Shown here piece after piece: positions 1-17,915 of a stretch of 17,915 bases of DNA. This DNA comes from a virus (lineage: Duplodnaviria; Heunggongvirae; Uroviricota; Caudoviricetes). Location of the stretch: IMG/VR virus record IMGVR_UViG_2703718843_000008. One strand, given 5' to 3'. Within the stretch, counting starts at the first letter, position 1, and each line of letters opens with the position of its first letter. The translations under genes were made by a program, and so were the position numbers. The notes under the pieces were generated by a model. It did not search any database, had not been told where the DNA came from, and saw only the letters and a list, made by a program, of their open reading frames with translations.

Positions 1-411
1 ATGCCTGCCCCCGTCGTCCTGATCCTTGCGGCCGGGCGTGGAGAGCGCTTTCTCGCCTCCGGGGGAAATACCCATAAGTGTATCGGCTGGCGTCAGTCCC
101 CGGAGGTTGCGCCTTATCGCTGGCCATTTGAAGAAAACGGGAGAACTTTCGACCTTGCGATTGAACCGCAGATTACGACTAATGATCTGCGTCTGATGTT
201 GAGGCTGGCTCTTGCCGGCGGAGGAATAACAATTGCCACTCAGGAAACTTTCAGGCCATATATTGAAAGCGGTAAGCTTGTATCGCTGCTTGATGACTTT
301 CTTCCACAATTTCCGGGCTTCTATCTGTATTTCCCACAGCGTCGCAATATTGCACCAAAGCTCCGCGCCCTGATTGACTACGTCAAAGAATGGCGGCAGC
401 AATTGGCTTAA
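1..411 (+). CDS. yagP: LysR-family transcriptional regulator, C-terminal substrate-binding-domain fragment (probable gene remnant)
   Basis: 136-aa ORF starting at base 1. C-terminal part (TFDLAIEPQITTNDLRLMLRLALAGGGITIATQETFRPYIESGKLVSLLDDFLPQFPGFYLYFPQRR) resembles the end of a LysR substrate-binding domain. No N-terminal HTH, so probably a fragment. Size and position next to an integrase/tRNA-remnant match my recollection of yagP in E. coli K-12 (unverified). Confidence 0.55.
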   Translation: MPAPVVLILAAGRGERFLASGGNTHKCIGWRQSPEVAPYRWPFEENGRTFDLAIEPQITTNDLRLMLRLALAGGGITIATQETFRPYIESGKLVSLLDDFLPQFPGFYLYFPQRRNIAPKLRALIDYVKEWRQQLA

Positions 412-537
412 ATGTCTGCACCTGCACTGCCTGATGTCAGAACAGTATTTTGATGAATTGCCAAGGTTACAATGGCACAAATACGGCACAGGAGGAAACG
501 TGGTGTATTTAAATATGGGGTAACTCTTTGATTTTAA

Positions 538-554
538 TGGTGCCGATAATAGGA
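538..554. repeat. Distal att core: 17-bp direct repeat TGGTGCCGATAATAGGA, identical to 12161..12177 (18 bp identical if 537/12160 is included)
   Basis: Exact repeat seen at both ends of the satellite. The sequence is the reverse complement of the tRNA 3' end (TCCTATTATCGGCACCA). Confidence 0.65.
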
Positions 555-671
555 ATAAAATAAAACGATAACACACTGAAAAATATACAAAAAAGAAACA
601 CACCGTTAAGTAATGCCCCCGAAAATGCCCCCATAATAGATGCCGCAGTAAGTCGACTTGTCCCAAGGACT

Positions 672-714
672 GGTAAGTAATGTCAATAGCGGGAACAAAG
701 AGACATTACTTACC
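672..714. repeat. Perfect 13-bp inverted repeat (GGTAAGTAATGTC / GACATTACTTACC), 17-nt spacer, just downstream of the PRTase gene stop
   Basis: Seen directly. No U-tract follows on either strand, so it is not a canonical intrinsic terminator. Confidence 0.4.
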
Positions 715-734
715 GAGAATGGAATCCATTTAGG

Positions 735-1961
735 TTATGCTGGCCAATCCCACTGCTGATAGGCAGAGAATAGGCGCGTGAGCTCAGCAGGCGCAAGAAT
801 ATCAACAATATTAGCTCTGTAGCTATGCGATTTACCTAATGGAACATTTTCGAAATGATTAGCTTGATAAGGATTAAAATCGTGAAGCTCACCTAATGTT
901 GAGATATCGGTATTAATAGTTTTAAGCCAAGAAACAAGAATTACTTTTGCCCCTGTTCTCTGTATGTAAGCTCTTGCCGATTCAAAACTATAGCCTCGCG
1001 TTGTTATATCATCTATAAGAAGTACTGTTTTACCAGGGCCTAAAGGTGGTTTTTTATAGGTAGTTCTAGGATTTCTGTGTGGCTTAGAATTAAGACAAAT
1101 TGTATTAAGTTGATTGCAATGGTCAATTGCAACTCCCTCATTTCTTGCTTTTTGAGATTTTTTGGAAGTCGTATGCCTTAAAATAAGATCTGGGATATAC
1201 GTCTTGCGAAAACATTTTCCAAATATTGAAATCGCTTCATCCATGATATTATTCCCATATCCTTGCTTATGCCCTGGATAAACACTAACATAATTAATCA
1301 TCTTATGAATGCCACTAAAATAGAGACTGGATATTAAGGCACTCGTCCAAAATTCAGGATGGCCTAATCCATGTTTAGCAGCACGAGCATCTTCAGAGTA
1401 AAGAGTATACTCTTCCTTCATGGTGCTGAAAGGAGCAAGTGCATAGAAATTAAAATCACCATCGTGAATTTCATGACACCAAAGATGCTCTCTTAAACAG
1501 AAGGTATCTATAAATCTAGCAATATCTTTAGGGGTTGAAAACTCGAAACCATAATCTGTTTTGTCTGCCCACCATGTAGCTCTTAAAAAGAGCAACTCAC
1601 CATTAACTGCTGTTTGCATGTCGTTTATCGAAGCACCAATGTACAAAGTTTCTGTACTTTCCCAACCCATCAAATCAAGGACATATTTTGTAGCATCCGC
1701 AGTTGGCTTCCCTGGAATGCTCTTATCTTTCGCTCGACAAAGATATTTAAATTCTCCCCAATGCTTTTGTAACACATCCTCTAAAGGGGTTCTTTCATCT
1801 CCGACAACCCACCCCCTGTTAGTGAATACAACAAACTCGATCTTTTTAGTTCTGAAATATCTAATTAATTTATCTACCTCTGCAAAGATTTCGCTATCGA
1901 TCTTTCCCTTAGGCACAAGAATATCTTCAACACTAAGAATCACACCCTTAATTTTGCTCAT
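735..1961 (-). CDS. Two-domain protein: N-terminal HAD-like domain with non-canonical motif I, C-terminal type I phosphoribosyltransferase (PRTase) domain; candidate defense effector
   Basis: 408-aa ORF, ATG preceded by AAGGAAGA. C-terminal PRPP-binding signature GKTVLLIDDITTRGYS. N-terminal HAD-like motifs (FVVFTNRGW; GKP; IGASINDMQTA) but the usual DxD nucleophile position reads SVEDIL. AT-rich. Confidence 0.85.
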   Translation of the reverse strand: MSKIKGVILSVEDILVPKGKIDSEIFAEVDKLIRYFRTKKIEFVVFTNRGWVVGDERTPLEDVLQKHWGEFKYLCRAKDKSIPGKPTADATKYVLDLMGWESTETLYIGASINDMQTAVNGELLFLRATWWADKTDYGFEFSTPKDIARFIDTFCLREHLWCHEIHDGDFNFYALAPFSTMKEEYTLYSEDARAAKHGLGHPEFWTSALISSLYFSGIHKMINYVSVYPGHKQGYGNNIMDEAISIFGKCFRKTYIPDLILRHTTSKKSQKARNEGVAIDHCNQLNTICLNSKPHRNPRTTYKKPPLGPGKTVLLIDDITTRGYSFESARAYIQRTGAKVILVSWLKTINTDISTLGELHDFNPYQANHFENVPLGKSHSYRANIVDILAPAELTRLFSAYQQWDWPA

Positions 1962-1971
1962 TTCATCTTCC

Positions 1972-3036
1972 TTAGAGATCTAAGCTCTGCTGTATCGGCT
2001 GTGCTTTTAAATCATGATTATTATTCAAAATATAATTACTCATCTCATTCAATTCAAAAGGCATTAAAAAAGATAAAGAATTTCTATTTTCTTCAGCAAA
2101 CTTCAATTCTGGTCTACTTTCATACGTAGTAGGAAGATATGGACTCGCTATCTTTTTTGCATACTTAAAAGCATAATCAACAGTATGTGATGTTCCACTT
2201 TTAATATTCCATTCGACTGGTATTAGTGAATCACATAAAGCAGCCTGGATTCTGTTGCGCCTTACAAAATTTTCTGCGCTATATGTTTGTTCAGGTAGAT
2301 ACTCGGTAACGATAGCCCCACCATTAGAAACTATTGCTCGATATAACTCTTTAGAACCTTTCGGATACTCGACAAAAATCCCATTACCCAATACCGCAAT
2401 AGTTGGAATGCCATATCTCAGCGATTCATAATGACAACATTGATCTATTCCTGTCGCCAAACCACTGACTGTTGAAACATCTTTAGAATATAGAGAAGAA
2501 ACAATCAGTTTTACTAGAAAAATACCATCATCCGTTGGCTTTCGTGTCCCCACAATTGCAACAGATTTCTTATTAAGAAGTTCATAATTACCATGAACAA
2601 AAATCCAAAATGGCGGATCGCTTATGTTCTTTAATGATTGAGGAAATGTAGCCTGATCATAAAAGGTGAGCACAATACCATTTTTATTGAGTTCACGAGC
2701 TCTCTCCAGTCCCTTAGACCAAAGGTCTTGTTGAAATGTTTCCCAAGATATATTTTTAGGCAAGGAAACTCTTAGATATCCTGCCAAGGCATCAGCTGTA
2801 TTATCTTTTAATATATTCTTAAATCCAATTTTGGATTGATAGATTTTGCGAAGCGTCCAGTAACCAACCCCCTTTAGACAAGTTAAGGCAAGAAACGCAA
2901 TAATTTCATTTTTCCAAAACTCTCTAACTTCAGTGTAATCTTTATATTCCATTTTACGTTTGCCTTTTAGATTACAACCCGTACTCAACACAAAAAATTT
3001 AGAAAATTGTTGCCAAAAGCATATTATAAATAGCAT
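1972..3036 (-). CDS. DprA/Smf-like (SLOG superfamily) protein; candidate defense partner of the PRTase protein
   Basis: Rossmann-like DprA signature VAIVGTRKPTDDG ... SGLATGIDQCCH ... TIAVLGNG ... YP ... RRNRIQAAL. Stop codon lies 10 nt before the PRTase ATG, so the two are co-transcribed. True start may be the internal ATG at 2952 (MEYKDY...); the first 28 codons are AT-rich and include a TATAAT. Confidence 0.8.
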   Translation of the reverse strand: MLFIICFWQQFSKFFVLSTGCNLKGKRKMEYKDYTEVREFWKNEIIAFLALTCLKGVGYWTLRKIYQSKIGFKNILKDNTADALAGYLRVSLPKNISWETFQQDLWSKGLERARELNKNGIVLTFYDQATFPQSLKNISDPPFWIFVHGNYELLNKKSVAIVGTRKPTDDGIFLVKLIVSSLYSKDVSTVSGLATGIDQCCHYESLRYGIPTIAVLGNGIFVEYPKGSKELYRAIVSNGGAIVTEYLPEQTYSAENFVRRNRIQAALCDSLIPVEWNIKSGTSHTVDYAFKYAKKIASPYLPTTYESRPELKFAEENRNSLSFLMPFELNEMSNYILNNNHDLKAQPIQQSLDL

Positions 3037-3317
3037 CTTACCGCAGATTTGTGAAGCAACAACATCCCTAGGAGAAACCTTAACCTAGCGGGATAACTTA
3101 CTGACCAATCCTCAGCTAGCTCATTGAATTGCCCCCATATCGCACAGCCCCGCACGCCTGCCCGCTTCGCTTAACAGACTGGTTTTCATGCACCTCATAA
3201 ATCGTCTCAGAAGCCACCAAACAAGGGCTTTCTCGTCAAAAATGGTGCATAAGACTCATGCGTTTTCATGCGCCATAGACATGCACTCATGCGCTCTCAG
3301 GCCAGCCAGGGAAAAGG

Positions 3318-3346
3318 TGTTAAAAATCCCGGTACTCGACCGGGAT
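3318..3346 (-). terminator. Intrinsic terminator of the late (sid-psu-ogr) operon
   Basis: On the minus strand, stem AATCCCGGT / ACCGGGATT with 5-nt loop, followed by TTTTAA; about 20 nt downstream of the ogr-like stop. Confidence 0.55.
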
Positions 3347-3366
3347 TACGTGAGAGTTTTTTCTAA

Positions 3367-3639
3367 TCAGACAGGAATCTGCTGACGGCTTGACAGTTTT
3401 GACGCGGAGCCATAGCGATTGAGCGTTTGCTGTTGTTTTACCAGGGTTTGTGATTTGTCTGGTTCCTGTTCATTGCGCCGGGGTTTCATGATTATCTTAT
3501 CCACACTCTCCAGTGCCGTAAATGTGCAGGAACATTCCAGATTCTGGCACTGATACCACGAGCGTTTAACTGACGGAGCTTCATAGGCTGCTGTTCTGGC
3601 GTGTGCAACTGTACCGCATTCCGGACATTTAAGTGCCAT
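3367..3639 (-). CDS. ogr: Ogr/Delta-family zinc-finger late transcription activator
   Basis: MALKCPECGTVAHARTAAYEAPSVKRSWYQCQNLECSCTFTALESV matches the P2 Ogr / P4 Delta C-x2-C ... C-x4-C pattern. ATG at 3639 is preceded by AGGAG; the ORF-track start at 3648 is a GTG. Confidence 0.85.
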   Translation of the reverse strand: MALKCPECGTVAHARTAAYEAPSVKRSWYQCQNLECSCTFTALESVDKIIMKPRRNEQEPDKSQTLVKQQQTLNRYGSASKLSSRQQIPV

Positions 3640-3644
3640 TAATA

Positions 3645-4196
3645 TCACTCCTGTATATCGTTAATGTCATTCAGGCGTTGCTGAAAACGCAGATGTTGTG
3701 CCGGAGTGTAAGAGCCCTGGCAATCACGAATCATACTGGGGTCAGGCATCAAACCGGATTCATCCAGGATCTCACGATAATCCCCGGCAATTTCAGGCGG
3801 TGTTATTGCCAGCTGGCGAACCAGAGCACTGCGTAATATACGAAACGCAACGTCAACCCCTCCGCGTCCCTTCAGGAACGGAGCCAGTGCAGATGTCAGG
3901 GCTGCCCCATTCGCCTGCATAAAATTGCTGAGAGCGGCTTCTGTGCAGGCCTCCATCAATAAATGCTGCGAGTAAATGCATTCGCGCGCAGCACAGTTAA
4001 TTTGCCATTTCAGCACATCCAGACGTTCCCGCAGTAATTCGAGCTGTCGGGCATAATCTGCTGGTTTTTCTGTGGCAGTGAGGAGAGATGCTATCTGTTG
4101 TTCAACGGCTTTTCGGCTCTCACTATGTCCGGCCCACAGAATACGGGCATTCCGAAAACTGGTAAGTGCCTGGTCAGGTGTGCCTCGGGCCGTCAT
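3645..4196 (-). CDS. psu: Psu-like polarity suppression protein (P4 family)
   Basis: 183 aa. Segments LKWQINCAA ... FMQANGAALTSALAPFLKG ... YTPAQ resemble P4 Psu as I recall it. ATGA overlap with the upstream gene; AAGGAG RBS. Confidence 0.7.
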   Translation of the reverse strand: MTARGTPDQALTSFRNARILWAGHSESRKAVEQQIASLLTATEKPADYARQLELLRERLDVLKWQINCAARECIYSQHLLMEACTEAALSNFMQANGAALTSALAPFLKGRGGVDVAFRILRSALVRQLAITPPEIAGDYREILDESGLMPDPSMIRDCQGSYTPAQHLRFQQRLNDINDIQE

Positions 4197-4936
4197 ACTG
4201 CTTTCTCCTTCTCAGCAAGTTCCTGACGAACCTTTATTTTATGCATAGCTGCCGGAGAGAGTTGATTACTGAAATCCAGACGCGCCGCATAATCCGGGGC
4301 AACTCCCGCCAGTTTAAACACCGGGTCCTGTTCAGGCATCGCATCGTTAGCCAGAGCCGGTCTGGTGATATGTTTATGAATAAAGTCTTTCAGCACTGTG
4401 TCCGGGTCATTAACTGAATTCACCACACCCACAACGGCACTGGCTTCCCGGCCCATTGTGGATTTAAGCAGGCTCAGCGTCTGAATAAGCGCTTTTCCAT
4501 GCGACTGCATAAAATCCTCCCAGATTTGTTTTGCGCGAATATCCACAAGAATGTTATGCGCGTGGATATACTTTCCGGCTAATTCCGCAGCTTTCTGCGG
4601 CAAAAGTGCATTTTCGCTTTCCTGAGCCGCCAGCAGCTCATCAAAATCCTCAAGCGTTTCTCGTCCCAGCGCAATTTCCGTGCGCAGTTTTTTCATTTCC
4701 TTTGAGACCACGCCCTGACTTTCACGAAACAGCGTGCGCCACTCCTCATTCAGTGTATTCGTCGTGGATTCCATTTCAGCGCGGCGCTGGCGGATTGTCG
4801 CAATATTATCCGCTGCCGCTTTCTGCTGACGACGTGCTTCAAGCCATGCGTTTCTGGCTGTGTTCATGGTTTCCAGTGCCCGCTGCGTTACAGCCGGAAA
4901 AGTGGAAAGGTTGTTATTCACTGCGGTGTTGTTCAT
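4193..4936 (-). CDS. sid: Sid-like capsid size determination (external scaffold) protein, putative
   Basis: 247-aa helical, Gln/Glu/Ala-rich protein directly upstream of psu and ogr. Assignment rests on size and position, not a specific motif. Confidence 0.45.
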   Translation of the reverse strand: MNNTAVNNNLSTFPAVTQRALETMNTARNAWLEARRQQKAAADNIATIRQRRAEMESTTNTLNEEWRTLFRESQGVVSKEMKKLRTEIALGRETLEDFDELLAAQESENALLPQKAAELAGKYIHAHNILVDIRAKQIWEDFMQSHGKALIQTLSLLKSTMGREASAVVGVVNSVNDPDTVLKDFIHKHITRPALANDAMPEQDPVFKLAGVAPDYAARLDFSNQLSPAAMHKIKVRQELAEKEKAV

Positions 4937-5114
4937 GACTTCTCCTGTCGGGTTGGTTCGTTACGTCAATTGTGTCGTGGCTGACACAAGCACACTATCG
5001 GTGCTCAGTGTGTGGTGGCTGGCACAACGGGCGCTTGCGGTTATTCAGACGTGGCTATGAAAGCCAGCCAGATAAAAATGCCCACTGTTTCAGTCTGCTT
5101 TATGTCCCTGATGC

Positions 5115-5311
5115 GGTGGAACAGGTGAAACATGTGTTACAGCTTTGTTTTATAAATCATTTATATACACTGCACCGGTGGAACATCGCGGGTAACAAGG
5201 TGGAACAGCGGATTGGCTGGCGTTACATCTGTTCCACCTCACTATTTCAGAAGGTGGAACAGGTTCAGCCCCTGTAAAATACGGTTGTTCCACCTGTTTC
5301 ACCTGTTACCC
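5115..5311. repeat. Iteron cluster with AT-rich tract; putative satellite replication origin / cis replication region
   Basis: At least 7 copies of GGTGGAACA / TGTTCCACC in both orientations (5115, 5177, 5199, 5230, 5253, 5286), plus GGTGAAACA / TGTTTCACC variants and an AT-rich stretch at about 5137..5170, immediately downstream of the primase-helicase gene. Confidence 0.6.
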
Positions 5312-5337
5312 TTAATAAATAAGACTCACGCAAAGCC

Positions 5338-8010
5338 TTAACCCGGCACCTCGCTGTTGAAGACATAGAGCCTGCGGGGATTCATCTCTGGCGGGCGAAT
5401 GGTTGTCTGGAGTTTGCCATCAGTGGAGGGCAGCAGGTATCCACGATCTGCGCACAGACGCGCCACCTTGCGCGGGTCAAATCCCCTGCAGATTTCTTTC
5501 CAGCCGGACGGCATGACATAAAACGTAGTGACAGCTTCCGTGCCCTGCGCGGTACTGCCTTTCTCCACCCTGCGCCAGCCCACCATATTGGCGGGACGGT
5601 TGCGCTCGTCATACCAGTCTGCAAAGCGGCTGTACTGATTCGCGGTAAAGAAACTGCGAACCTGCTCCAGTGCGGCGATATCTTCCTGATTGGCGGTGTG
5701 CCCGCGCTCTTTCAGCCATGCGTTCAGGCAGACGCGGGTTGCCCGCAATGCTTCACCCTCAGGCCAGCCGGTGATACCCAGACGGGTTGCCAGTTCACCT
5801 GCCATCGCCACCAGTGCAAAGCGGTTCACAGCCCGGCCCACCTGATTGCCTGCATCTTTCGGAGTCAGGGCGGCAGCATATTCCTTCATCAGCGATTTTG
5901 CCTGTGCCGTTAGTCCGTTAAGATCAGCGGTCAGTGCTTTCAGCCACTCCCGGAACGGCGAACCGTAGTAGCAGGACGTGGCCCATTCAAGATGCTCTGC
6001 CAGAGCCTTGCCGCTGTCGAAGCCGTGCAGCTCCTCAAAAACGCCAAACTTCCCGGAATCGCTGGGGATCTGGATCATCCTGACTTCCATCCCGGCAAAA
6101 GTACGCTCACCGGCCTTTGCCGCATGTTCGGTCAGAGATAACTCGCCAGTTGAAAAGAACAACAGGCGCCACTGCTTACGGGTACGCAGTTCACCGTCCG
6201 TACCGGCACGACTCTTGCCCTGACCGTTTGCCAGCATGTAGGCGATATTGCCTGCCTCGCGTCCGTCAACTTCCCGGATCTCATCAAGCATCATGGCGGC
6301 ATCGTTGCGGCGGCTGGCACATCCCTCCAGCGCGTTGCCGGTGGCCCGCCATGTCTGCCAGTAGTCAGGCCCGCCGCAGACGGAGGTTGCCGCTTTCATG
6401 GTGGTGGTCTTACCGTCTGTCGATTCCCCTTTGAGGTGGTAGCCGCCGCCGTCCATACCAACCAGCCGTAACAGTGGTGCAGCAAAGGCCAGGCTGACAG
6501 CAAATGCCACGCGGGAGTTGCCGGTACAGTAGCGGGATACGTTCTCCCGCCATTCCTCTGTTGTGCCCGACACGCGGAAATCACGCCCCTGCACGGAAGT
6601 GGTCTGGAGAATGACACCCTCTGCACCTTCACCGCTGACCTCATCCTGCAGGACGTAAACCTGACCATGCCAGCCAGTACGGCTGACGCAGGTCACGCGA
6701 CGTTCCGGTTTACACAGTGAGATATATTCCATCAGGCGTGCGCGTGCCTCACCGGTGGTGCTGATATAAGACAGCCCGTTAACAAGCAGTACCCGGCGCA
6801 GTTCCTCACCACTGCCGCTCAGCATTTCCATCGGCATCGCCCAGCGGCGACGCTCACCCCACGTATCTTCCCATTCCAGCAGTCGTCCGAAGTTACCGCC
6901 ATCGGCATCGCAGGTGATTGCCGTCACGCGCAGCGGGCTGCATATTTTGACGTTCTGGATCTCCGTCTCACCGTTGCGCTGTACCTGCTTTTCATACCAG
7001 AGATATTCCTGGGTAAGACGGAACCCGTGCGGCAGTTGCGTGCGGCCTTCCCCGCACAGTACCAGACCGTTGCGAAAGGCTTCACGGGCACGGGTAATAC
7101 CGTGCTCCCGATGAAAGTCATTCCAGTCAGCCTTAATCTCTCCTGGTGGCAGCGTCATCCAGCCGCCAACAGCTTTTGCCGCCCGTTCAGCAAAGGCTCT
7201 GCCGGGATTCTCCCCCCCGTCCTGAAAATCGTTATCACCGGCGATGATAATTTTTACCTCAGGCCAGCGTGCCCGCAGCGACTGCGCCACATTGGGCAGG
7301 TTGCCCGCAGATATGGCAGCCACTACGCATCCGGCAGTGAGCTGGCTTACCGTCAGCGCCGTAGCGTAACCTTCGGTAATCACCACCTGTACCGGTGGTT
7401 CAGACGGTAACGGGCTGAGCGACACAAACGCGCCTTTCATCGTGCTGCCGGGCAGTATGCTTTTTTCACCCGTCGGGGCGATAAGCTGTGCACCGGTCAC
7501 GGCTCCGGTGTTGGTCGTGAGTGGTAACAGCAGGGAACCGGCAGGAAAATCCTTACCGCTGATATGCTGCACGCTTCCGGTCAGAGAGGCCGGGTATCCG
7601 GCGAACCCTTTTCCTGCCAGATAGGCACTTTCTCCCGTGTGGCTCTCTTTCATCAGCGTCGCCACGGTAAGGCTCATGTCGCGTTTAGGGGCTTTTTGTC
7701 TGGCAGGCTTAACAGGCAGTTCCTGCACATCCGGCACATTAAGCACCTGCGCCACCTGCTGCGCAGCCTTTCTGACGTTGTAGCCGGTTACGAGCTTAAC
7801 CAGATCCAGACCGTCACCATTGCCACACTGGCTGCAGATCCACGTCCCGCGCCCGTCAAGGTCATCGAGGCGAAAACGATCCTTGCCCCCACATTTCGGG
7901 CAGGGACCGTGCCTGCCGTTTTCAGGTACATCAATACGCAGCATATGCAGAATAACGGGCCATTTCCCCCGCGCGGCGGCTGAAATCTGCGTAACCGTCT
8001 GTATTGTCAT
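5338..8010 (-). CDS. P4 alpha-like replicative primase-helicase
   Basis: 890 aa. N-terminal zinc-binding motif CPKCGG ... CSQCG; Toprim-like VVITEGYATA ... IIIAGDND; P-loop GESTDGKTTT. ATGA overlap with the upstream ORF. Confidence 0.9.
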   Translation of the reverse strand: MTIQTVTQISAAARGKWPVILHMLRIDVPENGRHGPCPKCGGKDRFRLDDLDGRGTWICSQCGNGDGLDLVKLVTGYNVRKAAQQVAQVLNVPDVQELPVKPARQKAPKRDMSLTVATLMKESHTGESAYLAGKGFAGYPASLTGSVQHISGKDFPAGSLLLPLTTNTGAVTGAQLIAPTGEKSILPGSTMKGAFVSLSPLPSEPPVQVVITEGYATALTVSQLTAGCVVAAISAGNLPNVAQSLRARWPEVKIIIAGDNDFQDGGENPGRAFAERAAKAVGGWMTLPPGEIKADWNDFHREHGITRAREAFRNGLVLCGEGRTQLPHGFRLTQEYLWYEKQVQRNGETEIQNVKICSPLRVTAITCDADGGNFGRLLEWEDTWGERRRWAMPMEMLSGSGEELRRVLLVNGLSYISTTGEARARLMEYISLCKPERRVTCVSRTGWHGQVYVLQDEVSGEGAEGVILQTTSVQGRDFRVSGTTEEWRENVSRYCTGNSRVAFAVSLAFAAPLLRLVGMDGGGYHLKGESTDGKTTTMKAATSVCGGPDYWQTWRATGNALEGCASRRNDAAMMLDEIREVDGREAGNIAYMLANGQGKSRAGTDGELRTRKQWRLLFFSTGELSLTEHAAKAGERTFAGMEVRMIQIPSDSGKFGVFEELHGFDSGKALAEHLEWATSCYYGSPFREWLKALTADLNGLTAQAKSLMKEYAAALTPKDAGNQVGRAVNRFALVAMAGELATRLGITGWPEGEALRATRVCLNAWLKERGHTANQEDIAALEQVRSFFTANQYSRFADWYDERNRPANMVGWRRVEKGSTAQGTEAVTTFYVMPSGWKEICRGFDPRKVARLCADRGYLLPSTDGKLQTTIRPPEMNPRRLYVFNSEVPG

Positions 8011-8390
8011 ACTTCCCCCTGATACAACGTCACACCAGTACTGCAGAAGTCATCAAAGGTCGCCGGAAGCGTGCGGTACATCTCCGCCATTACTTCACAG
8101 CCGCGCGCGGTCAGTACCGGCGGCGCGGTCAGCAGTGACGGCTCCAGCATGTCAGTCAGCAGTGCCAGCGCGGCAGCGGCGCCCTGTGCTTCGCCGTACT
8201 CGTTAATCAGTGCGCACTCGATATGCAGCGCAATGGCCATTTCAATACGCTCCACCGTCAGGCTGTGCGGACCATACTGATCACTGCCAGTTTCGTTCAG
8301 CATTTTCTGCCGCCATGCTGAAGCAATAGCCCGCCGGTAAAGCGCGGTTGTCATTTCTGCCGGGAAAATGGAAACCTGCGGCTGGTTCAT
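8007..8390 (-). CDS. Hypothetical satellite early-operon protein
   Basis: 127-aa ORF with strong RBS (GAAGGAGGTG); translationally coupled on both sides by ATGA overlaps. Confidence 0.55.
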   Translation of the reverse strand: MNQPQVSIFPAEMTTALYRRAIASAWRQKMLNETGSDQYGPHSLTVERIEMAIALHIECALINEYGEAQGAAAALALLTDMLEPSLLTAPPVLTARGCEVMAEMYRTLPATFDDFCSTGVTLYQGEV

Positions 8391-8671
8391 CTGGCACCTC
8401 CTTCAATCAGTGCACAGCTGTGCGCAATATCCGTCAAATCTGCCCGCAGGTACTCCATCAGCGCGGCGACACCATGCGCACAGCCAGCGTCCAGTGCTCC
8501 GGCCTGAGACGAGTATTCAGAAAAGAGAAGCTGGAGCATGTCGCAGGCATTTCTTGCGCGGGTCAGCTTTCCGAAACTGTCCTCTGACAACCCATAGGCA
8601 AAAGCACCGGTATTGTGTTTTTCAGGCAAAGTGTGGCCCTGAGCACCGTTGTGCCCGTTTGAAATATTCAT
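8387..8671 (-). CDS. Hypothetical satellite early-operon protein
   Basis: 94-aa ORF, ATG start with ACGGAG RBS, ATGA overlap with the downstream gene. Confidence 0.55.
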   Translation of the reverse strand: MNISNGHNGAQGHTLPEKHNTGAFAYGLSEDSFGKLTRARNACDMLQLLFSEYSSQAGALDAGCAHGVAALMEYLRADLTDIAHSCALIEGGAR

Positions 8672-8702
8672 CGTGGATTACTCCGTTTTCAGCGGTATTT
8701 TG

Positions 8703-9062
8703 TCAGAGAAACTTTGAATAGTGACCGTCGTCAGGCTCAGCAGAACGCCGTATGCTACGCTCCCGCCAGCGGATAAATAGCACAGACGGATGCAGTGTCA
8801 GCGGGCCGGAACCACTACCGCCTGCAGGAGCTGGTGCAGGCTTAAAGAGCGGTACATCAAACAGGCGCGTATACCGCTGTTCAAACCATGCCAGAGGGCA
8901 GGAAGAAAGCTGGTTGTCGCTGTCATGACGTATCAGCACTTCACAGCTGAATTCAGGATTAACCAGCGCCACAGAGGGCGAGGCTTCAATTAATCGGATA
9001 ATCGTGACCGTCCAGCCACGTTCATGCTGCCAGCGTTCGCCGGGGTGCGGATAATTACGCAT
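8703..9062 (-). CDS. Hypothetical satellite early-operon protein
   Basis: ORF-track start at 9092 is a TTG; the ATG at 9062 (MRNYPHPGERW...) is preceded by GGAGGTG and is the likelier start. Confidence 0.5.
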   Translation of the reverse strand: MRNYPHPGERWQHERGWTVTIIRLIEASPSVALVNPEFSCEVLIRHDSDNQLSSCPLAWFEQRYTRLFDVPLFKPAPAPAGGSGSGPLTLHPSVLFIRWRERSIRRSAEPDDGHYSKFL

Positions 9063-9231
9063 GTTCACCTCCGCAGGGAATGCGCCCGGCAAAGCTCAGT
9101 ACATAATCCGGGGCAAGTCTGCGCCGCGCTGACCGCTCGTTATCTGCGGTGATCCTTAACATCACAGGACGGGCATTGCGTTGACTGCGGTTGATCGCCG
9201 CAAATAACCAGGTACACTTCTGTTTAGCCAT
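9055..9231 (-). CDS. Small hypothetical protein (58 aa), first gene of the leftward operon
   Basis: ATG with AAGAGGT RBS; MAKQKCTWLFAAINRSQRNARPVMLRITADNERSARRRLAPDYVLSFAGRIPCGGEHA. Below the 60-aa ORF-track cutoff. Stop overlaps the next gene's start. Confidence 0.4.
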   Translation of the reverse strand: MAKQKCTWLFAAINRSQRNARPVMLRITADNERSARRRLAPDYVLSFAGRIPCGGEHA

Positions 9232-9320
9232 CTTCGTTACCTCTTATAACGGTTGGTTAAATGCCCGATTTGTGTTCCCGCACAATCGGGCATTGCTTTT
9301 ACAAGCGAACTATACTTACA

Positions 9321-9365
9321 ATGGTAATTACCATGTAGTCATCATATTCTAGGGTAATTACCATG
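9321..9365. promoter_or_regulatory. Two palindromic operator-like sites in the divergent promoter region
   Basis: ATGGTAATTACCAT (9321..9334, perfect 14-bp palindrome) and GGTAATTACC (9353..9362). The second overlaps the ATG of the ribbon-helix-helix gene. Confidence 0.5.
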
Positions 9366-9536
9366 TCAACACCACAAGAGAAACGTTCCCCACCATTCCA
9401 AATGCGTCTTACCGACGATTTTAGGTTGCAACTCGAAAAAGAAATGCGCAAAGATGGAGATAGCGCGTTGGCAACTTGGATTAAAAGAATTTTACGTAAA
9501 GAACTACAATCACGCGGGATTGACCCTAAAGGTTAA
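9363..9536 (+). CDS. Arc/Mnt-like ribbon-helix-helix repressor (57 aa)
   Basis: PPFQMRLTDDFRLQLEKEMRKDG-DSALATWIKRILRKEL follows the beta-strand/helix/helix pattern of Arc-type repressors. Divergent from the early operon. Not in the ORF track (under 60 aa). Confidence 0.55.
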   Translation: MSTPQEKRSPPFQMRLTDDFRLQLEKEMRKDGDSALATWIKRILRKELQSRGIDPKG

Positions 9537-9568
9537 TCAGTTAAATATTACTAACTATCAATTAAGGC

Positions 9569-9859
9569 TTAGGGAGTAGGTGATAATCTATTCCCTTTAT
9601 TAATTGCTCTTGCCTTATTTCTCATCCCCTCAAACTGTTGACCTGAGTTTTCTTCAAACCCATCTCGCCACTTATAATAATCAGCAGCGCGCCATCGGGA
9701 CATCCGACCTATTTTTATAGGTTTTGGAAAGCGATTCAGAGAAATCAATCGATAAATCCATTTGTCACTTAATAAACAATCGGAAGTAATAAACTTCATA
9801 TCGATCAGAGAATCCATTGAAGGTCGTTGCAAAGTAGTATTATCATGTTTAGATAACAT
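9569..9859 (-). CDS. AlpA/Vis-family HTH protein (excisionase or regulator)
   Basis: 96 aa; IYRLISLNRFPKPIKIGRMSRWRAADYYKW matches the AlpA-type pattern (FP-P-I-G ... W ... W). GGAG RBS. Confidence 0.75.
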   Translation of the reverse strand: MLSKHDNTTLQRPSMDSLIDMKFITSDCLLSDKWIYRLISLNRFPKPIKIGRMSRWRAADYYKWRDGFEENSGQQFEGMRNKARAINKGNRLSPTP

Positions 9860-9984
9860 TCATCATTCTCCGTTTATCTAAGTCTATTGGCTTCAACACG
9901 GAAAATTAAAACATAGGTTATAAATGAGAAAAATGTGACTAATGAAAAAAATCCAAAATCATTAGTCACAATAATTGTTAACAT

Positions 9985-10809
9985 TTAGTTAAACTTAATG
10001 TTTTTCATGCAACTACGTAGCAAGCTAACAACAGTATCATAGCTCAAAGGTGGTTCTCCGGTCTTAGGCCAGAACTCACTGGCATGTTGAAAAAGATAAT
10101 CAGCTATCGCTGCTGGACTCTCTCTTCTTAGCCTCATATCACGATGATAGAGCGAAATAATAGCCATGAGTATTTCAGTTCGAGGAACAGCATGTTTTTG
10201 TTTTTGCGCCTCAGATTGTGATTTATATTTATTGGCGTTTTTTATCCGTTTTTGTTCGCATAAGACTATATCAATGAATTTTTGAATCTGTACCTTTGTA
10301 ATCCACAAAACCTCAAAAAGATAATAATTTTCTTTTTCATCATAATTTACATAAAGAATTACCTTACAATTTATATTAGGCGTACCCGCCAGTAGAAAAT
10401 GAATAGGCCAGGAATCCGGTTGCCCCTCATGCTTAACTAACAGATCTTTATATTCATAATCAACAGCCCATAAACCGGATATAAAGCATCGAATAAAACC
10501 ATTTTTATCAATTAAATTATTTTCATCAGGGATTCTTATAGAGCTTAAGTCTGACAACATAATATTGCCATTTCTATCTCGTGGTAAATATTTCAGATTA
10601 GATAAGAACTCATCCATTTGACCATCAATCTTCAAACCACATGAAACATCATACTCATCATCATGGAATTCCATGCATAGCTCTACATCTCGTTCTCTGG
10701 CAAACCAGAGTATATCCTTTTCACTACAACCAATTTTTTCTGAAGCTTCATCCAACTGGTAGTAATCTCTGAGCAGAGAATCAGTATTATTAATTTTTAA
10801 AATATTCAT
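9985..10809 (-). CDS. Hypothetical protein, AT-rich orphan cargo gene translationally coupled to the integrase
   Basis: 274-aa ORF whose ATG overlaps the integrase stop (ATGA). Marked AT-rich codon usage; no motif I can recognise. Confidence 0.65.
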   Translation of the reverse strand: MNILKINNTDSLLRDYYQLDEASEKIGCSEKDILWFARERDVELCMEFHDDEYDVSCGLKIDGQMDEFLSNLKYLPRDRNGNIMLSDLSSIRIPDENNLIDKNGFIRCFISGLWAVDYEYKDLLVKHEGQPDSWPIHFLLAGTPNINCKVILYVNYDEKENYYLFEVLWITKVQIQKFIDIVLCEQKRIKNANKYKSQSEAQKQKHAVPRTEILMAIISLYHRDMRLRRESPAAIADYLFQHASEFWPKTGEPPLSYDTVVSLLRSCMKNIKFN

Positions 10810-11996
10810 TTATGAGTACCAATTAGCTCAGATAAATAATTAGCATACCATTGCATCATTTCTCTTCTCCCTTCGAGATATTGGGCATGGTTATAAATTC
10901 CACGAATAGAGTTTTTGTCCGAATGAGCAAGCTGGGTTTCAATCCAAGCGCTGTTAAATCCTTTCTCATGTAGAATTGTACTCATCGTATGCCTGAAACC
11001 ATGTCCCGTAACACGCCCTGCATATCCAATACGTTTAAACACCTGATTGATGCTTGCTTCACTCATAAATTTGCTAGGATCGTTGCGTCCAGGGAACATC
11101 AGCGGGTAGTTCCCAGTTAGTTCTTTCAAACTTTTGAGATGGGATAATGCTTGTTTTGGTAACGGGACAATATGGCTCCTACGCATTTTCATACGTTCTT
11201 TTGGGATCTCCCACACCGCATTATCAAAATCCACCTCTCGCCACTCACCTGCTCGTAGTTCTCCAGTTCGTAGACCTGTCAGGATAAGTAAATGCGCCCC
11301 CAACAATACAATTGGACTTCCTGAATAAGAATTAAGGGCATTAAAGAACTCCGGTAGTTCGTTGGCTTTGAGGAATGGATAGTGGACTGCTTCATGTCCT
11401 TGCATCGCACTGGCAAGATCCGGTGCCGGATTGTAGATTGCCCTACCCGTTACGATGGCATAGCGAAAAACTTCACCGCATCGCTGACGGACTTTCTTCG
11501 CTTTCTCCATAGCGCCTCGAGCTTCTATCAACCTCAGAACTTCAAGCAGTTCAAGGGGCTGAATATCAGCTATAGGTCTGTGCCCAATATGCGGAAAAAT
11601 GTCTTTCTCAAATGCCTCAATGATGTCGGAAGCATAGCCCTCAGACCATTTGGATGATTTCATTTTGTGCCACTCTAACGCCACTTCTCTGAATGGGTTA
11701 AGTGTCTCAATCGCTGCGTTTAAAGCCTGCTTTTTGGCTTTTTTGACTTCGCCGGGATCTTCACCTGCTGCGAGTAGTTTCTTTGCGTCTTCTCGTTTTT
11801 GTCTGGCATCAGCAAGTGTGACTGTTGGATAAACACCAAAGGACAATCGTTTCTCTTTACCAGCAAAACGGTATTTCATACGCCAGTAACGCGAGCCATT
11901 AGGTTCGACCTGAAGGTATAGGCCACCTCCATCAAACAGCTTATAGCTCTTCTCTTTTCCTTTCGCAGCTTCAACCTTGCGGGCATTCAGCATCAT
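10806..11996 (-). CDS. int: P4-type tyrosine integrase
   Basis: N-terminus KSYKLFDGGGLYLQVEPNGSRYWRMKYRFAGKEKRLSFGVYP is typical of P4-family integrases; C-terminal catalytic residues HGFRHT ... Y. ORF-track start at 12065 is a TTG; ATG at 11996 or 11993 (MMLNARKVE) fits the family N-terminus better. Confidence 0.9.
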   Translation of the reverse strand: MMLNARKVEAAKGKEKSYKLFDGGGLYLQVEPNGSRYWRMKYRFAGKEKRLSFGVYPTVTLADARQKREDAKKLLAAGEDPGEVKKAKKQALNAAIETLNPFREVALEWHKMKSSKWSEGYASDIIEAFEKDIFPHIGHRPIADIQPLELLEVLRLIEARGAMEKAKKVRQRCGEVFRYAIVTGRAIYNPAPDLASAMQGHEAVHYPFLKANELPEFFNALNSYSGSPIVLLGAHLLILTGLRTGELRAGEWREVDFDNAVWEIPKERMKMRRSHIVPLPKQALSHLKSLKELTGNYPLMFPGRNDPSKFMSEASINQVFKRIGYAGRVTGHGFRHTMSTILHEKGFNSAWIETQLAHSDKNSIRGIYNHAQYLEGRREMMQWYANYLSELIGTHK

Positions 11997-12160
11997 TGGG
12001 GGCACATTTCCTAGACCGAACAGAACATGCCCCTGATTGTGCCCCCAACCGCGTGTTGATTTCAAGAGACAAGGGTTGACCTCAAACGTATGAAAACAAC
12101 GTAATATATATGTTTTTAAATGATTTTGTTGATGTGGGTTGACTTGGGAAAACTAGGTGA

Positions 12161-12209
12161 TGGTGCCGATAATAGGAGTCGAACCTACGACCTTCGCATT
12201 ACGAATGCG
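12161..12209 (-). pseudogene. ptwF: Partial tRNA-Thr(CGU) gene, 3' 49 nt only (thrW-like att remnant)
   Basis: Minus strand reads CGCATTCGTAATGCGAAGGTCGTAGGTTCGACTCCTATTATCGGCACCA: anticodon stem-loop with CGT anticodon, T-arm (GGTTCGACTCC), acceptor 3' strand and CCA. No D-arm or 5' acceptor strand upstream. The symbol is my recollection of the K-12 name. Confidence 0.75.
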
Positions 12210-12318
12210 ATGTTAATGCATTTTTAACTACTTGAGCAATCAATCAAAACAACATACTTTATATTATAAAACACCAAGTTATAGCAATAAACCCGTTGAT
12301 TGAAATTAACAAAAGTTG

Positions 12319-13719
12319 ATGTTTATTCCCTCCATTTACTTACACCAGCAGTTACATTATTGTAAGACAGCAATTCTCAACTGGAGCCGAAAAATGGCGC
12401 TTTCAAGACAAAAATTTACCTTCGAAAGACTTCGCAGATTCACCTTACCGGAAGGGAAAAAACAAACTTTTCTTTGGGATGCAGATGTAACAACCCTGGC
12501 ATGCCGAGCAACTAGCGGAGCAAAAGCCTTTGTATTCCAAAGCGTATATGCGGGGAAAACCCTTCGCATGACTATTGGCAACATTAACGACTGGAAGATT
12601 GATGATGCGAGAGCCGAGGCAAGACGGTTACAAACATTGATCGATACAGGGATAGATCCACGAATTGCTAAGGCTGTAAAAATCGCAGAAGCAGAATCCC
12701 TGCAGGCAGAATCACGTAAAACAAAAGTGACTTTCTCCGTCGCCTGGGAAGACTATCTTCAAGAATTGAGAACCGGTATCAGTGCAAAAACTAAACGCCC
12801 ATATTCTACTCGATACATTGCCGATCACATTAACTTGTCCAGTCGTGGAGGCGAAAGTAAAAAAAGAGGCCAAGGCCCGACTTCGGCTGGACCATTGGCT
12901 AGTTTGCTCAACCTGCCGTTATCGGAGCTAACCCCAGATTACATAGCAGCGTGGCTGAGTACAGAAAGGCAAAATAGACCTACCGTCACTGCTCACGCTT
13001 ATCGCCTACTACGTGCTTTCATCAAATGGAGTAATTATCAGAAAAAATATCAAGGGATCATTCCTGGCGATCTGGCACAAGATTACAACGTAAGAAAAAT
13101 GGTTCCCGTGTCAGCGAGTAAAGCTGATGATTGCCTGCAAAAGGAACAACTAAAAAGCTGGTTTAGTGCCGTGCGTAGCCTCAATAATCCTATTGCATCG
13201 GCCTATCTCCAAGTACTTTTGCTCACTGGTGCTCGGCGTGAAGAAATTGCGTCGCTTCGCTGGTCAGACGTAGATTTCAAATGGTCAAGCATGCGAATTA
13301 AAGACAAGATCGAAGGTGAACGTATCATCCCTCTCACTCCTTATGTTTCTGAATTGTTAAATGTACTAGCGCAATCCCCAAATTCTGACGTAAATAAGGA
13401 GGGTTGGGTTTTCAGAAGTAACAGTAAAAGTGGCAAAATTATTGAGCCGCGTTCAGCGCACAACAGAGCGTTAGTGCTGGCTGAGTTACCACATATCAGC
13501 CTTCACGGTTTACGTCGTAGTTTTGGTACTTTGGCCGAGTGGGTTGAAGTTCCCACTGGTATTGTTGCTCAAATTATGGGACACAAACCCAGCGCTCTTG
13601 CCGAAAAACACTATCGCCGTCGTCCGTTAGATCTGTTACGAAAATGGCACGAGAAAATTGAGACATGGATCTTAAATGAAGCAGGTATTACCATAAAAAA
13701 CAACGTTGATATGCGTTGA
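12319..13719 (+). CDS. intF: Tyrosine integrase of the neighbouring cryptic prophage
   Basis: Tyrosine recombinase motifs LLLTGARREE ... HGLRRSFGT ... GHKPSALAEKHY. First ATG at 12319 gives 466 aa (ORF-track start 12316 is a TTG). Confidence 0.85.
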   Translation: MFIPSIYLHQQLHYCKTAILNWSRKMALSRQKFTFERLRRFTLPEGKKQTFLWDADVTTLACRATSGAKAFVFQSVYAGKTLRMTIGNINDWKIDDARAEARRLQTLIDTGIDPRIAKAVKIAEAESLQAESRKTKVTFSVAWEDYLQELRTGISAKTKRPYSTRYIADHINLSSRGGESKKRGQGPTSAGPLASLLNLPLSELTPDYIAAWLSTERQNRPTVTAHAYRLLRAFIKWSNYQKKYQGIIPGDLAQDYNVRKMVPVSASKADDCLQKEQLKSWFSAVRSLNNPIASAYLQVLLLTGARREEIASLRWSDVDFKWSSMRIKDKIEGERIIPLTPYVSELLNVLAQSPNSDVNKEGWVFRSNSKSGKIIEPRSAHNRALVLAELPHISLHGLRRSFGTLAEWVEVPTGIVAQIMGHKPSALAEKHYRRRPLDLLRKWHEKIETWILNEAGITIKNNVDMR

Positions 13720-13835
13720 TTCCATTAAAAATCAACATATTACAAAATATCATCAACTATTGATCAAGATAGATTTTCATGTATCGTAATACACAGTTTA
13801 GTCAATGATACAGCAACTACACAGGAGATAAGCCA

Positions 13836-14276
13836 ATGGCAACCCCAGCAACTGTATCCATAGAACCCACTCTGGCAGCTATCAGAGCTCGCTGGTGTAT
13901 TAATTCAAGTAAAACAACTCAATCCTTTAACGATCCTGCGTCCATGGAAGAGGTTGTCGAGTATCTCAAAGGAACATACTCAGCTCTTCGCAAGTCTGTC
14001 GCATGCGCCAAACTGAAAATTTTACATCTTAAACAAAGAATGCAAAATGCTACTAACTTTCTCGCGCGTCTGATGTCATGTAAAAATCAGGCATCCAGAT
14101 CGCATCACAGTACGGCTAAATCAGCTAAAAGTGCCTTATCATCAGATTCAGGTGATGGTAGTGACCCCGACCCCGAGCCCGAAACGTTTCCTTCTGCCTT
14201 CATTACTACCCCTACTAATTCAATAATGCTTAAAGCTTTCTTTGCCAATATCTCAATCACTGAGGTGGCAAAATGA
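13836..14276 (+). CDS. yagN: Hypothetical prophage protein
   Basis: 146-aa ORF, AGGAG RBS, Ser-rich acidic C-terminal region. Symbol from recollected size and context only. Confidence 0.6.
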   Translation: MATPATVSIEPTLAAIRARWCINSSKTTQSFNDPASMEEVVEYLKGTYSALRKSVACAKLKILHLKQRMQNATNFLARLMSCKNQASRSHHSTAKSAKSALSSDSGDGSDPDPEPETFPSAFITTPTNSIMLKAFFANISITEVAK

Positions 14277-14497
14277 GCGCATTCAAACTCCCGGATACAT
14301 CTCAATCACAGCTCATTTCAACAGCTGAGTTAGCTAAAATCATTAGCTACAAATCTCAAACCATTCGTAAATGGCTTTGTCAGGACAAATTGCCTGAGGG
14401 GCTACCTCGCCCAAAACAAATCAATGGCCGCCATTACTGGTTACGTAAAGATGTCCTCGATTTTATAGATACATTTTCTGTACGAGAAAGTCTGTAA
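14273..14497 (+). CDS. Small HTH protein, AlpA/excisionase-like
   Basis: 74 aa, GAGGTGG RBS, start overlaps the upstream stop (ATGA). LISTAELAKIISYKSQTIRKWL ... INGRHYWLRKDVLDFI. Confidence 0.55.
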   Translation: MSAFKLPDTSQSQLISTAELAKIISYKSQTIRKWLCQDKLPEGLPRPKQINGRHYWLRKDVLDFIDTFSVRESL

Positions 14498-14615
14498 TAA
14501 ATTACAGATTTAATTTTATTGATTTATAGCGATGTTGCCCCGAGAAAAATGGGGCAACACTGAGAAATTTCAGATAGTAGTTTTATATTGAGATAACAAA
14601 GAGGTTTCCTTAAAA

Positions 14616-15470
14616 ATGTCTAATAGTGTTACTAATTTTGAGATGAGCAGCGTTCTACCAGGAAAAAAACCTTGTCAAGGCAAAAACAATGAGTCACAGG
14701 TAGTACAGACTACTCCCATAAAAAAACACTCAGTCACGTTCAAAAATCAATCTTCATTAGGAGTAATTGATCATTATGCCAGACTAACAAATAAATCTCA
14801 CTCTTCCGTAATAGCGGAAGTTGTGGATTTGGCTATCCCTATATTAGAAAAATGCAATCGTCATAACTGGTCAATAAATGAAATAAAAAATGACCTGTTA
14901 AAGTTCTCTATAAAAGAAAGCATCAATCGAAGCCGAGGTAAAACAGAAGTAACTCTGGAAGAGTACTGTTCGTTAATCTGGAAAACGAACATCATGAGTC
15001 CATTAAAAATCCCCATTGCAGATTACTTTCAACTGAACGCTAATGATGAATTCATGGGGAAAGATGAAAAAACAGTTATACGTGAAAGGCTATCCTCGCT
15101 AAGGGAAAATTACGATATGGAAAAAGCCATTTACATTTACAATCAAAGACATTTTGATGTAAAGCATCAAAGTGTCTCAGGATATTCAAACATTATTCTT
15201 ATTCATAGAACAACCTTTGAGGGTTATTACTTTGATGCCGGGCAGGCTCTACTCTTGTCAACATCCCAATTGATTATATTCGGGATAAATGAAGTTCTTA
15301 GAAGAAAGGGGATTGTTATGCCTTATCCGGTTGTTTGTTGGATTGATATTTACCATGTCAATGAAATGGTGGTTATGCTGCCAGTGCTCCGCAAAACAGA
15401 TGTTTCCAACCGTGTTAATGTACCGGATGACATCATTATAAACCCATACTCACAAGAGAGCAGAACCTAA
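14616..15470 (+). CDS. yagM: Hypothetical prophage protein
   Basis: 284-aa ORF, AAAGAGG RBS, AT-rich. Symbol from recollected size and context only. Confidence 0.65.
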   Translation: MSNSVTNFEMSSVLPGKKPCQGKNNESQVVQTTPIKKHSVTFKNQSSLGVIDHYARLTNKSHSSVIAEVVDLAIPILEKCNRHNWSINEIKNDLLKFSIKESINRSRGKTEVTLEEYCSLIWKTNIMSPLKIPIADYFQLNANDEFMGKDEKTVIRERLSSLRENYDMEKAIYIYNQRHFDVKHQSVSGYSNIILIHRTTFEGYYFDAGQALLLSTSQLIIFGINEVLRRKGIVMPYPVVCWIDIYHVNEMVVMLPVLRKTDVSNRVNVPDDIIINPYSQESRT

Positions 15471-15496
15471 GAGGTAACAAAGAAGGACAAACAATT

Positions 15497-16195
15497 ATGA
15501 GAGGTAAAATACTACTTTACCAGTTAAAGTATCGCTGGCAATCACTCTCTATTTTTGGTTGTTTTTTATGCAAAATGACATTATTCAGGTATCAAAAAAT
15601 AATTTATGACACCGGAGTGCATCAGATGCGTTCATTTTTTTACACCATATGCAGTAGCGAACAGCAAGAAAGCATTACAGATCATCACTCACTTGCTGAG
15701 ATATGCCAAAAATTTAATATTCTACCTGAACATGTTGTGATCGAGCAGGTAGATATTAAAGAGGTTGTTTCAGAGCAACGTTTACTCAGACAATTGATTC
15801 ATCATGAAATGAACCGGCAGGACACGCTTGTCATTCCAGATCTAAGCTGTCTTGGCAGAACTGTGGAGGACTTACAGAATATTTTATTTTTTTGCCTTCA
15901 AAAAGAAATGTTTATCTACAGCTACCATCCAGCTTCAAGGATAGAGCCTTCTGCTGAAAGTTGCTTGTCTTTTTTGATTGCTCGTCAGGATACGATTGAC
16001 ATTCACAATCTGAAATCAACTAAAAGCCGATATCGACATGTTAAGAAGAAATTAGGACGAAAGGAGGGAAGCAAATACCGACGTGATATCACAATACTTA
16101 AGAAAGGTGGATTTACTCAGGCTGAGATTGCAAAGAAATTGAGTATCAGTTTATCGACTGTGAAGCGGCACTGGAATAACGGAATCATCGGTTAA
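15497..16195 (+). CDS. yagL: Serine-recombinase-like protein with C-terminal HTH, probably catalytically degenerate
   Basis: Internal MRSFFYTICSSEQQ aligns with the resolvase N-terminus MRxFGYARVSTxQQ (Ser kept, the conserved Arg is Ile). C-terminal HTH GGFTQAEIAKKLSISLSTVKRHW. 232 aa. Confidence 0.65.
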   Translation: MRGKILLYQLKYRWQSLSIFGCFLCKMTLFRYQKIIYDTGVHQMRSFFYTICSSEQQESITDHHSLAEICQKFNILPEHVVIEQVDIKEVVSEQRLLRQLIHHEMNRQDTLVIPDLSCLGRTVEDLQNILFFCLQKEMFIYSYHPASRIEPSAESCLSFLIARQDTIDIHNLKSTKSRYRHVKKKLGRKEGSKYRRDITILKKGGFTQAEIAKKLSISLSTVKRHWNNGIIG

Positions 16196-16299
16196 TTCCA
16201 GAAGCTAATTGCAGAGTAACTTTTTAACAGCCATCACAGGCTGGGGCTACCTTCGTCTCAAATTTAGATGTTGGATAGGTATTATATAATGGCATTGTG

Positions 16300-16444
16300 T
16301 ACTCTTACTACCTGTATTCACCAGTAAGAGTAGTAATCAGATCAGTATGTCCGTACTAAAATCTGATACCAGTATATACCGACAACAGTGACCAGGAATA
16401 GCCCTGCCTGTATGGCATCCCTGTACGGTCTGCTATAGACCGTA
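16300..16444. repeat. Structured intergenic region with several inverted repeats and CCTGTA motifs
   Basis: 10-bp IR TACTCTTACT / AGTAAGAGTA (16300..16332); 7-bp IR ATCAGAT / ATCTGAT (16336..16367); hairpin TACGGTCT-gctat-AGACCGTA (16424..16444); CCTGTA(T/C) at 16311, 16407, 16419 and its complement at 16453. Confidence 0.4.
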
Positions 16445-16466
16445 GGACCAAATACAGGTATATATT

Positions 16467-17093
16467 ATGAAAACATATCAAGGTACTCATGGAGTACATA
16501 TCCTCGAATATCAGAGTAAGATTAATAAATTATTATGTTATTTGACTAACCGGTATCCTAGGTTAATTGCTGTACGTGTCGATCTCCACTATCCCAAAAT
16601 AGTTGATAACGGTGACAATATCTGTTGCTTCCCTAACCTGGAACCTGGGGTGATATCCCGGATGCGTGAATCCCTCAGAGCTAAGCTGGAGGCTGACCGT
16701 ACCCGTAAGGTGCGTGAGGATAAACGCATTTACCGTTGCCCTTTATTTATTATATGGGCGAAAGAGTATTCTGAATCAGGTAAATGCCACTATCACATTT
16801 GCCTGTTGTTCAACAAAGACGCTTACTACCACCTCGGGGATTACGATCAGGACGATAACCTTAGAGGGATGATCACAGGAGCCTGGTACAGCGCCCTGAG
16901 ACTGGAGAGAGACGATCACCCTGGTCTGGTCCATTTTCCTGAAAACTGTAAGTATGTGCTAGACACCAATAGTACTGACTTCCAGCAGAACTACCAGGCG
17001 CTGTTAACCCGACTGGACTACCTGACCAAAGTTGAAAGCAAAGTGTTTGGTGAAGGAGACCGTAACTTCGGCTGTAGCCAAATCGAACTGTAA
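16467..17093 (+). CDS. yagK: YagK/YfjJ-family prophage protein
   Basis: 208-aa ORF with AGGT RBS. Sequence recalls the YagK/YfjJ family found in E. coli cryptic prophages (recollection, unverified). Confidence 0.7.
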   Translation: MKTYQGTHGVHILEYQSKINKLLCYLTNRYPRLIAVRVDLHYPKIVDNGDNICCFPNLEPGVISRMRESLRAKLEADRTRKVREDKRIYRCPLFIIWAKEYSESGKCHYHICLLFNKDAYYHLGDYDQDDNLRGMITGAWYSALRLERDDHPGLVHFPENCKYVLDTNSTDFQQNYQALLTRLDYLTKVESKVFGEGDRNFGCSQIEL

Positions 17094-17102
17094 GTCGGTA
17101 AT

Positions 17103-17138
17103 GGCCTTCTCAGTGAGAAGGCCTTATTTGTATTGTTT
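17103..17138 (+). terminator. Intrinsic terminator downstream of the yagK-like gene
   Basis: Stem GGCCTTCT / AGAAGGCC with loop CAGTG, followed by TTATTTGTATTGTTT; 10 nt after the stop. Confidence 0.6.
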
Positions 17139-17183
17139 CAAAAAATTACTAAAATGCAGTTTCGTTACGCAATTTTCTATAGA

Positions 17184-17915
17184 TTACTGATAGTCATCAG
17201 CAAGTCCGCTACTAAATAACGTTTCTGCATTTTCAGCGGTAGCAACAGCATCCTGCACATCCTGCCGTTTCAAATCTAACACTCGTAATTTACCCTTTAC
17301 TTCGGCGACAGATTCGATTCGCCTGTAAGCATCAGAATGATGTTCGGCATATAGCGCAAGTCCTTCCAGTTTGGGCAAAGCATCAGCCAGATGTAGGCTA
17401 TGTGGATCTACCAGGTCCACAACCATTTTGCCATCCTGTTCGGCAAAGAACAGGAAATCGGGACGAACAATCTTGTACTGTTCAGCTTCAACATAAGCGA
17501 TTCCCAGTGACGACTGCCCTGTGTACTGTGGATTACGATACCAGAAAGCAAATCCTTCACGTTTGGTTTCGATCTCAAAAACCTTGGTTTCCCAATGGTT
17601 CAACAGAGCCGGATAGTTCCCGCTTTCGTCACACAACAAATGGTGTTTCCAGACTGGAAGGTCAGCTTCCTTTTCACCTTCACGCACCCTGGTCATTTCA
17701 AACTTGTTCGCCGGCCTGACCAGATCCACATCCTGCGGTTCGGTACTCATTTCGACGATTTGACGATAGGCCTCTTTACGCTCATCTTTCAACGACTTGA
17801 TTTGCGGTGTGTACTCGGCCAGCCACGCCTTCGCCAGTCTATCGGCCTCGCCATCGAAGTAATCCTGCACCTCCATCACCAGCCCCATGCCAGCAACGGT
17901 AACACGAGCCTCCAT
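17184..17915 (-). CDS. yagJ: Hypothetical protein; reaches the window edge, so possibly truncated at the N-terminus
   Basis: 243-aa ORF convergent with the yagK-like gene. The ATG sits exactly at the window end, so the true start could lie outside. Symbol from recollected size and context only. Confidence 0.5.
   Translation of the reverse strand: MEARVTVAGMGLVMEVQDYFDGEADRLAKAWLAEYTPQIKSLKDERKEAYRQIVEMSTEPQDVDLVRPANKFEMTRVREGEKEADLPVWKHHLLCDESGNYPALLNHWETKVFEIETKREGFAFWYRNPQYTGQSSLGIAYVEAEQYKIVRPDFLFFAEQDGKMVVDLVDPHSLHLADALPKLEGLALYAEHHSDAYRRIESVAEVKGKLRVLDLKRQDVQDAVATAENAETLFSSGLADDYQ

Follow-up and report, generated by a model that had tools for sequence, protein, structure and literature searches.

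Positions 537-12177 of the window, the 17,915-nucleotide stretch of DNA analysed here, very probably hold an integrated P4-family satellite that is structurally intact. The element is of an ordinary and known kind, an 11.6-kb P4-type satellite of E. coli carrying the ShosTA anti-phage system, and its sequence features, homologies, empty site and size were directly established. The first-pass annotation had also read it as a P4-type satellite, and this overall reading is supported, as every defining functional class was present except epsilon/Ash. The features of the element and its right-hand flank are as follows.

537-554: distal att core copy at the left element end (exact repeat; K-12 empty site)
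613-632, minus: two P4-type integrase arm-type sites, GGGGGCAT twice, 59 bp from the core
735-1961, minus: ShosT, HAD + phosphoribosyltransferase toxin/effector (PADLOC ShosT E 1.5e-92, full length)
1972-3036, minus: ShosA, DprA-like antitoxin/sensor (PADLOC ShosA E 3.3e-90; Pfam DNA_processg_A E 3.8e-58)
3140-3194, minus: cos region, aligning with the P4 cos junction
3321-3347, minus: stem-loop after delta, with a 9-bp G+C-rich stem and then UUUUU
3367-3648, minus: delta, single-domain Ogr/Delta zinc-finger late activator (Pfam Ogr_Delta E 7e-16)
3645-4196, minus: psu, polarity suppression/capsid decoration protein (Pfam Psu E 1.9e-44, full length)
4193-4936, minus: sid, homologue of the capsid size-determination scaffold (24% identity to P4 Sid)
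4971-5026, minus: Psid-like late promoter with two TGT-N12-ACA Ogr/Delta boxes (4971-4988 and 5009-5026)
5115-5303: replication origin, eight TGTTYCACC iterons in both orientations with an A+T-rich centre
5338-8010, minus: alpha-like replication protein, Zn-ribbon and TOPRIM primase fused to a DUF927 helicase
8007-8390, minus: DUF5375 protein (Pfam DUF5375), homologue of P4 orf106 (40% identity, E 8e-17)
8387-8671, minus: orf94, conserved in the lineage (phrog_14861)
8703-9092, minus: orf129, weakly like P4 orf151 (phrog_30862; BLASTP E 0.001)
9055-9231, minus: Icd-like (kil-like) inhibitor of cell division, opening the left operon (NCBIfam phage_ICD_like E 5.5e-24)
9261-9293: conserved leader stem-loop, flanked by the operators and the icd ribosome-binding site
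9323-9369, minus: left-operon promoter TTGACA-17-TATGAT (9369-9341) and two palindromic operators
9363-9536, plus: orf57, a probable repressor of the Arc-like (ribbon-helix-helix) type, encoded opposite to the other element genes
9569-9859, minus: AlpA/Vis-like helix-turn-helix protein, candidate excisionase/regulator
9985-10809, minus: orf274, with a 4-bp overlap between its start and the int stop
10806-11996, minus: P4-type tyrosine integrase (Pfam Arm-DNA-bind_3, Phage_int_M and Phage_integrase)
11998-12046: three integrase arm-type sites, GGGGGCAC, AGGGGCAT and GGGGGCAC, 114 bp from the core
12160-12177: int-proximal att core copy inside the pseudo-tRNA presumed to be ptwF (exact repeat; thrW 3' half onward to 12212)
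12164-12237, minus: tRNA-like pseudogene, outside the element (Rfam tRNA 45.5 bits, acceptor stem mispaired)
12316-13719, plus: CP4-6 intF, adjoining ptwF

Boundaries and integration site

A single perfect direct repeat of 18 bp, ATGGTGCCGATAATAGGA, was detected by the repeat search (537-554 and 12160-12177), against a chance expectation of about 0.002 exact repeated 18-mers in 17.9 kb (our own rough estimate). Its limits are exact, as positions 536 and 12159 differ and so do 555 and 12178, and it corresponds to the 3' end of tRNA-Thr (thrW) on the minus strand. K-12 MG1655 reads without a break from the left flank through a single 18-mer into the right flank, which makes this locus an exact empty site. 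The exact repeat and the empty site uphold the earlier claim of 18-bp att repeats bounding about 11.6 kb, save that the element starts at 537 and not at 538, and the empty site together with the P4-type arm sites indicates that the repeats are not chance matches. Their spacing is 11,623 bp as against 11,624 bp for P4, in agreement with the suggested closeness to the P4 genome size. All four GGGGGCAY sites of the window adjoin the att cores; P4 attP shares this motif and its geometry, both repeats are flanked at P4-like distances, and the layout at 11998-12046 is as in P4, where the counterparts lie at 3915-3965, 113 bp from the core.

The predicted integrase was confirmed by its Pfam domains and by 43% identity to P4 Int (E 3e-112); its open frame reaches 12065, and the RefSeq start of the 396-aa annotation is 11996. 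The Vis/AlpA-like gene was present too, with a weak match that fell below the Pfam cut-off (AlpA, 20.6 bits, just under 21), and its product also matched phrog_66 (excisionase, E 1e-6) and P4 Vis (ORF88, E 4e-5). None of the element ORFs matched capsid, tail or terminase families in the Pfam, PHROGs and NCBIfam scans, which bears out the absence of such genes noted at first pass, and the ORFs are intact as had been stated, being full length against relatives with none frameshifted. No helper phage was visible within the window.

The right-hand repeat sits in a pseudo-tRNA at the edge of CP4-6 and not in thrW proper. This pseudogene (12164-12237), which we take to be ptwF in K-12 nomenclature, was not found as a tRNA by ARAGORN, and its region is 100% identical to K-12. 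Placement in ptwF beside the cryptic prophage CP4-6 is rare for the element, and the same element (99.8% identical) was found at intact thrW in a strain that lacks CP4-6. Copies with 99.6-99.8% identity are carried by at least seven further complete E. coli genomes, the element core was present in 320 of 5,426 such genomes, and the ShosTA cargo occurred at 99% or more in 10 genomes. Related elements occupy thrW, ptwF and leuX.

Late and replication modules

The Sid/Psu/Ogr module proposed earlier was recovered in the order sid-psu-delta, with similarity of all three products to P4. The 247-aa sid product shares 24% identity with P4 Sid over 226 aa (E 7e-13), and P4 Sid is also its best PDB sequence match (7jw1_E, E 6.4e-10), with phrog_6165 at E 7e-93. 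The psu product is 30% identical to P4 Psu (E 2e-15), and the delta product is 45% identical to the first half of P4 Delta (E 5e-11), being single-domain in the element, unlike P4 Delta. TGT-N12-ACA 18-mers occur twice against 0.01 expected, the centres of these Psid-like boxes lying 43.5 and 81.5 nt upstream of the sid ATG, and the boxes of P4 Psid (9531-9548 and 9493-9510, with the sid ATG at 9583) have a spacing identical to this. The stem-loop at 3321-3347 is likely the terminator of the late operon.

The cos region comprises a putative cohesive-end segment, GGCGTGCGGGGCTGTGCGA (3158-3140, minus strand), and a conserved box, GGTGCATGAAAACC (3194-3181, minus strand), both of which are common to the cos-proximal spacer of the Peduoviridae phage 500465-1. 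It is kept in nine related satellites, with similarity stopping a few bases beyond it; it departs from the cos of P2 and P4 at several positions, and its core was exactly matched by only one phage in the collections searched.

The annotated alpha primase-helicase is present and its N-terminal primase is P4-like (38% identity to P4 alpha, residues 6-316 only), whereas its helicase belongs to DUF927 (Pfam E 4e-91), of the Cch/SaPI type, and not to the D5_N/DUF5906/Pox_D5 family of P4 alpha. PDB matches were 8tch_A (deposited as 'Pathogenicity island protein') and 5dgk_A ('Active helicase'), along with a weak match to NCBIfam Cch1 (cassette-chromosome helicase). The iteron origin was substantiated by eight TGTTYCACC matches, all that the window contains, within 5115-5303 (0.26 expected). 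The type-1 iteron of P4 is TGTTCACC, and P4 has ori plus crr whereas the element has a single iteron cluster.

Immunity region and ShosTA cargo

The left operon begins with the Icd-like gene, whose product matches the C-terminal portion of the P4 'cI' ORF at 54% identity. P4 orf106, the homologue of the DUF5375 gene, is named cnr in PMC8628076; orf94 showed no similarity to P4 epsilon. The promoter matches the consensus at 11 of 12 positions, the best in the region, and is overlapped by two exact palindromic operators, GGTAATTACC at 9323-9332 and 9353-9362; in relatives the operator type changes along with that of the adjacent small gene. For the repressor gene of the first-pass annotation, the immunity position offers a weakly supported 57-aa Arc-like candidate: some of the 85 homologues of orf57 are named 'Arc family DNA-binding protein' by NCBI, and Pfam Arc gave a weak match in 9 of 27 homologues and none for the window's own orf57. 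This protein presumably binds the two palindromic operators. The leader stem-loop at 9261-9293 had folding z values of -3.4 (sense) and -5.3 (antisense), compensatory changes in six of its nine pairs (13 variants) and a plus-strand T run in most variants, and the RNA element at the icd leader appears to be encoded antisense.

The immunity switches of P2 and 186 have face-to-face promoters. The element would be like them in having a strong early promoter that faces a weaker, opposite-strand candidate promoter, and like the P1 c4 and P4 CI RNA control in its Icd-like first early gene with a ribosome-binding site under predicted RNA structure; unlike all of these, its repressor candidate would be a 57-aa Arc-like protein. 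Homologues of epsilon (Pfam Derepression) and of the Ash domain were not found in the element, and nor was a match to C4 or CI RNA or any CI-RNA region. Lysogenic control is probably unlike that of P4, with the Arc-like gene and operators in place of CI RNA.

Passed over in the first-pass annotation, a ShosTA defence cargo of about 2.3 kb adjoins cos within the element. ShosT gave weak Pfam matches to HAD and PRTase and has a G+C of about 0.36, and the RefSeq start of ShosA is shorter (about 326 aa). Relatives of the same architecture carry DRT3 or retron St85 at the cargo spot, and variable cargo is known from P4 hotspots (PMC9122126, PMC13586616). The element resembles P4-like defence hotspots in this variable low-G+C cargo adjoining cos (Rousset et al. 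2022, PMC9122126; PMC13586616); here the hotspot occupies the interval from cos to the distal att, whereas on the P4 prophage map it lies between psu and int. ShosTA has also been published as DprA-PRTase, the validated DprA-PRTase coming from a P2 hotspot (PMC9122126), and the ShosT of P2-like phages is only 38% identical to that of the element.

Relation to P4, alternative readings and life cycle

The closest system is P4 (NC_001609) and its P4-like family (Moura de Sousa & Rocha 2021, PMC8628076; SatelliteFinder, PMC10085698). With P4 the element shares the tyrosine integrase, GGGGGCAY arm sites and tRNA 3' end target, Sid, Psu, Delta, the alpha primase domain, orf106 (cnr) and an Icd/kil-like gene, TGTTCACC-type iterons, Psid with two equally spaced Ogr/Delta boxes, a P2-family cos with adjacent defence hotspot, and the 11.6-kb size without structural genes. 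Its modules are co-directional in the order int-alpA-left operon-alpha-sid-psu-delta-cos-cargo, whereas in P4 the early and late operons diverge, and int and alpha lie at the two ends of the prophage; the P4 layout holds for about 97% of catalogued elements (PMC8628076), and the order seen here departs from it. The att site is thrW/ptwF as against leuX in P4, and P4 has epsilon, the Ash domain and the CI-RNA region, all three of which are missing from the element.

It is unlikely that the element is a domesticated or defective P4-like remnant, with intact frames and a fixed ShosTA defence island, that is no longer induced, replicated or packaged. The want of an epsilon or Ash homologue, which leaves helper derepression unaccounted for and so counts against an intact satellite, would suit such a remnant, as would the weak AlpA match, the pseudo-tRNA location beside a degraded cryptic prophage and the lack of a helper in view. 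However, the att cores are identical, all arm sites are present, the iterons, Psid boxes and cos are intact, no gene is truncated and the size matches P4; near-identical copies at different att sites with swapped cargo point to recent movement, and the epsilon-less layout is common to the whole lineage across genera, which argues for design and not decay. Markedly less probable is a PICI-type island or P4/PICI hybrid with an int-alpA-primase/DUF927-helicase core that exploits a non-P2 helper. Adjacent, co-directional int and alpA-like genes and a primase-replicase are the layout of Gram-negative PICIs, the DUF927 helicase resembles 8tch_A and NCBIfam Cch1, and P4-like elements score as Type C PICI in SatelliteFinder (PMC10085698). 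Unlike PICIs, however, the element has sid, psu, delta, the Psid boxes and a P2-type cos along with several P4-specific early genes, its primase domain, orf106 (cnr), Icd-like gene, Int and arm sites being specifically P4-like, and it yielded no packaging or capsid genes of the PICI kind, with no match to small-terminase, packaging-redirection or capsid families across all its ORFs (Pfam, PHROGs, NCBIfam). Next to no credence attaches to the view that the 18-bp repeats were left behind when CP4-6 integrated at thrW, rather than marking the ends of the satellite. The right copy does lie inside ptwF, the attR fragment of CP4-6, yet K-12 has CP4-6 and ptwF with one 18-mer copy and no satellite, an empty site that refutes this origin; the same repeat bounds the element at thrW in the strain without CP4-6, and arm sites flank both copies.

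For the preferred reading of an intact P4-type satellite, we infer from analogy with P4 that the element excises, replicates, depends on a helper and redirects its capsid, and how its immunity works. The P4-type integrase and the AlpA/Vis-like protein would recombine the 18-bp cores into an 11,623-bp circle, which the alpha-like primase-helicase would replicate, starting at the iteron origin that directly follows the alpha-like gene. The Psid-like promoter would be activated by Ogr of a P2-like helper or by the satellite's own Delta; Sid, as an external scaffold, would make the capsid protein of the helper assemble into a small shell with room for about 11.6 kb, Psu would decorate this shell and block Rho, and the helper terminase would cut and package the satellite at the P2-family cos. 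The strong left-operon promoter would be controlled via its two palindromic operators, presumably bound by the Arc-like protein, and in the integrated state the cos-adjacent ShosTA would protect the host against other phages. The element may be mobilisable, and near-identical copies, varied att sites and swapped cargo imply that its lineage has been mobile recently. Its sub-lineage is a common one, in which gene order, helicase and immunity region depart from textbook P4.

Borders and placement of the satellite

The P4-type satellite sits in an E. coli chromosome, between a flank on the paoD side and the end of the cryptic prophage CP4-6.

Flanks and integrase gene of the element
1-411: left flank, E. 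coli chromosome, LysR-type pseudogene adjoining paoD
10806-11996, minus strand: int, with Pfam Arm-DNA-bind_3, Phage_int_M and Phage_integrase domains and 43% identity to P4 Int
12316-17915: right flank, CP4-6 end with intF-yagN-yagM-yagL-yagK-yagJ, 100% identical to K-12

A repeat search of the window returned ATGGTGCCGATAATAGGA as the single exact 18-bp direct repeat (537-554 and 12160-12177), and its length is exactly 18 bp as the bordering bases differ between the copies. The first-pass annotation had drawn an element with 18-bp att repeats at 538-12177; the repeats and the right end are retained, but the true start is 537. On the minus strand the repeat is the 3' end of tRNA-Thr, and the right copy runs on as the 3' half of thrW to 12212, beyond which a tRNA-like sequence follows whose acceptor stem is mispaired (Rfam tRNA, 45.5 bits). 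As ARAGORN finds no tRNA gene in the window, the right repeat lies in a pseudo-tRNA and not in a live gene. We take this sequence to be the K-12 pseudogene ptwF, the attR of CP4-6. In the ptwF fragment (12160-12237, minus strand) the 5' half comes from prophage DNA and imitates that of a tRNA, its acceptor stem being broken; the fragment has been used as an integration target by a second element.

The repeats were identified as true att sites from four lines of evidence. In K-12 MG1655 the left flank, one 18-mer and ptwF/intF follow uninterrupted, giving a base-exact empty site with one copy. Strain 2018-02-2CC carries the element at 99.8% identity over 12.2 kb, bounded by the identical repeat, at an intact thrW beside proA and without CP4-6. 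All four GGGGGCAY sites of the window, plus one AGGGGCAT, adjoin the att cores (613-632; 11998-12046). This is the integrase arm-type motif of P4, one site stands directly before the int start codon in both P4 and the element, and the arm sites lie 59 and 114 bp from the core as compared to 54 and 113 bp in P4 attP. Lastly, the two repeats are spaced by 11,623 bp and P4 measures 11,624 bp, in agreement with the P4-like size proposed earlier.

The simplest history, favoured because CP4-6 is widespread and the flanks are identical to those of K-12, is that the satellite inserted at ptwF as a secondary site. The alternative is the reverse order of events, and structure alone does not separate the two. 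The junction satellite-ptwF-intF was found in one complete genome only, at 88% identity, so the ptwF placement is rare.

The three Pfam domains and the identity to P4 Int bear out the integrase call. The AlpA/Vis-like gene is a weak match (Pfam AlpA 20.6 bits, cut-off 21; phrog_66, E 1e-6; P4 Vis, E 4e-5) at the position of a clear AlpA in strain W60. Between this gene and orf274 (9985-10809, minus strand) lies a 12-bp inverted repeat, TGTGACTAATGA ... TCATTAGTCACA, at 9933-9970, followed on the minus strand by a U-rich stretch; it could terminate int-orf274 or be bound by a regulator.

Replication, packaging and gene order

The replication protein of 890 aa is a composite. Its residues 1-316, comprising a Zn ribbon and TOPRIM, are 38% identical to P4 alpha, and the remainder is DUF927, with PDB matches to 8tch_A ('Pathogenicity island protein') and 5dgk_A ('Active helicase') and a weak match to the NCBIfam cassette-chromosome helicase model Cch1. 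The helicase part of P4 alpha is D5_N/DUF5906/Pox_D5, whereas that of the element is of another family; the alpha primase-helicase of the first-pass annotation is thus homologous to P4 alpha in its primase domain but not in its helicase domain. Directly downstream of alpha, the interval 5115-5303 contains TGTTYCACC eight times, arranged about an A+T-rich centre, whereas chance predicts 0.26 copies in the whole window; this confirms the iteron origin reported before. The P4 iteron is TGTTCACC, and no second iteron cluster corresponding to P4 crr was found in the window with one mismatch allowed.

The late module shares its similarity with P4 at the protein level. Sid matches P4 Sid (E 7e-13 over 226 aa) and has Sid (7jw1_E) as its top PDB sequence match, Psu matches Pfam Psu (E 1.9e-44) and P4 Psu (E 2e-15), and the single-domain Delta matches Pfam Ogr_Delta (E 7e-16) and P4 Delta. 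The proposed kinship of these genes to P4 Sid, Psu and Delta was thus recovered through pairwise protein, profile and PDB searches, and P4 homology is detectable only by such searches: against 50,697 phage records a nucleotide search with the core showed no similarity to P4, and tblastn with the Sid-like protein returned nothing. A Psid-like promoter carries TGT-N12-ACA boxes at 5009-5026 and 4971-4988, whose centres precede the sid ATG by 81.5 and 43.5 nt, both being the distances of P4 Psid. The P4 boxes are presumably the -55 and -18 Delta sites. A terminator-like hairpin follows sid, psu and delta.

The cos region of the element, GGTGCATGAAAACC...GCGGGCA/GGCGTGCGGGGCTGTGCGA, aligns with that of P4, TGCATTAAAACC...GCGGGCG/GGCGAGGCGGGGAAAGCAC, and both boxes are also present in the Peduoviridae phage 500465-1, in the spacer that separates dinI from the portal gene. 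The cos is thus related to those of P2-family helpers. Among nine sister satellites, similarity ends within a few bases past the cos core, where the variable hotspot starts. Exact matches to the cos 18-mer in IMG/VR were mostly sister satellites and G+C-rich chance matches, with no new helpers. Several GCATG/CATGC motifs, which may be terminase-binding repeats, occur in the cos-proximal non-coding stretch of the window (3182-3300) and of P4 (11497-11545). A 65-aa ORF overlapping this stretch (3188-3385, plus strand) is probably not a gene. Pfam, PHROGs and NCBIfam profile scans matched no ORF to capsid, tail or terminase families, as had been anticipated from the sequence. Nor did these scans match any gene family by which Gram-negative PICIs redirect packaging or capsids (small terminase, Rpp, Ppi, capsid morphogenesis); the P4 hijack module is present instead.

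Under the seven-component definition of P4-like satellites, integrase, Psu, Delta, Sid and alpha were identified, AlpA as a weak match, and Ash/epsilon was absent, which leaves six components and a 'Type B' P4-like satellite. Neither epsilon (Pfam Derepression) nor Ash matched any ORF of the window, and orf94 (8387-8671, minus strand) compared with P4 epsilon gave nothing in BLASTP and a probability of 3% in hhalign. The loci compared for Ash/epsilon were those of P4 (L002, 8168-8584 and 7888-8175) and of the classical relative in strain 155 (L003, 13997-14554). As P4 epsilon is Pfam Derepression and Ash is the N-terminus of the P4 'cI' ORF, in separate Pfam families, the catalogues' 'Ash (also called epsilon)' appears to merge two different genes. 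Pfam Phage_ASH matches the former P4 'cI' ORF on its N-terminal side, and the C-terminus of this ORF is Icd-like.

Followed along the minus strand starting at thrW, the gene order is int, alpA, alpha, sid, psu, delta, which differs from the P4 core order of int, psu/delta/sid, alpA, epsilon, alpha. In P4 and strain 155, int and alpha stand at opposite prophage ends and the early and late operons are divergent, whereas every module of the element is co-directional: int, alpA, left operon, alpha, sid-psu-delta, cos and cargo. The late module of strain 155 is 92% identical to that of the element and lies in P4 gene order. Of the 25 DUF927-alpha loci examined, 16 share the element's order; they come from Citrobacter, Pantoea, Enterobacter, Yersinia, Pseudocitrobacter and Shigella, and Psu is often missing from them. 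About 97% of catalogued elements have the P4 order or a psu/delta swap (PMC8628076). Many DUF927-alpha relatives (L025-L049) have sid-delta only, without psu, and in several of them delta is followed by a further, distant sid-like gene. In place of the Arc-like module, the relatives from Xenorhabdus and Morganella, with alpha about 62% identical, retain an Ash-like ORF and, in two of them (L033 and L041), a P4 CI-RNA-like leader. At the thresholds used, no sid or delta was found in the Xenorhabdus, Morganella and Proteus relatives.

Immunity region

The left operon begins with the Icd/kil-like gene icd (9055-9231, minus strand) and is preceded by the promoter TTGACA-17-TATGAT, the top sigma-70 match in the region, which is overlapped by the palindrome GGTAATTACC, present twice, 30 bp apart; promoter and operators occupy 9323-9369. 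The icd-like product shares 54% identity with the C-terminal part of the P4 'cI' ORF, orf129 (8703-9092, minus strand) is weakly similar to P4 orf151, and a DUF5375 protein is 40% identical to P4 orf106, named cnr in PMC8628076. The operon also comprises orf94 and the gene for the 890-aa replication protein. P4 has a CI-RNA region upstream of kil, whereas no counterpart was found in the element: no CI/C4-type RNA matched the window in Rfam, the sole other Rfam match was a weak, sub-threshold one to SymR (E 0.014), and the CI regions of P4 and O157 did not align to the window leader. The distance from the icd start to the small opposite-strand gene orf57 (9363-9536, plus strand) is only 130 nt.

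The repressor claimed in the first-pass annotation finds its candidate in orf57, some homologues of which are annotated as Arc family, with Pfam Arc weakly matched by 9 of 27; orf57 itself, however, has no direct match in Pfam, NCBIfam or PDB. Its matches to designed helical repeats were rejected as composition artefacts, and its AlphaFold model is poor, a single long helix with pLDDT 69. Comparison with relatives (L004, L010, L017-L049) revealed at least six control-region types in the lineage, each with a TTGACA -35 and its own palindrome in two copies, the operators being GGTAATTACC, GTGTAATTACAC, GTGGGCCACAC, GGTGCGATTCAC, AGGTACGTACCT and AGGTGGCCACCT. The operator type co-varies with the type of small opposite-strand gene: loci with the same operator have orf57 identities of 87-98%, whereas those with differing operators have 46-59% or encode a YlcI-like protein instead. 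From this co-variation and the Arc annotation of the homologues we infer, at the level of sequence, that immunity is a protein repressor-operator system.

A candidate cis-antisense RNA lies opposite the icd ribosome-binding site (9226-9310, plus strand) and has counterparts in L004-L049. A conserved promoter-like TTGATY-16-TAnACT falls within icd codons 5-17. The first stem-loop of the candidate presents an anti-Shine-Dalgarno loop, and its stem G-U pairs would be A-C mismatches on the sense strand; the second hairpin, of 12-16 bp, shows compensatory changes and is followed by a T run on the plus strand only in most variants. The same plus-strand RNA could also serve the orf57 mRNA as an attenuated leader, in which case the two promoters would face each other.

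Distribution, cargo and significance

Alignments with relatives cover Int, alpha, Sid, Psu, Delta and Icd over their full lengths at 93-100% identity, and gene lengths are the same as annotated by RefSeq in three further genomes, in keeping with the intact ORFs noted at first. The core (3100-9900) is covered to at least 80% in 320 of 5,426 complete E. coli genomes, and at least seven public complete genomes hold copies 99.6-99.8% identical. P4-like satellites have been reported from nearly half of E. coli genomes (PMC8628076). The same architecture is found elsewhere with DRT3 at thrW and with retron St85 at leuX, the int-alpA module of the leuX copy being different.

The cargo comprises the adjacent, low-G+C ShosA and ShosT (PADLOC E 3.3e-90 and 1.5e-92, respectively); ShosA has a Pfam DprA match and ShosT is a PRTase. 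ShosTA has also been published as DprA-PRTase, and a homologous system is reported to protect against T7 and lambda (PMC9122126). The element's ShosTA allele was present in 10 genomes, every copy at 99% or more. P2-like phages (Peduovirus P24C9 and Escherichia phage 10W) carry near their genome ends a ShosT homologue 38% identical to the satellite's, a divergence consistent with the reported rarity of defence-gene exchange between P2 and P4 hotspots (PMC13586616).

The interpretation as a P4-like satellite is supported, with corrections to gene order, helicase, epsilon/Ash, cargo and placement. The best explanation is that the element follows the life cycle of P4 under a substituted control module. 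The sequence features and homologies were observed directly; by analogy with established P4 biology, the element would excise, replicate, be activated by a helper, downsize its capsids and be packaged. The element belongs to a known kind, in a sub-lineage departing from textbook P4 in layout, helicase and immunity region. A broader proposal, which we advance tentatively and judge somewhat improbable on balance, is that it represents a distinct, widespread branch of the P4 family not described as such, fully co-directional, with a DUF927 (Cch/SaPI-type) helicase, no epsilon/Ash, and a protein immunity switch of at least six interchangeable specificities together with an antisense RNA. In each specificity a strong early promoter would be overlaid by two operators peculiar to the accompanying Arc/YlcI-like repressor, and this promoter would face a weak one inside icd. 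The weak promoter would yield an antisense RNA of about 75 nt that covers the icd ribosome-binding site, the repressor mRNA leader or both. Such a branch would both sense its helpers, possibly Peduoviridae of the Wadgaonvirus type with the cos sequence GGCGTGCGGGG, and exploit them by a route other than epsilon/CI-RNA.

The element is a cleanly delimited, empty-site-validated example of a ShosTA-carrying satellite, and its K-12-like background at the CP4-6 pseudo-tRNA would ease the study of excision and transfer. If the protein-plus-antisense switch is real, P4-type hijackers would swap helper-sensing and immunity modules as freely as defence cargo.

Follow-up and report, generated by a model that had tools for sequence, protein, structure and literature searches.

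An exchangeable AT-rich slot with a predicted ShosTA defence cassette in a P4-like satellite of Escherichia coli

P4-like phage satellites carry a variable locus that holds one defence system per element and is rapidly exchanged among elements whose cores are almost the same (Rousset et al. 2022, PMC9122126; Moura de Sousa et al. 2026, PMC13586616). This hotspot lies directly adjacent to cos, between psu and int, and close relatives hold unrelated gene sets at the same position. Cassettes that pair a HAD/phosphoribosyltransferase (PRTase) gene with a dprA gene are already among the P4 hotspot loci in the supplementary table of Rousset et al., and a DprA+PRTase cassette defends against T7 and lambda (PMC9122126). 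The characterised pair is ShosTA of E. coli APEC O1 (PDB 8zvb, 8zva, 9vzo, 9w2p), a type IV toxin-antitoxin and abortive-infection system with a mechanism described by Pu et al. 2025 (PMC11961720) and Yang et al. 2026 (PMC12961424). ShosT toxicity, neutralisation by ShosA and phage protection are known from this homologue only (PMC11961720; PMC9122126). It was cloned from a hotspot in a P2-type prophage (supplementary table of Rousset et al., PMC9122126), whereas the lineage considered here resides in satellites. Base composition is absent from the text of both hotspot papers (PMC9122126; PMC13586616).

The window, meaning the whole stretch of 17,915 nucleotides analysed here, most probably (about 85%) contains an 11.6-kb P4-like satellite integrated at the tRNA-Thr gene thrW of E. 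coli, in which positions 555-3141 form a defence-cargo slot with an intact ShosTA and low GC is a stable, class-wide trait of the slot gene pool. RefSeq genomes hold the same locus at 99.8% identity. The distance between the two 18-bp att repeats is 11,623 bp, compared with 11,624 bp in P4. The element is a discrete unit in the 10-12-kb range with att repeats at a tRNA, and capsid and tail genes are absent among its ORFs. Pfam identified int, an AlpA-like gene, alpha (DUF927/Toprim/Zn ribbon), psu, a sid-like gene (a weak Psu match) and ogr/delta. An epsilon homologue was not recognised among the ORFs, the small ORFs at 8387-9062 matching only PHROGs of unknown function, and no cI homologue was detected in the satellite. 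All genes are co-oriented, in the order int, orf274, alpA, early genes, alpha, sid, psu, delta, cos, cargo, att.

The late, helper-subversion genes occupy 3367-4936 on the minus strand (delta 3367-3648, Ogr_Delta 7e-16; psu 3645-4196, Psu 2e-44; sid-like 4193-4936, weak Psu match 1.6e-9). Just past the delta stop, in the gap between late operon and cos, is a terminator-like hairpin with a T-run (3326-3348, minus strand; AATCCCGGT-CGAGT-ACCGGGATT followed by TTTAAC), with a folding energy of -13.2 kcal/mol; it stays under the threshold of the consensus scan. The replication and early genes, also on the minus strand (5338-9231), comprise the alpha primase (5338-8010), DUF5375, two small ORFs and an Icd-like gene; their assignment rests on Pfam (DUF927 4e-91, Toprim_3, Zn_Ribbon_Prim; DUF5375) and on RefSeq annotation of the 99.8% identical locus. 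The junction between this core module and the integration module falls at 9265-9305, where homology with the related satellites L021 and L022 (98.1-98.2%) stops, at 9265 and 9305; beyond it, both carry different int modules. The integrase itself (10806-11996, minus strand, GC 0.45, CDS length taken from the RefSeq annotation) is a tyrosine recombinase of the P4-Int type with an arm-binding domain (Pfam Arm-DNA-bind_3, Phage_int_M, Phage_integrase).

The att core ATGGTGCCGATAATAGGA is an 18-bp perfect direct repeat, the sole such pair flanking the element, and its sequence is the 3' end of thrW. The distal copy (attR) lies at 537-554. The other copy (12160-12177) marks the proximal end of the satellite and lies in a truncated thrW (12160-12212, minus strand) that keeps the 3' 52 nt; alignment with the intact gene shows the 5' half to be replaced, and the copy scores 45.5 bits with the Rfam tRNA model, although ARAGORN called no tRNA there. 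Tandem arm-type integrase sites lie in the P' arm at 612-632 (AATGCCCCC twice, period 12 nt). They share with the annotated P4 attP arm repeats the RTGCCCCC motif, its tandem repetition every 12 nt and the spacing to the core, and are kept in all five cargo variants despite variable surroundings. On the int side (12000-12047), an inverted GGGGGCAC at the start of int and ATGCCCCT and GTGCCCCC, 12 nt apart, can be read as further arm-type sites, in the arrangement that the attP arm repeats of P4 show at 3915-3965. The opposite edge of the slot is a cos-like core (3142-3172), where AAGCGGGCAGGCG-TGCGGGGCTG on the minus strand can be aligned with AAGCGGGCGGGCGAGGCGGGGAAAG from the cos end of P4. 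This core differs from that of P2, P4 and 186 by an indel, a one-base deletion, and a mismatch-only search for the P2/P4 cos 19-mer (up to 3 mismatches) gave no match. The cos-proximal region is homologous to that of P4, and its 225 bp matched no phage in the collection searched. Both the use of this site by a helper and the mobility of the element are therefore putative.

The slot contains what is predicted to be the known two-gene anti-phage system ShosTA, acting by toxin-antitoxin activity or abortive infection. The shosT gene (735-1961, minus strand) is an intact ORF encoding a 408-aa toxin with an N-terminal HAD-like domain and a phosphoribosyltransferase domain. It matches the PADLOC profile PDLC03012 over its full length (E=1.5e-92, profile positions 6-426 of 427) and aligns with PDB 8zvb over residues 4-407 (E=4e-87, ~38% identity); the PRPP-loop motif VLLIDDITTRG aligns with ILVIDDFCTEG of 8zvb. 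In Pfam, Hydrolase is at threshold and Pribosyltran below it. Compared with RefSeq E. coli copies, 406 of 409 residues are identical, with a one-codon deletion within an Ala run. The shosA gene (1972-2952, minus strand; the mechanical ORF reaches 3036) is likewise intact and encodes a 326-aa DprA-like antitoxin (PADLOC PDLC03961, E=3.3e-90; Pfam DNA_processg_A, E=3.8e-58) that is 326/326 identical to RefSeq WP_001567470.1 and ~45% identical to PDB 9vzo/8zva (E ~2e-71). Both genes lie on the same strand with a 10-nt gap, as an adjacent pair that matches the ShosT and ShosA profiles. As in APEC O1, the genes are adjacent and co-oriented, shosA is upstream of shosT and the alignment is full length. 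Directly downstream of the shosT stop, at 666-714 on the minus strand, lies a terminator-like hairpin with a 13-bp stem and without a T-run; the minus strand of 641-740 folds at -28.8 kcal/mol, and the hairpin is kept in a Klebsiella copy of the cassette. Upstream, the minus-strand region 2953-3141 is specific to the cassette: it is absent from relatives with other cargo and 89% identical in the Klebsiella ShosTA cassette. The cassette's own promoter presumably lies here, a placement that we only infer because a consensus scan for promoters and terminators gave no enrichment.

By homology to the APEC O1 system, ShosT would be a toxin with PRPP-dependent phosphoribosyltransferase/pyrophosphatase activity and would disturb purine metabolism, and ShosA would be an unstable DprA-like antitoxin that binds ssDNA and RecA. 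If an infecting phage stopped protein synthesis in the host or provided ssDNA, ShosT might be released, and the infected cell would be lost. Identity to the characterised pair is only ~38% for ShosT and ~45% for ShosA, so the trigger and the range of phages may not be the same here.

A sequence-only reading of the window had proposed AT-rich cargo inside a GC-richer satellite backbone, and the compositional break is real. GC is 0.366 at 540-3060 and 0.543 at 3061-9549 (chi-square 2x2, p=3.8e-51); the second block singled out, 9550-10810, is also AT-rich (GC 0.340, chi-square against the backbone p=1.8e-39) and resembles the first (p=0.13). Sliding windows gave 0.34-0.39 at 500-3250 and 0.33-0.40 at 9250-11000, against 0.47-0.52 at 3000-5250 and 0.57-0.61 at 5250-8500. 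In 1000 shuffles of the satellite in 100-bp blocks, the lowest 2.5-kb window was 0.394; none reached the observed 0.365. Codon usage agrees: synonymous codons of the cargo differ from those of the alpha and early genes (p=7e-50), of the late genes (p=1.5e-15) and of five host genes (p=2e-67), and are indistinguishable from those of the second AT-rich block (p=0.22). GC3 is 0.29 in shosT, 0.25 in shosA, 0.30 in the AlpA-like gene and 0.28 in orf274, compared with 0.46 in delta, 0.48 in psu, 0.50 in sid-like, 0.64 in alpha, 0.65 in DUF5375 and 0.40 in int; the ShosTA value of 0.27 contrasts with 0.62 in the alpha and early genes and with 0.57-0.66 in the host flank genes paoC, paoD, proA and proB. 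GC1 and GC2 are lowered in the AT-rich genes too. Of the contrast drawn earlier, the GC-rich character of alpha and the early operon (0.54-0.59) holds; the late genes, at ~0.50, are E. coli-average. Maximum-likelihood GC change-points (434/3041 and 9202/10917) lie ~100-120 bp or less from the boundaries that homology gave independently, namely the att core at 537-554, cos at 3142 and the module junction at 9265-9305. Both GC breaks fall at module junctions, cos at 3142 and ~9265-9305. The composition is bipartite: a conserved core from 3142 to ~9285 (cos, late genes, alpha, early genes) has GC 0.55, and a variable arc (9286-12159 plus 555-3141) 0.38. In the circular form, both AT-rich blocks belong to one contiguous variable arc, which integration splits in two.

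That the cassette is separable, exchangeable defence cargo located at a satellite end, as had been suggested, is borne out by the related satellites, of which ~15 were inspected by eye. Between one shared pair of breakpoints, at 554-583 and 3142-3145, backbones that are 98.5-99.6% identical hold unrelated systems, so that the backbone is conserved and the cargo varies; homology among all relatives begins or ends at the cos-like core. At least seven contents occur between these breakpoints: ShosTA, Drt3, an S8 peptidase with an AAA protein, two retron St85 variants, SMEK/DUF2326 and a single 398-aa protein; further cargos occur in L021-L024. The satellites L002 and L003 have 99.58% identical backbones and unrelated cargo. 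Conversely, the same cassette recurs at 89% nucleotide identity in a Klebsiella satellite whose backbone is different; identity between the two elements is high only in int (85%) and from att to cos (89%), alpha being at 69%. Among 5,426 complete E. coli genomes, this ShosTA allele is present in 10 and the late module in 851, which together with the Klebsiella cassette supports a separate history. Those 10 genomes form a sub-lineage with the allele fixed, and show differences of 0.2-0.4% in cargo and backbone alike. The slot is refilled by recombination far faster than the backbone diverges, by a route that we infer; one of its edges is always cos, the other the att core or the 3' end of int.

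The second block behaves differently and is not defence cargo. It comprises an AlpA-like excisionase or regulator (9569-9859; Pfam Phage_AlpA 4e-4, PHROG excisionase 1e-6) and orf274 (9985-10809, overlapping the int stop), both on the minus strand. The 274-aa product of orf274 matched nothing in Pfam, NCBIfam, PHROG or PADLOC and gave no significant fold match; its positional homologues in L009 and L010 are 24-31% identical. The block is part of the integrase module. In thrW satellites it falls within the 98.5% conserved backbone, diverges at the backbone rate (1.0-1.8%) and is swapped only jointly with the integrase, as a module.

The inference from AT-rich to recent is not supported, and a recent import from a low-GC donor, with the cassette and the second block still unadjusted to satellite or host composition, is very improbable and largely refuted. 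A cassette GC3 of 0.25-0.29, far from host (~0.60) and core (0.62), its rarity and the differing cargo of near-identical backbones would all fit such an import. However, every cargo sampled is equally AT-rich: alternative cargos at the slot have GC 0.31-0.35 and GC3 0.21-0.31, and gop, beta and cII of P4 are likewise AT-rich. The ShosTA lineage occupies the same slot in satellites of Klebsiella (95% aa identity), Salmonella (84%) and Yersinia (78%), and across four enterobacterial genera its GC3 stays at 0.20-0.31 down to 69% nucleotide identity. As synonymous sites are largely saturated at 69-74% nucleotide identity, low GC has been maintained and is not transient. GC3 is also low relative to the flanking sequence in Halomonas and on a Pseudomonas plasmid. 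The nearest homologues come from Enterobacterales and not from low-GC taxa, and identity drops roughly as taxonomic distance grows. The second block diverges in step with the backbone, and the family of its genes is still AT-rich in relatives with only 24-31% protein identity. Low GC is a stable, class-wide property that the slot gene pool shares with the regulatory genes linked to the integrase; it is not a fading trace of recent import, and the cassette is recent only in the relative sense that cargo turnover outpaces the 0.4-1.5% divergence of backbones. H-NS prefers AT-rich, horizontally acquired DNA. Active selection for low GC, for instance through H-NS-type xenogeneic silencing of cargo and integrase-module genes until induction that limits the cost of toxic defence genes, is a somewhat unlikely cause, as opposed to a neutral trait of the donor gene pool. 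It would account for low GC3 kept over long divergence in hosts with GC3 of ~0.60 and shared by unrelated genes that have only their location in the variable arc in common. The lowered GC1 and GC2, however, speak for a general mutational or compositional background no less than for selection on silencing, and constant turnover from an AT-rich pool would yield the same pattern; re-seeding of this kind could produce the persistently low GC, besides maintenance in place.

How cargo is exchanged is a related matter. It is unlikely that cargo is swapped without homologous recombination through the element's own cut-and-join sites. The slot spans exactly the DNA from where terminase cuts (cos) to where the integrase crosses over (att core), and cargo could then be replaced precisely, with no need of sequence homology, when packaging runs from cos to cos over two satellites integrated in tandem or when Int resolves heterodimers joined at cos. 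Such a process would explain why the whole AT-rich arc lies between cos and the control region of the early operon. The present gene order places cos, cargo and attP side by side; E. coli relatives vary right after the 18-bp att core, including the non-coding spacer to the arm sites, which is conserved in length and not in sequence; the variable stretch ends within the cos core, as does the cross-genus block; and tandem occupation of thrW is seen in the window. Both hotspot papers call the mechanism of swapping unresolved, and Rousset et al. speculate on cos ends (PMC9122126; PMC13586616). Unrelated cargos, however, place boundaries at the first and last conserved base under any mechanism, the second cross-genus boundary is the int stop codon and not the att core, and a tandem satellite pair was not observed. 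The cos-proximal backbone at 3142-4141 diverges by 2-5% and has mosaic haplotypes out of step with backbone relatedness, which points to ordinary homologous exchange there. Canonical P4, moreover, has int between hotspot and attP, so the mechanism cannot be general.

That the cos-adjacent hotspot of P4-like satellites houses defence systems is already documented (Rousset 2022; Moura de Sousa 2026), and the break is real but ordinary. As in the published hotspot, the slot is directly adjacent to cos, the variable sequence starting inside the cos-like core (3142-3146), and unrelated gene sets occupy it in close relatives. It does not lie between psu and int: in the integrated element it is between delta and attR, ~7.7 kb from int, and only in the circular or packaged form, where delta/cos and attP-int flank it, is it the topological equivalent of the published hotspot. 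The search rule of Rousset et al., an integrase up to 10 genes downstream of psu, probably misses this slot. GC change-points alone placed both module junctions within ~100 bp, so composition offers a cheap delimiter of hotspots where gene order departs from P4 and the psu-to-int rule misses them. Low GC in satellite cargo is no evidence of recent transfer; it persists across genera and marks conserved integrase-linked genes too. The contiguity of cos, cargo and attP makes this sub-family a simple system for studying cargo swapping.

P4 (NC_001609) has the same compositional layout, with GC of 0.34-0.37 in its cargo (gop-beta-cII), 0.46 in int and 0.61 in alpha, and similar geometry of RTGCCCCC tandem arm repeats round the att core. 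The present satellite differs in attaching at thrW, in the inversion of early operon and int module relative to the late genes, in the order sid-psu-delta (sid-delta-psu in P4), in an AT-rich AlpA-like gene and orf274 in place of the GC-rich ORF88/vis region, and in a cos core one base shorter. Another group, the P4-related satellites with capsid genes that occur in Klebsiella, Salmonella, Yersinia and E. coli BCE049 (L010, L013-L020), shares a related integrase, alpha primase and Ogr/Delta and has its cargo slot right after delta. Unlike the present element, they have neither psu nor sid and encode a major capsid protein of the P2 family, joined in Yersinia by a GPO_N scaffold-like protein; their alpha is only ~69-71% identical at the nucleotide level. 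In those of Salmonella and Yersinia, int follows directly after the cargo, beside tRNA-Arg(cct).

The base composition of the window is strongly uneven. A sliding GC profile has two troughs, at 500-3250 (0.34-0.39) and 9250-11000 (0.33-0.40), and the plateau between them climbs from ~0.50 (3250-5250) to 0.57-0.61 (5250-8500). The sequence-only reading had placed a compositional break at 540-3060 and 9550-10810, and this is upheld. These segments have GC of 0.366 and 0.340 against 0.543 for the plateau at 3061-9549 (chi-square p=4e-51 and p=2e-39), are alike in GC (p=0.13), and none of the shuffles of the element in 100-bp blocks gave a 2.5-kb window as low as that observed. The contrast is largest at third codon positions: GC3 is 0.29 in shosT, 0.25 in shosA, 0.30 in the AlpA-like gene and 0.28 in orf274, against 0.46-0.50 in the delta, psu and sid-like genes, 0.64 in alpha and 0.57-0.66 in the adjacent host genes paoC, paoD, proA and proB. 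Synonymous-codon usage of the cargo differs from that of alpha and the early genes (p=7e-50), the late genes (p=1.5e-15) and the host genes (p=2e-67), and is indistinguishable from that of the second AT-rich block (p=0.22). Since the differences in GC and codon usage are significant, the uniformity that would count against a break was not found. The late genes had also been called GC-rich; at ~0.50 GC they are E. coli-average.

The satellite lies between two copies of an 18-bp perfect direct repeat, ATGGTGCCGATAATAGGA, at 537-554 and 12160-12177. Their spacing is 11,623 bp; P4 measures 11,624 bp. The repeat is the 3' end of the tRNA-Thr gene thrW, and ten complete E. coli genomes have this element, 99.6-99.8% identical, inserted with thrW-proA on one side and the yagP' pseudogene-paoD on the other. 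Every gene between 12065 and 735 is read from the minus strand. The genes encode a P4-type tyrosine integrase with arm-binding domain (Pfam; 10806-11996), the 274-residue product of orf274 (9985-10809), which overlaps the int stop, an AlpA-like excisionase/regulator (Pfam; 9569-9859), small early products including an Icd-like gene and DUF5375 between the AlpA-like gene and alpha, an alpha-type primase (Pfam DUF927, Toprim and Zn ribbon; 5338-8010), the sid-like, psu and Ogr/Delta genes (Pfam; 4936-3367), ShosA (2952-1972) and ShosT (1961-735; both Pfam/PADLOC). The element is P4-like, with candidates for all core genes except epsilon and a cos-like core that carries a one-base deletion.

Alignment with intact thrW shows that the int-side copy is truncated, the 3' 52 nt being identical and the 5' half replaced. 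The tRNA scored by Rfam at 12160-12237, and not called by ARAGORN, is by this alignment the truncated thrW and no tRNA gene. To its right is a second island, also AT-rich (12316-17915), with an IntF-like integrase (12316-13719), an HTH_17 protein, two ORFs without family, a resolvase/HTH-like ORF (15497-16195) and a YagK/YfjJ-family protein (16467-17093). The satellite and a CP4-6-like island thus lie side by side, in a tandem arrangement found also in strain MB52 and resembling that of CP4-6 in K-12; the whole window was present in none of the complete E. coli genomes of the collection. At the other end, RefSeq annotation of relatives identifies 1-22 as the 3' end of paoD and 73-411 as a C-terminal fragment of the yagP' LysR-family pseudogene; a mechanically called 136-aa ORF at 1-411 is an artefact.

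By BLAST, relatives with a 98.5% identical backbone match the window over 1 to 554-583 and again over 3142/3145 to 12212; what lies between is unrelated. At base resolution both edges of the cassette appear to be functional cis-sites. On the right, conserved sequence begins at CAGCCCCGCACGCC, whose reverse complement, with the sequence upstream, aligns, with a gap, with the P4 cos end (AAGCGGGCAGGCG-TGCGGGG versus AAGCGGGCGGGCGAGGCGGGG, and TGCATGAAAACC versus TGCATTAAAACC). This P4-homologous region (3142-3366, minus strand) has a cos-like core one base shorter than that of P2, P4 and 186 (GGCGTGCGGGGCTG...), and because of this deletion a mismatch-only search with the P2/P4 cos 19-mer (up to 3 mismatches) found no match in the window. 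The cos-proximal 225 bp had no match among 50,697 phage records in a search for a helper. On the left, variable sequence begins directly past the att core, and a tandem AATGCCCCC-N3-AATGCCCCC ~60 bp beyond it is kept in every cargo variant compared. Arm-type integrase sites (RTGCCCCC) occur on both sides of the att core, at 612-632 and 12000-12047, in tandem with a 12-nt period. The annotated attP arm repeats of P4 are GATGCCCCCAAT, TATGCCCCCAAT, ATATGCCCCCTT and TTGTGCCCCCAC, together with GGGGGCAC, inverted, where int begins; their counterparts here are ATGCCCCT and GTGCCCCC, at a distance of 12 nt, and GGGGGCAC, again where int begins. Motif and geometry are thus those of P4, although the target is thrW and not the P4 site. 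Given arm sites and cos on either side of the variable sequence, the cargo proper spans ~633-3141, between the P' arm of attP and cos.

Once circular or packaged, the element reads delta, cos, ShosA, ShosT, attP, int, and the slot is topologically the cos-adjacent P4 hotspot already published (PMC9122126; PMC13586616). That hotspot's description as lying between psu and int holds in the circle and not in the integrated order; the slot is at the int-distal end of the integrated element because the gene order differs from that of P4.

Comparison of relatives shows that cargo at this slot is exchangeable on a conserved backbone, as had been expected. Between the same breakpoints, related satellites carry Drt3a/b (L002 and L006), an S8 peptidase with an AAA ATPase (L003), retron St85 with RipA (L004 and L023), SMEK/DUF2326 (L005), a second retron St85 variant (L022) or a single 398-aa protein (L021). 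The backbones of L002 and L003, with unrelated cargos, are 99.58% identical, and those of L002 and L006, both with Drt3, 99.89%; the window lineage is 98.5-98.7% identical to all of these. Of 5,426 complete E. coli genomes, 10 have its ShosTA allele, always at an identity of at least 99.6%, and 851 have the late module.

How cargo is exchanged can be considered from the slot's flanks. Divergence is 2-5% in the first kb beside cos (3142-4141) versus ~1.2% elsewhere in the backbone, and haplotypes there are mosaic and discordant with backbone relatedness: the window pairs with L003 and L002 with L005, L004 being a hybrid. Raised divergence and mosaicism indicate frequent homologous exchange in the cos/delta/psu flank. 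In this gene order the slot also coincides exactly with the stretch that the terminase and integrase cuts would delimit, and cos-to-cos packaging across tandem satellites could swap cargo with no need for homology; the evidence on this reading is mixed, and it seems unlikely to us. In E. coli strain 472 (L024, 1353-7802) the same late module, at 92% nucleotide identity, stands in the canonical order of P4 (int, hotspot and cos, followed by delta/psu/sid; the early operon is divergent), which implies that the late and cos module circulates among satellites of differing architecture.

The further proposal that AT-richness marks recent acquisition is not borne out. Every sampled cargo is AT-rich (GC 0.27-0.37, GC3 0.21-0.31), including the ABC-three-component system of L024, Kiwa in the capsid-encoding satellite of E. 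coli BCE049 (L010) and gop/beta/cII of P4, where GC is 0.34-0.37 against 0.46 in int and 0.61 in alpha. A protein search with ShosT gave identities of 99% in E. coli, 95% in Klebsiella, 84% in Salmonella and Cronobacter, 78% in Yersinia and 77% in Serratia, then 69% in Pseudomonas, 68% in Halomonas and ~54% in Vibrio and Shewanella, a gradient that roughly tracks taxonomy. In Klebsiella, Salmonella and Yersinia the pair comes immediately after Ogr/Delta, and the satellites concerned code for a capsid protein of the P2 family; the GC3 of the pair there is 0.20-0.31, at 89%, 74% and 69% nucleotide identity to the window, with adjacent host genes at ~0.60. The homologs of Halomonas and of a plasmid from Pseudomonas fragi are AT-shifted too (0.43 versus 0.55-0.65 in the flanks). 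No low-GC donor was found among the closest ShosT homologs. The cassette DNA matched no phage, and plasmids only at ~67%, in Pseudomonas and Piscirickettsia; a scan of species-representative genomes with ShosT gave one locus, in Halomonas. Since low GC recurs in all cargos, across genera and in the conserved second block, it is a maintained, class-wide property, which either selection (e.g. silencing) or continual replacement out of a mobile gene pool rich in AT could uphold.

The second block (9550-10810) had likewise been read as acquired cargo, and here the relatives point elsewhere. Among thrW satellites it diverges by 1.0-1.8%, as the backbone does on average. L021 and L022 share the window core at 98.1-98.2% from 3138/3145 to 9265/9305; beyond this there is no similarity, and each has its own integrase, its own int-adjacent AT-rich gene (GC3 0.25-0.27) and its own HTH gene. 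This loss of homology, close to a GC change-point at 9202 computed without homology information, argues that the block belongs to an integration and regulation module swapped as a unit with int, and that it is no defence cargo. By composition the element falls into two parts, a conserved core (3142-9285) with a GC of 0.551 and a variable arc (9286-12159 plus 555-3141) with 0.382 (p=3e-73). In the circle the arc is unbroken across attP, and integration divides it into the two blocks first noticed. Comparison with a Klebsiella satellite agrees, with high identity only in int (85%) and from att to cos (89%), 69% in alpha and the rest unaligned; the two elements share one contiguous high-identity block, int-attP-ShosTA up to cos.

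Positional homologs of orf274 after related integrases are equally AT-rich and only 24-31% identical in amino acids, beside integrases 85-93% identical in nucleotides. The family is confined to Enterobacterales (1,562 members in the 90% cluster) and always lies directly downstream of, and overlaps, a P4-type integrase; other integrase modules have different AT-rich genes at this position. orf274 gave no domain match, and its AlphaFold model (pLDDT 81) no significant PDB neighbour. Kinship with P4 cII, in the same place after int, was rejected (BLASTP E=3.2). The int-adjacent genes of L021 and L022 resemble orf274 marginally or not at all and have no Pfam match. Just past the core/int-module junction, a 14-bp sequence, GGTAATTACCATGT, which includes the palindrome GGTAATTACC, is perfectly repeated in direct orientation at 9323-9336 and 9353-9366 (spacing 30 bp), upstream of a 57-aa Arc-like ORF (9363-9536, plus strand); it looks like a candidate operator pair for the element's regulator.

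Both shosA and shosT are intact, and the pair has every sequence feature expected of a Shosta system. ShosA is identical to the RefSeq copy; ShosT has 408 residues against 409, one codon of an Ala run (residue ~196) having been lost in frame, and carries two substitutions; these changes are probably neutral. Full-length alignment to the solved APEC O1 proteins gives ~45% identity for ShosA and ~38% for ShosT, with the PRPP-loop motif kept. In APEC O1 ShosT, phosphoribosyltransferase activity is coupled to pyrophosphatase activity; the protein disturbs purine metabolism and is lethal to the cell. ShosA, which binds both ssDNA and RecA, counters ShosT without binding it, and, as ShosA is unstable, shut-off of host protein synthesis by T7 Gp0.7 or phage ssDNA frees the toxin, with protection at the population level (PMC11961720, PMC12961424). 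A DprA and PRTase pair of a P2 hotspot protects against T7 and lambda (PMC9122126). By homology, the ShosT of the window would be a lethal phosphoribosyltransferase/pyrophosphatase toxin upsetting purine metabolism, and ShosA its ssDNA- and RecA-binding counter, acting without contact. Were ShosA similarly unstable, phage shut-off of host protein synthesis or phage ssDNA would release the toxin, and this release would protect the population. The cassette appears to be transcriptionally autonomous, with a hairpin and T-run after delta, ~190 bp of cassette-specific sequence ahead of shosA and a strong hairpin after shosT. The two hairpins were found by folding; a promoter/terminator consensus scan of 450-3450 gave no enrichment over shuffles.

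Everything found falls in described categories, and the finding is already known. Cassettes of HAD/PRTase with DprA are listed among P4 hotspot loci in a Rousset supplementary table (PMC9122126); in the parts of these tables available to us, the exact protein accessions of the window locus were not found. That cargo is rapidly swapped among elements whose cores are nearly identical is the main finding of a 2026 NAR paper (PMC13586616). Base composition is not a topic of the three P4 papers searched; the low-GC cargo pattern is visible already in the 1990 sequence of P4. The delta-adjacent slot is shared with capsid-encoding relatives (L010 and L013-L020, from E. coli BCE049, Klebsiella, Salmonella and Yersinia), which carry Kiwa or ShosTA there. 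In these a P2-family major capsid protein replaces psu and sid, and the Yersinia satellites additionally encode a GPO_N scaffold-like protein.

Follow-up and report, generated by a model that had tools for sequence, protein, structure and literature searches.

A ShosTA-type gene pair, very probably a toxin–antitoxin defence operon, in the variable cargo of a P4-like satellite

Millman et al. equate ShosTA with the system verified by Rousset, where it appears as DprA+PRTase (pFR105); in DefenseFinder, it is named Rst_DprA-PPRT. The validated system, pFR105, was taken from the P2 hotspot in Escherichia coli APEC O1 rather than from a P4 satellite, and a homologue protects against T7 and lambda (Rousset 2022). 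A preliminary description of the locus analysed here placed such a system in P4-like satellite hotspots. This is correct for the architecture, which the P4-hotspot table of Rousset lists, but not for the validated system. The same description regarded the mechanism as open, a view overtaken by two structural and mechanistic papers of 2025–2026 (PMC11961720, PMC12961424), which largely resolve it as a PRPP-dependent toxin, ShosT, and a DprA-like, RecA-recruiting, unstable antitoxin, ShosA. In the APEC O1 and KTE181 homologues, ShosT is toxic alone and is neutralised by ShosA without direct binding. Homologues protect against T7, lambda and SECphi4/18, and the protection reached 10^6-fold against T7 (Pu 2025). 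The D331A/D332A substitution abolishes ShosT toxicity, ShosA is unstable and the T7 protein Gp0.7 is a trigger (Pu 2025), while the PRPP complex, the ShosA dimer and RecA binding were described by Yang 2026. A transient pulse of chloramphenicol or rifampicin alone also sets off toxicity in a homologue. Among the mutants described in homologues, R56A causes a marginal loss of toxicity, R261E has no effect on neutralisation, and R206E and L181E/F182E impair ShosA function. For the triggering of the system, two models compete.

The window, that is, the whole stretch of 17,915 nt under analysis, contains a P4-like satellite of 11.6 kb with a ShosTA-like gene pair at its non-integrase end. The satellite encodes Delta/Ogr (3367-3648), Psu (3645-4196), a Psu-like protein in the Sid position (4193-4936), the alpha primase (5338-8010), an integrase (10806-12065) and AlpA. 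Its att core copies form a perfect 18-nt direct repeat. The copy at the shosT end, ATGGTGCCGATAATAGGA (537-554), corresponds by direct-repeat search and alignment to the 3' end of the tRNA-Thr gene thrW/ptwF, and the copy at the integrase end (12160-12177) lies within a pseudo-tRNA on the minus strand (12164-12237). Positions 470-554 match the attP 'type CP4-6, similar to thrW/ptwF' of lambdoid phages. A distant-mode DNA search of a phage collection using positions 400-5000 returned the att region only, without P4 itself.

Between the att core and the conserved delta/cos-proximal sequence, megablast and the GC profile delimit a variable cargo segment (555-3140), in which shosA and shosT are the sole genes. 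Satellite sequence conservation stops at around position 3141: more than 2,600 E. coli genomes match the window over 3141-3400 only, while positions 500-3140 are present in 10 out of 5,426 complete E. coli genomes, always within the satellite. The segment is AT-rich, as first described, with a GC content of 0.34-0.39 over 501-3000 compared to 0.51-0.60 in the satellite core. Its position between psu/delta (cos-proximal) and att/int fits the P4-like defence hotspot. For the P2/P4 cos site, we searched the window with the 19-mer that we take to be GGCGAGGCGGGGAAAGCAC, allowing up to three mismatches, and found no match. A GC-rich string resembling this 19-mer occurs at approximately 3143-3160.

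The two genes are co-directional on the minus strand and separated by 10 nt (1962-1971), as anticipated in the preliminary description, with the antitoxin gene shosA (1972-2952) preceding the toxin gene shosT (735-1961; 408 aa). The former was assigned through PADLOC, Pfam, PDB, AF2/Foldseek and the RefSeq start, and the latter through a full-length PADLOC match, PDB, AF2/Foldseek and residue mapping. The longest ORF containing shosA spans 1972-3036 (354 aa) and includes SGLATGIDQCCH and TIAVLGNG, the expected DprA/Smf signature. Translation almost certainly begins with the ATG at 2952 (MEYKDY..., 326 aa), since the RefSeq annotation of a 100%-identical gene is 981 nt long and crystallised ShosA aligns from that N-terminus onwards; the 28 extra codons upstream, up to 3036, are probably untranslated. 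The shosT ribosome-binding site read from the sequence, AAGGAAGA (1966-1973, minus strand), overlaps the end of shosA, its first two bases being part of the TAA stop codon. Given the 10-nt gap, coupled translation of the two genes is likely, and the end of shosA also lies within about 30 nt of shosT in 21 orthologous loci. Judging from sequence, the pair is no chance combination of ORFs, because the family HMM E-values are around 1e-90.

A repeat search revealed candidate transcription signals on both sides of the operon. A 9-bp GC-rich hairpin followed by TTTT (3325-3347, minus strand), just 3' of the delta/ogr stop codon, likely terminates the satellite late operon and, therefore, shosAT should have its own promoter within 2953-3320. 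A consensus scan of that interval, upstream of shosA, yielded no minus-strand promoter. On the other side, 21 nt 3' of the shosT stop codon, two perfectly complementary 13-bp arms enclose a loop of 17 nt (672-714); no U-tract comes after this inverted repeat, which could be a transcript-end hairpin or a protein-binding site. Neither hairpin was retrieved by the consensus terminator scan, which gave no terminator.

ShosT matched the PADLOC ShosT profile (PDLC03012) with an E-value of 1.5e-92, aligning residues 4-407 with profile positions 6-426 out of 427. A PDB sequence search retrieved the ShosT entries 8zvb, 9w2p and 9w2q (3.9e-87 over residues 4-407), and the identity with the crystallised APEC O1 protein is 39.9%. 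The AF2 model has a pLDDT of 91, and its top Foldseek matches are 8ZVC, 8ZVD and 8ZVB (E-values of 3e-42 to 4e-39; TM 0.84-0.89). HAD phosphatases come next, far behind, and match the N-terminal domain only. This pyrophosphatase-type, HAD-like domain covers residues 1-157 (1491-1961) and is followed by a non-canonical PRTase domain (residues 158-408; 738-1490) with the PRPP motif VLLIDDITTRG. The ORF holds the predicted PRPP motif, VLLIDDITTRGYS, with D317/D318. The Pfam HAD Hydrolase profile scored 1.1e-5 and Pribosyltran 0.009 (15.8 bits, below the gathering score of 26.3); the PRTase fold and PRPP loop are nonetheless present, as seen through the ShosT structures.

The residues critical for toxicity are retained, with D331/D332, R285, K280 and H240 corresponding to D317/D318, R273, K268 and H231. 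An alignment of 25 homologues shows no variation at D317/D318, K268 and H231, and very little at R273 (conserved in at least 90%). HAD motif I reads S10-V-E12-D13 instead of DxDx(T/V), so that the nucleophile Asp is missing, in keeping with the altered motif noted initially. Across the clade, E12 does not vary and S10 hardly does. The protein still has K85 of motif III and D114 of motif IV. The altered HAD-like domain had been proposed as a distinguishing feature of this locus, yet it is a family trait: the crystallised ShosT, whose domain is described as a pyrophosphatase, also lacks the nucleophile Asp (SIAD versus SVED here). Of the pyrophosphatase site residues N53, K54, R56 and K92, three are conserved as N48, R49 (for K54) and K85, whereas the phosphate-binding R56 aligns with W51. 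The shosT allele in the window is one codon shorter than the other E. coli copies, owing to a deletion within an Ala run (A194).

ShosA matched the PADLOC ShosA profile (PDLC03961) at 3.3e-90 over nearly its full length, and the Pfam DNA_processg_A profile at 3.8e-58. A PDB sequence search retrieved ShosA 9vzo/8zva (1.6e-71), and the identity with the crystallised APEC O1 protein is 47.3%. The protein comprises a SAM-like N-terminal domain (residues ~1-92; 2677-2952), a DprA Rossmann domain (residues ~93-309; 2026-2676) and a low-confidence tail (residues 310-326). The AF2 model (pLDDT 93) has 8ZVA as its top Foldseek match (3.9e-34; TM 0.84/0.89), far ahead of DprA. Profile searches and structural comparisons, the two computational checks suggested in the preliminary description, thus agree on ShosTA for both proteins. 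The ssDNA-binding residues R139 and R234 correspond to R137 and R232, invariant in 48 sequences. Of the RecA-contact residues, K200 is retained (YPK), while R206 is out of register, aligning with Y in the PDB alignment, where an Arg follows one position later. The dimer-interface residues L181/F182 are not kept in register, the interface pair L144/L181 is replaced by D142/R179, and R261 by D259.

The APEC O1/KTE181 systems of known structure (PDB 8ZVA-8ZVD, 9VZO, 9W2P, 9W2Q) share with the pair described here the A-then-T gene order, the tight spacing, the two-domain architecture of both proteins, the PRPP- and ssDNA-binding residues, and the same kind of cos-proximal cargo slot in a P2/P4-family element. 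They differ in the host element, a P4-like satellite here and a P2-like prophage for APEC O1, in the residues R56, L144/L181, R261 and R206 noted above, and in overall sequence, with only 40% (ShosT) and 47% (ShosA) identity. PsyrTA (RqlHI) also combines an antitoxin with a DprA-like domain and a toxin with a PRTase domain, the latter according to Millman et al. However, the PADLOC PsyrA profile gave a much weaker match (1.8e-24), restricted to the Rossmann core (residues 115-287 of the 354-aa ORF), and the partner architecture differs, so the pair is not a PsyrTA member. Canonical DprA/Smf proteins (Streptococcus pneumoniae 3UQZ, Helicobacter pylori 4LJR) have in common with ShosA the SAM and Rossmann folds and the ssDNA-binding Arg residues, and both they and the studied ShosA interact with RecA. 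In contrast, ShosA is only ~25% identical to them, has a toxin partner, an additional C-terminal helix and a tail motif, and lacks a competence context. It scored below the cutoffs of the NCBIfam DprA equivalogs TIGR00732 (162.4; cutoff 191.15) and NF008007 (130.9; cutoff 495). Retron PRTase effectors resemble ShosT in being PRTase-fold toxins acting in abortive infection; unlike retrons, the pair comes with no reverse transcriptase or msDNA, and ShosT carries a HAD-like domain fused to its PRTase domain and is paired with a DprA-like protein.

We compared 22 loci from Gamma- and Alphaproteobacteria, Cyanobacteria and Chloroflexota. In 21 of them, shosA immediately precedes shosT in the same direction, and this arrangement is also found in phage P2_4C9. 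The surroundings were mobile or defence regions unrelated to one another, with varied neighbouring genes including integrases, GajB/UvrD-like helicases, a type I MTase, a pPIWI REase and P2 gpA, portal and terminase genes. No competence or purine-salvage operon recurred among the loci compared, as the absence of a housekeeping context here had suggested. The variant in the window corresponds to RefSeq WP_001567470 and WP_001716168, named 'DNA-processing protein DprA' and 'phosphoribosyltransferase'. These accessions do not appear in the available portion of the Rousset tables, which gives another pair for the P4 hotspot, and the main text of a 2026 P2/P4 hotspot survey mentions neither ShosTA nor DprA.

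By family membership, architecture, functional residues, gene pairing and mobile context, the pair belongs to ShosTA. It very probably constitutes a type IV toxin–antitoxin/abortive-infection defence operon carried as variable cargo of the satellite, and the earlier assignment to the DprA-PRTase type of Rousset 2022 agrees with the PADLOC ShosA/ShosT calls and with the equation of the two names by Millman et al. Its toxicity, neutralisation, phage range and trigger are expected by analogy with experiments on homologues of 40-47% identity. On that basis, shosA and shosT would be co-transcribed and translationally coupled. The non-canonical PRTase domain of ShosT would bind PRPP and pass the phosphoribosyl group to an acceptor, the released pyrophosphate being removed by the HAD-like domain; these activities would disturb purine metabolism, leading to DNA damage or duplications, filamentation and cell death. 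ShosA would act as a dimeric SAM and DprA-fold protein that does not bind ShosT. Instead, it would bind ssDNA and recruit RecA for recombination repair, offsetting the damage, and its rapid turnover would be owed to the C-terminal tail. A phage would abolish ShosA function either by shutting down the expression of host genes (T7 Gp0.7) or by flooding the cell with ssDNA or replication intermediates. The pre-made ShosT would then kill the infected cell before phage maturation.

Three other readings were weighed against this one. The pair could mainly be an addiction module stabilising the satellite through post-segregational killing, with phage defence secondary or absent in this variant. A genuine toxin–antitoxin pair on an integrative mobile element, adjoining an att site, would suit that role, as would the instability of the antitoxin and the toxicity set off by an antibiotic pulse alone in the studied homologue; protection of up to 10^6-fold against T7 and lambda by homologues and the location in a P4 defence hotspot, where about one third of the cargos tested are defensive, make it improbable as the main function, although the two roles are not exclusive. 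We consider it less probable still that ShosA senses a nucleotide-derived signal in the SLOG manner, comparable to the ThsA SLOG domain or LOG, and exerts allosteric control over the PRTase. The DprA Rossmann domain does fall in the SLOG/LOG fold group, and Foldseek retrieved LOG, MoCo-carrier, YpsA and the ThsA SLOG domain at 1e-5 to 1e-3, but ShosA and DprA matches are far stronger (1e-34 to 1e-16), the ssDNA-contacting Arg residues are invariant, and the homologue binds ssDNA and RecA, not ShosT. Of the two ligand types suggested initially for the DprA domain, ssDNA is the one borne out: in the homologue, the DprA-like protein was shown to act as an antitoxin that binds ssDNA and not to sense nucleotide-derived ligands. 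Ordinary housekeeping genes, a competence DprA/Smf with a nucleotide-salvage phosphoribosyltransferase or HAD phosphatase, would explain the RefSeq product names but are refuted by the sub-cutoff equivalog and Pribosyltran scores, the missing HAD nucleophile, the confinement of the cassette to the satellite of those 10 E. coli genomes and the lack of a conserved housekeeping neighbourhood.

Within the ShosTA reading, the sole point that is possibly new is a conserved clamp-docking-like tail motif on the antitoxin. β-Clamp-binding peptides follow a pentapeptide (QL[SD]LF or QxxLF) or hexapeptide (QLxLxL) consensus in an exposed flexible segment (PMC12309361, PMC4564189). ShosA terminates in the six residues QQSLDL-COOH (1975-1992, minus strand), which resemble the hexapeptide and lie in a tail with a pLDDT of 57-62. 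A motif of this kind is found in the last 12 residues of 185 out of 210 unique ShosA-like proteins, compared to about 6 out of 118 shuffled tails, with family variants such as QLSLL, QLPLI, QLGLEL, QLSMDL, QLDLL and QLSLF. The crystallised APEC O1 ShosA is among the carriers (QLSLLGDE), with a Q-x-x-L-type motif comparable to QQSLDL, and Q321 is invariant in the ShosA alignment. The ShosTA mechanism papers mention neither the sliding clamp nor a tail motif (PMC11961720, PMC12961424). We tentatively propose, at slightly less than even confidence, that ShosA antitoxins are β-sliding-clamp clients, whose disordered C-terminal Q-x-x-L-(x)-L/F motif would dock on DnaN left behind at stalled forks or gaps.

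The locus adds one further ShosTA operon, of the sort that PADLOC/DefenseFinder-type profiles recognise, at a location where such an operon is expected. As a natural P4-satellite-borne variant with 40-47% identity, it could help to tell conserved from dispensable features. The lack of conservation of R56 and R261 is in line with the mild phenotypes of both mutants, and the L144/L181 dimer contact is replaced here by D/R. Should the clamp-binding tail prove real, it would fill a gap in a mechanism now marked by two rival trigger models and by an antitoxin that makes no contact with the toxin. Clamp docking would direct RecA loading to the lesions caused by ShosT and put the 'C-terminus-mediated instability' of ShosA in a new light. 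It would further help to connect the system with phage escape mutations affecting SSB and primase-helicase genes, and ShosA activity or turnover might be tied to the replication state of the host, which phages disturb.

We compared the two proteins with profile, sequence and structure databases. PADLOC-DB identified the upstream protein as ShosA (3.3e-90) and the downstream protein as ShosT (1.5e-92, covering profile positions 6–426 of 427). A PDB sequence search retrieved ShosT (8zvb/c/d, 9w2p and 9w2q; 3.9e-87, residues 4–407) and ShosA (9vzo and 8zva; 1.6e-71), with canonical DprA far behind, at 9e-24 and weaker. The predicted structures (pLDDT 93.3 for ShosA and 91.1 for ShosT) had ShosA 8ZVA (E 3.9e-34, TM 0.84/0.89) and ShosT 8ZVC/D/B (E 3e-42 to 4e-39, TM 0.84–0.89) as their top Foldseek matches. 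In Pfam, DNA_processg_A scored 3.8e-58, HAD Hydrolase fell right on the cutoff and Pribosyltran stayed below it. The NCBIfam DprA equivalogs were not reached (162 versus 191 bits and 131 versus 495 bits); an assignment as Smf was, therefore, rejected, and the shosA product is regarded as a DprA paralogue. ShosA shares 47.3% identity with its crystallised counterpart from E. coli APEC O1 (273 columns), and ShosT shares 39.9% with its own (404 columns). The pair is a divergent member of the known, structurally characterised ShosTA system. The preliminary description had proposed a defence cassette of the DprA–PRTase type, to be checked by profile searches and structure prediction; both approaches matched ShosA and ShosT, the PDB search agrees, and the proposal is thus supported.

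The window DNA is from E. coli, and its region 500–3400 is 99.4–99.7% identical to 10 out of 5,426 complete E. coli genomes. On the minus strand, shosA occupies 1972–3036 as its longest ORF (354 aa) and shosT 735–1961 (408 aa). The most likely shosA start is the ATG at 2952 (MEYKDY..., 326 aa), because RefSeq annotates a 100%-identical gene in this way and the alignment to the crystallised homologue begins there. The strings read earlier from the sequence (SGLATGIDQCCH, TIAVLGNG and VLLIDDITTRGYS) are all present in the two ORFs, as are the 10-nt spacing and AAGGAAGA, which overlaps the TAA stop of the upstream gene; the AT-rich block is also real, with a GC content of 34–39% over 501–3000 versus 51–60% in the adjoining satellite genes. 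The exact proteins are already in public databases (ShosT as WP_061357429.1), and their 90% clusters contain hundreds of sequences from Escherichia, Salmonella, Klebsiella and Enterobacter. This ShosT allele has one Ala fewer in an ARAAAK run than other E. coli copies (408 versus 409 aa), after residue 193 (window about 1381–1383), an in-frame change distant from the catalytic residues, and two further substitutions (T87 and K293). Starting 21 nt beyond shosT, 672–714 holds a perfect 13-bp inverted repeat (GGTAAGTAATGTC / GACATTACTTACC) whose arms enclose 17 nt. It lacks a U-tract and may form a hairpin at the transcript end or bind a protein close to att.

Both genes are part of an 11.6-kb P4-like satellite, which also encodes Ogr/Delta (3367–3648), Psu (3645–4196), a Psu-like gene in the Sid position (4193–4936), a TOPRIM/DUF927 alpha primase (5338–8010), an AlpA-like protein (9569–9859) and an integrase (10806–12065). 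The ends of the satellite are marked by a perfect direct repeat of 18 nt, ATGGTGCCGATAATAGGA (537–554 and 12160–12177), which corresponds to a tRNA-Thr 3' end, and 470–554 matches a lambdoid-phage attP described as 'CP4-6 type, thrW/ptwF'. The tRNA-like element at 12164–12237 (minus strand) was called by Rfam (45.5 bits) and rejected by ARAGORN; the match to thrW is exact over its 3' half, but the 5' half is degenerate. The integration site is a ptwF-like pseudo-tRNA-Thr. Beyond it lie a second integrase (12316–13719) and a gene with a Pfam YagK/YfjJ domain (16467–17093), which correspond to the intF...yagK end of CP4-6; the satellite, inserted in the pseudo-tRNA, therefore stands in tandem with a CP4-6 remnant. 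Strain LR-64-2 carries this satellite directly at thrW itself. The CP4-6-like remnant also carries ORFs of 284 aa (14616–15470, plus strand) and 243 aa (17184–17915, minus strand) that had no match in Pfam, PADLOC or PHROGs.

More than 2,600 E. coli genomes match only 3141–3400, comprising the delta end and cos-proximal sequence, whereas 500–3140 is found in just 10, indicating that the cassette occupies a variable cargo slot. In the circular form, this slot lies between psu/delta and att-int, the position of the hotspot described by Rousset et al. Within 537–12177, the att site falls between the cargo slot and int, so that the integrated cargo is placed at the end far from the integrase; the 2022 method of Rousset et al., which requires an integrase at most 10 genes downstream of psu, would overlook cargos in such an arrangement. 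A second AT-rich block (34–36% GC) contains a 274-aa ORF (9985–10809, minus strand) with a 4-nt overlap with the integrase stop. It is conserved in LR-64-2, had no match in Pfam, PADLOC, PHROGs or NCBIfam, and is a candidate for a further accessory or defence gene on the satellite.

We then scanned the distribution of the system using one genome per species. The 22 ShosT loci came from Gamma- and Alphaproteobacteria, Nostoc, Chloroflexota and a planctomycete. A ShosA homologue was encoded upstream on the same strand, ending within about 30 nt, in 21 of them, and was divergent in the planctomycete. None of the 22 loci carried the window's satellite genes, and no Pfam family recurred in more than 4 of the 115 neighbouring ORFs scanned. 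The recurrent neighbour families were integrases, UvrD/GajB-like helicases, a type I methylase, a pPIWI-associated REase, resolvases and P2 genes, the last (gpA, portal, terminase and scaffold) marking the P2 cos-proximal hotspot. A tblastn search of phage genomes matched ShosT in three records of P2-like phages, with 38% identity. In phage P2_4C9, shosA-shosT adjoins gpA, and its ShosA does not differ from the APEC O1 crystal sequence at any of the 285 residues that could be compared. The neighbours are, then, of mobile or defence type and the ShosA and ShosT profiles were matched; neither the housekeeping context nor the missing profile match that would have spoken against the preliminary description was found.

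How the pair in the window would act can be proposed from the literature on its homologues, in which the mechanism, previously described as open, has since been addressed. Rousset et al. showed protection against T7 and lambda by the DprA+PRTase pair of a P2 hotspot in APEC O1, and Millman et al. equated this pair with ShosTA. Pu et al. (2025) found 10^6-fold protection against T7 with abortive-infection-like behaviour, and neutralisation of the toxic ShosT by ShosA without binding between them. In their account, ShosT is a pyrophosphatase and PRPP-binding PRTase that perturbs purine metabolism, leading to filamentation and DNA duplications; ShosA binds ssDNA and promotes recombination. They also report T7 Gp0.7 as a trigger through transcription shut-off, with ShosA decaying faster than ShosT owing to its C-terminus. 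Yang et al. (2026) described the complex with PRPP, the dimeric form of ShosA and its direct interaction with RecA, which excess ssDNA disrupts, and proposed phage ssDNA as a second trigger.

We mapped the positions named in these two papers onto the window proteins. The ssDNA-binding arginines of ShosA are invariant (R139 and R234 in the homologue, R137 and R232 in the window). R261 corresponds to D259 and varies across the family, consistent with the reported tolerance of R261E in the homologue. The RecA-contact residue K200 is retained, and R206 is out of register in the alignment. At the dimer interface, the reported L144–L181' contact of the crystallised protein is replaced by D142 and R179 (about 2416–2418 and 2527–2529). 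Among 22 orthologues (loci L002–L023) plus APEC O1, L/L(M) is confined to the APEC-type clade, and 16 others, forming the clade of the window, have D/R(K). This is a covarying, compensatory-looking swap of a hydrophobic contact for a probable salt bridge.

Nearly all ShosA orthologues (loci and sequences L002–L024 and P0121–P0331) end in a short motif behind a variable low-complexity linker. It reads QQSLDL in the window (residues 321–326; 1975–1992), QLSLLGDE in the whole APEC O1 clade (23/23), crystallised protein included, and QLGLEL, QLSMDL, QFNLDI, QLPLI, QLDLLGTS or QLSLF in others. Q-x-x-h-x-h or Q-h-x-h-h occurs within the last 12 residues of 185 out of 210 unique full-length ShosA-like proteins (146 with a stricter pattern). 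When the last 25 residues were shuffled and the last 10 scored in both sets, the motif was present in 105 of 118 observed tails versus a mean of 5.9 of 118 (about 5%) in the shuffles; it was absent from all 120 ShosT proteins. Q321 is invariant in a 48-sequence ShosA alignment, in which the approximately 12 preceding columns lack consensus. The window tail is modelled without secondary structure (pLDDT 57–62), and residues 316–328 are disordered in the crystallised protein. The pattern matches the bacterial beta-clamp-binding consensus, a pentamer QL[S/D]LF (generally QxxLF) or a hexamer QLxLxL, of which QLSLPL binds tightly (PMC12309361, PMC4564189), although position 2 of the window motif is Q instead of L. 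The words 'clamp' and 'DnaN' are absent from the two mechanism papers, where this family-wide motif is unreported, and a literature search for clamp motifs in DprA or DprA-like proteins found nothing relevant. Judging from this resemblance, the ShosA tail may bind the beta clamp, a tentative reading to which we give slightly less than an even chance. It is weakened by the homologue's tail-less construct (1–313), which still neutralised under arabinose over-expression. Since the tail is the reported instability determinant, it could instead be simply a degron.

In ShosT, conservation was scored in 25 homologues. D331A/D332A and R285E in the PRPP site of the homologue abolish toxicity, and K280E and H240E weaken it; the corresponding D317/D318, K268 and H231 are invariant, as are Y188 (Y196) and Q284 (Q296), and R273 is nearly so (90% or more). 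In the HAD-like domain, which had been suggested as a distinguishing feature, motif I is SVED in the window and SIAD in crystallised APEC O1 ShosT; the domain is, therefore, shared, and the missing nucleophile is a family trait rather than a peculiarity of this copy. N53, K54 and K92 correspond to N48, R49 and K85. The phosphate-binding R56 of the pyrophosphatase site, in contrast, aligns with W51 (1809–1811). R56A only marginally lowers toxicity in the homologue, and the W51 substitution raises the question of whether the clade of the window ShosT keeps pyrophosphatase activity.

Follow-up and report, generated by a model that had tools for sequence, protein, structure and literature searches.

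The P2 and P4 hotspots contain anti-phage systems that combine a DprA-like protein with a PRTase and that defend against T7 and lambda (PMC9122126). PRTase-type toxins that have DprA-like antitoxin partners, or that act as abortive-infection effectors, have been discussed as PsyrTA/RqlHI and as retron-associated PRTase effectors (PMC9122126, PMC11961720, PMC12961424). ShosTA, a two-gene type IV toxin–antitoxin system directed against phage, has been described down to crystal structures: ShosT of E. coli APEC O1 (424 amino acids) is available in apo form (8ZVB), with PRPP-Mg (8ZVC) and with phosphate (8ZVD), and in the entries 9W2P and 9W2Q, with domain borders placed at residues 1-164 and, for the PRTase, 165-424 (PMC11961720, PMC12961424). 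The PRTase of this protein is monomeric and non-canonical, with a nine-residue PPi loop (PMC12961424).

Substitutions in the PRPP site of the PRTase (D331A/D332A and R285E) abolish ShosT toxicity, whereas R56A, the sole mutant of the N-terminal domain to have been assayed, lowers it only marginally (PMC11961720, PMC12961424). R56 is one of the phosphate ligands of the crystallized protein, together with N53, K54 and K92, and N53 makes its contact through the backbone (PMC11961720). Pu et al. found that purified ShosT consumes PPi independently of Mg2+ and saw orthophosphate in the site of the N-terminal domain after a PPi soak; they take the domain for a genuine pyrophosphatase whose activity draws the reaction of the PRTase onward (PMC11961720).

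The shosTA locus and its carrier

The window, that is, the whole stretch of 17,915 nucleotides analysed here, carries a toxin gene of this kind on its minus strand at 735..1961 (408 amino acids; stop codon at 735-737). The protein was recognized by the PADLOC model PDLC03012 (E 1.5e-92, residues 4-407), and it matched the PADLOC models for ShosT only and not those for PsyrT. The PDB ShosT chains 8zvb, 8zvc, 8zvd, 9w2p and 9w2q were matched with E-values of about 4e-87 (3.9e-87 for 8zvb), at 39.9% identity to the crystallized APEC O1 protein, while a search against NCBIfam returned HAD and PRTase matches that were all below threshold. An AF2 model of the full-length protein (pLDDT 89.9) superimposed on 8zvb, 8zvc and 8zvd with TM-scores of 0.84-0.89 over ~421 columns (Foldseek). 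The gene is thus a copy of shosT, and the combination of a HAD-like domain and a PRTase, which the first-pass annotation had taken for an unusual architecture, is the known and defining layout of the ShosT family.

Translation of 735-1961 on the plus strand gave only stops. The ATG at 1961 is the earliest start following the upstream stop, and it is used by RefSeq and shared by all homologues, which excludes a shorter start lying beyond motif I; the unusual motif I described below therefore does not result from a misplaced start codon.

Directly upstream, separated by a 10-nucleotide gap, lies shosA (1972..2952, minus strand), which encodes a DprA-like antitoxin of 326 amino acids from the RefSeq start, in a frame that is open to 3036. 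A Shine-Dalgarno-like sequence, AAGGAAG, precedes the ATG of shosT, and shosT is probably translated immediately downstream of shosA. The product of shosA matched Pfam DNA_processg_A (3.8e-58), the PADLOC ShosA model (3.3e-90) and the PDB ShosA chains 9vzo and 8zva (~2e-71), and also the PADLOC PsyrA model (1.8e-24). Neutralization of toxicity by ShosA and protection from phage have been demonstrated for homologues of this pair only (PMC11961720, PMC12961424, PMC9122126). A scan of 400-3400 returned 8 promoter-like sites, with 8.5 expected, and no terminators.

The pair lies within a P4-like satellite prophage (537..12177) whose two ends are marked by att repeats, direct copies of the 18-bp sequence ATGGTGCCGATAATAGGA (537-554 and 12160-12177). 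The satellite encodes Ogr/Delta, Psu, a Sid-like protein, a Toprim/DUF927 primase, AlpA and an integrase, and the same element is found at tRNA-Thr in other E. coli. A tRNA scan of the window found no intact tRNA; a partial copy of tRNA-Thr was found only by comparison with another genome. GC content is 35-37% in shosTA versus 50-60% in the P4 core. These features indicate that shosTA is AT-rich distal cargo, occupying the hotspot on the psu/delta side of a P4-like satellite that has integrated at tRNA-Thr, a carrier in which it differs from APEC O1 shosT. PADLOC and Pfam scans of the other open reading frames of the window identified no additional defence genes.

Two domains of ShosT

The N-terminal domain (1506..1961, minus strand; residues 1 to ~152) has a capless HAD fold. 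Pfam PF00702 matched it right at the gathering cut-off (E 1.1e-5, 26.4 bits), and a profile of the domain found the ShosT crystal chains as best matches (1e-38), followed by HAD phosphatases (2hi0, 3.9e-6). The Rossmannoid alpha/beta core, with motif I ending strand 1 near the N-terminus, is that of a HAD protein, and from these profile matches the HAD assignment is well beyond chance. Together with the superposition on the ShosT structures, this upholds the N-terminal HAD-like Rossmannoid domain proposed in the first-pass annotation, although not its extent of ~130 residues. The strings quoted there as motifs are all present (LSVEDIL, residues 9-15; FVVFTNRGW, 43-51; GKP, 84-86; IGASINDMQTA, 108-118); motifs II and III are recognizable, but motif IV is degenerate as well as motif I.

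Motif I reads GVILSVEDILV (residues 6-16; 1914..1946, minus strand). In an alignment to distant relatives that retain DxDGT (clade B, below), Ser10 (1932-1934) falls in the column of the Asp nucleophile and Glu12 in the Asp+2 column, and an independent profile–profile alignment with hhalign placed both residues likewise (probability 99.94%, E 1e-36), so that the Ser/Glu in place of Asp/Asp noted earlier is real. Motif II, FVVFTNR (residues 43-49; 1815..1835, minus strand), provides T47 and N48 of the phosphate-binding loop, N48 aligning with N53 of crystal ShosT. Motif III, PGKP (residues 83-86; 1704..1715, minus strand), contains Lys85, the counterpart of K92. In motif IV, YIGASINDMQTAVNG (residues 107-121; 1599..1643, minus strand), Ala110 replaces the first Asp and Asp114 is retained.

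Side by side with the window protein, APEC O1 ShosT has the same HAD-fold or 'hydrolase' domain joined to a PRTase, a DprA-like ShosA upstream, all of the PRPP-binding residues, Ser at the nucleophile position, Asn and Lys in the phosphate site and the Asp of motif IV. The two differ at the Asp+2 position (Glu in the window protein, Ala in APEC O1 ShosT), at motif IV position 110 (Ala versus Arg) and in the phosphate site, where R56 and K54 of the crystal protein are replaced by W51 and R49; Trp is also found at the former position in most of the window's clade.

Of the residues expected in a competent HAD enzyme, the motif II Thr/Ser and the motif III Lys are accounted for by T47/N48 and K85, whereas the DxD of motif I and the Mg2+-binding acidic pair of motif IV (GDxxxD or DD) are absent. 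Compared with HAD-type (type III) pyrophosphatases, the domain is without the Asp nucleophile, the Mg2+ ligands and the cap domain. Because the catalytic Asp residues are missing (Ser10, Glu12 and Ala110 stand in their places), canonical HAD chemistry is ruled out: judging from its residues, the domain cannot proceed through an aspartyl-phosphate.

The remainder of the protein, residues 153-408 (738..1505, minus strand), corresponds to residues 165-424 of crystal ShosT and, like them, is probably a non-canonical PRTase. Pfam Pribosyltran (PF00156) detected only residues 289-341, around the PRPP loop, and weakly (E 0.009; 15.8 bits, below the cut-off of 26.3), which accounts for the ~200-residue linker of unknown fold that had been proposed to lie between the domains. 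Canonical type I PRTases have a dimeric core and a PPi loop of four residues. In both the AF2 model and the crystal homologue a single, enlarged PRTase runs continuously from about residue 153, leaving no room for a linker. The PRPP-site residues H240, K280, R285, D331 and D332 of APEC O1 ShosT are all conserved, as H231, K268, R273, D317 and D318; the last two lie in the PRPP loop VLLIDDITTRG (residues 312-323; 993..1028, minus strand) and are 100% conserved in the window's clade. The C-terminal PRTase of the earlier annotation is borne out by these correspondences.

Conservation of the HAD motifs in two clades

Among 42 close homologues of the window protein (53-100% identity), N48 and D114 are invariant (42/42 each), Ser10 is found in 41/42 and Glu12 in 39/42, and K85 is found in 39/42, the other three having Arg. 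Ser10, Glu12 and Asp13 are each at least 90% conserved within this subfamily, where mean column identity is 63%.

A wider set of 88 full-length representatives (50% clustering) gave a different picture for motif I. In the window's own clade (clade A, n = 42) the nucleophile position is occupied by Gly in 22 proteins, Ser in 14, Ala in three, Asn in two and Cys in one, and never by Asp. Motif IV position 110 is Asn, Ala, Ser or Gly, again with Asp in none of the 42. Positions 12 (R/D/E/G/T and others) and 13 (N/D/G) vary, as does the position of T47 (Ser in 15, Ala in 12, Thr in 9). The Ser/Glu pair is thus conserved in the close subfamily but not in the wider clade.

The distant sister clade (clade B, n = 44), in contrast, has Asp10 in all 44 members and Asp110 in 42; the full DxD is present in 14, and the other 30 have the Asp nucleophile without Asp+2 (DxS in 23). 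A neighbour-joining tree placed 41 of the 42 non-Asp proteins in a single clade holding no Asp-type member, and a single protein (P0233) would mark one independent loss outside the window's clade. Clade B proteins, which are uncharacterized and come from metagenomes and genomes (P0205, P0210, P0180 and P0249 among them), have 380-410 amino acids, the same domain order and the same PRPP loop as the window protein, are recognized by the PADLOC ShosT models, and have a DprA-like gene directly in front of their own in 4/4 informative contigs. The contig of P0264 is too short to include the gene upstream. They are only 21-28% identical to the window protein and differ from it in having the full DxDGT (14 proteins) or DxS (23) and the GD of motif IV (42/44); at the N-terminus they align with the first part of Pfam Hydrolase_3/Hydrolase_6, which opens at motif I. 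These proteins may be real phosphatases or pyrophosphatases.

Other elements of the site are kept on both sides of this division. N48 is 90% and D114 100% conserved in both clades, K85 is Lys in 87% of clade A (otherwise Arg) and 97% of clade B, and N48, K85, G109 and D114 all reach at least 87% in each. Mean pairwise identity of the HAD-like domain is equal in the two clades (31.1% versus 31.0%); the N-terminal domain is therefore still under constraint. The apparent clade-wide loss of Asp, set against its retention in a DprA-linked sister clade, is the new addition of this analysis.

Possible roles of the HAD-fold domain

Taken together, these data very probably describe the ShosT of a P4-satellite shosTA pair, with a HAD-fold domain that is a non-catalytic, phosphate- or PPi-binding accessory to a PRTase toxin. 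ShosT consists of two Rossmann-type domains with no intervening linker. By homology, residues ~153-408 would form a monomeric PRTase that binds PRPP through H231, K268, R273 and D317/D318 and that either passes the phosphoribosyl group to an acceptor or consumes it there, a reaction that would perturb purine metabolism and bring about DNA damage and filamentation; ShosA would counteract these effects by binding ssDNA and recruiting RecA, leaving the toxin itself untouched. Residues 1-152 are a capless HAD fold minus its catalytic Asps that has retained the phosphoryl-binding elements, namely the T47/N48 loop, K85 and D114. Most likely, this domain gives modest help to the PRTase as a phosphate- or PPi-binding accessory. 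The first-pass annotation had offered a binding-only domain or altered chemistry, which was fair wording, and had suggested that the HAD-like module could define the effector chemistry. The latter does not agree with the requirement of homologue toxicity for the PRPP site of the PRTase and the marginal effect of R56A (PMC11961720, PMC12961424); the N-terminal domain would neither determine the effector chemistry nor be essential for toxicity. The HAD-like domain, the non-canonical motif I and the C-terminal PRTase of that annotation thus stand, and the linker, the unusual architecture and the effector role do not.

Some observations run against an accessory role. If the measured PPi activity resides in the N-terminal domain, 'binding-only' fails, and the conservation of Ser10, Glu12 and Asp13 could reflect a subfamily-specific function.

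A further proposal, which we put forward tentatively and hold to be somewhat doubtful, is that the HAD-like domain of E. coli-type ShosT is a pseudo-phosphatase whose catalytic apparatus was eroded stepwise, from the full DxD plus GD of 14 of the 88 representatives, by way of the 30 that have the Asp nucleophile without Asp+2, to the Asp-less window clade, with the phosphoryl-binding Asn, Lys and Asp retained at every step and with selection for ligand binding rather than for hydrolysis. If this is true, the domain senses or retains PPi, Pi, PRPP or a nucleotide, or gates the PRTase; the Mg-independent pyrophosphatase activity is incidental or derived from a contaminant; and a true HAD phosphatase is coupled to a PRTase in the distant clade only. 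The top non-ShosT Foldseek match of the full-length model (3EWI, E 1.6e-5), the C-terminal HAD-like (KDO8P-phosphatase-like) domain of murine CMP-sialic acid synthetase, offers no more than a parallel for a HAD module that has no catalytic role. It too is a capless HAD fold joined to a nucleotide-metabolizing enzyme, although identity is 12% and neither the organism nor the enzyme it is joined to is related. The 3EWI domain is an oligomerization platform and is not known to have detectable phosphatase activity.

The HAD-type pyrophosphatase BT2127 of Bacteroides thetaiotaomicron (PDB 3QU2 and others) is the enzyme with which ShosT has been compared. BT2127 has 221 residues, an Asp11 nucleophile, Asp13 and a cap domain; the window domain, 16% identical to it, has 152 residues and none of these features. 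BT2127 is Mg-dependent. Structures of its D11N, D13A and D13N mutants were among the Foldseek matches of the AF2 model.

The resemblance to BT2127 was adduced by Pu et al. (2025), for whom the N-terminal domain is a real inorganic pyrophosphatase, working by a mechanism that is non-canonical and needs no metal, which clears the PPi coming from the PRTase and thereby drives phosphoribosyl transfer forward; the consumption of PPi by APEC O1 ShosT in vitro without Mg2+ and the orthophosphate that occupied the canonical HAD phosphate site once PPi had been soaked in speak for it (PMC11961720), and the conserved N48, K85 and D114 would fit. We consider this explanation rather unlikely. Catalysis of the BT2127 type needs the Asp nucleophile, Asp+2 and Mg2+ ligands, which are absent from the window and crystal proteins alike, the latter having S9, A11 and R117 at the catalytic positions. 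Gly, the commonest residue at the nucleophile position in the window's clade (22/42), is unable to act as a nucleophile. R56, the only phosphate-binding side chain assayed, has given way to Trp in the window protein (W51) and in most of its clade, and its removal reduces toxicity only marginally (PMC11961720). The absence of the catalytic residues is passed over in the ShosT papers: the word 'nucleophile' has 0 occurrences, and HAD is absent from the NAR paper.

The allele in the window has lost one alanine in frame (DARAAAKHG to DARAAKHG), through a 3-nucleotide deletion in (AGC)3 at about position 1377, directly before the invariant Lys196. The deletion is unique to this allele among the homologues compared, being absent from all of them, 10 near-identical E. 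coli genomes and all 41 aligned homologues included, and not found in APEC O1 ShosT. A deletion beside K196 could alter activity. That the window holds a decaying copy encoding an attenuated or inactive toxin, its PRTase weakened by the loss of Ala, would agree with the uniqueness of the deletion and the 100% conservation of the adjoining K196 in clade A, and the high toxicity of ShosT makes attenuating mutations plausible. It is nevertheless improbable, with the reading frame and shosA intact, all PRPP-site residues present and the fold still confidently predicted by AF2; the change shortens a poly-Ala helix segment, which is often tolerated.

A switched chemistry, in which Ser10 (with Glu12 and Asp13) serves as a new nucleophile towards a substrate, phosphorylated or other, for example the nucleotide product of the PRTase, so that the module co-determines the toxic product, is very improbable: these residues are well conserved among close homologues and the crystallized ShosT likewise has Ser there and Asp at +3, but the subfamily conservation is not above background, no more than 14 of the 42 clade A proteins have Ser, against 22 with Gly and three with Ala, positions 12 and 13 are variable, no substitute catalytic residue is conserved family-wide, and R56A, the one mutation of the site assayed, is not decisive for toxicity (PMC11961720).

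The locus itself adds little, as another P4-satellite copy of a defence system that has already been crystallized and mutated. A loose end is that the N-terminal domain of ShosT has been named a pyrophosphatase despite lacking every HAD catalytic residue. The Asp-less clade and its Asp-retaining, DprA-linked sister constitute a simple natural experiment for telling an enzyme from a binding module, and the answer bears on how such PRTase toxins are driven or regulated.

Identity and domain architecture of ShosT

The 1227-nt shosT frame (735-1961) is open on the minus strand only and encodes 408 residues. The ATG at 1961, preceded by AAGGAAG and lying 10 nt past the upstream gene's stop codon, is the earliest possible start in this frame; it is also the start chosen by RefSeq in near-identical E. 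coli genomes, and it aligned with the N-termini of all homologues. The PADLOC ShosT model matched residues 4-407 (E = 1.5e-92), while the upstream ORF matched both PADLOC ShosA (3.3e-90) and Pfam DNA_processg_A (3.8e-58). Five PDB entries for ShosT (8ZVB, 8ZVC, 8ZVD, 9W2P and 9W2Q) aligned end to end with the window protein (E about 4e-87), and two for ShosA matched its neighbour (about 2e-71). With the crystallised ShosT of E. coli APEC O1 it shares 39.9% sequence identity (N-terminal domain 37.6%, PRTase domain 41.2%). AlphaFold2, run with 42 homologues, gave a model (mean pLDDT 89.9, pTM 0.90) that agreed with the three structures of Pu et al. at TM 0.84-0.89. The architecture, described as unusual in the first-pass annotation, is that of the known, crystallised ShosT.

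The Pfam match to the PRTase is weak (E = 0.009) and confined to the surroundings of the PRPP loop (residues 289-341), which is why about 200 residues had been left unassigned and taken for a linker of unknown fold. No such linker is present: in the model and the crystal homologue, residues ~153-408 form one enlarged PRTase domain, and all PRPP-site residues (H231, K268, R273 and D317/D318) are kept. Published work describes ShosT as a two-domain protein whose PRTase binds PRPP-Mg, with toxicity lost in D331A/D332A and in R285E and lowered by H240E and K280E; none of the purines tested bound. When expressed, ShosT disturbs purine metabolism and leads to filamentation and to duplications of DNA; the binding partners of ShosA are ssDNA and RecA, not ShosT (Pu et al., Nat Commun 2025, PMC11961720; Yang et al., NAR 2026, PMC12961424).

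The window shosT is also unique in having lost 3 nt from an (AGC)3 repeat (window ~1377, codons 193-195), an in-frame deletion that changes DARAAAKHG to DARAAKHG one residue ahead of the invariant Lys196. Three Ala occupy this site in the closest homologues checked directly (P0001-P0012) and in another E. coli genome (L001), other near-identical E. coli matches are 3 nt longer than the window allele, and a residue is present at the deleted position in all aligned homologues and in the crystal protein. Its effect on the toxin may be neutral or attenuating. The shosA frame (1972-3036, minus strand) allows a 354-residue product; RefSeq starts it at Met29 (2952), giving 326 residues, and the alignment with crystallised ShosA begins only at residue 40. 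The hydrophobic 28-residue N-terminal extension is probably not translated.

The P4-like satellite and its surroundings

DprA+PRTase pairs occur in P2/P4 defence hotspots and protect against T7 and lambda (Rousset et al., PMC9122126). In the window, the shosTA pair has a GC content of 35-37% and the core of the neighbouring element 50-60%; the element encodes Ogr/Delta, Psu, a Sid-like protein, a Toprim/DUF927 primase, an Icd-like protein, AlpA and a tyrosine integrase. Direct repeats of 18 bp, ATGGTGCCGATAATAGGA, flank it at 537-554 and 12160-12177, and with these as borders the element is a P4-like satellite of ~11.6 kb. In other E. coli the satellite sits at tRNA-Thr beside proA; the window's shosTA variant is rare, found in 10 of 5426 complete E. 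coli genomes at ≥80% coverage. The integrase-end repeat falls within a 49-nt fragment from the 3' end of tRNA-Thr (12162-12209), and ARAGORN found no intact tRNA, so the repeat is an att site and not a complete tRNA. The arrangement differs in at least one other E. coli (genome L001), where the P4-like element adjoins intact tRNA-Thr.

Several neighbouring features were also recorded. The plus-strand ORF at 1-411 is the C-terminal remnant of a LysR-family regulator, annotated by RefSeq as a pseudogene without its N-terminus (73-411); its first ~25 residues belong to no real protein, and the remnant, beside paoD, indicates the chromosomal flank of the satellite's att site. A 247-residue protein in the Sid position (4193-4936, minus strand) matches the Pfam Psu family in its C-terminal half (E = 1.6e-9), which suggests that the satellite's capsid-size and polarity-suppression proteins are paralogues. 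Between integrase and alpA lies a 274-residue ORF (9985-10809, minus strand) with no Pfam or PADLOC match and a hypothetical RefSeq annotation; its composition (35% GC) suggests that the P4-like element carries foreign cargo here as well, a second piece besides shosTA. Directly past the partial tRNA-Thr, a second integrative element follows in tandem (12316-17915), with a 467-residue tyrosine integrase in opposite orientation, a resolvase/HTH-like protein (15497-16195), a YagK/YfjJ-family protein (16467-17093) and several AT-rich ORFs lacking Pfam or PADLOC matches.

HAD catalytic residues across the family

The HAD-like motifs assigned in the first-pass annotation were read correctly: LSVEDIL (residues 9-15), FVVFTNRGW (43-51), GKP (84-86) and IGASINDMQTA (108-118) are all present. 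In fold comparisons, the N-terminal domain scored 19.2 against ShosT 8ZVB, 16.4 against BT2127 and 14-18 against about 60 HAD-superfamily enzymes (phosphoglycolate phosphatases, beta-phosphoglucomutases and haloacid dehalogenases), and its sequence profile directly matched HAD phosphatases in the PDB (2hi0, 3.9e-6). The domain has no cap: motif I and the core helix that follows are only ~10 residues apart, and matches in the ShosT family skip the cap portion of the Pfam HAD_2 profile.

The Ser/Glu substitution at the nucleophile motif proved to be conserved among 42 close homologues (53-100% identity), with S10 in 41, E12 in 39 and D13 in 38; N48 and D114 are invariant, K85 is kept in 39 (Arg in three), and position 110 is Ala or Ser. 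A family profile searched against 1.84 billion cluster representatives gave 786 matches (E ≤ 1e-3), 108 of them with E ≤ 1e-30. Alignment of 88 near-full-length representatives revealed two groups, clade A (42, including the window protein; the others 30-56% identical to it) and clade B (44; 21-28%). The nucleophile position is Asp in 44/44 clade-B proteins and never in clade A (Gly 22, Ser 14, Ala 3, Asn 2, Cys 1). Asp+2 is variable in clade A and is Asp in 14, Ser in 23 and another residue in 7 of clade B; these 14, which include canonical DxDGT, are the only ones of the 88 to keep the full DxD. Motif IV position 110 is Asp in 42/44 of clade B, as against Asn 26, Ala 5, Ser 5, Gly 3 and other 3 in clade A. 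The residues of crystallised ShosT (S9, A11, R117) are of the clade-A type, and P0135, the representative that looks closest to it, falls in clade A.

In a neighbour-joining tree the non-Asp proteins formed a single clade, with 41 of 42 inside and no Asp-type members; P0233, within clade B, lost its aspartates independently. An independent profile-profile comparison of the N-terminal domains of the two clades (probability 99.94%, E = 1e-36) placed S10 on the clade-B Asp and "Gns..D" on "GDs..D", and clade-B N-termini align with the beginning of Pfam Hydrolase_3/Hydrolase_6, profiles that start at motif I. Clade-B genes directly follow a DprA-like gene in 4/4 informative contigs and their products match PADLOC ShosT models; therefore these too are ShosTA-type systems. 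At four such loci (L002, L004, L005 and L006) the ShosT-like proteins carry DxDGT or DxS, plus GD, and the preceding DprA-like genes are larger (329-445 aa), some with a weak LDcluster4 match; the L004 pair lies near a ThsB-TIR gene. The gene for P0121, a clade-A protein whose nucleophile position is Gly, is likewise preceded by a DprA-like gene. On its 41-kb contig (locus L009, CP039233.1) this shosTA pair has an MqsRA toxin-antitoxin pair on one side and phage HNH/terminase/portal genes on the other, and is thus cargo of a phage-like element, not of a P4 satellite.

Role of the HAD-like domain

Since the ancestral state of the HAD superfamily has the canonical motifs, the starting point would be a HAD-PRTase fusion whose catalytic site was intact; in the simplest history, a single loss at the base of the window's clade removed the nucleophile and one Mg ligand. 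The N-terminal domain is still under constraint, since its mean pairwise identity is nearly equal in the two clades (31.1% in A, 31.0% in B), and N48, K85, G109, D114 and N120, the residues with which HAD enzymes bind the phosphoryl group, are ≥87% conserved in clade A. In 8ZVD, a phosphate occupies this phosphoryl site (PMC11961720). No replacement nucleophile conserved across clade A was found, the commonest residue being Gly; we therefore regard aspartyl-phosphate chemistry as excluded and Ser-based chemistry as unlikely.

We consider a phosphate- or PPi-binding accessory to the PRTase the most probable role. The marginal drop in toxicity with R56A (PMC11961720) is compatible with it; R56 itself is not conserved, being W51 in the window protein and Trp in most of its close subfamily. 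The main counter-evidence comes from Pu et al., who likened the domain to the HAD-superfamily pyrophosphatase BT2127 and observed PPi consumption in vitro without a need for Mg (PMC11961720). A genuine pyrophosphatase, as that activity implies, is a minority possibility: Mg-independence fits the absent metal ligands, but the activity lacks a mechanistic basis. Neither structural paper discusses the HAD catalytic motifs ('nucleophile' does not occur in Pu et al., PMC11961720, nor 'HAD' in Yang et al., PMC12961424).

The first-pass interpretation thus stands for its observation and motifs and falls for the linker, the unusual architecture and the suggestion that the HAD-like module may define the effector chemistry: this domain does not appear to determine the toxin's chemistry. 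What the analysis adds is solely that the family as a whole divides into members with intact HAD motifs and members with degenerate ones, which sharpens the question of what the N-terminal domain does.

Follow-up and report, generated by a model that had tools for sequence, protein, structure and literature searches.

The noncoding interval between the ogr/delta-like gene and the DprA-like gene of a P4-like satellite of E. coli is very probably the cos (cohesive-end packaging) site of that satellite, with cleavage at this site predicted by homology. It is a divergent member of the P2/P4 family of cos sites that lies closest to the Fels-2/PSP3 type, and its layout is the expected one and has already been described. 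The analysis covers a 17,915-nt stretch of DNA from a virus of the Caudoviricetes (IMG/VR record IMGVR_UViG_2703718843_000008), hereafter called the window, and all positions are given on it. The interval is homologous to and collinear with the cos regions of helper phages, it holds the single cos candidate of the element and its conservation ends 19-20 nt past the predicted nick; the binding of its boxes by terminase and the exact nick positions are predictions made from the sequence.

The satellite element and its surroundings

Positions 537-12177 of the window are a P4-like satellite (Table 1) whose att repeats are spaced by 11,623 bp, as compared with 11,624 bp for P4, and 181-12209 of the window are 99.8% identical to E. 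coli strain PCP07014. On the minus strand the order is int, alpha primase, sid, psu, delta, the gap and the ShosA/ShosT cargo, the ogr/delta-like gene being the last of a sid-psu-delta operon. Pfam identified the P4-like core set of Moura de Sousa and Rocha, namely integrase, Psu, Delta, Sid and alpha primase, together with a weakly matched AlpA-like protein (E=4e-4), and all the hijacking genes are intact. Psu shares 30% identity with P4 Psu and the delta-like protein 45% with the first zinc-finger domain of P4 delta, and the satellite is therefore a distant relative of P4. The same gene order as in the window is found in relatives at the argW tRNA site (L255 and L256).

Table 1. Features of the satellite and of its cos region in the window.
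Feature	Position	Strand	Remarks
Distal att repeat ATGGTGCCGATAATAGGA	537-554	+	Exact 18-nt direct repeat; satellite end beyond the cargo
ShosT, HAD/phosphoribosyltransferase-like effector	735-1961	-	PADLOC ShosT E=1.5e-92; weak Pfam HAD and PRTase
ShosA, DprA-like	1972-3036 (longest ORF)	-	PADLOC ShosA E=3.3e-90; Pfam DNA_processg_A E=4e-58
Cargo-specific leader, cos to ShosA start	2953-3139	-	Travels with the ShosTA cassette
Predicted 19-nt cohesive end GGCGTGCGGGGCTGTGCGA	3140-3158	-	Predicted left nick between 3159 and 3158, right nick after 3140
Left nick flank AAGCG-AAGCGGGCA	3159-3172	-	AAGCGGGCA at 3159-3167 common to helpers
Proximal cos box TGCATGAAAACC	3181-3192	-	Sole exact match in the window
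Distal YGCAY array	3245-3293	-	Five boxes in one orientation, starting at 3293, 3285, 3272, 3262 and 3249
Terminator-like hairpin of the late operon	3320-3347	-	Stem AAUCCCGGU/ACCGGGAUU at 3325-3347, loop CGAGU
ogr/delta-like late activator, single domain	3367-3648	-	Pfam Ogr_Delta E=7e-16; RefSeq start 3639
Psu	3645-4196	-	
Sid-like protein	4193-4936	-	
Alpha-type primase	5338-8010	-	DUF927/Toprim (Pfam)
274-aa protein, then AlpA-like HTH protein, Icd-like, DUF5375 protein		-	Between integrase and alpha primase
Integrase	10806-12065	-	
Int-proximal att repeat ATGGTGCCGATAATAGGA	12160-12177	+	Within the 3' end of a tRNA-Thr-like sequence (12164-12237)

Two further elements were noted outside the gap. 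Two TGT-N12-ACA dyads, TGTGTCGTGGCTGACACA (4971-4988) and TGTGTGGTGGCTGGCACA (5009-5026), lie 38 bp apart in the intergenic gap between the alpha and sid-like genes and are likely to be the sid-psu-delta late promoter, since they have the form of the Ogr/Delta-activated late promoters of P2 and P4. An exact 14-nt direct repeat, GGTAATTACCATGT, is found at 9323-9336 and 9353-9366, 30 bp apart, between small ORFs in an intergenic part of the early region, and could be an operator or iteron-like site.

The tRNA-Thr sequence beside the satellite integrase is a 3' fragment only: its identity to the normal thrW locus ends at 12209, it scores 45 bits with Rfam and no tRNA is called there by ARAGORN. 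Past the fragment there is a second integrase (12316-13719, plus strand), followed by genes for an HTH, a resolvase-like and a YagK/YfjJ protein (12316-17093), an order that seems to resemble the intF end of the K-12 CP4-6 prophage, and the satellite therefore appears to sit in tandem with another island. At the other end of the window, positions 1-77 match the paoD end and the sequence from 181 onward matches a truncated LysR gene in PCP07014, and about 4 kb of PCP07014 between those points (MFS transporter, hydrolase and LysR gene) are missing from the window.

The gap and the end of the late operon

An earlier sequence-only reading of this DNA had described a noncoding gap of about 330 bp between the late module and the cargo, and indeed no supported ORF of at least 40 aa was found between the ogr/delta-like and the DprA-like genes. 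The gap is probably longer still, 2953-3366 or about 414 bp, because the RefSeq start of the DprA-like gene, which is likely to be the true start of ShosA, is at 2952 and the PADLOC ShosA profile begins at residue 37-40 of the ORF. The G+C-rich tract that had been pointed out at 3125-3170 is a local maximum of 62% G+C at 3125-3174, the adjoining cargo having 20-44% G+C, and it corresponds to the core of the P2-family cos.

A late-operon terminator had also been placed in the gap, and a suitable hairpin lies 20 nt past the delta stop, with a 9-bp G+C-rich stem at 3325-3347 (-15.2 kcal/mol by RNA folding) and, after it, five consecutive U at 3322-3326, of which the first two still belong to the paired stem. 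This hairpin is kept in eight of eight satellites, where both substitutions preserve wobble pairs. It was found by folding: a consensus terminator scan made no call for it, the fold z-score of the 71-nt stretch that contains it is unremarkable and Rfam gave no match near its thresholds in the gap.

Similarity to the cos regions of helper phages

The minus strand of 3120-3366 was compared with helper cos regions by Smith-Waterman alignment with 500 dinucleotide shuffles, using for P2, P4 and 186 the circular junctions of records that end at experimentally defined cohesive ends. The alignment score was 43 (z=24.9) with the cos of vB_EcoM-813R9 and 41 (z=23.8) with that of Fels-2, the z-scores for P2, P4 and 186 were 8.1, 6.3 and 4.8, respectively, and reverse-complement scores were at noise. 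Collinear, strand-specific alignment to the Fels-2-type cos spans about 140 nt. The sequence-only reading had found the G+C-rich tract loosely reminiscent of the P2/P4 cohesive ends and had proposed alignment with the P2/P4 cos region as a check; that alignment is collinear and strand-specific and the similarity is clear from the z-scores for P2 and P4, but the closest relatives are of the Fels-2/PSP3 type (z=24-25). With a slash at each nick, the P2 junction reads ...GTGCATTAAAACC-N8-AAGCGGGCG/GGCGAGGCGGGGAAAGCAC/TGCGCGC and the Fels-2-type junction, which has GGGCA/GGCGTGGCGGGGATACGAG, reads GGTGCATGAAAACCA-N7-AAGCGGGCA/GGCGTGGCGGGGATACGAG/CGCGCGC. A passage of PMC5694545 that cites Ziermann and Calendar (1990) gives P2 and P4 a shared cos core of roughly 55 bp.

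Database searches located the same region. In blastn against phages at E<=1e-5, 2950-3450 (501 bp) gave no match; a relaxed search (96-nt query, E<=10) matched helper cos regions weakly, with E about 0.02-0.07, and the enterobacterial matches all fell at one locus, between gpA/DinI and the portal gene, which is the cos locus. INPHARED and IMG/VR yielded no helper with the exact core of the window: a search of IMG/VR with a 14-mer of the core returned mostly G+C-rich chance matches, of which only satellites were left after filtering for cos-like flanks, and the P2 portal relatives in IMG/VR all have a P2-type cos, none having the satellite variant. Phage 500465-1, which carries GGCGTGCGGGG, was considered as a matching helper and rejected, since a number of genes in its record are broken into fragments, which points to indel errors. 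Of 5426 complete E. coli genomes, 1410 have a cos region of the Fels-2 type, the two examples checked being P2-like prophages, and strain SHP24 carries both the satellite family of the window and a Fels-2-type P2-like prophage. We infer that in nature the satellite is helped by a phage of the Fels-2/PSP3 type and not by one of the P2 type.

A scan of genome contigs yielded mostly chance matches in Streptomyces and Acidobacteria and one cos-like site in Arsenophonus, which has GGGCA/GGCGTGCGGGGCT and normal box spacing, so that the variant core is found elsewhere as well. This site lies at about 560-800 of a 1042-bp contig of Arsenophonus nasoniae and reads TGCACAAAAAAC-N8-TAGCGGGCA/GGCGTGCGGGGCTAC. 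Upstream of it the repeats are of the TGCAC type, apart from one TGCAT and one CGCAC, and not mainly TGCAT, at positions of the -131/-121/-111/-101/-29 type, and it seems that the sequence of the boxes co-varies by lineage while their positions stay fixed.

An array of YGCAY boxes upstream of the predicted nick

The five boxes of the distal array start at -135, -127, -114, -104 and -91 relative to the predicted nick, and the observed number of YGCAY boxes was reached in none of 1000 shuffles. Five of the ten matches to YGCATGW in the window are on the minus strand within 3186-3293, in which about 0.04 would be expected on one strand by arithmetic from the shuffle mean. In P2, P4, 186, Fels-2, vB_EcoM-813R9 and the Arsenophonus contig, the six family members from which the three-box feature with its 13- and 10-nt spacing was derived in this analysis, boxes are at about -124 (-123 in P2), -111, -101 and -29. 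The satellite keeps the 13- and 10-nt spacing at -127, -114 and -104, has its proximal box at -34 and has extra boxes at -135 and -91, and GTGCATGTCTATGGCGCATGAAAACGCATGA of its array aligns with GTGCATGTCTATGCCGCATGAGATCGCATGA of the helper. The proximal box is thus 5 nt and the distal boxes are 3 nt farther from the nick than in helpers, as a result of a 5-nt AAGCG tandem duplication by the nick and of a net 2-nt shortening between the arrays. The array is a candidate terminase recognition (cosB-like) region.

A repeat of ACTCATGCG had drawn the attention of the sequence-only reading. There are two exact copies in the window, at 3254-3262 and 3285-3293, which is 1-2 nt away from where they had been placed, and they are the -104 and -135 boxes. 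Taken by itself the motif is not above chance, with three matches at up to one mismatch against 3.9 expected; the pair is real, but it is part of the cos box array and not a separate feature.

The proximal box TGCATGAAAACC is the start of the cos core of roughly 55 bp of the P2 family, about 29 nt left of the nick in helpers, and it fits the family pattern TGCA(T)KAAAACC. Fels-2-type helpers have the same sequence there, and P2, P4 and 186 have TGCATTAAAACC. Between the distal and the proximal boxes (alignment columns 150-195, about 3186-3230 of the window) the satellites form two haplotypes with linked differences, GACGAGAAAGCCC...GGCTTC...GAGGTGCATG and GAGGCGAAAACCT...GGTA(A/T)C...GGCATGCATG.

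The nick flank and the predicted cohesive end

The left flank of the predicted nick matches AAGCGGGCRGGCGWG exactly and is invariant in eight satellites. Its AAGCGGGCA portion fits the AAG(C/T)GGGC(A/G) that is expected 5' of the left nick, and AAGCG at 3168-3172 is the 5-nt tandem duplicate, which is specific to the satellite family of the window. Within the predicted 19-nt cohesive end, GGCGTG and CGGGG match the helper core GGCGTGGCGGGG save for one missing G, and GGCGTGCGGGG accounts for 11 of the 12 bases of the core GGCG(A/T)GGCGGGG; without gaps, the 19-mer is about 10/19 identical to the 186 core. Its right half differs from all helpers examined. The 19-mer of P2 and P4, GGCGAGGCGGGGAAAGCAC, has no match in the window at up to 3 mismatches, and the (T/C)GCGCGC that follows the 19-mer in P2, P4, 186 and Fels-2-type phages is absent, TATGGGG standing there instead; some satellite relatives have CGCGC overlapping positions 15-21. 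The nick positions given here are transferred from helpers by homology, and cleavage is predicted on the same ground.

Zero-mismatch matches to AAGCGGGCAGGCGTG (AAGCGGGCA/GGCGTG, 3153-3167) and to TGCATGAAAACC are each unique in the 17.9 kb, and there is therefore no competing cos candidate. A clear cos match elsewhere in the element, which the sequence-only reading had named as evidence that would speak against a cos in the gap, is thus not present.

Conservation ends at the predicted cohesive end

Eight IMG/VR satellites are near-identical in the gap up to the 19-mer and unrelated straight after it. The left flank is shared by 46 metagenome contigs, for which it was the search pattern, so that they are exact there by construction. 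Across 34 distinct cargo contexts, the information content is at least 1 bit at 19 of the first 20 positions past the predicted nick, the exception being position 16 with 0.6; position 21 has 0.5, and the values farther on are about 0.1-0.6. As the length of this conserved block, 19-20 nt, fits the 19-nt cohesive ends of the family, the predicted register of the nick is supported. The family consensus past the nick is GGCGKGCGGGGCTGYNCRC followed by G, and variants ending in GCAC match the P2 end in ungapped register. The 19-mer of the window departs from this consensus at position 19, where it has A (C in 31 of the 34 contexts), and at position 20, and because of these departures the junction by which ShosTA was acquired may be located within the cohesive end.

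Metagenome contigs that end at the nick were sought as a proxy for virion ends and none was found; one breaks off 14 nt beyond the nick, apparently because the assembly failed at the variable cargo. Another metagenome contig (L275, ERZ781269 NODE-53), at about 5026-5053 on its minus strand, combines the same left flank, including the AAGCG duplication, with a helper-like core, GGCGTGGCGGGGGCTACGAGCGCGCC, which points to recombination inside the cos between lineages of satellites and of helpers.

Among 5426 complete E. coli genomes, 3141-3450 are common to 856 and the cargo side to 10, and in most relatives, among the matches listed, the homology starts at 3141-3145. Relatives at the argW site have different integrases and different cargos in either orientation. 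Exchangeable cargo, here ShosTA, begins directly past the 19-mer, and the cos is therefore the fixed edge of a cargo hotspot. As in P4, the site adjoins the late operon on one side and bounds the variable, non-essential cargo on the other, and it lies within the att borders of the element.

The cargo of the window is an adjacent ShosT/ShosA gene pair, the ShosTA defence system by PADLOC. Its leader was found in 10 of the 5426 E. coli genomes, each with the ShosTA cassette. The cassette (735-3139) is itself rare, being present in 10 of 5426 complete E. coli genomes and always in the satellite of the window; no other genomic context was found for it, nor any relative at the DNA level in the phage collection.

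Other explanations for the conserved interval

A decayed, non-functional cos in a lineage that is no longer packaged, and that persists by descent or as a recombination boundary, could also look like this, and some features point that way. The core is altered with respect to all sequenced helpers, with the 5-nt duplication, the missing G and a different right half of the 19-mer, and helpers retain GGCGTGGCGGGGATACGAGCGCGCGC even where their flanks are 23% diverged; no helper core that matches was found and the window is itself off the family consensus at positions 19-20. The variant is, however, fixed and is strongly conserved in satellites that differ in integrase and tRNA site and carry 34 unrelated cargos, the spacing within the box array is kept exactly, the element has the length of P4 and its hijacking genes are all intact, and conservation for exactly 19-20 nt past the nick would not be expected of a relic, which we therefore consider unlikely. 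We regard as highly improbable that the interval serves purely in transcription control, as a late terminator and a cargo promoter with no role in packaging. The conserved hairpin with its U tract after delta would suit such a role, as would the only promoter-like element of the leader, a perfect TATAAT as -10 hexamer upstream of ShosA (3023-3028, minus strand) with a poor -35; but this hexamer sits in the cargo-specific and not in the conserved part, and the conserved part, 3141-3324, is common to helper cos loci but not to promoters. The sequence-only reading had expected the cargo promoter in the gap, and this expectation found no support in the promoter scans: the sigma-70-like scan gave plus-strand matches only, so that nothing passed on the cargo strand, a relaxed minus-strand scan gave nothing convincing and the gap has no TGT-N12-ACA dyad of the Ogr/delta type.

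A coding role for the conserved block, either for a small protein (65 aa, from a plus-strand ORF at 3188-3385) or for a small RNA, has in our view a negligible probability. The ORF is present in a mechanical ORF list and the plus strand is free of stops over 70-95 codons in eight of eight relatives, but these are about 86-93% identical and the open frame is therefore of little weight; three of the eight have a 1-nt indel in an A run within the ORF, and RefSeq has no gene at this place. Gaps of 1, 2 and 5 nt are required to align the block with the cos regions of helpers, and hence the two have no reading frame in common, and for a small RNA the lack of any Rfam match near thresholds is again unfavourable.

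Proposed function and implications

In the reading that we prefer, that of a cos site, a P2-family helper that is induced or infecting would supply the terminase (homologues of P2 gpM/gpP), which would recognise the YGCAY boxes at 3245-3293 together with TGCATGAAAACC and make staggered nicks around GGCGTGCGGGGCTGTGCGA (3140-3158), thereby producing 19-nt 5' cohesive ends. The P4-sized unit of 11.6 kb would be packaged in helper capsids made small by the Sid homologue, and the hairpin at 3325-3347 would end the sid-psu-delta transcript just before the cos.

The private variant of the cos, in which the AAGCG duplication moves the boxes by half a helical turn and the 19-mer is one absent from all sequenced helpers, could conceivably be adaptive, by tuning the level of cutting or the choice of terminase with respect to the helper genome or by fitting an unsequenced type of helper, although we consider this doubtful. 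If it were so, the core of L275 and the junction of the window inside the 19-mer would be footprints of cargo exchange at cut cos ends.

With the cos located, the ends of the packaged genome and the precise border of the defence-cargo hotspot would be fixed. The likely helpers are P2-like phages of the Fels-2/PSP3 type, which is common in E. coli, and about 16% of complete E. coli genomes carry the satellite lineage. The YGCAY boxes, whose positions are fixed in P2, P4, 186, Fels-2 and the satellite, are a candidate recognition element of the P2-family terminase. The established picture is unchanged by these data, which fill in one lineage.

Comparison with known systems

The closest relatives, the Fels-2/PSP3-type cos sites of Peduoviridae (Fels-2, RE-2010, vB_EcoM-813R9 and E. 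coli prophages), have the same order and orientation of elements over about 140 nt and share with the satellite the distal boxes GTGCATGTCTATG(C/G)CGCATGA..CGCATGA, TGCATGAAAACCA, AAGCGGGCA/GGCGTG and CGGGG, and in these phages, too, variable defence cargo begins just past the cos. In contrast to them, the satellite has an extra AAGCG, one G fewer in GGCGTGGCGGGG and two additional YGCAY boxes, its 19-mer ends in CTGTGCGA instead of ATACGAG and is not trailed by CGCGCGC, and it lacks the strong terminator hairpin that they have between the distal and proximal boxes.

In P4 (NC_001609) and P2 (NC_001895), as in the satellite, the cos follows the late sid/delta/psu operon directly and is oriented alike relative to it, with non-essential cargo on its far side, and the 13/10-nt spacing of YGCAY boxes, the proximal TGCAT.AAAACC box and AAGCGGGC before GGCG at the nick are shared; the 19-mer differs from GGCGAGGCGGGGAAAGCAC, the local alignment of the core being identical at 20 of 24 positions. 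The late operon is sid-psu-delta in the satellite and sid-delta-psu in P4, for which reason the cos follows delta here but psu in P4, and in the prophage the block of late genes, cos and cargo here lies past alpha, at the int-distal end.

The cos of lambda, which consists of cosN and cosB, has 12-nt ends as against 19-nt ends in the P2 family. It has no sequence relationship to the satellite cos but is alike in its logic, a nicking site with a one-sided array of repeats that bind protein, binding being in our case the predicted role of the YGCAY boxes.

Rousset et al. (2022, PMC9122126) described a defence hotspot that adjoins the cos, both in P4-like satellites and in P2-like phages, and the hotspot has been placed between psu and int (PMC9122126; Moura de Sousa and Rocha 2021, PMC8628076). 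A DprA and PRTase system is among the cargos described, the validated one having come from a P2 hotspot (PMC9122126). The integrated satellite of the window differs in having the hotspot between delta/cos and the distal att site, and agrees with the published hotspot in that defence cassettes unrelated to one another, whichever their orientation, begin right next to the cos.

Follow-up and report, generated by a model that had tools for sequence, protein, structure and literature searches.

A candidate iteron-type replication origin beside the primase-helicase gene of a P4-like satellite prophage

The iterons of plasmids of the R6K, RK2 and pPS10 type are direct repeats of 17-22 bp, to which a monomeric WH1-WH2 Rep binds; this Rep brings in DnaB with help from DnaA and DnaA boxes. 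In P4, the initiator alpha joins an SF3 helicase to a C-terminal origin-binding domain, and replication needs two cis sites, ori and crr, which lie about 4.5 kb apart, crr being composed of two 120-bp direct repeats. In SaPIs, the winged helix of Rep binds 6-12 iterons that immediately follow rep and lie in opposed orientation, flanking an AT-rich centre, and Rep is a self-loading helicase which binds and melts its ori without ATP (PMC9371898). The PICIs of E. coli have an origin plan in common with the SaPIs, and EcCICFT073's pri-rep-ori drives plasmid replication (Fillol-Salom et al. 2018, PMC6092414).

Here we set these systems beside a locus in a 17,915-nucleotide stretch of viral DNA, the whole of which we call the window. 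Our comparative sequence analysis suggests, with a probability that we put at about 80%, that positions 5115-5312 are the single replication origin of a P4-like satellite prophage of about 11.7 kb in E. coli, and that this origin is of the SaPI/PICI type, bound by the C-terminal domain of the initiator whose gene adjoins it.

Every gene of the element is on the minus strand. Listed as they are transcribed, the genes are an integrase gene (12065..10806), a 274-aa open reading frame (10809..9985), a gene for an AlpA-like regulator (9859..9569), small open reading frames that include one for a DUF5375 protein of the P4 orf106 family (8390..8007), the alpha-like Pri-Rep initiator gene (5338..8010, 890 aa), the late operon sid-psu-delta, and two cargo genes, one DprA-like (3036..1972) and one of 408 aa (1961..735). 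The late operon begins with a 247-aa sid-like gene of the Psu family (4936..4193, identified with Pfam Psu and by tblastn against the loci surveyed below) and continues with Psu (4196..3645) and a 93-aa Ogr/Delta protein (3648..3367). Next to the integrase gene Rfam finds a tRNA at 12164-12237(-), while ARAGORN finds no tRNA; at an E. coli locus that matches a 1101-bp query (4600-5700) at 100%, the tRNA is annotated in RefSeq as tRNA-Thr, and a truncated host LysR gene lies at the opposite end. Since the element would thus run from the tRNA beside its integrase to the truncated LysR gene, we place it roughly at 450-12240, that is, P4-sized and integrated at a tRNA gene. The RefSeq record for the matching E. 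coli locus leaves the origin unannotated.

The repeats lie in a 401-bp gap (4937-5337) between two minus-strand genes, those of the initiator and of sid. Scanning the window, we find six exact copies of GGTGGAACA, four of them on the plus strand (starting at 5115, 5177, 5199 and 5253) and two on the minus strand (5230-5238 and 5286-5294), and two exact copies of GGTGAAACA, at 5124(+) and 5295-5303(-). These eight canonical units occupy 189 bp (5115-5303) in both orientations, and the rest of the 17.9-kb window has no copy of either sequence. When the window was shuffled 2000 times, the pattern GGTG[GA]AACA had a mean total count of 0.24, against the 8 observed, and no shuffle placed more than one unit within any 190 bp. 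An alignment of 12 close relatives adds four conserved degenerate units, at 5135-5143(-), 5189-5197(+), 5221-5229(-) and 5304-5312(-), so that the array comprises 12 nine-bp units over 5115-5312 and begins 26 bp past the stop codon of the initiator gene. A preliminary description of this DNA had noted at least seven 9-bp units, with variants, at 5115-5311; its coordinates, both orientations and the variants stand, while the canonical units number six of the one sequence and two of the other. Its placement of the cluster, in the gap between the primase-helicase gene and a late module, agrees with the position of 4937-5337 before sid-psu-delta (4936..3367).

Within the array the units are disposed as follows. 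At the edge nearest the alpha-like gene is a tandem triple on the minus strand (5286..5312), which reads AGGGTAACA-GGTGAAACA-GGTGGAACA and corresponds to the units at 5304-5312, 5295-5303 and 5286-5294; it is a triple, as in other lineages, once the degenerate unit at 5304-5312 is counted, and two or three tandem units stand at +26 to +52 past the stop codon in nearly all relatives. The central units (5177..5261) are of mixed orientation: 5177-5185(+), 5189-5197(+, the degenerate CGGGTAACA), 5199-5207(+), 5221-5229(-, degenerate), 5230-5238(-) and 5253-5261(+). At the far edge a tandem pair on the plus strand, GGTGGAACA-GGTGAAACA (5115..5132), is inverted with respect to the proximal triple (inverted repeat I3).

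Between this distal pair and the unit at 5177 lies an AT-rich tract (5133..5176), which we propose as the DNA-unwinding element. The adjacent AT-rich tract of the preliminary description is this one; its GC fraction is 0.30, falling to 0.17 for 5137-5166. Of all 30-mers in the intergenic region, the one starting at 5138 has the lowest stability (dG -30.2, window mean -39.6, sd 4.2); it is only about 2 sd below the mean, and 143 30-mers elsewhere in the window are equally unstable. The degenerate unit at 5135-5143(-) sits at the edge of the tract, which is off-centre in the array, with three units on one side and nine on the other. An AT-rich gap is kept at the equivalent place in relatives, where the lowest-GC 36-mer has a GC fraction of 0.14-0.31 and lies mostly at +145 to +205.

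Searches for other signals in and around the array came back empty. No exact DnaA box, IHF consensus site or GATC occurs in 4937-5337, and neither an intrinsic terminator nor a sigma-70 promoter consensus in 4850-5450, so that no terminator is predicted after the alpha-like gene. A second or crr-like cluster of units is absent from the element even when position 5 is left free and one mismatch is allowed; there are no other repeat arrays anywhere in the element, and no 120-bp direct repeat was found. With blastn, 4937-5337 gave chance matches only against 50,697 phage records. A single-site origin that is independent of the host initiator would fit this picture, because DnaA, IHF and GATC sites, a second array and a crr-like 120-bp repeat are all missing. 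Since P4 needs two cis sites, we nevertheless treat the single site as an assumption for this replicon.

Strong support for a replication function comes from relatives. A scan in which each species was represented by one genome turned up 53 loci with homologues; 48 of these were usable. In 46 of these 48 an array of about 200 bp begins 25-50 bp past the homologue's stop codon, the distance reaching 93 bp in the locus we label L035. In two loci where the gene is intact, L037 and L045, an inserted integrase gene directly follows the helicase gene, and a GTGGGAACA array is found 1.2 kb further on. Across about 105 related loci, an array lies downstream of every complete, intact copy of the gene. 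The origin that the preliminary description proposed beside the primase-helicase gene is, on this comparative evidence, strongly supported as a prediction from sequence. Of 5426 complete E. coli genomes, 325 have a near-complete junction of sid, iterons and the alpha-like gene. A 7-kb Salmonella record described as a plasmid (OX345456), which carries a homologue, was considered as a sign of autonomy and rejected, being a linear contig of a fragmented assembly.

The layout of the array is conserved, while the sequence of its units is specific to the lineage. The common arrangement opens with two or three units in tandem, followed after about 24 bp by one in inverted orientation and after about 17 bp more by two in tandem; next come between one and three inverted units, the AT-rich gap, and finally two or three inverted tandem units. 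The units that fill these places can be sorted into class A, which includes the window (GGTGGAACA), class B (GGTGTAACA), class C (GGGGTAACA), class D ([CG][TA]GGTAACA), class E (GTGGATACA) and class F (TGTAGTACA). Two loci, L048 and L049, are without the primase domain and without sid, psu and delta, and they keep the array, that of L049 holding 12 copies of GGTGGAACA. A Proteus satellite of different make-up, with P2-type capsid and scaffold genes, Ash and a retron, has a single array in 22.7 kb, located between its homologue of the DUF927 gene and its Ogr/Delta gene.

At finer resolution, we took 12 loci with proteins of 90-99% identity and asked which columns of their alignment are invariant. 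Within 5115-5312 this holds for 86 of 108 unit columns and 24 of 90 spacer columns (Fisher p 5e-14, 12 relatives). Positions 4, 6, 7 and 8 do not vary in any of the 12 units, while position 5 is invariant in only 3 of the 12 and undergoes a concerted G to T switch between classes A and B. This pattern bears on the idea that the repeats are incidental to a small protein or a structured RNA encoded here. Two open reading frames do cross the array, one of 101 aa (4972..5277, +) and one of 50 aa (5150..5302, -). Yet conservation is confined to nine-bp units of both orientations, the spacers diverge with indels that are not multiples of three, the unit sequence is swapped wholesale between lineages with the positions kept, and Rfam returns no RNA family match in the array region; we regard a coding or RNA function as vanishingly unlikely.

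What protein would read these units? The product of the adjacent gene matches Pfam Zn_Ribbon_Prim, Toprim_3 and DUF927 (the last at E 4e-91), and it divides into a P4-alpha-like primase with zinc ribbon and Toprim (residues 1-316), a DUF927 helicase (about 330-640) and a C-terminal domain (641-890). By BLASTP and hhalign its match to P4 alpha is limited to residues 4-316, with 38% identity over 311-320 aligned residues, and beyond residue 316 the same methods detect no similarity to P4 alpha. With phmmer the protein matches the Rep of SaPIbov1 (8tch, E 1e-15) and the Cch of SCCmec (5dgk, E 2e-13). To judge from these matches, the initiator is a P4-type primase fused to a self-loading hexameric helicase of the SaPI Rep/Cch type. 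Modelled with AlphaFold2, residues 641-890 (mean pLDDT 76.5, rising to about 85-95 in the final 60) form a helical bundle that leads into a winged helix. The predicted winged helix takes up residues ~830-890 and is encoded at 5341..5523(-), and the modelled domain is closest in structure to SaPIbov1 Rep, Cch and oriT-bound TcpK. The origin-binding domain of P4 alpha is not among the top fold matches of the modelled domain.

Moreover, the type of unit goes together with the sequence of this domain. Among 45 sequences, residue 866 (codon 5413-5415, lysine in the window) is the sole column of 890 that separates classes A, B and C, which have K, from classes D, E, F and the GTGGGAACA group, which have R: K866 occurs with GGTG[GT]AACA or GGGGTAACA, and R866 with [CG][TA]GGTAACA and others. 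Residue 867 (leucine here, codon 5410-5412), together with 824, splits A and B from C. The association holds between close relatives: the Xenorhabdus locus L021 (GGTGTAACA, K866) encodes a protein 96.5% identical to those of L022, L025 and L029 (CTGGTAACA, R866), and the Proteus locus L023 (GGTGTAACA, T867) one 97.5% identical to that of L026 (TGGGTAACA, P867). When the tree is made with the wing region left out, K lineages arise at three or more separate points. We then turned to 60 IMG/VR loci fetched afterwards as an out-of-sample set, 59 of them evaluable, in which K866 accompanies GGTG[GT]AACA in 25 of 25 loci and R866 accompanies other units in all 34 evaluable loci. Altogether, residues 866 and 867 agree with the unit type without exception in about 104 loci, many of which are near-duplicates, so that the K/R866 correlation represents few independent evolutionary events.

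In the AlphaFold2 model, where overall pLDDT is 76 and the placement is that of a predicted structure, residues 866 and 867 lie at the base of the wing hairpin. From the covariation, these wing residues appear to read unit positions 1-3. No protein column that we could find matches the G/T switch that separates classes A and B at position 5, and part of the unit variation is without a matching identified protein change. Since G and A both occur at position 5 within the window itself, this position is probably unread by the protein.

The same relatives help to weigh other roles for the array. One is that of an auxiliary site like crr, which would act on replication as an enhancer or regulator, for instance through looping or handcuffing, while initiation took place at some other unrecognised origin. 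In P4 the repeats directly 3' of the alpha gene are crr and not ori, and ori and crr carry one common unit; the present array occupies just that position, its far side from sid abutting the 3' end of the alpha-like gene. However, the element holds no second cluster of units and no other array, the 22.7-kb Proteus locus likewise has one array only, and the 120-bp direct repeats that make up crr are missing, while the array has an AT-rich tract of its own between opposed units, which is the plan of a SaPI/PICI ori (PMC9371898). We consider an auxiliary role rather improbable.

A second possibility is that the repeats are operators, for alpha or for another protein, which control read-through from the alpha operon or the late promoter. 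To assess this, consider the promoter itself. Two TGT-N12-ACA boxes lie on the minus strand of the gap, an upstream one at 5009..5026 (repeat D4; about -55 if P4 geometry applies) and a downstream one at 4971..4988, 38 bp from the first and with its centre 43.5 bp from the sid ATG. This is the late-promoter consensus of P2 and P4 (PMC3931495). The spacing of the boxes and their distance from the sid ATG are identical to those of P4 Psid (P4 9493-9510 and 9531-9548, sid ATG at 9583). In work of Julien and Calendar from 1995, Delta reportedly binds P4 Psid at about -55 and -18, and on the basis of these positions we would predict the start of sid transcription near 4962(-). The boxes are conserved as such, with 25 of 36 columns invariant inside them and 4 of 20 between them. 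Sixteen loci that have sid or delta downstream carry a pair at exactly 38 bp, and loci without these genes lack it. The late promoter that the preliminary description expected in the gap, activated by Ogr/Delta, is thus predicted with P4 geometry.

That description went on to suggest that the signals for replication and late transcription may overlap, and here the comparison goes against it. The iteron nearest to the first box is 88 bp away, so the two sets of signals do not overlap, and in relatives they are independent, iterons always following the alpha-like gene and boxes occurring only where sid or delta follows. Judged by its sequence, the putative Ogr/Delta-dependent promoter of sid-psu-delta (4962-5026) is a separate module that adjoins the array. 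What speaks for operators is that the array stands between two co-oriented operons, with no intrinsic terminator predicted after the alpha gene and the late promoter 88 bp off. But the layout is unchanged in loci without TGT-N12-ACA boxes, sid and delta (L049 and most of class D), 12 sites over 200 bp around an AT-rich tract are unlike an operator arrangement, and the array travels and co-varies with the C-terminal domain of the helicase. We give the operator reading a slim chance.

Finally, the repeats might be bound by some other protein of the element or its helper, in packaging (as pac or cos-accessory sites), in partition (as a centromere-like site) or in recombination (as arm sites of a recombinase). 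The P2/P4 19-nt cos, searched with up to 3 mismatches, and fragments of the cos core are missing from the window, which leaves room for a packaging site of another kind, and in L037 and L045 an integrase gene adjoins the array. Against partition stands the absence of partition genes from the element, and against recombination the distance of 5-7 kb that separates the array from the element's own integrase and tRNA att site. In addition, the array accompanies the DUF927 gene in all contexts that we examined, and residue 866 of the encoded protein predicts the unit type. Roles of this kind have, in our estimate, a very faint chance.

How could the replication origin that we favour work? What we infer beyond the conservation of the array and its covariation with the protein is the following scheme. 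From homology and layout, the C-terminal winged helix of the initiator would bind the nine-bp units. The opposed arrays that flank 5133-5176 face each other, and helicase rings, presumably hexamers, could assemble on both sides and melt this tract without DnaA, after which the fused P4-type primase would prime synthesis. In the unit, positions 4 and 6-8 (G.AAC) would be the core and positions 1-3 would set the specificity of the lineage, while position 5 would tolerate G, A or T.

A further suggestion, tentative and in our view doubtful, has two parts: that K/R866, with 867, sets the iteron flank that is read and hence the incompatibility groups of satellites, and that a one-site replicon of the SaPI type replaced the two-site alpha/ori/crr system of P4, with the iterons kept upstream of Psid. 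If this were true, iterons retained directly upstream of Psid would hint at a coupling of origin firing with activation of the late promoter.

More generally, a large share of Enterobacterales genomes contains P4-like satellites, and our comparison suggests that a common type of satellite uses a self-loading initiator in the style of SaPIs and PICIs, and not the textbook alpha/ori/crr of P4. Many P4-like and related satellites co-reside in Enterobacterales, and the units of each lineage, taken with the K/R866 rule, offer a testable handle on the specificity of their replicons. The alpha gene together with 4937-5337 is a concrete fragment for building satellite replicons, and the setting apart of the origin from the late promoter is useful for the design of reporters or deletions.

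It remains to place the locus among the described systems. With the iteron plasmids it has in common multiple short initiator sites beside an AT-rich unwinding element and an initiator that defines specificity, whereas here the units have nine bp and face both ways, a DnaA box is lacking, and helicase and initiator are one protein. With the Cch of SCCmec (5dgk) the initiator has in common a helicase of the DUF927 type and a similar C-terminal domain; SCCmec is not a phage satellite, and we know of no described iteron origin adjoining the cch gene.

The likeness to P4, which the preliminary description saw in ori and crr, holds in part. The N-terminal primase is homologous to that of P4 alpha. 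The unit GGTGGAACA is the P4 type-1 repeat GGTGAACA with one base added; the type-1 octamer of P4 is TGTTCACC/GGTGAACA, and GGTGAACA itself is absent from the cluster here, with one stray copy ending at 9069. As in P4, iterons are followed by a two-box Psid, with the boxes 38 bp apart, and then by sid, the distance from the last unit to the first box being 79 bp in P4 and 88 bp here. Because the type-1 repeats of P4 ori end 79 bp before the first box, we take the block of iterons, Psid and sid to be syntenic with P4 ori. What does not carry over is the DNA-binding half of the initiator, whose likeness to alpha ends at residue 316, and the pairing of ori with crr, in place of which there is one cluster. 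Type-2 repeats are absent here, and comparison of the DNA with P4 ori and crr finds the unit alike and no similarity beyond the unit. The sid operon of P4 is divergent from the alpha operon, whereas here transcription runs in a single direction.

Three features of a Rep-ori of the SaPI/PICI type are present: a DUF927 helicase of the Rep/Cch type with the putative ori immediately 3' of its gene, and iterons numbering within 6-12, in two sets around an AT tract, with at least two opposed units per side. Compared with the SaPIs (SaPIbov1 Rep, 8tch; SaPI5 PriRep5), the host is enterobacterial, the primase is of the P4 alpha type with zinc ribbon and Toprim, the units have nine bp and not 5-6, the AT tract is off-centre, and the element has the P4 late genes sid, psu and delta and not the packaging genes of SaPIs. 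The Gram-negative PICI EcCICFT073 resembles it in plan, in a comparison at the level of layout: the host is again E. coli, the genes are co-linear in the order int, alpA, ..., pri-rep, ori, with genes for phage interference and late genes behind them, and two sets of iterons surround an AT-rich region directly 3' of the replication gene. In contrast to the PICIs, the element bears the hallmarks of P4, namely sid, psu, delta and a promoter of the Psid type, and for this reason we class it as P4-like rather than as a PICI. As far as sequence comparison can tell, the feature is an expected one, the known pri-rep-ori plan of the SaPI/PICI type, here in a P4-like satellite, and the most useful new handle that it offers is the set of lineage-specific units together with the K/R866 rule.

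When the iteron array of the proposed origin (5115-5312) is aligned with the arrays of four loci from other genomes that carry homologues of the alpha-like gene (L005, L012, L039 and L044), we see a concerted change from G to T at position 5 of every unit; the elements that differ in this way have initiators sharing about 90% identity. Across the same alignment the spacers between units diverge freely. We found no change in the initiator protein that matches the G/T switch among these elements with ~90% identical initiators. Since the units switch together while the protein offers no matching change, our analysis suggests that the concerted switch reflects either homogenisation among the repeats or some other determinant.

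The order of alpha-like gene, iterons and sid/delta is common to many relatives in Yersinia, Serratia, Pantoea and Rahnella. An array of this kind also occurs in a different satellite type in Proteus mirabilis (L055, CP049941, 6689-17091), where the same Pri-Rep is accompanied by a single GGTGTAACA array; this element contains alpA, genes for a P2-type major capsid protein and a GPO_N scaffold, Ash, the alpha-like gene, the iterons and Ogr/Delta, together with a reverse-transcriptase (retron-like) cargo and an integrase in reverse orientation. In Klebsiella spallanzanii and Scandinavium (L037, 6149-7535, and L045, ~7299-7546), the proposed origin lies 1.2 kb from the helicase gene, because that gene is separated from the GTGGGAACA array by a small ORF and a gene for a tyrosine recombinase.

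Upstream in the transcriptional order, the alpA-like gene is separated from the early operon by an intergenic region with two exact direct repeats of 14 nt, GGTAATTACCATGT, at 9323-9336 and 9353-9366 (30 bp apart), each copy of which has the palindrome GGTAATTACC inside it. These repeats may be operator sites. The ORF at 9055-9231 (-) corresponds to one of 58 aa in a related genome, whose RefSeq annotation is that of an Icd-like inhibitor of host cell division. A search of the window with Rfam at the gathering threshold gave no C4/isrK-type immunity RNA.

At the integrase end, Rfam places a tRNA at 12164-12237 (-), scoring 45.5 bits, immediately upstream of the satellite's own integrase gene; ARAGORN missed this tRNA in the window. 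The counterpart of this tRNA gene in a related E. coli genome is annotated as tRNA-Thr, beside proA. Beyond the tRNA lies a second integrase in divergent orientation, in the region 12316-13719 (+), as do further island genes (HTH and YagK/YfjJ family), which suggests that another island occupies the same tRNA site.

At the opposite end, the cargo that follows delta (735-3036, -) encodes a DprA-like protein of 354 aa, named from a DNA_processg_A match, and a second product, of 408 aa, that matches HAD hydrolases weakly. These genes occupy the position of the variable, defence-type hotspot of P4. The intergenic region between delta and the cargo (3037-3366) is where cos would be expected, and two short sequences recur there, GTTTTCATGC (3182 and 3262) and ACTCATGCG (3254 and 3285). 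Neither the 19-nt cos of P2/P4 type (GGCGAGGCGGGGAAAGCAC, at up to three mismatches) nor fragments of the cos core were found anywhere in the window.

All genes of the satellite (450-12240) lie on the minus strand, in the order int, a 274-aa ORF, alpA, further genes, the alpha-like gene, ori, sid, psu, delta and cargo. This co-linear, one-direction order resembles that of Gram-negative PICIs and differs from that of P4, where the sid-delta-psu genes and the alpha operon are transcribed divergently, with int on the far side of alpha and crr. The late operon differs as well: sid and psu (3645-4936, -) precede delta (3367-3648, -), giving sid-psu-delta rather than the sid-delta-psu of P4, and the window's Delta is a 93-aa protein with a single Ogr/Delta domain, whereas that of P4 has 166 aa. 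The psu/delta swap is a known and frequent variant (PMC8628076).

Follow-up and report, generated by a model that had tools for sequence, protein, structure and literature searches.

An Icd/Kil-family gene at the head of the early operon of a P4-like satellite, with possible control by a swappable repressor cassette and a candidate antisense RNA

The window, that is, the whole stretch of 17,915 nucleotides analysed here, is a P4-like satellite at thrW of Escherichia coli. Of the genes by which P4-like elements are recognised in a published survey (PMC8628076), an integrase (10806-12065), Psu (3645-4196), and Ogr_Delta (3367-3648) were found. On the minus strand, the gene under study is preceded by the integrase, a 274-aa protein of unknown function, and an AlpA-like HTH protein (9569-9859), in this order. 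The HTH protein scored 20.6 bits with the AlpA model PF05930 (cutoff 21), and its RefSeq name is HTH regulator or AlpA family. The operon headed by the gene ends with a primase-helicase, and after it come two Psu-family genes, one Ogr/Delta gene, and a Shosta defence pair; P4-like satellites are known carriers of defence genes. PADLOC gave no matches on the operon proteins. The window has no Pfam match to epsilon (PF10554) or alpha (PF03288), the primase being of the Zn-ribbon/TOPRIM/DUF927 type, and by the criteria of the survey the element would count as one without epsilon and alpha (PMC8628076). When relatives were compared, the upstream half of the element was mosaic and the operon was constant. 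The features of the region are as follows.

9363..9536, plus strand: divergent 57-aa Arc/RHH-like putative repressor (phrog_228, Arc-like, E = 0.002, a weak match)
9341..9369, minus strand: early-operon promoter, TTGACA-17 nt-TATGAT (11/12 matches, the top site of the promoter scan)
9321..9366, no strand assigned: putative operators from a repeat search, two copies of GGTAATTACCATGT (9323-9336 and 9353-9366) flanking the -10 element
9260..9294, plus strand: covarying hairpin in the leader, better formed in the antisense direction, followed by UUGCUUUU (to about 9300), from comparative structure
9240..9243, minus strand: Shine-Dalgarno sequence GAGG of the icd-like ORF, with the ATG 8 nt downstream
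9226..9300, plus strand: candidate cis-antisense RNA of ~75 nt spanning the start codon and Shine-Dalgarno sequence of the icd-like ORF, proposed from a SymR score of 31.6 bits and from structure counts
9191..9218, plus strand: candidate antisense promoter, TTGATC-16 nt-TACACT, within ORF codons 5-14 (found by eye, 8/12 matches)
9055..9231, minus strand: icd-like/kil-type ORF of 58 aa, gene 1 of the early operon (NCBIfam NF033153, RefSeq identity, dN/dS, likeness to P4)
9055..9072, minus strand: coupling junction, GGAGG (9072..9068), 5 nt, then ATGCGTAA (9062..9055), conserved in 18/18 loci and in P4
8703..9062, minus strand: gene 2, 119 aa, unknown function, phrog_30862, in the position of P4 epsilon and without similarity to it
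8387..8671, minus strand: gene 3, 94 aa, unknown function, phrog_14861, with its own Shine-Dalgarno sequence, starting 31 nt past the gene-2 stop
8007..8390, minus strand: gene 4, DUF5375 (P4 ORF106 family), with an ATGA overlap at each end (PF17345, 50.8 bits; 40% identity to P4 ORF106)
5338..8010, minus strand: gene 5, primase-helicase, 890 aa, with Zn ribbon, TOPRIM, and DUF927 domain matches

The first gene of the operon is a 58-codon ORF on the minus strand (9231..9055, MAKQKCTWLFAAINRSQRNARPVMLRITADNERSARRRLAPDYVLSFAGRIPCGGEHA) with an ATG start and a TAA stop at 9057..9055, and it encodes the protein MAKQKCTWLF...GGEHA. Its Shine-Dalgarno sequence was kept as GAGG or GGGAG in all relatives. 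The protein scored 84 bits (E = 5.5e-24) with NF033153, "host cell division inhibitor Icd-like protein", for which the curated cutoff is 25 bits. The match runs over aa 6-52 of the protein and positions 1-47 of the 48 positions in the model, which places the protein among the Icd-like/Kil proteins; with the same model, P4 Kil scored 76.1 bits and P1 Icd scored 52.6 bits (aa 12-51). RefSeq carries the identical protein as WP_001118612.1, named 'host cell division inhibitor Icd-like protein', and the ORF has this annotation in every E. coli genome among the matches listed. The description of the ORF as unlisted in the initial annotation thus does not apply to public annotation. A 1-kb query around the ORF found matches in 333 of 5,426 complete E. 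coli genomes (~6%), and a search for related loci, seeded with close relatives, gave 17 loci from Enterobacter, Shigella, Citrobacter, Pseudocitrobacter, and Pantoea genomes and from metagenome contigs.

The initial annotation had proposed that a frame not conserved in homologous regions would speak against the gene. We found the frame conserved, with a pooled pairwise dN/dS of 0.08 among eight 58-codon sequences. In four of the five other frames dN/dS was 2.4-3.8, and in the fifth, the antisense frame with third codon positions in common, it was 0.27. Moreover, several relatives from several genera differed from the ORF by 4-10 nt and by at most one amino acid. Since dN/dS was this low with many synonymous changes, the conserved entity is the amino-acid sequence. 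The ORF is therefore a coding gene that is conserved and strongly constrained by purifying selection, and the Shine-Dalgarno sequence, the model score, and dN/dS together bear out the earlier call of a genuine ORF with a ribosome-binding site. Judged by its sequence, it is almost certainly a real gene of the Icd/Kil family. As a gene it is already known, being a catalogued member of this family, and is ordinary in itself.

The likely activity of the protein was approached through its relatives. In a tblastn search with the ORF, the best phage matches were the immunity regions of P4, N15, and PY54. The AlphaFold2 model was a compact beta-beta-alpha-beta fold (mean pLDDT 80). A fold search with it against the PDB gave nothing significant (best E = 0.19), and the sole significant match among predicted structures was another Icd-like protein, in which the domain lies at the end of 194 aa. 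A profile comparison between the alignment of close relatives, which is shallow (Neff 1.5), and P1 Icd was not significant, and thus the link between the ORF and P1 Icd rests on the curated NCBIfam model. Since identity to P1 Icd is only ~24% and the profile comparison was not significant, FtsZ binding by the protein would be an extrapolation. By analogy with P1 Icd and P4 Kil, we think that the protein probably inhibits division or is toxic. Of the two roles suggested in the initial annotation, host interference came close, as the protein belongs to the Icd/Kil family, and derepression is unsupported for this ORF, because the P4 derepression factor is epsilon, encoded by the following gene, and gene 2 of the window does not resemble epsilon. 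Homology between gene 2 and P4 epsilon was considered separately and rejected: BLASTP gave E = 19, the two belong to different PHROGs, and there was no tblastn match in P4.

The stop of the ORF overlaps the start of gene 2, as had been noted from the sequence, and the overlap is 8 nt long (ATGCGTAA). The gene-2 ATG (9062..9060) lies inside the end of the ORF, and its GGAGG lies within the last codons of the ORF. The same bases encode the neighbour's Shine-Dalgarno sequence and start, and this double use accounts, at least in part, for the conserved Gly-Gly...His-Ala at the C-terminus of the protein. The arrangement of GGAGG, 5-6 nt, and ATGCGT(A/G)(A/G) was present in 18/18 sequences of the clade, combined with TAA, TGA, or TAG stops. 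The P4 version is GTGCGTAA, where epsilon is the next gene. By analogy with known systems, gene 2 is likely to be translationally coupled to the ORF, and we regard this coupling as well founded, given the analogy and the conservation of the junction.

Further down the operon the picture is less uniform. The ORF does lead an early (replication) operon, and the ATGA overlaps at 8387..8390 and 8007..8010 that had been reported between later genes are both present. The coupling that had been proposed down the operon is supported at the overlap of genes 1 and 2, found in 18/18 loci and in P4, but the unbroken chain is not, because the gene-2 stop (8703) is followed by 31 untranslated nt before gene 3 begins at 8671. 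Genes 3-5 each have their own Shine-Dalgarno sequence, and so coupling may reach gene 2 only. Among the relatives, the ATGA junctions became short gaps in Pantoea, and the DUF5375 gene was absent from seven loci (L010 and L014-L019). The claim of a fixed stoichiometry across five proteins is therefore not supported: besides the 31-nt gap, the loss of ATGA in Pantoea, and the missing DUF5375 genes, an overlap implies dependent expression and not equimolar output.

The tblastn match in P4 corresponds to the 3' portion of the former "cI ORF137"; this portion has its own Shine-Dalgarno sequence and forms a 65-aa ORF (MATTLTPSHPEF...SRA). We take this ORF to be kil, with which translation of the left operon begins. 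Forti et al. are said to have reported in 1999 that P4 kil is lethal when overexpressed, that it is the terminal part of eta, and that translation of eta prevents premature termination. Killing by overexpressed P4 Kil and a block of termination by eta/kil translation are also described in PMC10111431. P4 Kil has 48% identity to the protein of the window and matches the same NCBIfam model, and kil has the same place ahead of DUF5375 and the primase. Furthermore, both genes end in an 8-nt stop/start overlap with the motif (A/G)TGCGTAA, after which the next protein begins M-R-N. The differences are that P4 has an upstream C4/CI RNA with targets of the isrK/seqA type whereas the window is without C4 RNA, that kil ends the longer ORF eta whereas the ORF of the window has no eta extension, and that the window has a protein-repressor cassette and a gene 2 that is not epsilon. 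The possibility that the ORF is nested in a longer, eta-like frame was rejected on the basis of an in-frame TAA 5 codons before the ATG.

P1 Icd binds FtsZ and blocks division, and its minimal core is aa 12-51 (PMC11897509). This 73-aa protein is encoded in the immI operon (c4-icd-ant1/2), and the NF033153 match in it covers exactly the FtsZ-inhibiting core, aa 12-51. Like the ORF of the window, icd is a first small ORF that overlaps the next gene and is needed for its expression; the P1 sequence record shows an ATGA overlap between icd and ant1 and describes icd as 'apparently required for expression of ant'. It differs in its low identity to the ORF (~24%), in the ATGA overlap as against 8 nt, and in the downstream gene, which is an antirepressor. 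In P1, C4 RNA acts at the icd ribosome-binding site, where the b2 target is located, whereas C4 is absent in the window. Another comparison is with isrK-orf45-anrP of Gifsy-1, in which orf45 overlaps anrP by AUGA and its translation has been shown by experiment to be required for AnrP synthesis (PMC4825925). The small leading ORF, the stop over the next start, and the need for translation downstream are alike, but orf45 is conserved as nucleotides and not as protein, and IsrK RNA is an activator. No Icd-like homology was found for orf45.

Since C4-type RNA was expected upstream of the ORF from P4 and P1, we searched for it. The C4-family RNA (RF01695) was absent from the window, both at the gathering score and at E <= 10, and from ten relatives, and no C4 or isrK RNA was found in the window or the ten relatives at relaxed thresholds either; this candidate was rejected. 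In the P4 control, C4 RNA was detected with 74.9 bits, together with the isrK/seqA and a1b1 targets upstream of kil, while the leader of the window has neither isrK/seqA nor c4-a1b1 target repeats. The defining RNA and its targets being absent when tested, the element lies outside the C4/CI RNA immunity system. Moreover, a scan of the mRNA between 9334 and 8000 for rut-like segments rich in C and poor in G found none, composition being a weak test, and P4-style Rho-dependent polarity is thus without compositional support here.

In the place of the C4 region there is a near-consensus sigma-70 promoter with operator-like repeats. The operator-like repeats of the window are two GGTAATTACC repeats; each copy of GGTAATTACCATGT contains the palindrome ATGGTAATTACC(A/C)T, and the copies are 30 bp apart. 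The ATG of the putative divergent repressor sits within the -35 of the early promoter. RefSeq labels this 57-aa protein as hypothetical, and homologues with 46-88% identity were found upstream of the ORF in L006, L008, L009, and L011-L013. The relatives are arranged alike, with repeats of at least six different sequences, each with a matching different divergent gene, and one identical Icd-like protein (P0014) was found behind four different cassettes. From these sequences, the element seems to carry a swappable repressor/operator cassette.

Between the operators and the Shine-Dalgarno sequence of the ORF lies a hairpin, and compensatory double changes were observed in 11 of its 14 pairs, across cassette types. 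The non-pairing cells on the mRNA strand were all A.C, which is G.U on the opposite strand. Among 12 distinct sequences, the antisense strand had 143 Watson-Crick, 18 GU, and 7 mismatched cells, and the sense strand had 143, 2, and 23. In 16/16 sequences the antisense strand gave the more stable hairpin, and the mRNA strand also folds (z = -3.55). A second stem-loop shows the anti-Shine-Dalgarno sequence CCUC in its loop. With both stems, 96.7% of cells were paired, as against 82.5% in column shuffles (0/500 reached 96.7%) and 33-45% with slid partners. On the antisense strand, the hairpin is followed by a U-rich tract in 13/16 sequences, the three without it being type-E cassettes. The leader thus has a conserved, strand-specific RNA structure, and the sequence of the hairpin follows the repressor cassette and not the ORF.

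An antisense RNA made from this strand would start at A9226, 3 nt inside the ORF and 7 nt past the TACACT (9213-9218) of the candidate promoter. With 8/12 matches this promoter is below the threshold of the promoter scan, and its elements are kept: the TA(N)ACT hexamer was present in 15/15 distinct coding sequences and TTGAT(C/T) in 14/15, L020 having TTGAAC. Synonymous variation in codons 1-16 was half that of the remainder of the ORF; low synonymous variation at the 5' ends of genes is common and nonspecific. In Rfam, only SymR (RF01809) responded. It scored 31.6 bits in the window and, at the corresponding site of the related locus L004, 24.9 bits, about half of the SymR gathering score of 61. 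A covariance model made from the satellite sequences only had as its top match the annotated symR of the K-12 symE locus (30.1 bits); the next match in the symE locus scored 10.2 bits, and the best unrelated match in ~90 kb elsewhere scored 15 bits. The same model had no match in P4.

SymR of K-12 is a cis-antisense RNA over the start of the toxic gene symE (PMC1891008), and the similarity to it is reciprocal, sub-threshold, and at the equivalent place (31.6 and 30.1 bits). Like SymR, which has two hairpins and a terminator in 77 nt, the candidate would be ~75 nt long, and SymR starts 3 nt inside symE and 7 nt after TAGAAT, the geometry also predicted for the candidate. However, the match in the window is under the gathering score and the target is Icd-like rather than the AbrB-fold SymE, and therefore the RNA, which is a candidate here, does not belong to Rfam SymR. 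Whether a cis-antisense RNA exists here and represses the ORF is, from the sequence evidence, close to an even question, and we lean slightly towards the negative. If it does, control of the ORF may work like both C4 and SymR, with an antisense RNA at the ribosome-binding site of a toxic first ORF.

As the best explanation overall, we consider it likely that the gene of an Icd/Kil protein heads the early operon and is coupled to gene 2, and it appears to be under a control unlike that of its P4 and P1 relatives. When the Arc-like repressor leaves its operators, the strong promoter would fire and the ORF would be translated. Ribosomes on the ORF would open the gene-2 start or be delivered to it, and without translation of the ORF, gene 2 and possibly the remaining genes of the operon would be expressed inefficiently, as suggested by the junction and by P1 icd-ant, P4 kil, and Gifsy-1 orf45-anrP. 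Control of the ORF's ribosome-binding site would then be control of the operon. Going by homology, the 58-aa protein would most likely block FtsZ-dependent division as P1 Icd does. Division might be arrested while the primase-helicase replicates the satellite, or the protein might be a toxic effector. In the repressed state, an antisense RNA would silence leaky transcripts at the ribosome-binding site and spare the host the toxic product. The role of C4/CI would probably be taken by the promoter repressor together with the ~75-nt SymR-like cis-antisense RNA (about 9226-9300, plus strand).

A broader proposal, which we make tentatively and consider somewhat doubtful, is that this widespread clade has swapped C4/CI immunity for two layers: exchangeable repressor/operator cassettes, of which at least six specificities precede nearly identical operons, and a hitherto undescribed SymR-like antisense RNA that masks the ribosome-binding site of a Kil/Icd gene in the manner of a type I toxin-antitoxin system and gates the replication operon via coupling. 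This is possibly a new regulatory variant, in which the gene is known and so is the kind of coupling.

Other readings of the ORF and its leader have to be weighed against this explanation. The ORF might be a regulatory leader only, translated so that the gene-2 start is exposed and the mRNA protected, while the peptide has no function. The gene-2 Shine-Dalgarno sequence and start inside the ORF and the invariant junction would fit such a leader, as would Gifsy-1 orf45, which is conserved at the nucleotide level and acts through translation, and P4 kil/eta, the translation of which prevents termination. However, a dN/dS of 0.08 with many synonymous changes shows that the amino-acid sequence is conserved, the family has been kept across P1, P4, and N15 with P1 Icd and P4 Kil active as proteins, and the predicted structure folds confidently; a leader without a functional product is thus improbable. 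Even less credible is a transcriptional repressor or immunity protein, which we regard as very improbable. This reading comes from labels: phrog_1743, phrog_6928, and phrog_6196 are labelled 'transcriptional repressor', P4 ORF137 'cI gene product', the N15 protein 'secondary immunity repressor', and the PY54 protein 'immunity repressor Icd'. These labels are older than the proof that the P4 immunity factor is the CI RNA, the C4 RNA is encoded within the former ORF137, upstream of its Icd-like part, and no DNA-binding domain was detected in the ORF with NCBIfam or Pfam.

The remaining alternatives concern what the protein is for and which strand the hairpin serves. A preprint by Silas et al. 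describes an N-terminally extended Icd-like protein and five linked genes, including a primase, that cause phage-triggered cell death in ECOR61; apart from it, we found nothing specific in the literature on Icd-like genes in P4-like satellites. The Icd-like protein of the window might likewise be chiefly the toxic effector of an abortive-infection module triggered by other phages, and not an aid to the satellite's own cycle, and P4-like satellites do carry defences, as this element does with Shosta. The long N-terminal extension of the ECOR61 protein is missing here, however, where the frame is closed by a stop 5 codons before the ATG, and the ECOR61 locus is at most a possible counterpart of this one. 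We consider this role unlikely as the chief one, and it is compatible with the explanation preferred above rather than exclusive of it. Slightly less unlikely, but still on the doubtful side, is that the hairpin functions in the sense mRNA, stabilising its 5' end or binding a protein, or is part of the 5' UTR in the repressor mRNA, with no discrete antisense regulator. It folds on the mRNA strand too, its sequence tracks the repressor cassette as expected of a cassette-specific element, the type-E cassettes have no U tail, and the scan gave no strong antisense promoter. The cells that are not Watson-Crick favour the antisense strand (GU 18 vs 2, mismatches 7 vs 23), as does its greater stability in every sequence, and the reciprocal SymR-like matches point the same way. 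A hairpin RNA made from the plus strand would, in any case, require plus-strand transcription over the start of the ORF.

The potential for novelty is in the regulation and not in the ORF, since work on the founding members of its family, P1 Icd and P4 Kil, goes back decades. In P1, P4, and N15, the Icd/Kil gene is the decision point for the expression of antirepressor or replication genes, via C4-type RNA. This clade, which was found in ~6% of complete E. coli genomes and also occurs in several further genera of enterobacteria, seems to place that control point under swappable repressors and possibly under a SymR-like antisense RNA. This regulatory replacement is a modestly interesting and testable lead. 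If true, it would show satellites diversifying their immunity specificity by module exchange, and it would add a new class of small toxic proteins to the targets of antisense control of the SymR type.

The features that accompany the early operon are listed below.

Features of the window and of one relative (L018)
735-1961, minus strand: ShosT (308.8 bits)
1972-3036, minus strand: ShosA (300.4 bits)
4193-4936, minus strand: 247-aa gene with a modest Psu-family match (38 bits) in its C-terminal half
9985-10809, minus strand: 274-aa ORF without a family match
12316-13719, plus strand: second integrase
752-817 of L018, between the integrase and the gene that follows it: int-alpA RNA (Rfam RF02996; 40.6 bits, above gathering)

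An Rfam tRNA match (45.5 bits) at 12164-12237 covers only the 3' part of thrW. Since ARAGORN called no tRNA at this position of the window and the acceptor stem is unpaired, this thrW fragment is an att repeat. The region past it (12316-17915) encodes the second integrase, together with resolvase/HTH-like and YagK/YfjJ genes, and thus the satellite belongs to a tandem array of islands. In the best-matching RefSeq strain, by contrast, the satellite is flanked by proA-thrW.

The accessory slot of the satellite, after the Ogr/Delta gene, is filled by the Shosta anti-phage defence pair (735-3036, minus strand), whose RefSeq names are 'hypothetical' and 'DprA'. The 247-aa gene immediately precedes the true psu (3645-4196), which it overlaps by 4 nt, and it sits where P4 has sid. 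It may encode a Psu-related, Sid-like factor for capsid size. The 274-aa ORF overlaps the integrase stop through ATGA (10806-10809) and is conserved only in two related loci, L005 and L009. Because unrelated genes of 212-326 aa are found at this position in other relatives, the site may represent a second variable slot. The int-alpA RNA was seen in one relative, L018, and had no match in the window.

Icd/Kil-family proteins in PHROG families 1743, 6928, and 6196 and in the P4, N15, and PY54 records are tagged 'transcriptional repressor' or 'immunity repressor'. The label comes from the era when the RNA genes P4 cI and N15 cA were taken as proteins, and it can misdirect automated annotation. 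Some database versions of the icd-like ORF, P0023 (Salmonella) and P0025 (E. coli), match at their ends, but their middles are scrambled and they look frameshifted. In the related locus L010, the primase gene (4860-7528) is broken across two frames and DUF5375 is absent. These anomalies suggest decaying copies or sequencing errors.

Within the icd-like ORF, a stretch of 16 nt (9170-9185, CGGGCATTGCGTTGAC) is similar to the leader hairpin's 3' arm and tail (9287-9302, CGGGCATTGCTTTTAC), and 9163-9177 forms a 15-nt inverted repeat with 9260-9274 (80% complementary). These resemblances were seen only with the type-A cassette, and they may be a coincidence or the scar of a recombination event.

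The cassette itself, operator repeats with a divergent small gene, is located at 9321-9536 and, in the related loci L004-L020, within the stretch of about 330 nt that precedes the icd-like ORF. Across the window and these loci there are at least six operator-repeat types (GGTAATTACC; GTCAATTACAC/GTGTAATTACAC; GGTACGTACC; GTGGGCCACACCT; GTGCGATTCAC), the sixth being that of L018. Every type is paired with its own divergent small gene, while the operon behind is near-constant, and four cassette types precede one identical Icd-like protein. The repressor/operator region is thus a cassette that can be exchanged, which looks like heteroimmunity through module swapping.

Follow-up and report, generated by a model that had tools for sequence, protein, structure and literature searches.

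A conserved gene between the integrase and alpA of P4-like satellites in the Enterobacterales and its possible part in the integration and induction switch

The gene studied here, which we call X, lies between the integrase gene (int) and alpA in a 17,915-nucleotide stretch of viral DNA (IMG/VR record IMGVR_UViG_2703718843_000008, hereafter the window), and the best explanation of our results is that P4-like and related satellites of the Enterobacterales carry an int-X-alpA cassette of which X is an integral third gene. We consider X more likely to take part in the integration/induction switch of these satellites than to be a swappable defence gene. The int-alpA module and the P4-like satellites are well known, but a conserved third gene set apart by a terminator and by a hairpin that hides the Shine-Dalgarno (SD) sequence of alpA is not described in the literature we searched; a literature search on the RefSeq accession returned nothing, and one on a repressor beside int in Gram-negative PICIs returned nothing relevant.

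Gene X and the satellite that carries it

X is a 274-aa open reading frame at 9985..10809 on the minus strand (ORF call and translation) and encodes a member of an uncharacterised protein family. Its start can be read directly from the sequence as part of an ATGA start/stop overlap with int (10806..10809, minus strand), where the ATG of X at 10809-10807 shares three bases with the integrase TGA at 10808-10806; on the coding strand the junction runs ...ACT CAT AAA TGA over ATG AAT ATT.... Inspection of the sequence upstream of this ATG finds no SD sequence, which together with the overlap argues for translation of X by termination-reinitiation coupling. A preliminary description of the region had already placed the start of the 274-aa frame in the ATGA that ends the integrase gene, and the frame itself between the integrase and an AlpA/Vis-like gene. 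Both placements hold, the two neighbours being recognized by the Pfam domains of the integrase and by a PF05930 match (E 4e-4), respectively. The marked AT-richness relative to the satellite core that was claimed for X is likewise found, with a GC content of 34.2% for X, 45.3% for int and approximately 55–60% for the primase core. X is the lowest-GC gene of the module in every lineage, 10–14 GC points under its own int, and the gap persists in a GC-rich element (45% vs. 57–60%). Within allele class A the dN/dS of X is 0.09–0.16, which identifies a constrained protein-coding gene under purifying selection. A spurious ORF in an AT-rich spacer is ruled out by this ratio and by the deep conservation of the family.

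The integrase is a P4-type tyrosine integrase (10806..12065, minus strand, taken as the longest ORF) that matches the Pfam families Arm-DNA-bind_3, Phage_int_M and Phage_integrase with E values from 1e-25 to 1e-35 and stands first in the int-X operon; the RefSeq annotation of an identical element has a 396-aa version of it. Downstream of X, as a separate transcription unit, stands the 96-aa AlpA/Vis-like helix-turn-helix (HTH) gene (9569..9859, minus strand), whose PF05930 score of 20.6 bits is 0.4 bit under the curated cut-off of 21 and which RefSeq labels a helix-turn-helix transcriptional regulator. A tRNA-Thr (thrW) remnant at 12164..12237 (minus strand; Rfam tRNA, 45.5 bits), at which ARAGORN makes no tRNA call, is identical over its 3' 48 nt to thrW in locus L001 and contains the left att core of the satellite. 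Copies of this 10-nt core, TCCTATTATC, are found at 12168-12177 (left, inside the remnant) and at 545-554 (right), so the satellite is approximately 11.6 kb long. P4 is also about 11.6 kb in size. EcCIMP1, located at the same tRNA, has been reported to have this core sequence as well (PMC11773190).

In E. coli 2018-02-2CC an identical element occupies the tRNA-Thr (thrW) site, flanked by proA and paoD, and consists in order of int, X, the HTH regulator, a small opposite-strand ORF, an Icd-like gene, two hypotheticals, a DUF5375 protein, a TOPRIM/DUF927 primase, a hypothetical, Psu, an ogr/Delta-like gene, a DprA-like gene and a hypothetical protein, the last two of which are ShosA and ShosT of the Shosta system (PADLOC, E around 1e-90). 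The core set of P4-like satellites according to de Sousa and Rocha comprises int, psu, delta, sid, alpA, epsilon/ash and alpha. The present element qualifies as P4-like by its int domains, an 890-aa TOPRIM/DUF927 primase, Psu, an ogr/Delta zinc-finger protein and att cores 11.6 kb apart, a spacing that agrees with the approximately 10–12 kb expected for elements of this kind; the primase, Psu and ogr/Delta calls come from the RefSeq annotation of the identical element. The satellite yielded no epsilon/ash homologue, and the 247-aa ORF before psu is variously named “hypothetical,” “septation initiation protein” or “phage polarity suppression protein” across three records. The order in the window is int-X-alpA-...-alpha-orf247-psu-delta-hotspot, and not the P4 order of int-hotspot-psu-delta-sid-alpA-epsilon-alpha (PMC8628076). 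The element is a P4-like satellite with a gene order unlike that of P4. It also holds a second repressor candidate, a divergent 57-aa ORF at 9363..9536, and two GGTAATTACCATGT palindromic boxes lie over a near-consensus promoter (TTGACA-17-TATGAT) at this ORF.

Synteny and expression of the int-X-alpA cassette

ORFs were called in each fetched family locus and then searched with profiles of X, Int and AlpA. The order int to X to alpA, with all three genes on the same strand, is present in 24/24 informative loci, where the int-X gap ranges from −41 to +96 nt and the X-alpA gap from 69 to 126 nt. Nine of these loci have the −4 ATGA overlap, and in most family loci the int-X spacing is either this overlap or falls between −41 and +7. 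The synteny extends to members approximately 23–28% identical to X, and the modules that follow vary from locus to locus (DUF5375 with DUF927; a P2 capsid with a Zn-ribbon/Toprim/DUF927 primase; Bro-N with a D5_N/Pox_D5 primase). We take int-X-alpA to be a three-gene cassette that moves among different satellite backbones.

The preliminary description had proposed a survey of the genes in the int-to-alpA interval, and we carried one out on 74 IMG/VR loci fetched by the window integrase. X followed by alpA is found in 15/15 loci whose Int is at least 84% identical and in 0 of approximately 50 whose Int is at most 71% identical, and unrelated ORFs fill the interval in L047 and L091. That description had also set its reading of X against that of a core gene with a known role, conserved here in most P4-like elements. 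The position is indeed conserved, but only with this integrase clade and a few others.

The transcript of int and X appears to have an end of its own. An intrinsic-terminator-like hairpin (9920..9970, minus strand) begins 14 nt past the X stop as a perfect inverted repeat, with a 12-bp stem (TGTGACTAATGA / TCATTAGTCACA) and a 13-nt loop followed by TTTTTCTCATTT. Its folding energy of −16.9 kcal/mol (z −4.8) was equalled by 0 of 200 shuffled sequences. Every locus has a hairpin after X, and in most of the 17 that were folded it is equivalent to this one, T-run included, though different in sequence; the hairpin comes without a T-run in L013 and L014, and the terminator reading is weaker for L008 and L011. 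Many of the post-X stems have a GRGTAAK...CTTACTC core in common.

A second hairpin occupies the alpA leader (9865..9906, minus strand), where an upstream anti-SD, UUUUCCG, pairs with the alpA SD, CGGAGAA, whose GGAG lies at 9868-9871. The alpA SD is predicted to be paired in 13/13 alleles, with a probability of being unpaired of at most 0.27, and the arms of the hairpin are complementary yet class-specific (UUUUCCGU/ACGGAGAA, CCGCCGU/ACGGGGG and CCUCU/AGAGG). These features suggest that int and X are expressed in the quiescent integrated element as one unit, which ends at its own terminator, and that alpA is probably insulated from this unit both transcriptionally and translationally. With the terminator and the hairpin that hides the SD, Int and X would be producible while AlpA is off. 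The earlier expectation that X is expressed together with the integrase gains support from the ATGA overlap, from the lack of an SD of its own and from the terminator-like hairpin after X in most family loci.

Protein X, its distribution and its alleles

The protein is predicted to have an acidic, winged-HTH-like N-terminal unit of beta-alpha-alpha-beta-beta topology (approximately residues 1–62), a hypervariable acidic alpha/beta middle (~63–190), a disordered linker (191–205) and a conserved, basic, helical C-terminal domain (~199–270). The AlphaFold2 model, built on a 16-sequence alignment, has a pLDDT of 81 and a pTM of 0.64; in its N-terminal unit the secondary structure runs E15-17, H18-25, H29-38, E44-48 and E56-60 (pLDDT ~84–94), and this unit is without a significant structural match. 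A Foldseek search of the model against PDB and BFVD gave nothing at E ≤0.001, and sequence-profile searches of PDB with the full family, the N-terminal part and the C-terminal part gave nothing beyond chance matches, for example to antibody heavy chains or to designed repeat proteins. The structure prediction and remote homology search recommended in the preliminary description have thus yielded a confident model with no neighbour in PDB or BFVD and PDB profile matches at chance level. A confidently modelled protein that stands alone among the solved-structure and viral libraries searched is a target for structural biology.

Pfam, NCBIfam and PHROGs assign X to no family, and PADLOC-DB v2 gives 0 families at E values up to 1 in a search where ShosA and ShosT score approximately 1e-90, in agreement with the earlier remark that X has no recognisable motif. 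Pfam searches with 10 distant members, with all 25 members and with the N- and C-terminal domains separately produced scattered sub-threshold matches only. HTH_17 appears below threshold in 3/22 family N-termini (best E 0.0086), and single others match MerR_1 or other HTH families. The Pfam gathering score of HTH_17 or Phage_AlpA is reached neither by the window X nor by the family N-termini. One Cronobacter member carries the UniRef name “Helix-turn-helix domain-containing protein.” A relationship of the X N-terminus to AlpA is rejected by hhalign, which gives a probability of 0.4% against the AlpA alignment of the cassette. X belongs to no described family.

In the window X the N-terminal unit has a pI of 4.2 (net charge −9) and the middle a pI of 5.3. 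The C-terminal domain is basic in 25/25 members (pI 8.2–9.7) and is the best-conserved part, mean pairwise identity being 27% for the N-terminal, 17% for the middle and 34% for the C-terminal domain. Across the broad family P253 is the sole invariant residue, and G111, R209, L213, A215, W246 and L254 each reach at least 90% conservation. The family motifs are Y..L.EAA..LGC...D.L at the N-terminus, KG.W in the otherwise variable middle and QK.RHA..R..VLMAAI...WA..L...A..FWP...PPL..D.I..LL..A.K in the C-terminal block. No X-family member examined matches a Pfam enzyme family. Since the conserved residues are few and none is catalytic, X is probably not an enzyme but a binding or regulatory protein, and the hypervariable middle next to a conserved basic C-terminus points to a specificity determinant within such a protein. 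Two other candidates were dropped, a toxin-antitoxin pair for lack of a partner gene and an H-NS-like protein for lack of the motif.

An acidic, non-enzymatic protein with a hypervariable surface region and rapid diversification might also serve in anti-defence or helper interference, neutralising a host defence or helper-phage protein with its acidic N-terminal and middle parts as the mimic or inhibitor. Such a protein would be at home in the induced early or late operons, however, and X appears to be co-expressed with int while the element is quiescent. X is also tied to the int-alpA slot whatever the mode of helper exploitation (P4-like, capsid-encoding or D5-primase islands), and the viral structure library holds no match to it. 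We judge this role to be quite improbable.

The preliminary description regarded X as an orphan, which is incorrect. DNA of X is present in 66 of 5426 complete E. coli genomes, always on the chromosome, always beside int and always labelled “hypothetical protein,” and the allele classes in E. coli genomes number 66–68 for A, 13 for C and 0 for B. A word-indexed search returned 18 clusters with full-length relatives 53–60% identical (Pantoea, Citrobacter, Erwinia), and one X-family cluster holds 1562 member sequences. When 1.84 billion representatives were searched exhaustively with a profile, only 44 proteins came out at E ≤1e-3; these, a dozen short fragments aside, are 210–373 aa long and mostly aligned near full length; counted at 50% identity, the family has approximately 44 clusters. 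Named members are nearly all from Enterobacterales. Satellites whose Int DNA is 89–94% identical carry, in the same slot, homologous proteins of 262–265 aa that are only 24–31% identical to X (E 3e-26 and 1e-36). By tblastn, X has no match in 50,697 phage records (a collection expected to include P4) or in 72,556 plasmids. A search for its C-terminal domain in other architectures gave only fragments of the X family itself. The broad alignment (A2) was too divergent to find loci, and the narrower one (A3) gave only 11 genome loci.

Between allele classes X is 24–34% identical, as against 82–97% for Int and 67–84% for AlpA, and the identities of Int and AlpA correlate with each other (rho 0.92) far more closely than with those of X. 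When the window is compared with class C elements, homology at the DNA level is lost approximately 30 nt short of the int stop (window 10838) and returns only within alpA (9662-9814). In the comparison of the window with the Citrobacter locus L018, dS is 0.31 for X, 0.94 for int and 0.78 for alpA, and the lower value for X means that its allele moved between backbones recently. Other early genes are also divergent between satellite lineages (DUF5375 25–33%, Icd 44–54%, primase 67%). Among the homologous genes of the lineages compared X evolves fastest, but it is not the sole fast one.

This pattern bears on whether X could be a recombination accessory factor of this integrase clade, that is, an architectural or directionality protein that acts with Int at att and, for example, favours integration or delays excision until AlpA/Vis is made. 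The strict linkage and translational coupling of X to the Int of one clade would suit a factor of this kind, as would the predicted excisionase-type winged-HTH-like N-terminus and the conserved basic C-terminal domain. A factor whose Int and DNA partners stay the same should nevertheless be conserved along with them, and the Int identities given above (to which those of att presumably correspond) are far higher than those of X. X alleles recombine independently of int, satellites in which X is knocked out remain stably integrated, and related P4-type integrases function without X. We regard an accessory role in recombination as improbable.

The knock-outs themselves are of several kinds. Three IS1 insertions in X lie at separate sites (roughly codons 25–30, 63 and 195), a 1-nt deletion splits X in L105, with two further records of the same shortened length, and a frameshift fragments X in both L027 and L035. 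In two of the IS1 cases the remainder of the satellite is annotated as intact and X is approximately 99% identical to the window X apart from the insertion. The terminal hotspot of those two satellites carries DRT3a/b and SMEK-DUF2326, whereas that of the window carries Shosta. Unrelated systems replace one another in the hotspot of a single satellite lineage, but the X slot keeps the same allele, and X behaves as part of the backbone and not as cargo. Frequent inactivation of alpA has been reported in P4-like elements (PMC8628076); the loss of X in intact elements parallels these alpA pseudogenes and would fit a mobilisation rather than a maintenance factor.

Repeated independent inactivation, by IS1, by deletion and by frameshift, is also what might be seen in a dispensable or costly gene, and thus in a lysogen-expressed moron. 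X would then exclude phages or act in defence as a single gene, or serve as a sensor or decoy, and so shield host and satellite from other phages, and an arms race would have given rise to the allele classes. The GC content of X, lowest of the module in every lineage, its own terminator, its expression with int from the quiescent element and the exchange of its alleles through breakpoints in conserved flanks would all agree with this, and P4-like satellites are known to carry defence genes (PMC9122126, PMC13586616), as the window satellite does with Shosta. The defence cargo of the P4 and P2 hotspots (Rousset et al., 2022, PMC9122126; PMC13586616) resembles X in its P4-like carrier, its AT-richness, its breakpoints in conserved flanks and its occasional inactivation. 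In the hotspot, however, unrelated systems swap between near-identical satellites, whereas the X slot holds a single family, constant per lineage and never replaced by unrelated systems as the hotspot exchanges its own. P4-hotspot defence systems are reported from many kinds of mobile element (PMC13586616), unlike X, which was found in no mobile element of another type and is unseen outside int-alpA cassettes, on plasmids or in phages. X furthermore has no PADLOC match and lacks both an effector-like domain and conserved catalytic residues. On balance the evidence speaks somewhat against X as ordinary swappable defence cargo, and the moron reading, although a serious rival, seems to us unlikely; X would in that case be a new kind of satellite-borne exclusion factor.

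Possible role and comparison with known systems

We tentatively propose that X serves the int-alpA switch as an accessory regulator or sensor, one that determines specificity and is not an enzyme, a role that seems plausible though somewhat short of probable. Deep synteny over different backbones, absence elsewhere and constancy beside a swapping hotspot indicate that X works with the int/alpA module, and co-expression with Int together with the double insulation of alpA indicates that it acts in the quiescent state or at induction. In the proposed mechanism, Int and X would be made from the quiescent element while the master switch AlpA stays off. What X recognises, most plausibly a protein of a helper phage or of a competitor, would be set by its hypervariable acidic N-terminal and middle parts, and the conserved basic C-terminal helical domain would act on a conserved partner in the cassette, which may be AlpA, Int or the control region or leader of alpA. 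X might thereby tune the timing of satellite excision and induction.

Several observations speak against such a regulator. The N-terminal HTH-like unit is strongly acidic, which is unusual for a DNA-binding HTH, and most P4-like satellites and PICIs function without X. Another repressor candidate is present in the 57-aa ORF, the profile comparison with AlpA is negative, and no operator or binding partner of X was identified in this analysis. The AT-richness, the private terminator, the swapping of alleles and the repeated IS1 hits are equally expected of a lysogen-expressed defence or exclusion moron.

Among known proteins of integrase modules, X resembles AlpA, Vis and Xis (HTH_17, Phage_AlpA) in its predicted beta-alpha-alpha-beta-beta unit, in the motif L-x-EAA-x-x-LG-x-x-x-x-D-L and in its location. 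It differs in being approximately four times longer with two extra domains, in having no member at the Pfam threshold and in having acidic residues in place of the basic ones of the recognition helix.

The Stl master repressors of SaPIs adjoin int, between int and the excision and regulatory genes, are approximately 250–280 aa long and have an N-terminal HTH-type unit. They are made in the quiescent state and are highly divergent among SaPIs with otherwise conserved modules, a divergence thought to mirror the recognition of different helper-phage proteins. X may be likened to Stl in its position near int, its size, its predicted N-terminal HTH-type unit, its divergence and its probable expression in the quiescent state. 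No sequence or fold similarity between the two was detected, however, and X lies downstream of int, to which it is coupled, and not upstream. The HTH-like unit of X is acidic, the X satellite has a separate small repressor candidate, and Gram-negative islands use the activator AlpA. A bolder version of the proposal, which we hold to be improbable, is that X is the founder of a class of integrase-coupled sensor-regulators in Gram-negative satellites, with a fold absent from solved structures, and is a functional analogue of Stl of independent origin. Its hypervariable part would recognise a protein of a helper phage or rival element, and its conserved basic C-terminal domain would release alpA by acting on the conserved region of the terminator and SD hairpin, on AlpA or on Int. 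If this were true, X would connect infection by a helper with the induction of AlpA, and interest in it would be high.

Other ORFs likewise lie between a P4-type int and alpA, among them YfjH of CP4-57, EcCIMP1_002 of the PICI EcCIMP1 (PMC11773190), a 198-aa ORF in L047 and a 241-aa ORF in L091. A relationship of X to YfjH is rejected (BLASTP E 22, with YfjH on the opposite strand), as is one of X or its C-terminal domain to the L047 and L091 ORFs (hhalign <1%) or to other int-alpA ORFs, and EcCIMP1_002 is far smaller than X, at approximately 10% of the size of UvrB (PMC11773190). In the work on PICIs, helper induction raises alpA expression, by a linking step that is not described there (PMC11773190). 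Directly upstream of a doubly insulated alpA and made with the integrase, X is a concrete candidate for this helper-to-alpA step.

Disrupted copies of X

The 274-aa gene X, which lies between the integrase gene and alpA, is interrupted by IS1 in three independent insertions at different codons (L102, L103 and L104, from E. coli NCTC11121, VG12A2 and 50EVAW), is broken by a 1-nt deletion in one further lineage (L105), and is frameshifted in two other copies (L027 and L035). The satellites L107 and L108, which were checked in this respect, are intact apart from their disrupted X. Either the AT-richness of X makes it a hotspot for IS1, or loss of X is tolerated or even favoured. In the cluster member list, a large share of the X-family database entries are proteins labelled "partial" that lie at the ends of contigs, and draft assemblies seem to break frequently inside or beside this gene.

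Hairpins and a candidate repressor around alpA

The terminator-like hairpins that follow X (9920-9970 on the minus strand in the window, with counterparts in the spacers downstream of X at other loci) have a palindromic core common to otherwise non-homologous alleles, GRGTAAK ... CTTACTC, with GACTAAT as the class A version carried by the window. This core is more conserved than a plain terminator needs, and thus the hairpin may double as a protein-binding site. A second conserved hairpin (9865-9906, minus strand, and its equivalents elsewhere) sequesters the Shine-Dalgarno sequence of alpA in 13 of 13 alleles (the window, L003, L004, L007, L016, L018-L023, L025 and L026), with arms that are complementary within each allele while their sequence differs between allele classes, and with a TTGAnn motif in its loop. 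By such fold-back inhibition, the hairpin may block translation of alpA from read-through transcripts.

A near-consensus sigma-70 promoter, TTGACA-17-TATGAT (9369..9341, minus strand), faces the Icd/primase operon, and two perfect GGTAATTACCATGT boxes (9323-9336 and 9353-9366), whose core GGTAATTACC is palindromic, overlap or flank it. The divergent 57-aa ORF that starts at 9363 (9363-9536, plus strand) looks ribbon-helix-helix-like in its sequence, and together with the boxes it probably represents the repressor of the satellite and its operators.

Cargo, relatives and the tRNA-Thr junction

Many X-bearing elements (L003, L004, L013 and the IMG/VR records L031-L042) carry a P2-family major capsid protein gene just after alpA, followed by genes for an Icd-like protein, a DUF927 primase and ogr/Delta. 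They represent a capsid-encoding type of satellite and have the int-X-alpA cassette in common with the window's P4-like element.

The terminal hotspot of the latter, after delta, holds a Shosta defence system (735-3036, minus strand) composed of ShosA (1972..3036) and ShosT (735..1961), both with PADLOC E-values of about 1e-90; the sister satellites L107 and L108 have DRT3a/b or SMEK-DUF2326 at this position instead.

The boundary between the satellite and a second island (12316-17915) is a hybrid pseudo-tRNA (12164-12237, minus strand; Rfam 45.5 bits) in which the 3' 48 nt of thrW are fused to foreign sequence, and in which ARAGORN called no tRNA. Within the same tRNA-Thr gene, the crossover points used by the satellite and by the second island seem to differ. 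The second island carries a separate, divergent integrase (12316..13719), then a 146-aa ORF and an AlpA-like gene (14273..14497). In EcCIMP1, a PICI reported at this tRNA-Thr site, the interval between int and alpA also contains a short ORF, as in the second island (PMC11773190).

Follow-up and report, generated by a model that had tools for sequence, protein, structure and literature searches.

Organization of the locus

The window, by which is meant the whole stretch of 17,915 nucleotides that was analysed, joins a short segment of Escherichia coli chromosome to a P4-like satellite, a fragment of the tRNA gene thrW and the right end of CP4-6. Its features are the following.

1-411, plus strand: yagP', C-terminal fragment of a LysR-family regulator (Pfam LysR_substrate; 99.8% identity to the K-12 locus)
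412-536: native chromosomal flank, originally after thrW (contiguous with the thrW remnant in K-12)
537-554: distal 18-bp core ATGGTGCCGATAATAGGA, the satellite attR core (exact repeat of 12160-12177)
555-12159, minus strand: P4-like satellite (Pfam domain matches; 99.67% identity to the PSJ-36 element)
735-3036, minus strand: ShosTA defence/toxin-antitoxin cargo of the satellite (PADLOC; Pfam DNA_processg_A)
735-1961, minus strand: ShosT, PRTase-like toxin (PADLOC, 308.8 bits)
1972-3036, minus strand: ShosA, DprA-like (PADLOC, 300.4 bits)
9569-9859, minus strand: small HTH protein, candidate excisionase, AlpA/Vis-like (Pfam Phage_AlpA, 20.6 bits; phrog_66, 29.6 bits)
10806-11996, minus strand: satellite tyrosine integrase, 396 aa (Pfam Arm-DNA-bind_3, Phage_int_M, Phage_integrase)
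11997-12159: satellite arm beside the core, upstream region of the integrase gene (conserved at 99-100% in 65 genomes)
12160-12177: proximal 18-bp core, the satellite attL core (within the tRNA fragment)
12161-12209, minus strand: thrW 3' fragment (positions 28-76), ptwF of K-12 (exact identity to K-12 thrW)
12210-12237, minus strand: CP4-6-derived stretch loosely mimicking the 5' half of a tRNA (Rfam match; ARAGORN negative)
12319-13719, plus strand: intF, CP4-6 integrase, 466 aa (Pfam Arm-DNA-bind_3, Phage_integrase; K-12 identity)
13836-17915, plus strand except yagJ: CP4-6 right-end genes (K-12 and PD7 identity; Pfam and PHROG matches)
13836-14276, plus strand: yagN, CP4-6 right end
14273-14497, plus strand: ykgV, HTH_17, candidate excisionase (Pfam; weak phrog_66 match)
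between ykgV and yagJ, plus strand: yagM, yagL and yagK, CP4-6 right end
17184-17915, minus strand: yagJ, CP4-6 right end

The segment at 12161-12209 is the exact 3' 49 nt of E. coli thrW, the gene for tRNA-Thr(CGU). Its reverse complement, CGCATTCGTAATGCGAAGGTCGTAGGTTCGACTCCTATTATCGGCACCA, matches positions 28-76 of K-12 thrW with no differences, and the match ends at position 27, where the window has T and thrW has G. A 25-mer of the segment is present in the window as a single copy and was recovered in none of 200 shuffles; the same 49-nt fragment is found at the equivalent place in K-12, PD7 and MB52. A first-pass annotation made from the sequence had held that only the 3' 49 nt of a tRNA-Thr(CGU) gene are present, and that they lie between two intact tyrosine integrases (10806-11996, minus strand; 12319-13719, plus strand). 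Both statements were borne out, the first by the exact match to thrW and by ARAGORN, which reports no gene there, and the second by the coordinates, the Pfam domains and the catalytic Arg, His-x-x-Arg, His and Tyr motifs, which can be read in the translations of the satellite integrase and IntF alike. At the other end of the window, yagP', whose counterpart in K-12 is annotated as an incomplete LysR gene, belongs to the chromosomal backbone beyond the thrW integration hotspot.

The locus almost certainly comprises two integrative elements arrayed in tandem at the thrW hotspot. Read in the orientation of the tRNA gene, the complete array would run from thrW (beyond the contig) through CP4-6, intF, the 49-nt thrW fragment, the satellite and the 18-bp fragment to the native flank and yagP', with the satellite entered at its integrase and left at its ShosTA cargo.

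The fragment corresponds to ptwF of K-12, which we take to be a thrW pseudogene annotated at the CP4-6 attachment site. It is a known K-12 gene, and thrW-as and ptwF-as have been listed as parallel antisense transcripts (PMC13170351). For K-12 ptwF-as, a TadA-dependent A-to-I editing site was reported that could not be validated by Sanger sequencing (PMC13170351). The antisense of the anticodon arm of the fragment (window 12195-12209, plus strand), CGCA-UUACGAA-UGCG, mimics tRNA-Arg2's anticodon arm; this is the intF strand, and in the window the sequence upstream of the arm is replaced by satellite DNA.

The P4-like satellite

Domain searches with Pfam recovered an integrase, an AlpA-like HTH protein, a primase with Zn_Ribbon_Prim, Toprim_3 and DUF927 domains, Psu (183 aa), a Psu-like protein (247 aa) and Ogr_Delta, and the core genes of a P4-like satellite are therewith present, the AlpA match being weak. 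The Phage_AlpA score of the protein encoded at 9569-9859 falls just below the cut-off; its match in the PHROG collection, phrog_66, is described as 'excisionase and transcriptional regulator', and a homologue in PEC1003 is annotated as 'AlpA family'. The integrase gene lies immediately downstream of the tRNA fragment and is co-oriented with it. Among phage proteins, its product is closest to the integrases of P22-like phages (~49% identity), and it resembles IntF in only two short stretches (26-31% identity).

Cargo is carried at the end of the satellite away from the integrase gene, where ShosT and ShosA form a pair; in the same position, related satellites at thrW in MB52 and MFDS1022581 carry Drt3a/b. 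Only a single contig, LOOK01000009.1, is recorded as encoding this exact ShosT protein.

At the opposite end, the motif GGGTTGAC occurs twice in the satellite arm (12073 and 12136) and has three matches in the window against 0.40 expected; it is a candidate arm-type integrase site. The motif ATGCCCC was also considered for this role and was rejected, its count in the window not being above chance. Copies of ATGCCCC cluster at both ends of the satellite and are conserved in A1.

Several further repeats were observed within the satellite. An exact 14-nt direct repeat, GGTAATTACCATGT, at window 9323-9336 and 9353-9366 (30-nt spacing, partly palindromic), is intergenic and upstream of the AlpA-like gene, and may be an operator. 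The same regulatory intergenic region also matches the Rfam model of the SymR antitoxin RNA weakly (9226-9297, plus strand; 31.6 bits, gathering score 61, E = 0.014); the match is probably due to chance, but could mark a region encoding a small immunity RNA. Direct repeats of 16 nt resembling TGTGGTGGCTGGCACA, together with 33-nt inverted repeats, were located at 4973-5026, 5112-5307 and 6306-6321; the cluster lies just 3' of the primase gene and before the Psu-like gene, with one more copy within the primase gene, and the repeats may be of replication-origin type.

The right end of CP4-6

To the right of the satellite, the window is 100% identical to K-12 over 12160-13400 and 99.95% identical over 12160-16400 (4,241 nt); over 12160-17915 it is 99.98% identical to PD7 (5,756 nt). 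Identity and gene order thus both assign this segment to the right end of CP4-6. The intF gene is divergent from the tRNA fragment, and K-12 intF is equal in length and position to the open reading frame at 12319-13719. A search of phage proteins yielded no close relative of IntF. Excision of CP4-6 has been recorded in K-12 at 0.3-1.5 per 10^5 cells (PMC4632033), and IntF and the fragment are therefore functional in that strain.

The junctions and the unoccupied site

A K-12-type chromosome (strain CIT, locus L001) aligns with the window in two blocks, 1-554 (99.8%; L001 2465-3018, which there adjoins the remnant) and 12160-16400 (99.95%), and the two alignments overlap by exactly 18 bp, which is the direct repeat that bounds the satellite. 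The repeat, ATGGTGCCGATAATAGGA, is made up of the final 17 nt of thrW and one flank nucleotide. It was identified by this alignment of both window ends to K-12; a generic repeat finder did not list it, and a search for a longer repeat, using a 25-mer with 3 mismatches allowed, gave one copy only. The junction in K-12, read directly, is ...TTGATTTTA-ATGGTGCCGATAATAGGA-GTCGAACC...GCG-ATGTTAATG...intF. In the window, the left junction passes from K-12 flank through ATGGTGCCGATAATAGGA (537-554) into satellite DNA, and the right junction passes from satellite DNA through ATGGTGCCGATAATAGGA (12160-12177) into the remainder of the fragment and on to intF. The insert together with one copy of the core amounts to 11,623 bp (~11.6 kb).

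The first-pass annotation had predicted that in genomes lacking the satellite the tRNA remnant would have the LysR fragment as its direct neighbour on one side and the second integrase on the other. This is the arrangement in K-12, where yagP', the 49-nt remnant and intF follow one another without interruption, at ~99.8-100% identity to the flanks in the window, and the same unoccupied junction was recovered from 308 of 5,426 complete genomes. The difference between the two states is thus that K-12 continues from the fragment into native flank and yagP', whereas in the window the 11.6-kb satellite follows the last nucleotide of the fragment; on the CP4-6 side, the fragment, the adjacent tRNA-like sequence, intF and yagN-yagJ are 99.95-100% identical in the two. 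An intact thrW had also been anticipated further to the right: it was found 25 kb away in an analogous complete genome, MB52, and K-12 has an intact thrW too.

One fragment, two sites

The fragment is the core region of CP4-6 attR, and its 3' end is the core of the satellite attL; the sequences involved differ in extent. When K-12 thrW is compared with the fragment, identity extends from tRNA position 28 through the end of the gene and 11 nt beyond it, and this block of 60 bp (49 + 11) is the attL/attR repeat of CP4-6. Starting on the 5' strand of the anticodon stem, it fits, as an identity block, the anticodon-centred class of integrase sublocations (PMC4383910, citing Williams 2002). The 18-bp block of the satellite, in contrast, comprises only the 3' strand of the T-stem, the acceptor strand and CCA, and fits the T-stem/acceptor sublocation.

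The crossover within the 18-bp block can be narrowed further by a single indel. The distal core carries a 1-nt deletion (ATGGTG-CGATAATAGGA) in PSJ-36 (locus L005, ~3735) and MB52 (L002, ~4278), in both of which the tRNA-proximal copy, be it in thrW or in the fragment, is intact; the distal core is perfect in the window (537-554) and in MFDS1022581. Its occurrence with two different satellites and on two flank haplotypes suggests that the deletion is element-borne, in which case the satellite crossover would fall 3' of that position, within the final ~6 nt. With crossover positions derived in this way from the identity blocks and one indel, the satellite crossover likely falls at about 12160-12166 and that of IntF at about 12199-12205, in the anticodon loop, some 39 nt apart. 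In several of the K-12-type junctions surveyed, 118 nt of the record correspond to 119 nt of the query, and a deletion of this kind is perhaps common at the hotspot.

The proposal that the two islands share one att must accordingly be divided: the tRNA fragment is common to both elements, whereas the att core is not, the identity blocks (60 and 18 bp) and the likely crossovers being distinct. IntF would use the anticodon-arm part of the fragment together with CP4-6 DNA as its attR, and the satellite integrase would use the last 18 nt together with satellite DNA as its attL.

These assignments bear on excision, which was considered from the anatomy of the sites and the lambda/P4 paradigm. Because arm-binding domains are present in the two integrases, excision should require element DNA beside both partner cores. 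For IntF, the pair would consist of thrW joined to the left end of CP4-6 and the CP4-6 right end joined to the fragment; for the satellite integrase, it would consist of the fragment joined to the integrase end of the satellite and the cargo end joined to the 18-bp copy. Since each element has a complete pair of sites of its own, each should be capable of excising independently. Excision by IntF would leave thrW followed by the satellite, as in PSJ-36, and excision of the satellite would restore the K-12 arrangement. Composite excision products, which had been raised as a possibility, are not favoured, as the satellite integrase would have to pair the 18-bp copy with an intact thrW that lacks the satellite arm. 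Nor did the suggested cross-talk between AlpA-like factors find support: the proteins encoded at 9569-9859 and by ykgV both match phrog_66 weakly, but have no significant similarity to each other.

Satellites at thrW in complete genomes

The context of the array was surveyed in 5,426 complete E. coli genomes using junction-specific queries composed of the integrase-side arm of the satellite and the thrW 3' segment; the counts given are of genomes and not of independent events. The satellite arm was found at thrW in 84 genomes, of which 51 have it at the intact gene (proA side) and about 33 beside a fragment that has been displaced. When the exact protein sequence of the satellite integrase was used as the query, all contexts recovered were thrW-proA except for one other array.

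The elements that displace the fragment are varied. An IntF-type island together with a satellite is present in the complete genomes MB52, Ec-U7 and 1008S13; a partner of the type seen in MFDS1022581, which leaves a 46-nt fragment, was found in 17 genomes; PEC1003 has a partner whose integrase is 357 aa long and whose fragment measures 48 nt; and a further partner element is present in AP027408. In PK8277, the partner leaves only 18 nt. In the arrays with a fragment of 46-49 nt, the satellite always lies away from the intact thrW, with at least six types of partner and no reversed case. The satellite was beside a K-12-type intF in none of the 5,426 complete genomes, and the exact pair is known from one draft contig. 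Another element has made use of the CP4-6 fragment in PD7 (locus L016, 2819-3950), where a lambdoid prophage (yfdP-yfdT, with a 372-aa integrase toward the att site) is located at the identical 49-nt sequence.

The position of the satellite on the far side of its partners fits the later arrival of the partners, and satellites that prefer the fragment would give it as well. That thrW-targeting P4-like satellites choose a displaced fragment over the intact, transcribed tRNA gene when both are available seems unlikely to us; candidate causes of such a preference are transcription through the target or the cost of rewriting the 3' end and trailer of the tRNA. If the preference were real, position in an array would be set by integrase sublocation and the state of the target, and order would be no simple record of history.

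Order of insertion

Taken as a whole, including the order of events, the reading that we consider probable is that the locus is a two-element array in which CP4-6 was resident first and the satellite came second. With CP4-6 in place, its attR fragment would still hold an intact target for the satellite integrase, this retained target agreeing in sequence with intact thrW between position 28 and the eleventh nucleotide past the gene, and the satellite would integrate there by site-specific recombination, duplicating 18 bp. The first-pass annotation had likewise placed the satellite in the att core of an older cryptic prophage. The CP4-6 fragment, the empty site in K-12 and the insert bounded by 18 bp all agree with that placement; the greater age of the prophage is likely. 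Insertion order cannot be read from the junctions, since the IntF-type crossover lies upstream of the satellite crossover and both orders give identical sequence.

The opposite history has a smaller, though still substantial, probability. It would have the satellite enter thrW first and CP4-6 insert later into the anticodon arm, or else would have the array present in a shared ancestor, with loss of the satellite in K-12 and PD7. In the reverse order, CP4-6 would displace the original 3' 49 nt with the satellite attached, and the product would be equal base for base. The starting state would be that of PSJ-36, where a satellite 99.67% identical to that in the window is present at intact thrW in a chromosome without CP4-6. 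Several observations are in keeping with this history: CP4-6 is proficient in excision; in all of the approximately 33 genomes with a displaced fragment, the partner separates the satellite from the intact gene, as predicted if partners arrive later; and among the 51 satellites at intact thrW there is no genome with another thrW fragment of at least 46 nt. K-12, moreover, is not necessarily ancestral, because precise excision of the satellite would recreate the K-12 site. Against this history stands the distribution of CP4-6 itself. Its right ends, at least 99.95% identical, are found with three distal states, namely empty (K-12, 308 genomes), a lambdoid prophage (PD7) and the satellite (window), which would call for several independent integrations of a degenerate 34-kb element or for several losses of the satellite; in addition, the unoccupied K-12-type junction is present in 308 genomes against one that is occupied. 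Parsimony thus modestly favours insertion of CP4-6 first over insertion of the satellite first.

That the array was created by assembly, with the end of CP4-6 mis-joined through a 50-nt repeat to a satellite that in fact resides at intact thrW, is very improbable. The sequence does come from a draft assembly (LOOK01000009.1, GCA_001575435.1), the contig ends 272 nt past the window, and an exact 50-nt repeat is present; but the other end of the satellite joins the yagP' flank cleanly, so that, given CP4-6 at thrW, only the observed order is consistent, and complete genomes with several partner islands show an equivalent architecture. Assemblers normally break at unresolved repeats and do not join across them. 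Window positions 1-6961 are matched by LOOK01000009.1 at 100%, and the intact thrW would lie beyond the end of the contig; since only 272 nt of contig follow yagJ, the window lacks a link to the remainder of CP4-6 and to the intact thrW. In PD7, yagJ is followed by IS1, and the break in the contig is probably at an IS copy.

In the preferred reading, with CP4-6 resident before the satellite, ptwF acts as a live landing pad for at least two other types of element, the satellite in the window and the lambdoid prophage in PD7. When two integrases differ in the sublocation that they use within a tRNA gene, the sequence of arrival cannot be read from the arrangement of the elements.

The tRNA-like sequence at the fragment

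A complete tRNA gene is what the Rfam model RF00005 would appear to report, with a full-length match at 12164-12237 on the minus strand (model positions 1-71) scoring 45.5 bits, the gathering score being 29. This match arises because the 28 nt at 12210-12237, immediately 5' of the fragment, are loosely tRNA-like and adjoin a perfect 3' two-thirds. These nucleotides are not thrW sequence; they provide a D-stem of 4 bp and only five of the seven acceptor pairs, and random AT-rich 28-mers reach the same tRNA-likeness in ~1% of cases. ARAGORN detected no tRNA gene in the window or at the homologous loci of other strains, even with settings relaxed for a CGU anticodon, and the finding that had been named as fatal to the fragment reading, a full tRNA gene in other strains, did not materialize. 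The possibility that the segment belongs to a complete, functional tRNA gene can be dismissed despite the Rfam score, as only 49 of 76 nt match thrW, two of the seven acceptor positions do not pair, the D-loop lacks the conserved GG, ARAGORN is negative, and miscalls of integration-derived tRNA fragments by covariance models have been documented (PMC9897764); we judge the Rfam match to be a fragment-driven miscall of that kind.

The stretch at 12210-12237 (K-12 locus L001, 3050-3077) resembles a decayed tRNA 5' half, and may be the relic of an attP that was tRNA-like throughout or a coincidence; the IntF-variant island of MB52 has only partial similarity to it. A related annotation was encountered in PEC1003 (locus L019, 4356-4467), where RefSeq places a 112-nt 'tRNA-Ser' over the 48-nt thrW fragment and island DNA and ARAGORN finds nothing; the call looks like an annotation error arising from an integration fragment. 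A RefSeq 'tRNA-Ser' at the thrW hotspot is also annotated in GPEC60-12-649, S51 and PRO_A-1551-6M-A_ESBL, the sequence having been read for PEC1003 only.

Comparison with known elements and arrays

P4 takes leuX as its integration target. The satellite in the window differs from P4 in its use of thrW in place of leuX and in its integrase, which is nearest to those of P22-like phages. It is similar to P4 and P4-like satellites in its size of ~11.6 kb and in its gene set (PMC8628076; PMC9122126), and, like the P4-like satellites with a psu-int defence hotspot, it carries variable cargo beside an att end (PMC9122126). Tandem P4-like elements have been noted earlier (PMC8628076), and a search of the literature found no paper joining thrW with P4-like satellites.

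As integration restores the core at both ends of an element, a second element may enter either copy (PMC7192596), and Islander lists 125 tandems among 3,919 islands, a tandem being defined by one integrase and one tRNA-gene fragment per member (PMC4383910). In the window, each member has its own integrase (the satellite integrase and IntF) and its own fragment in tRNA orientation, of 49 nt for CP4-6 and 18 bp for the satellite, on the same strand, and an unoccupied reference site is available for the inner junction. The boundaries of two elements that island-finders could merge are thereby fixed exactly, and an Rfam tRNA match is traced to a fragment and not to a gene. The array also illustrates that a single fragment can be the attR of one element and the attL of the next without a common crossover site.

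The pair formed by K-12-type CP4-6 and this ShosTA satellite sets this array apart from those known, in being absent from the 5,426 complete E. coli genomes. The arrays of PD7, MFDS1022581, PEC1003 and PK8277 make similar use of the same hotspot, with different partners and integrases. Compared with the tandem arrays described by Islander and TIGER (Hudson et al. 2015, PMC4383910; Mageeney et al. 2020, PMC7192596), the present one shows no difference in kind: tandem arrays at tRNA genes are well documented, and the locus is a new instance of ordinary stacking.
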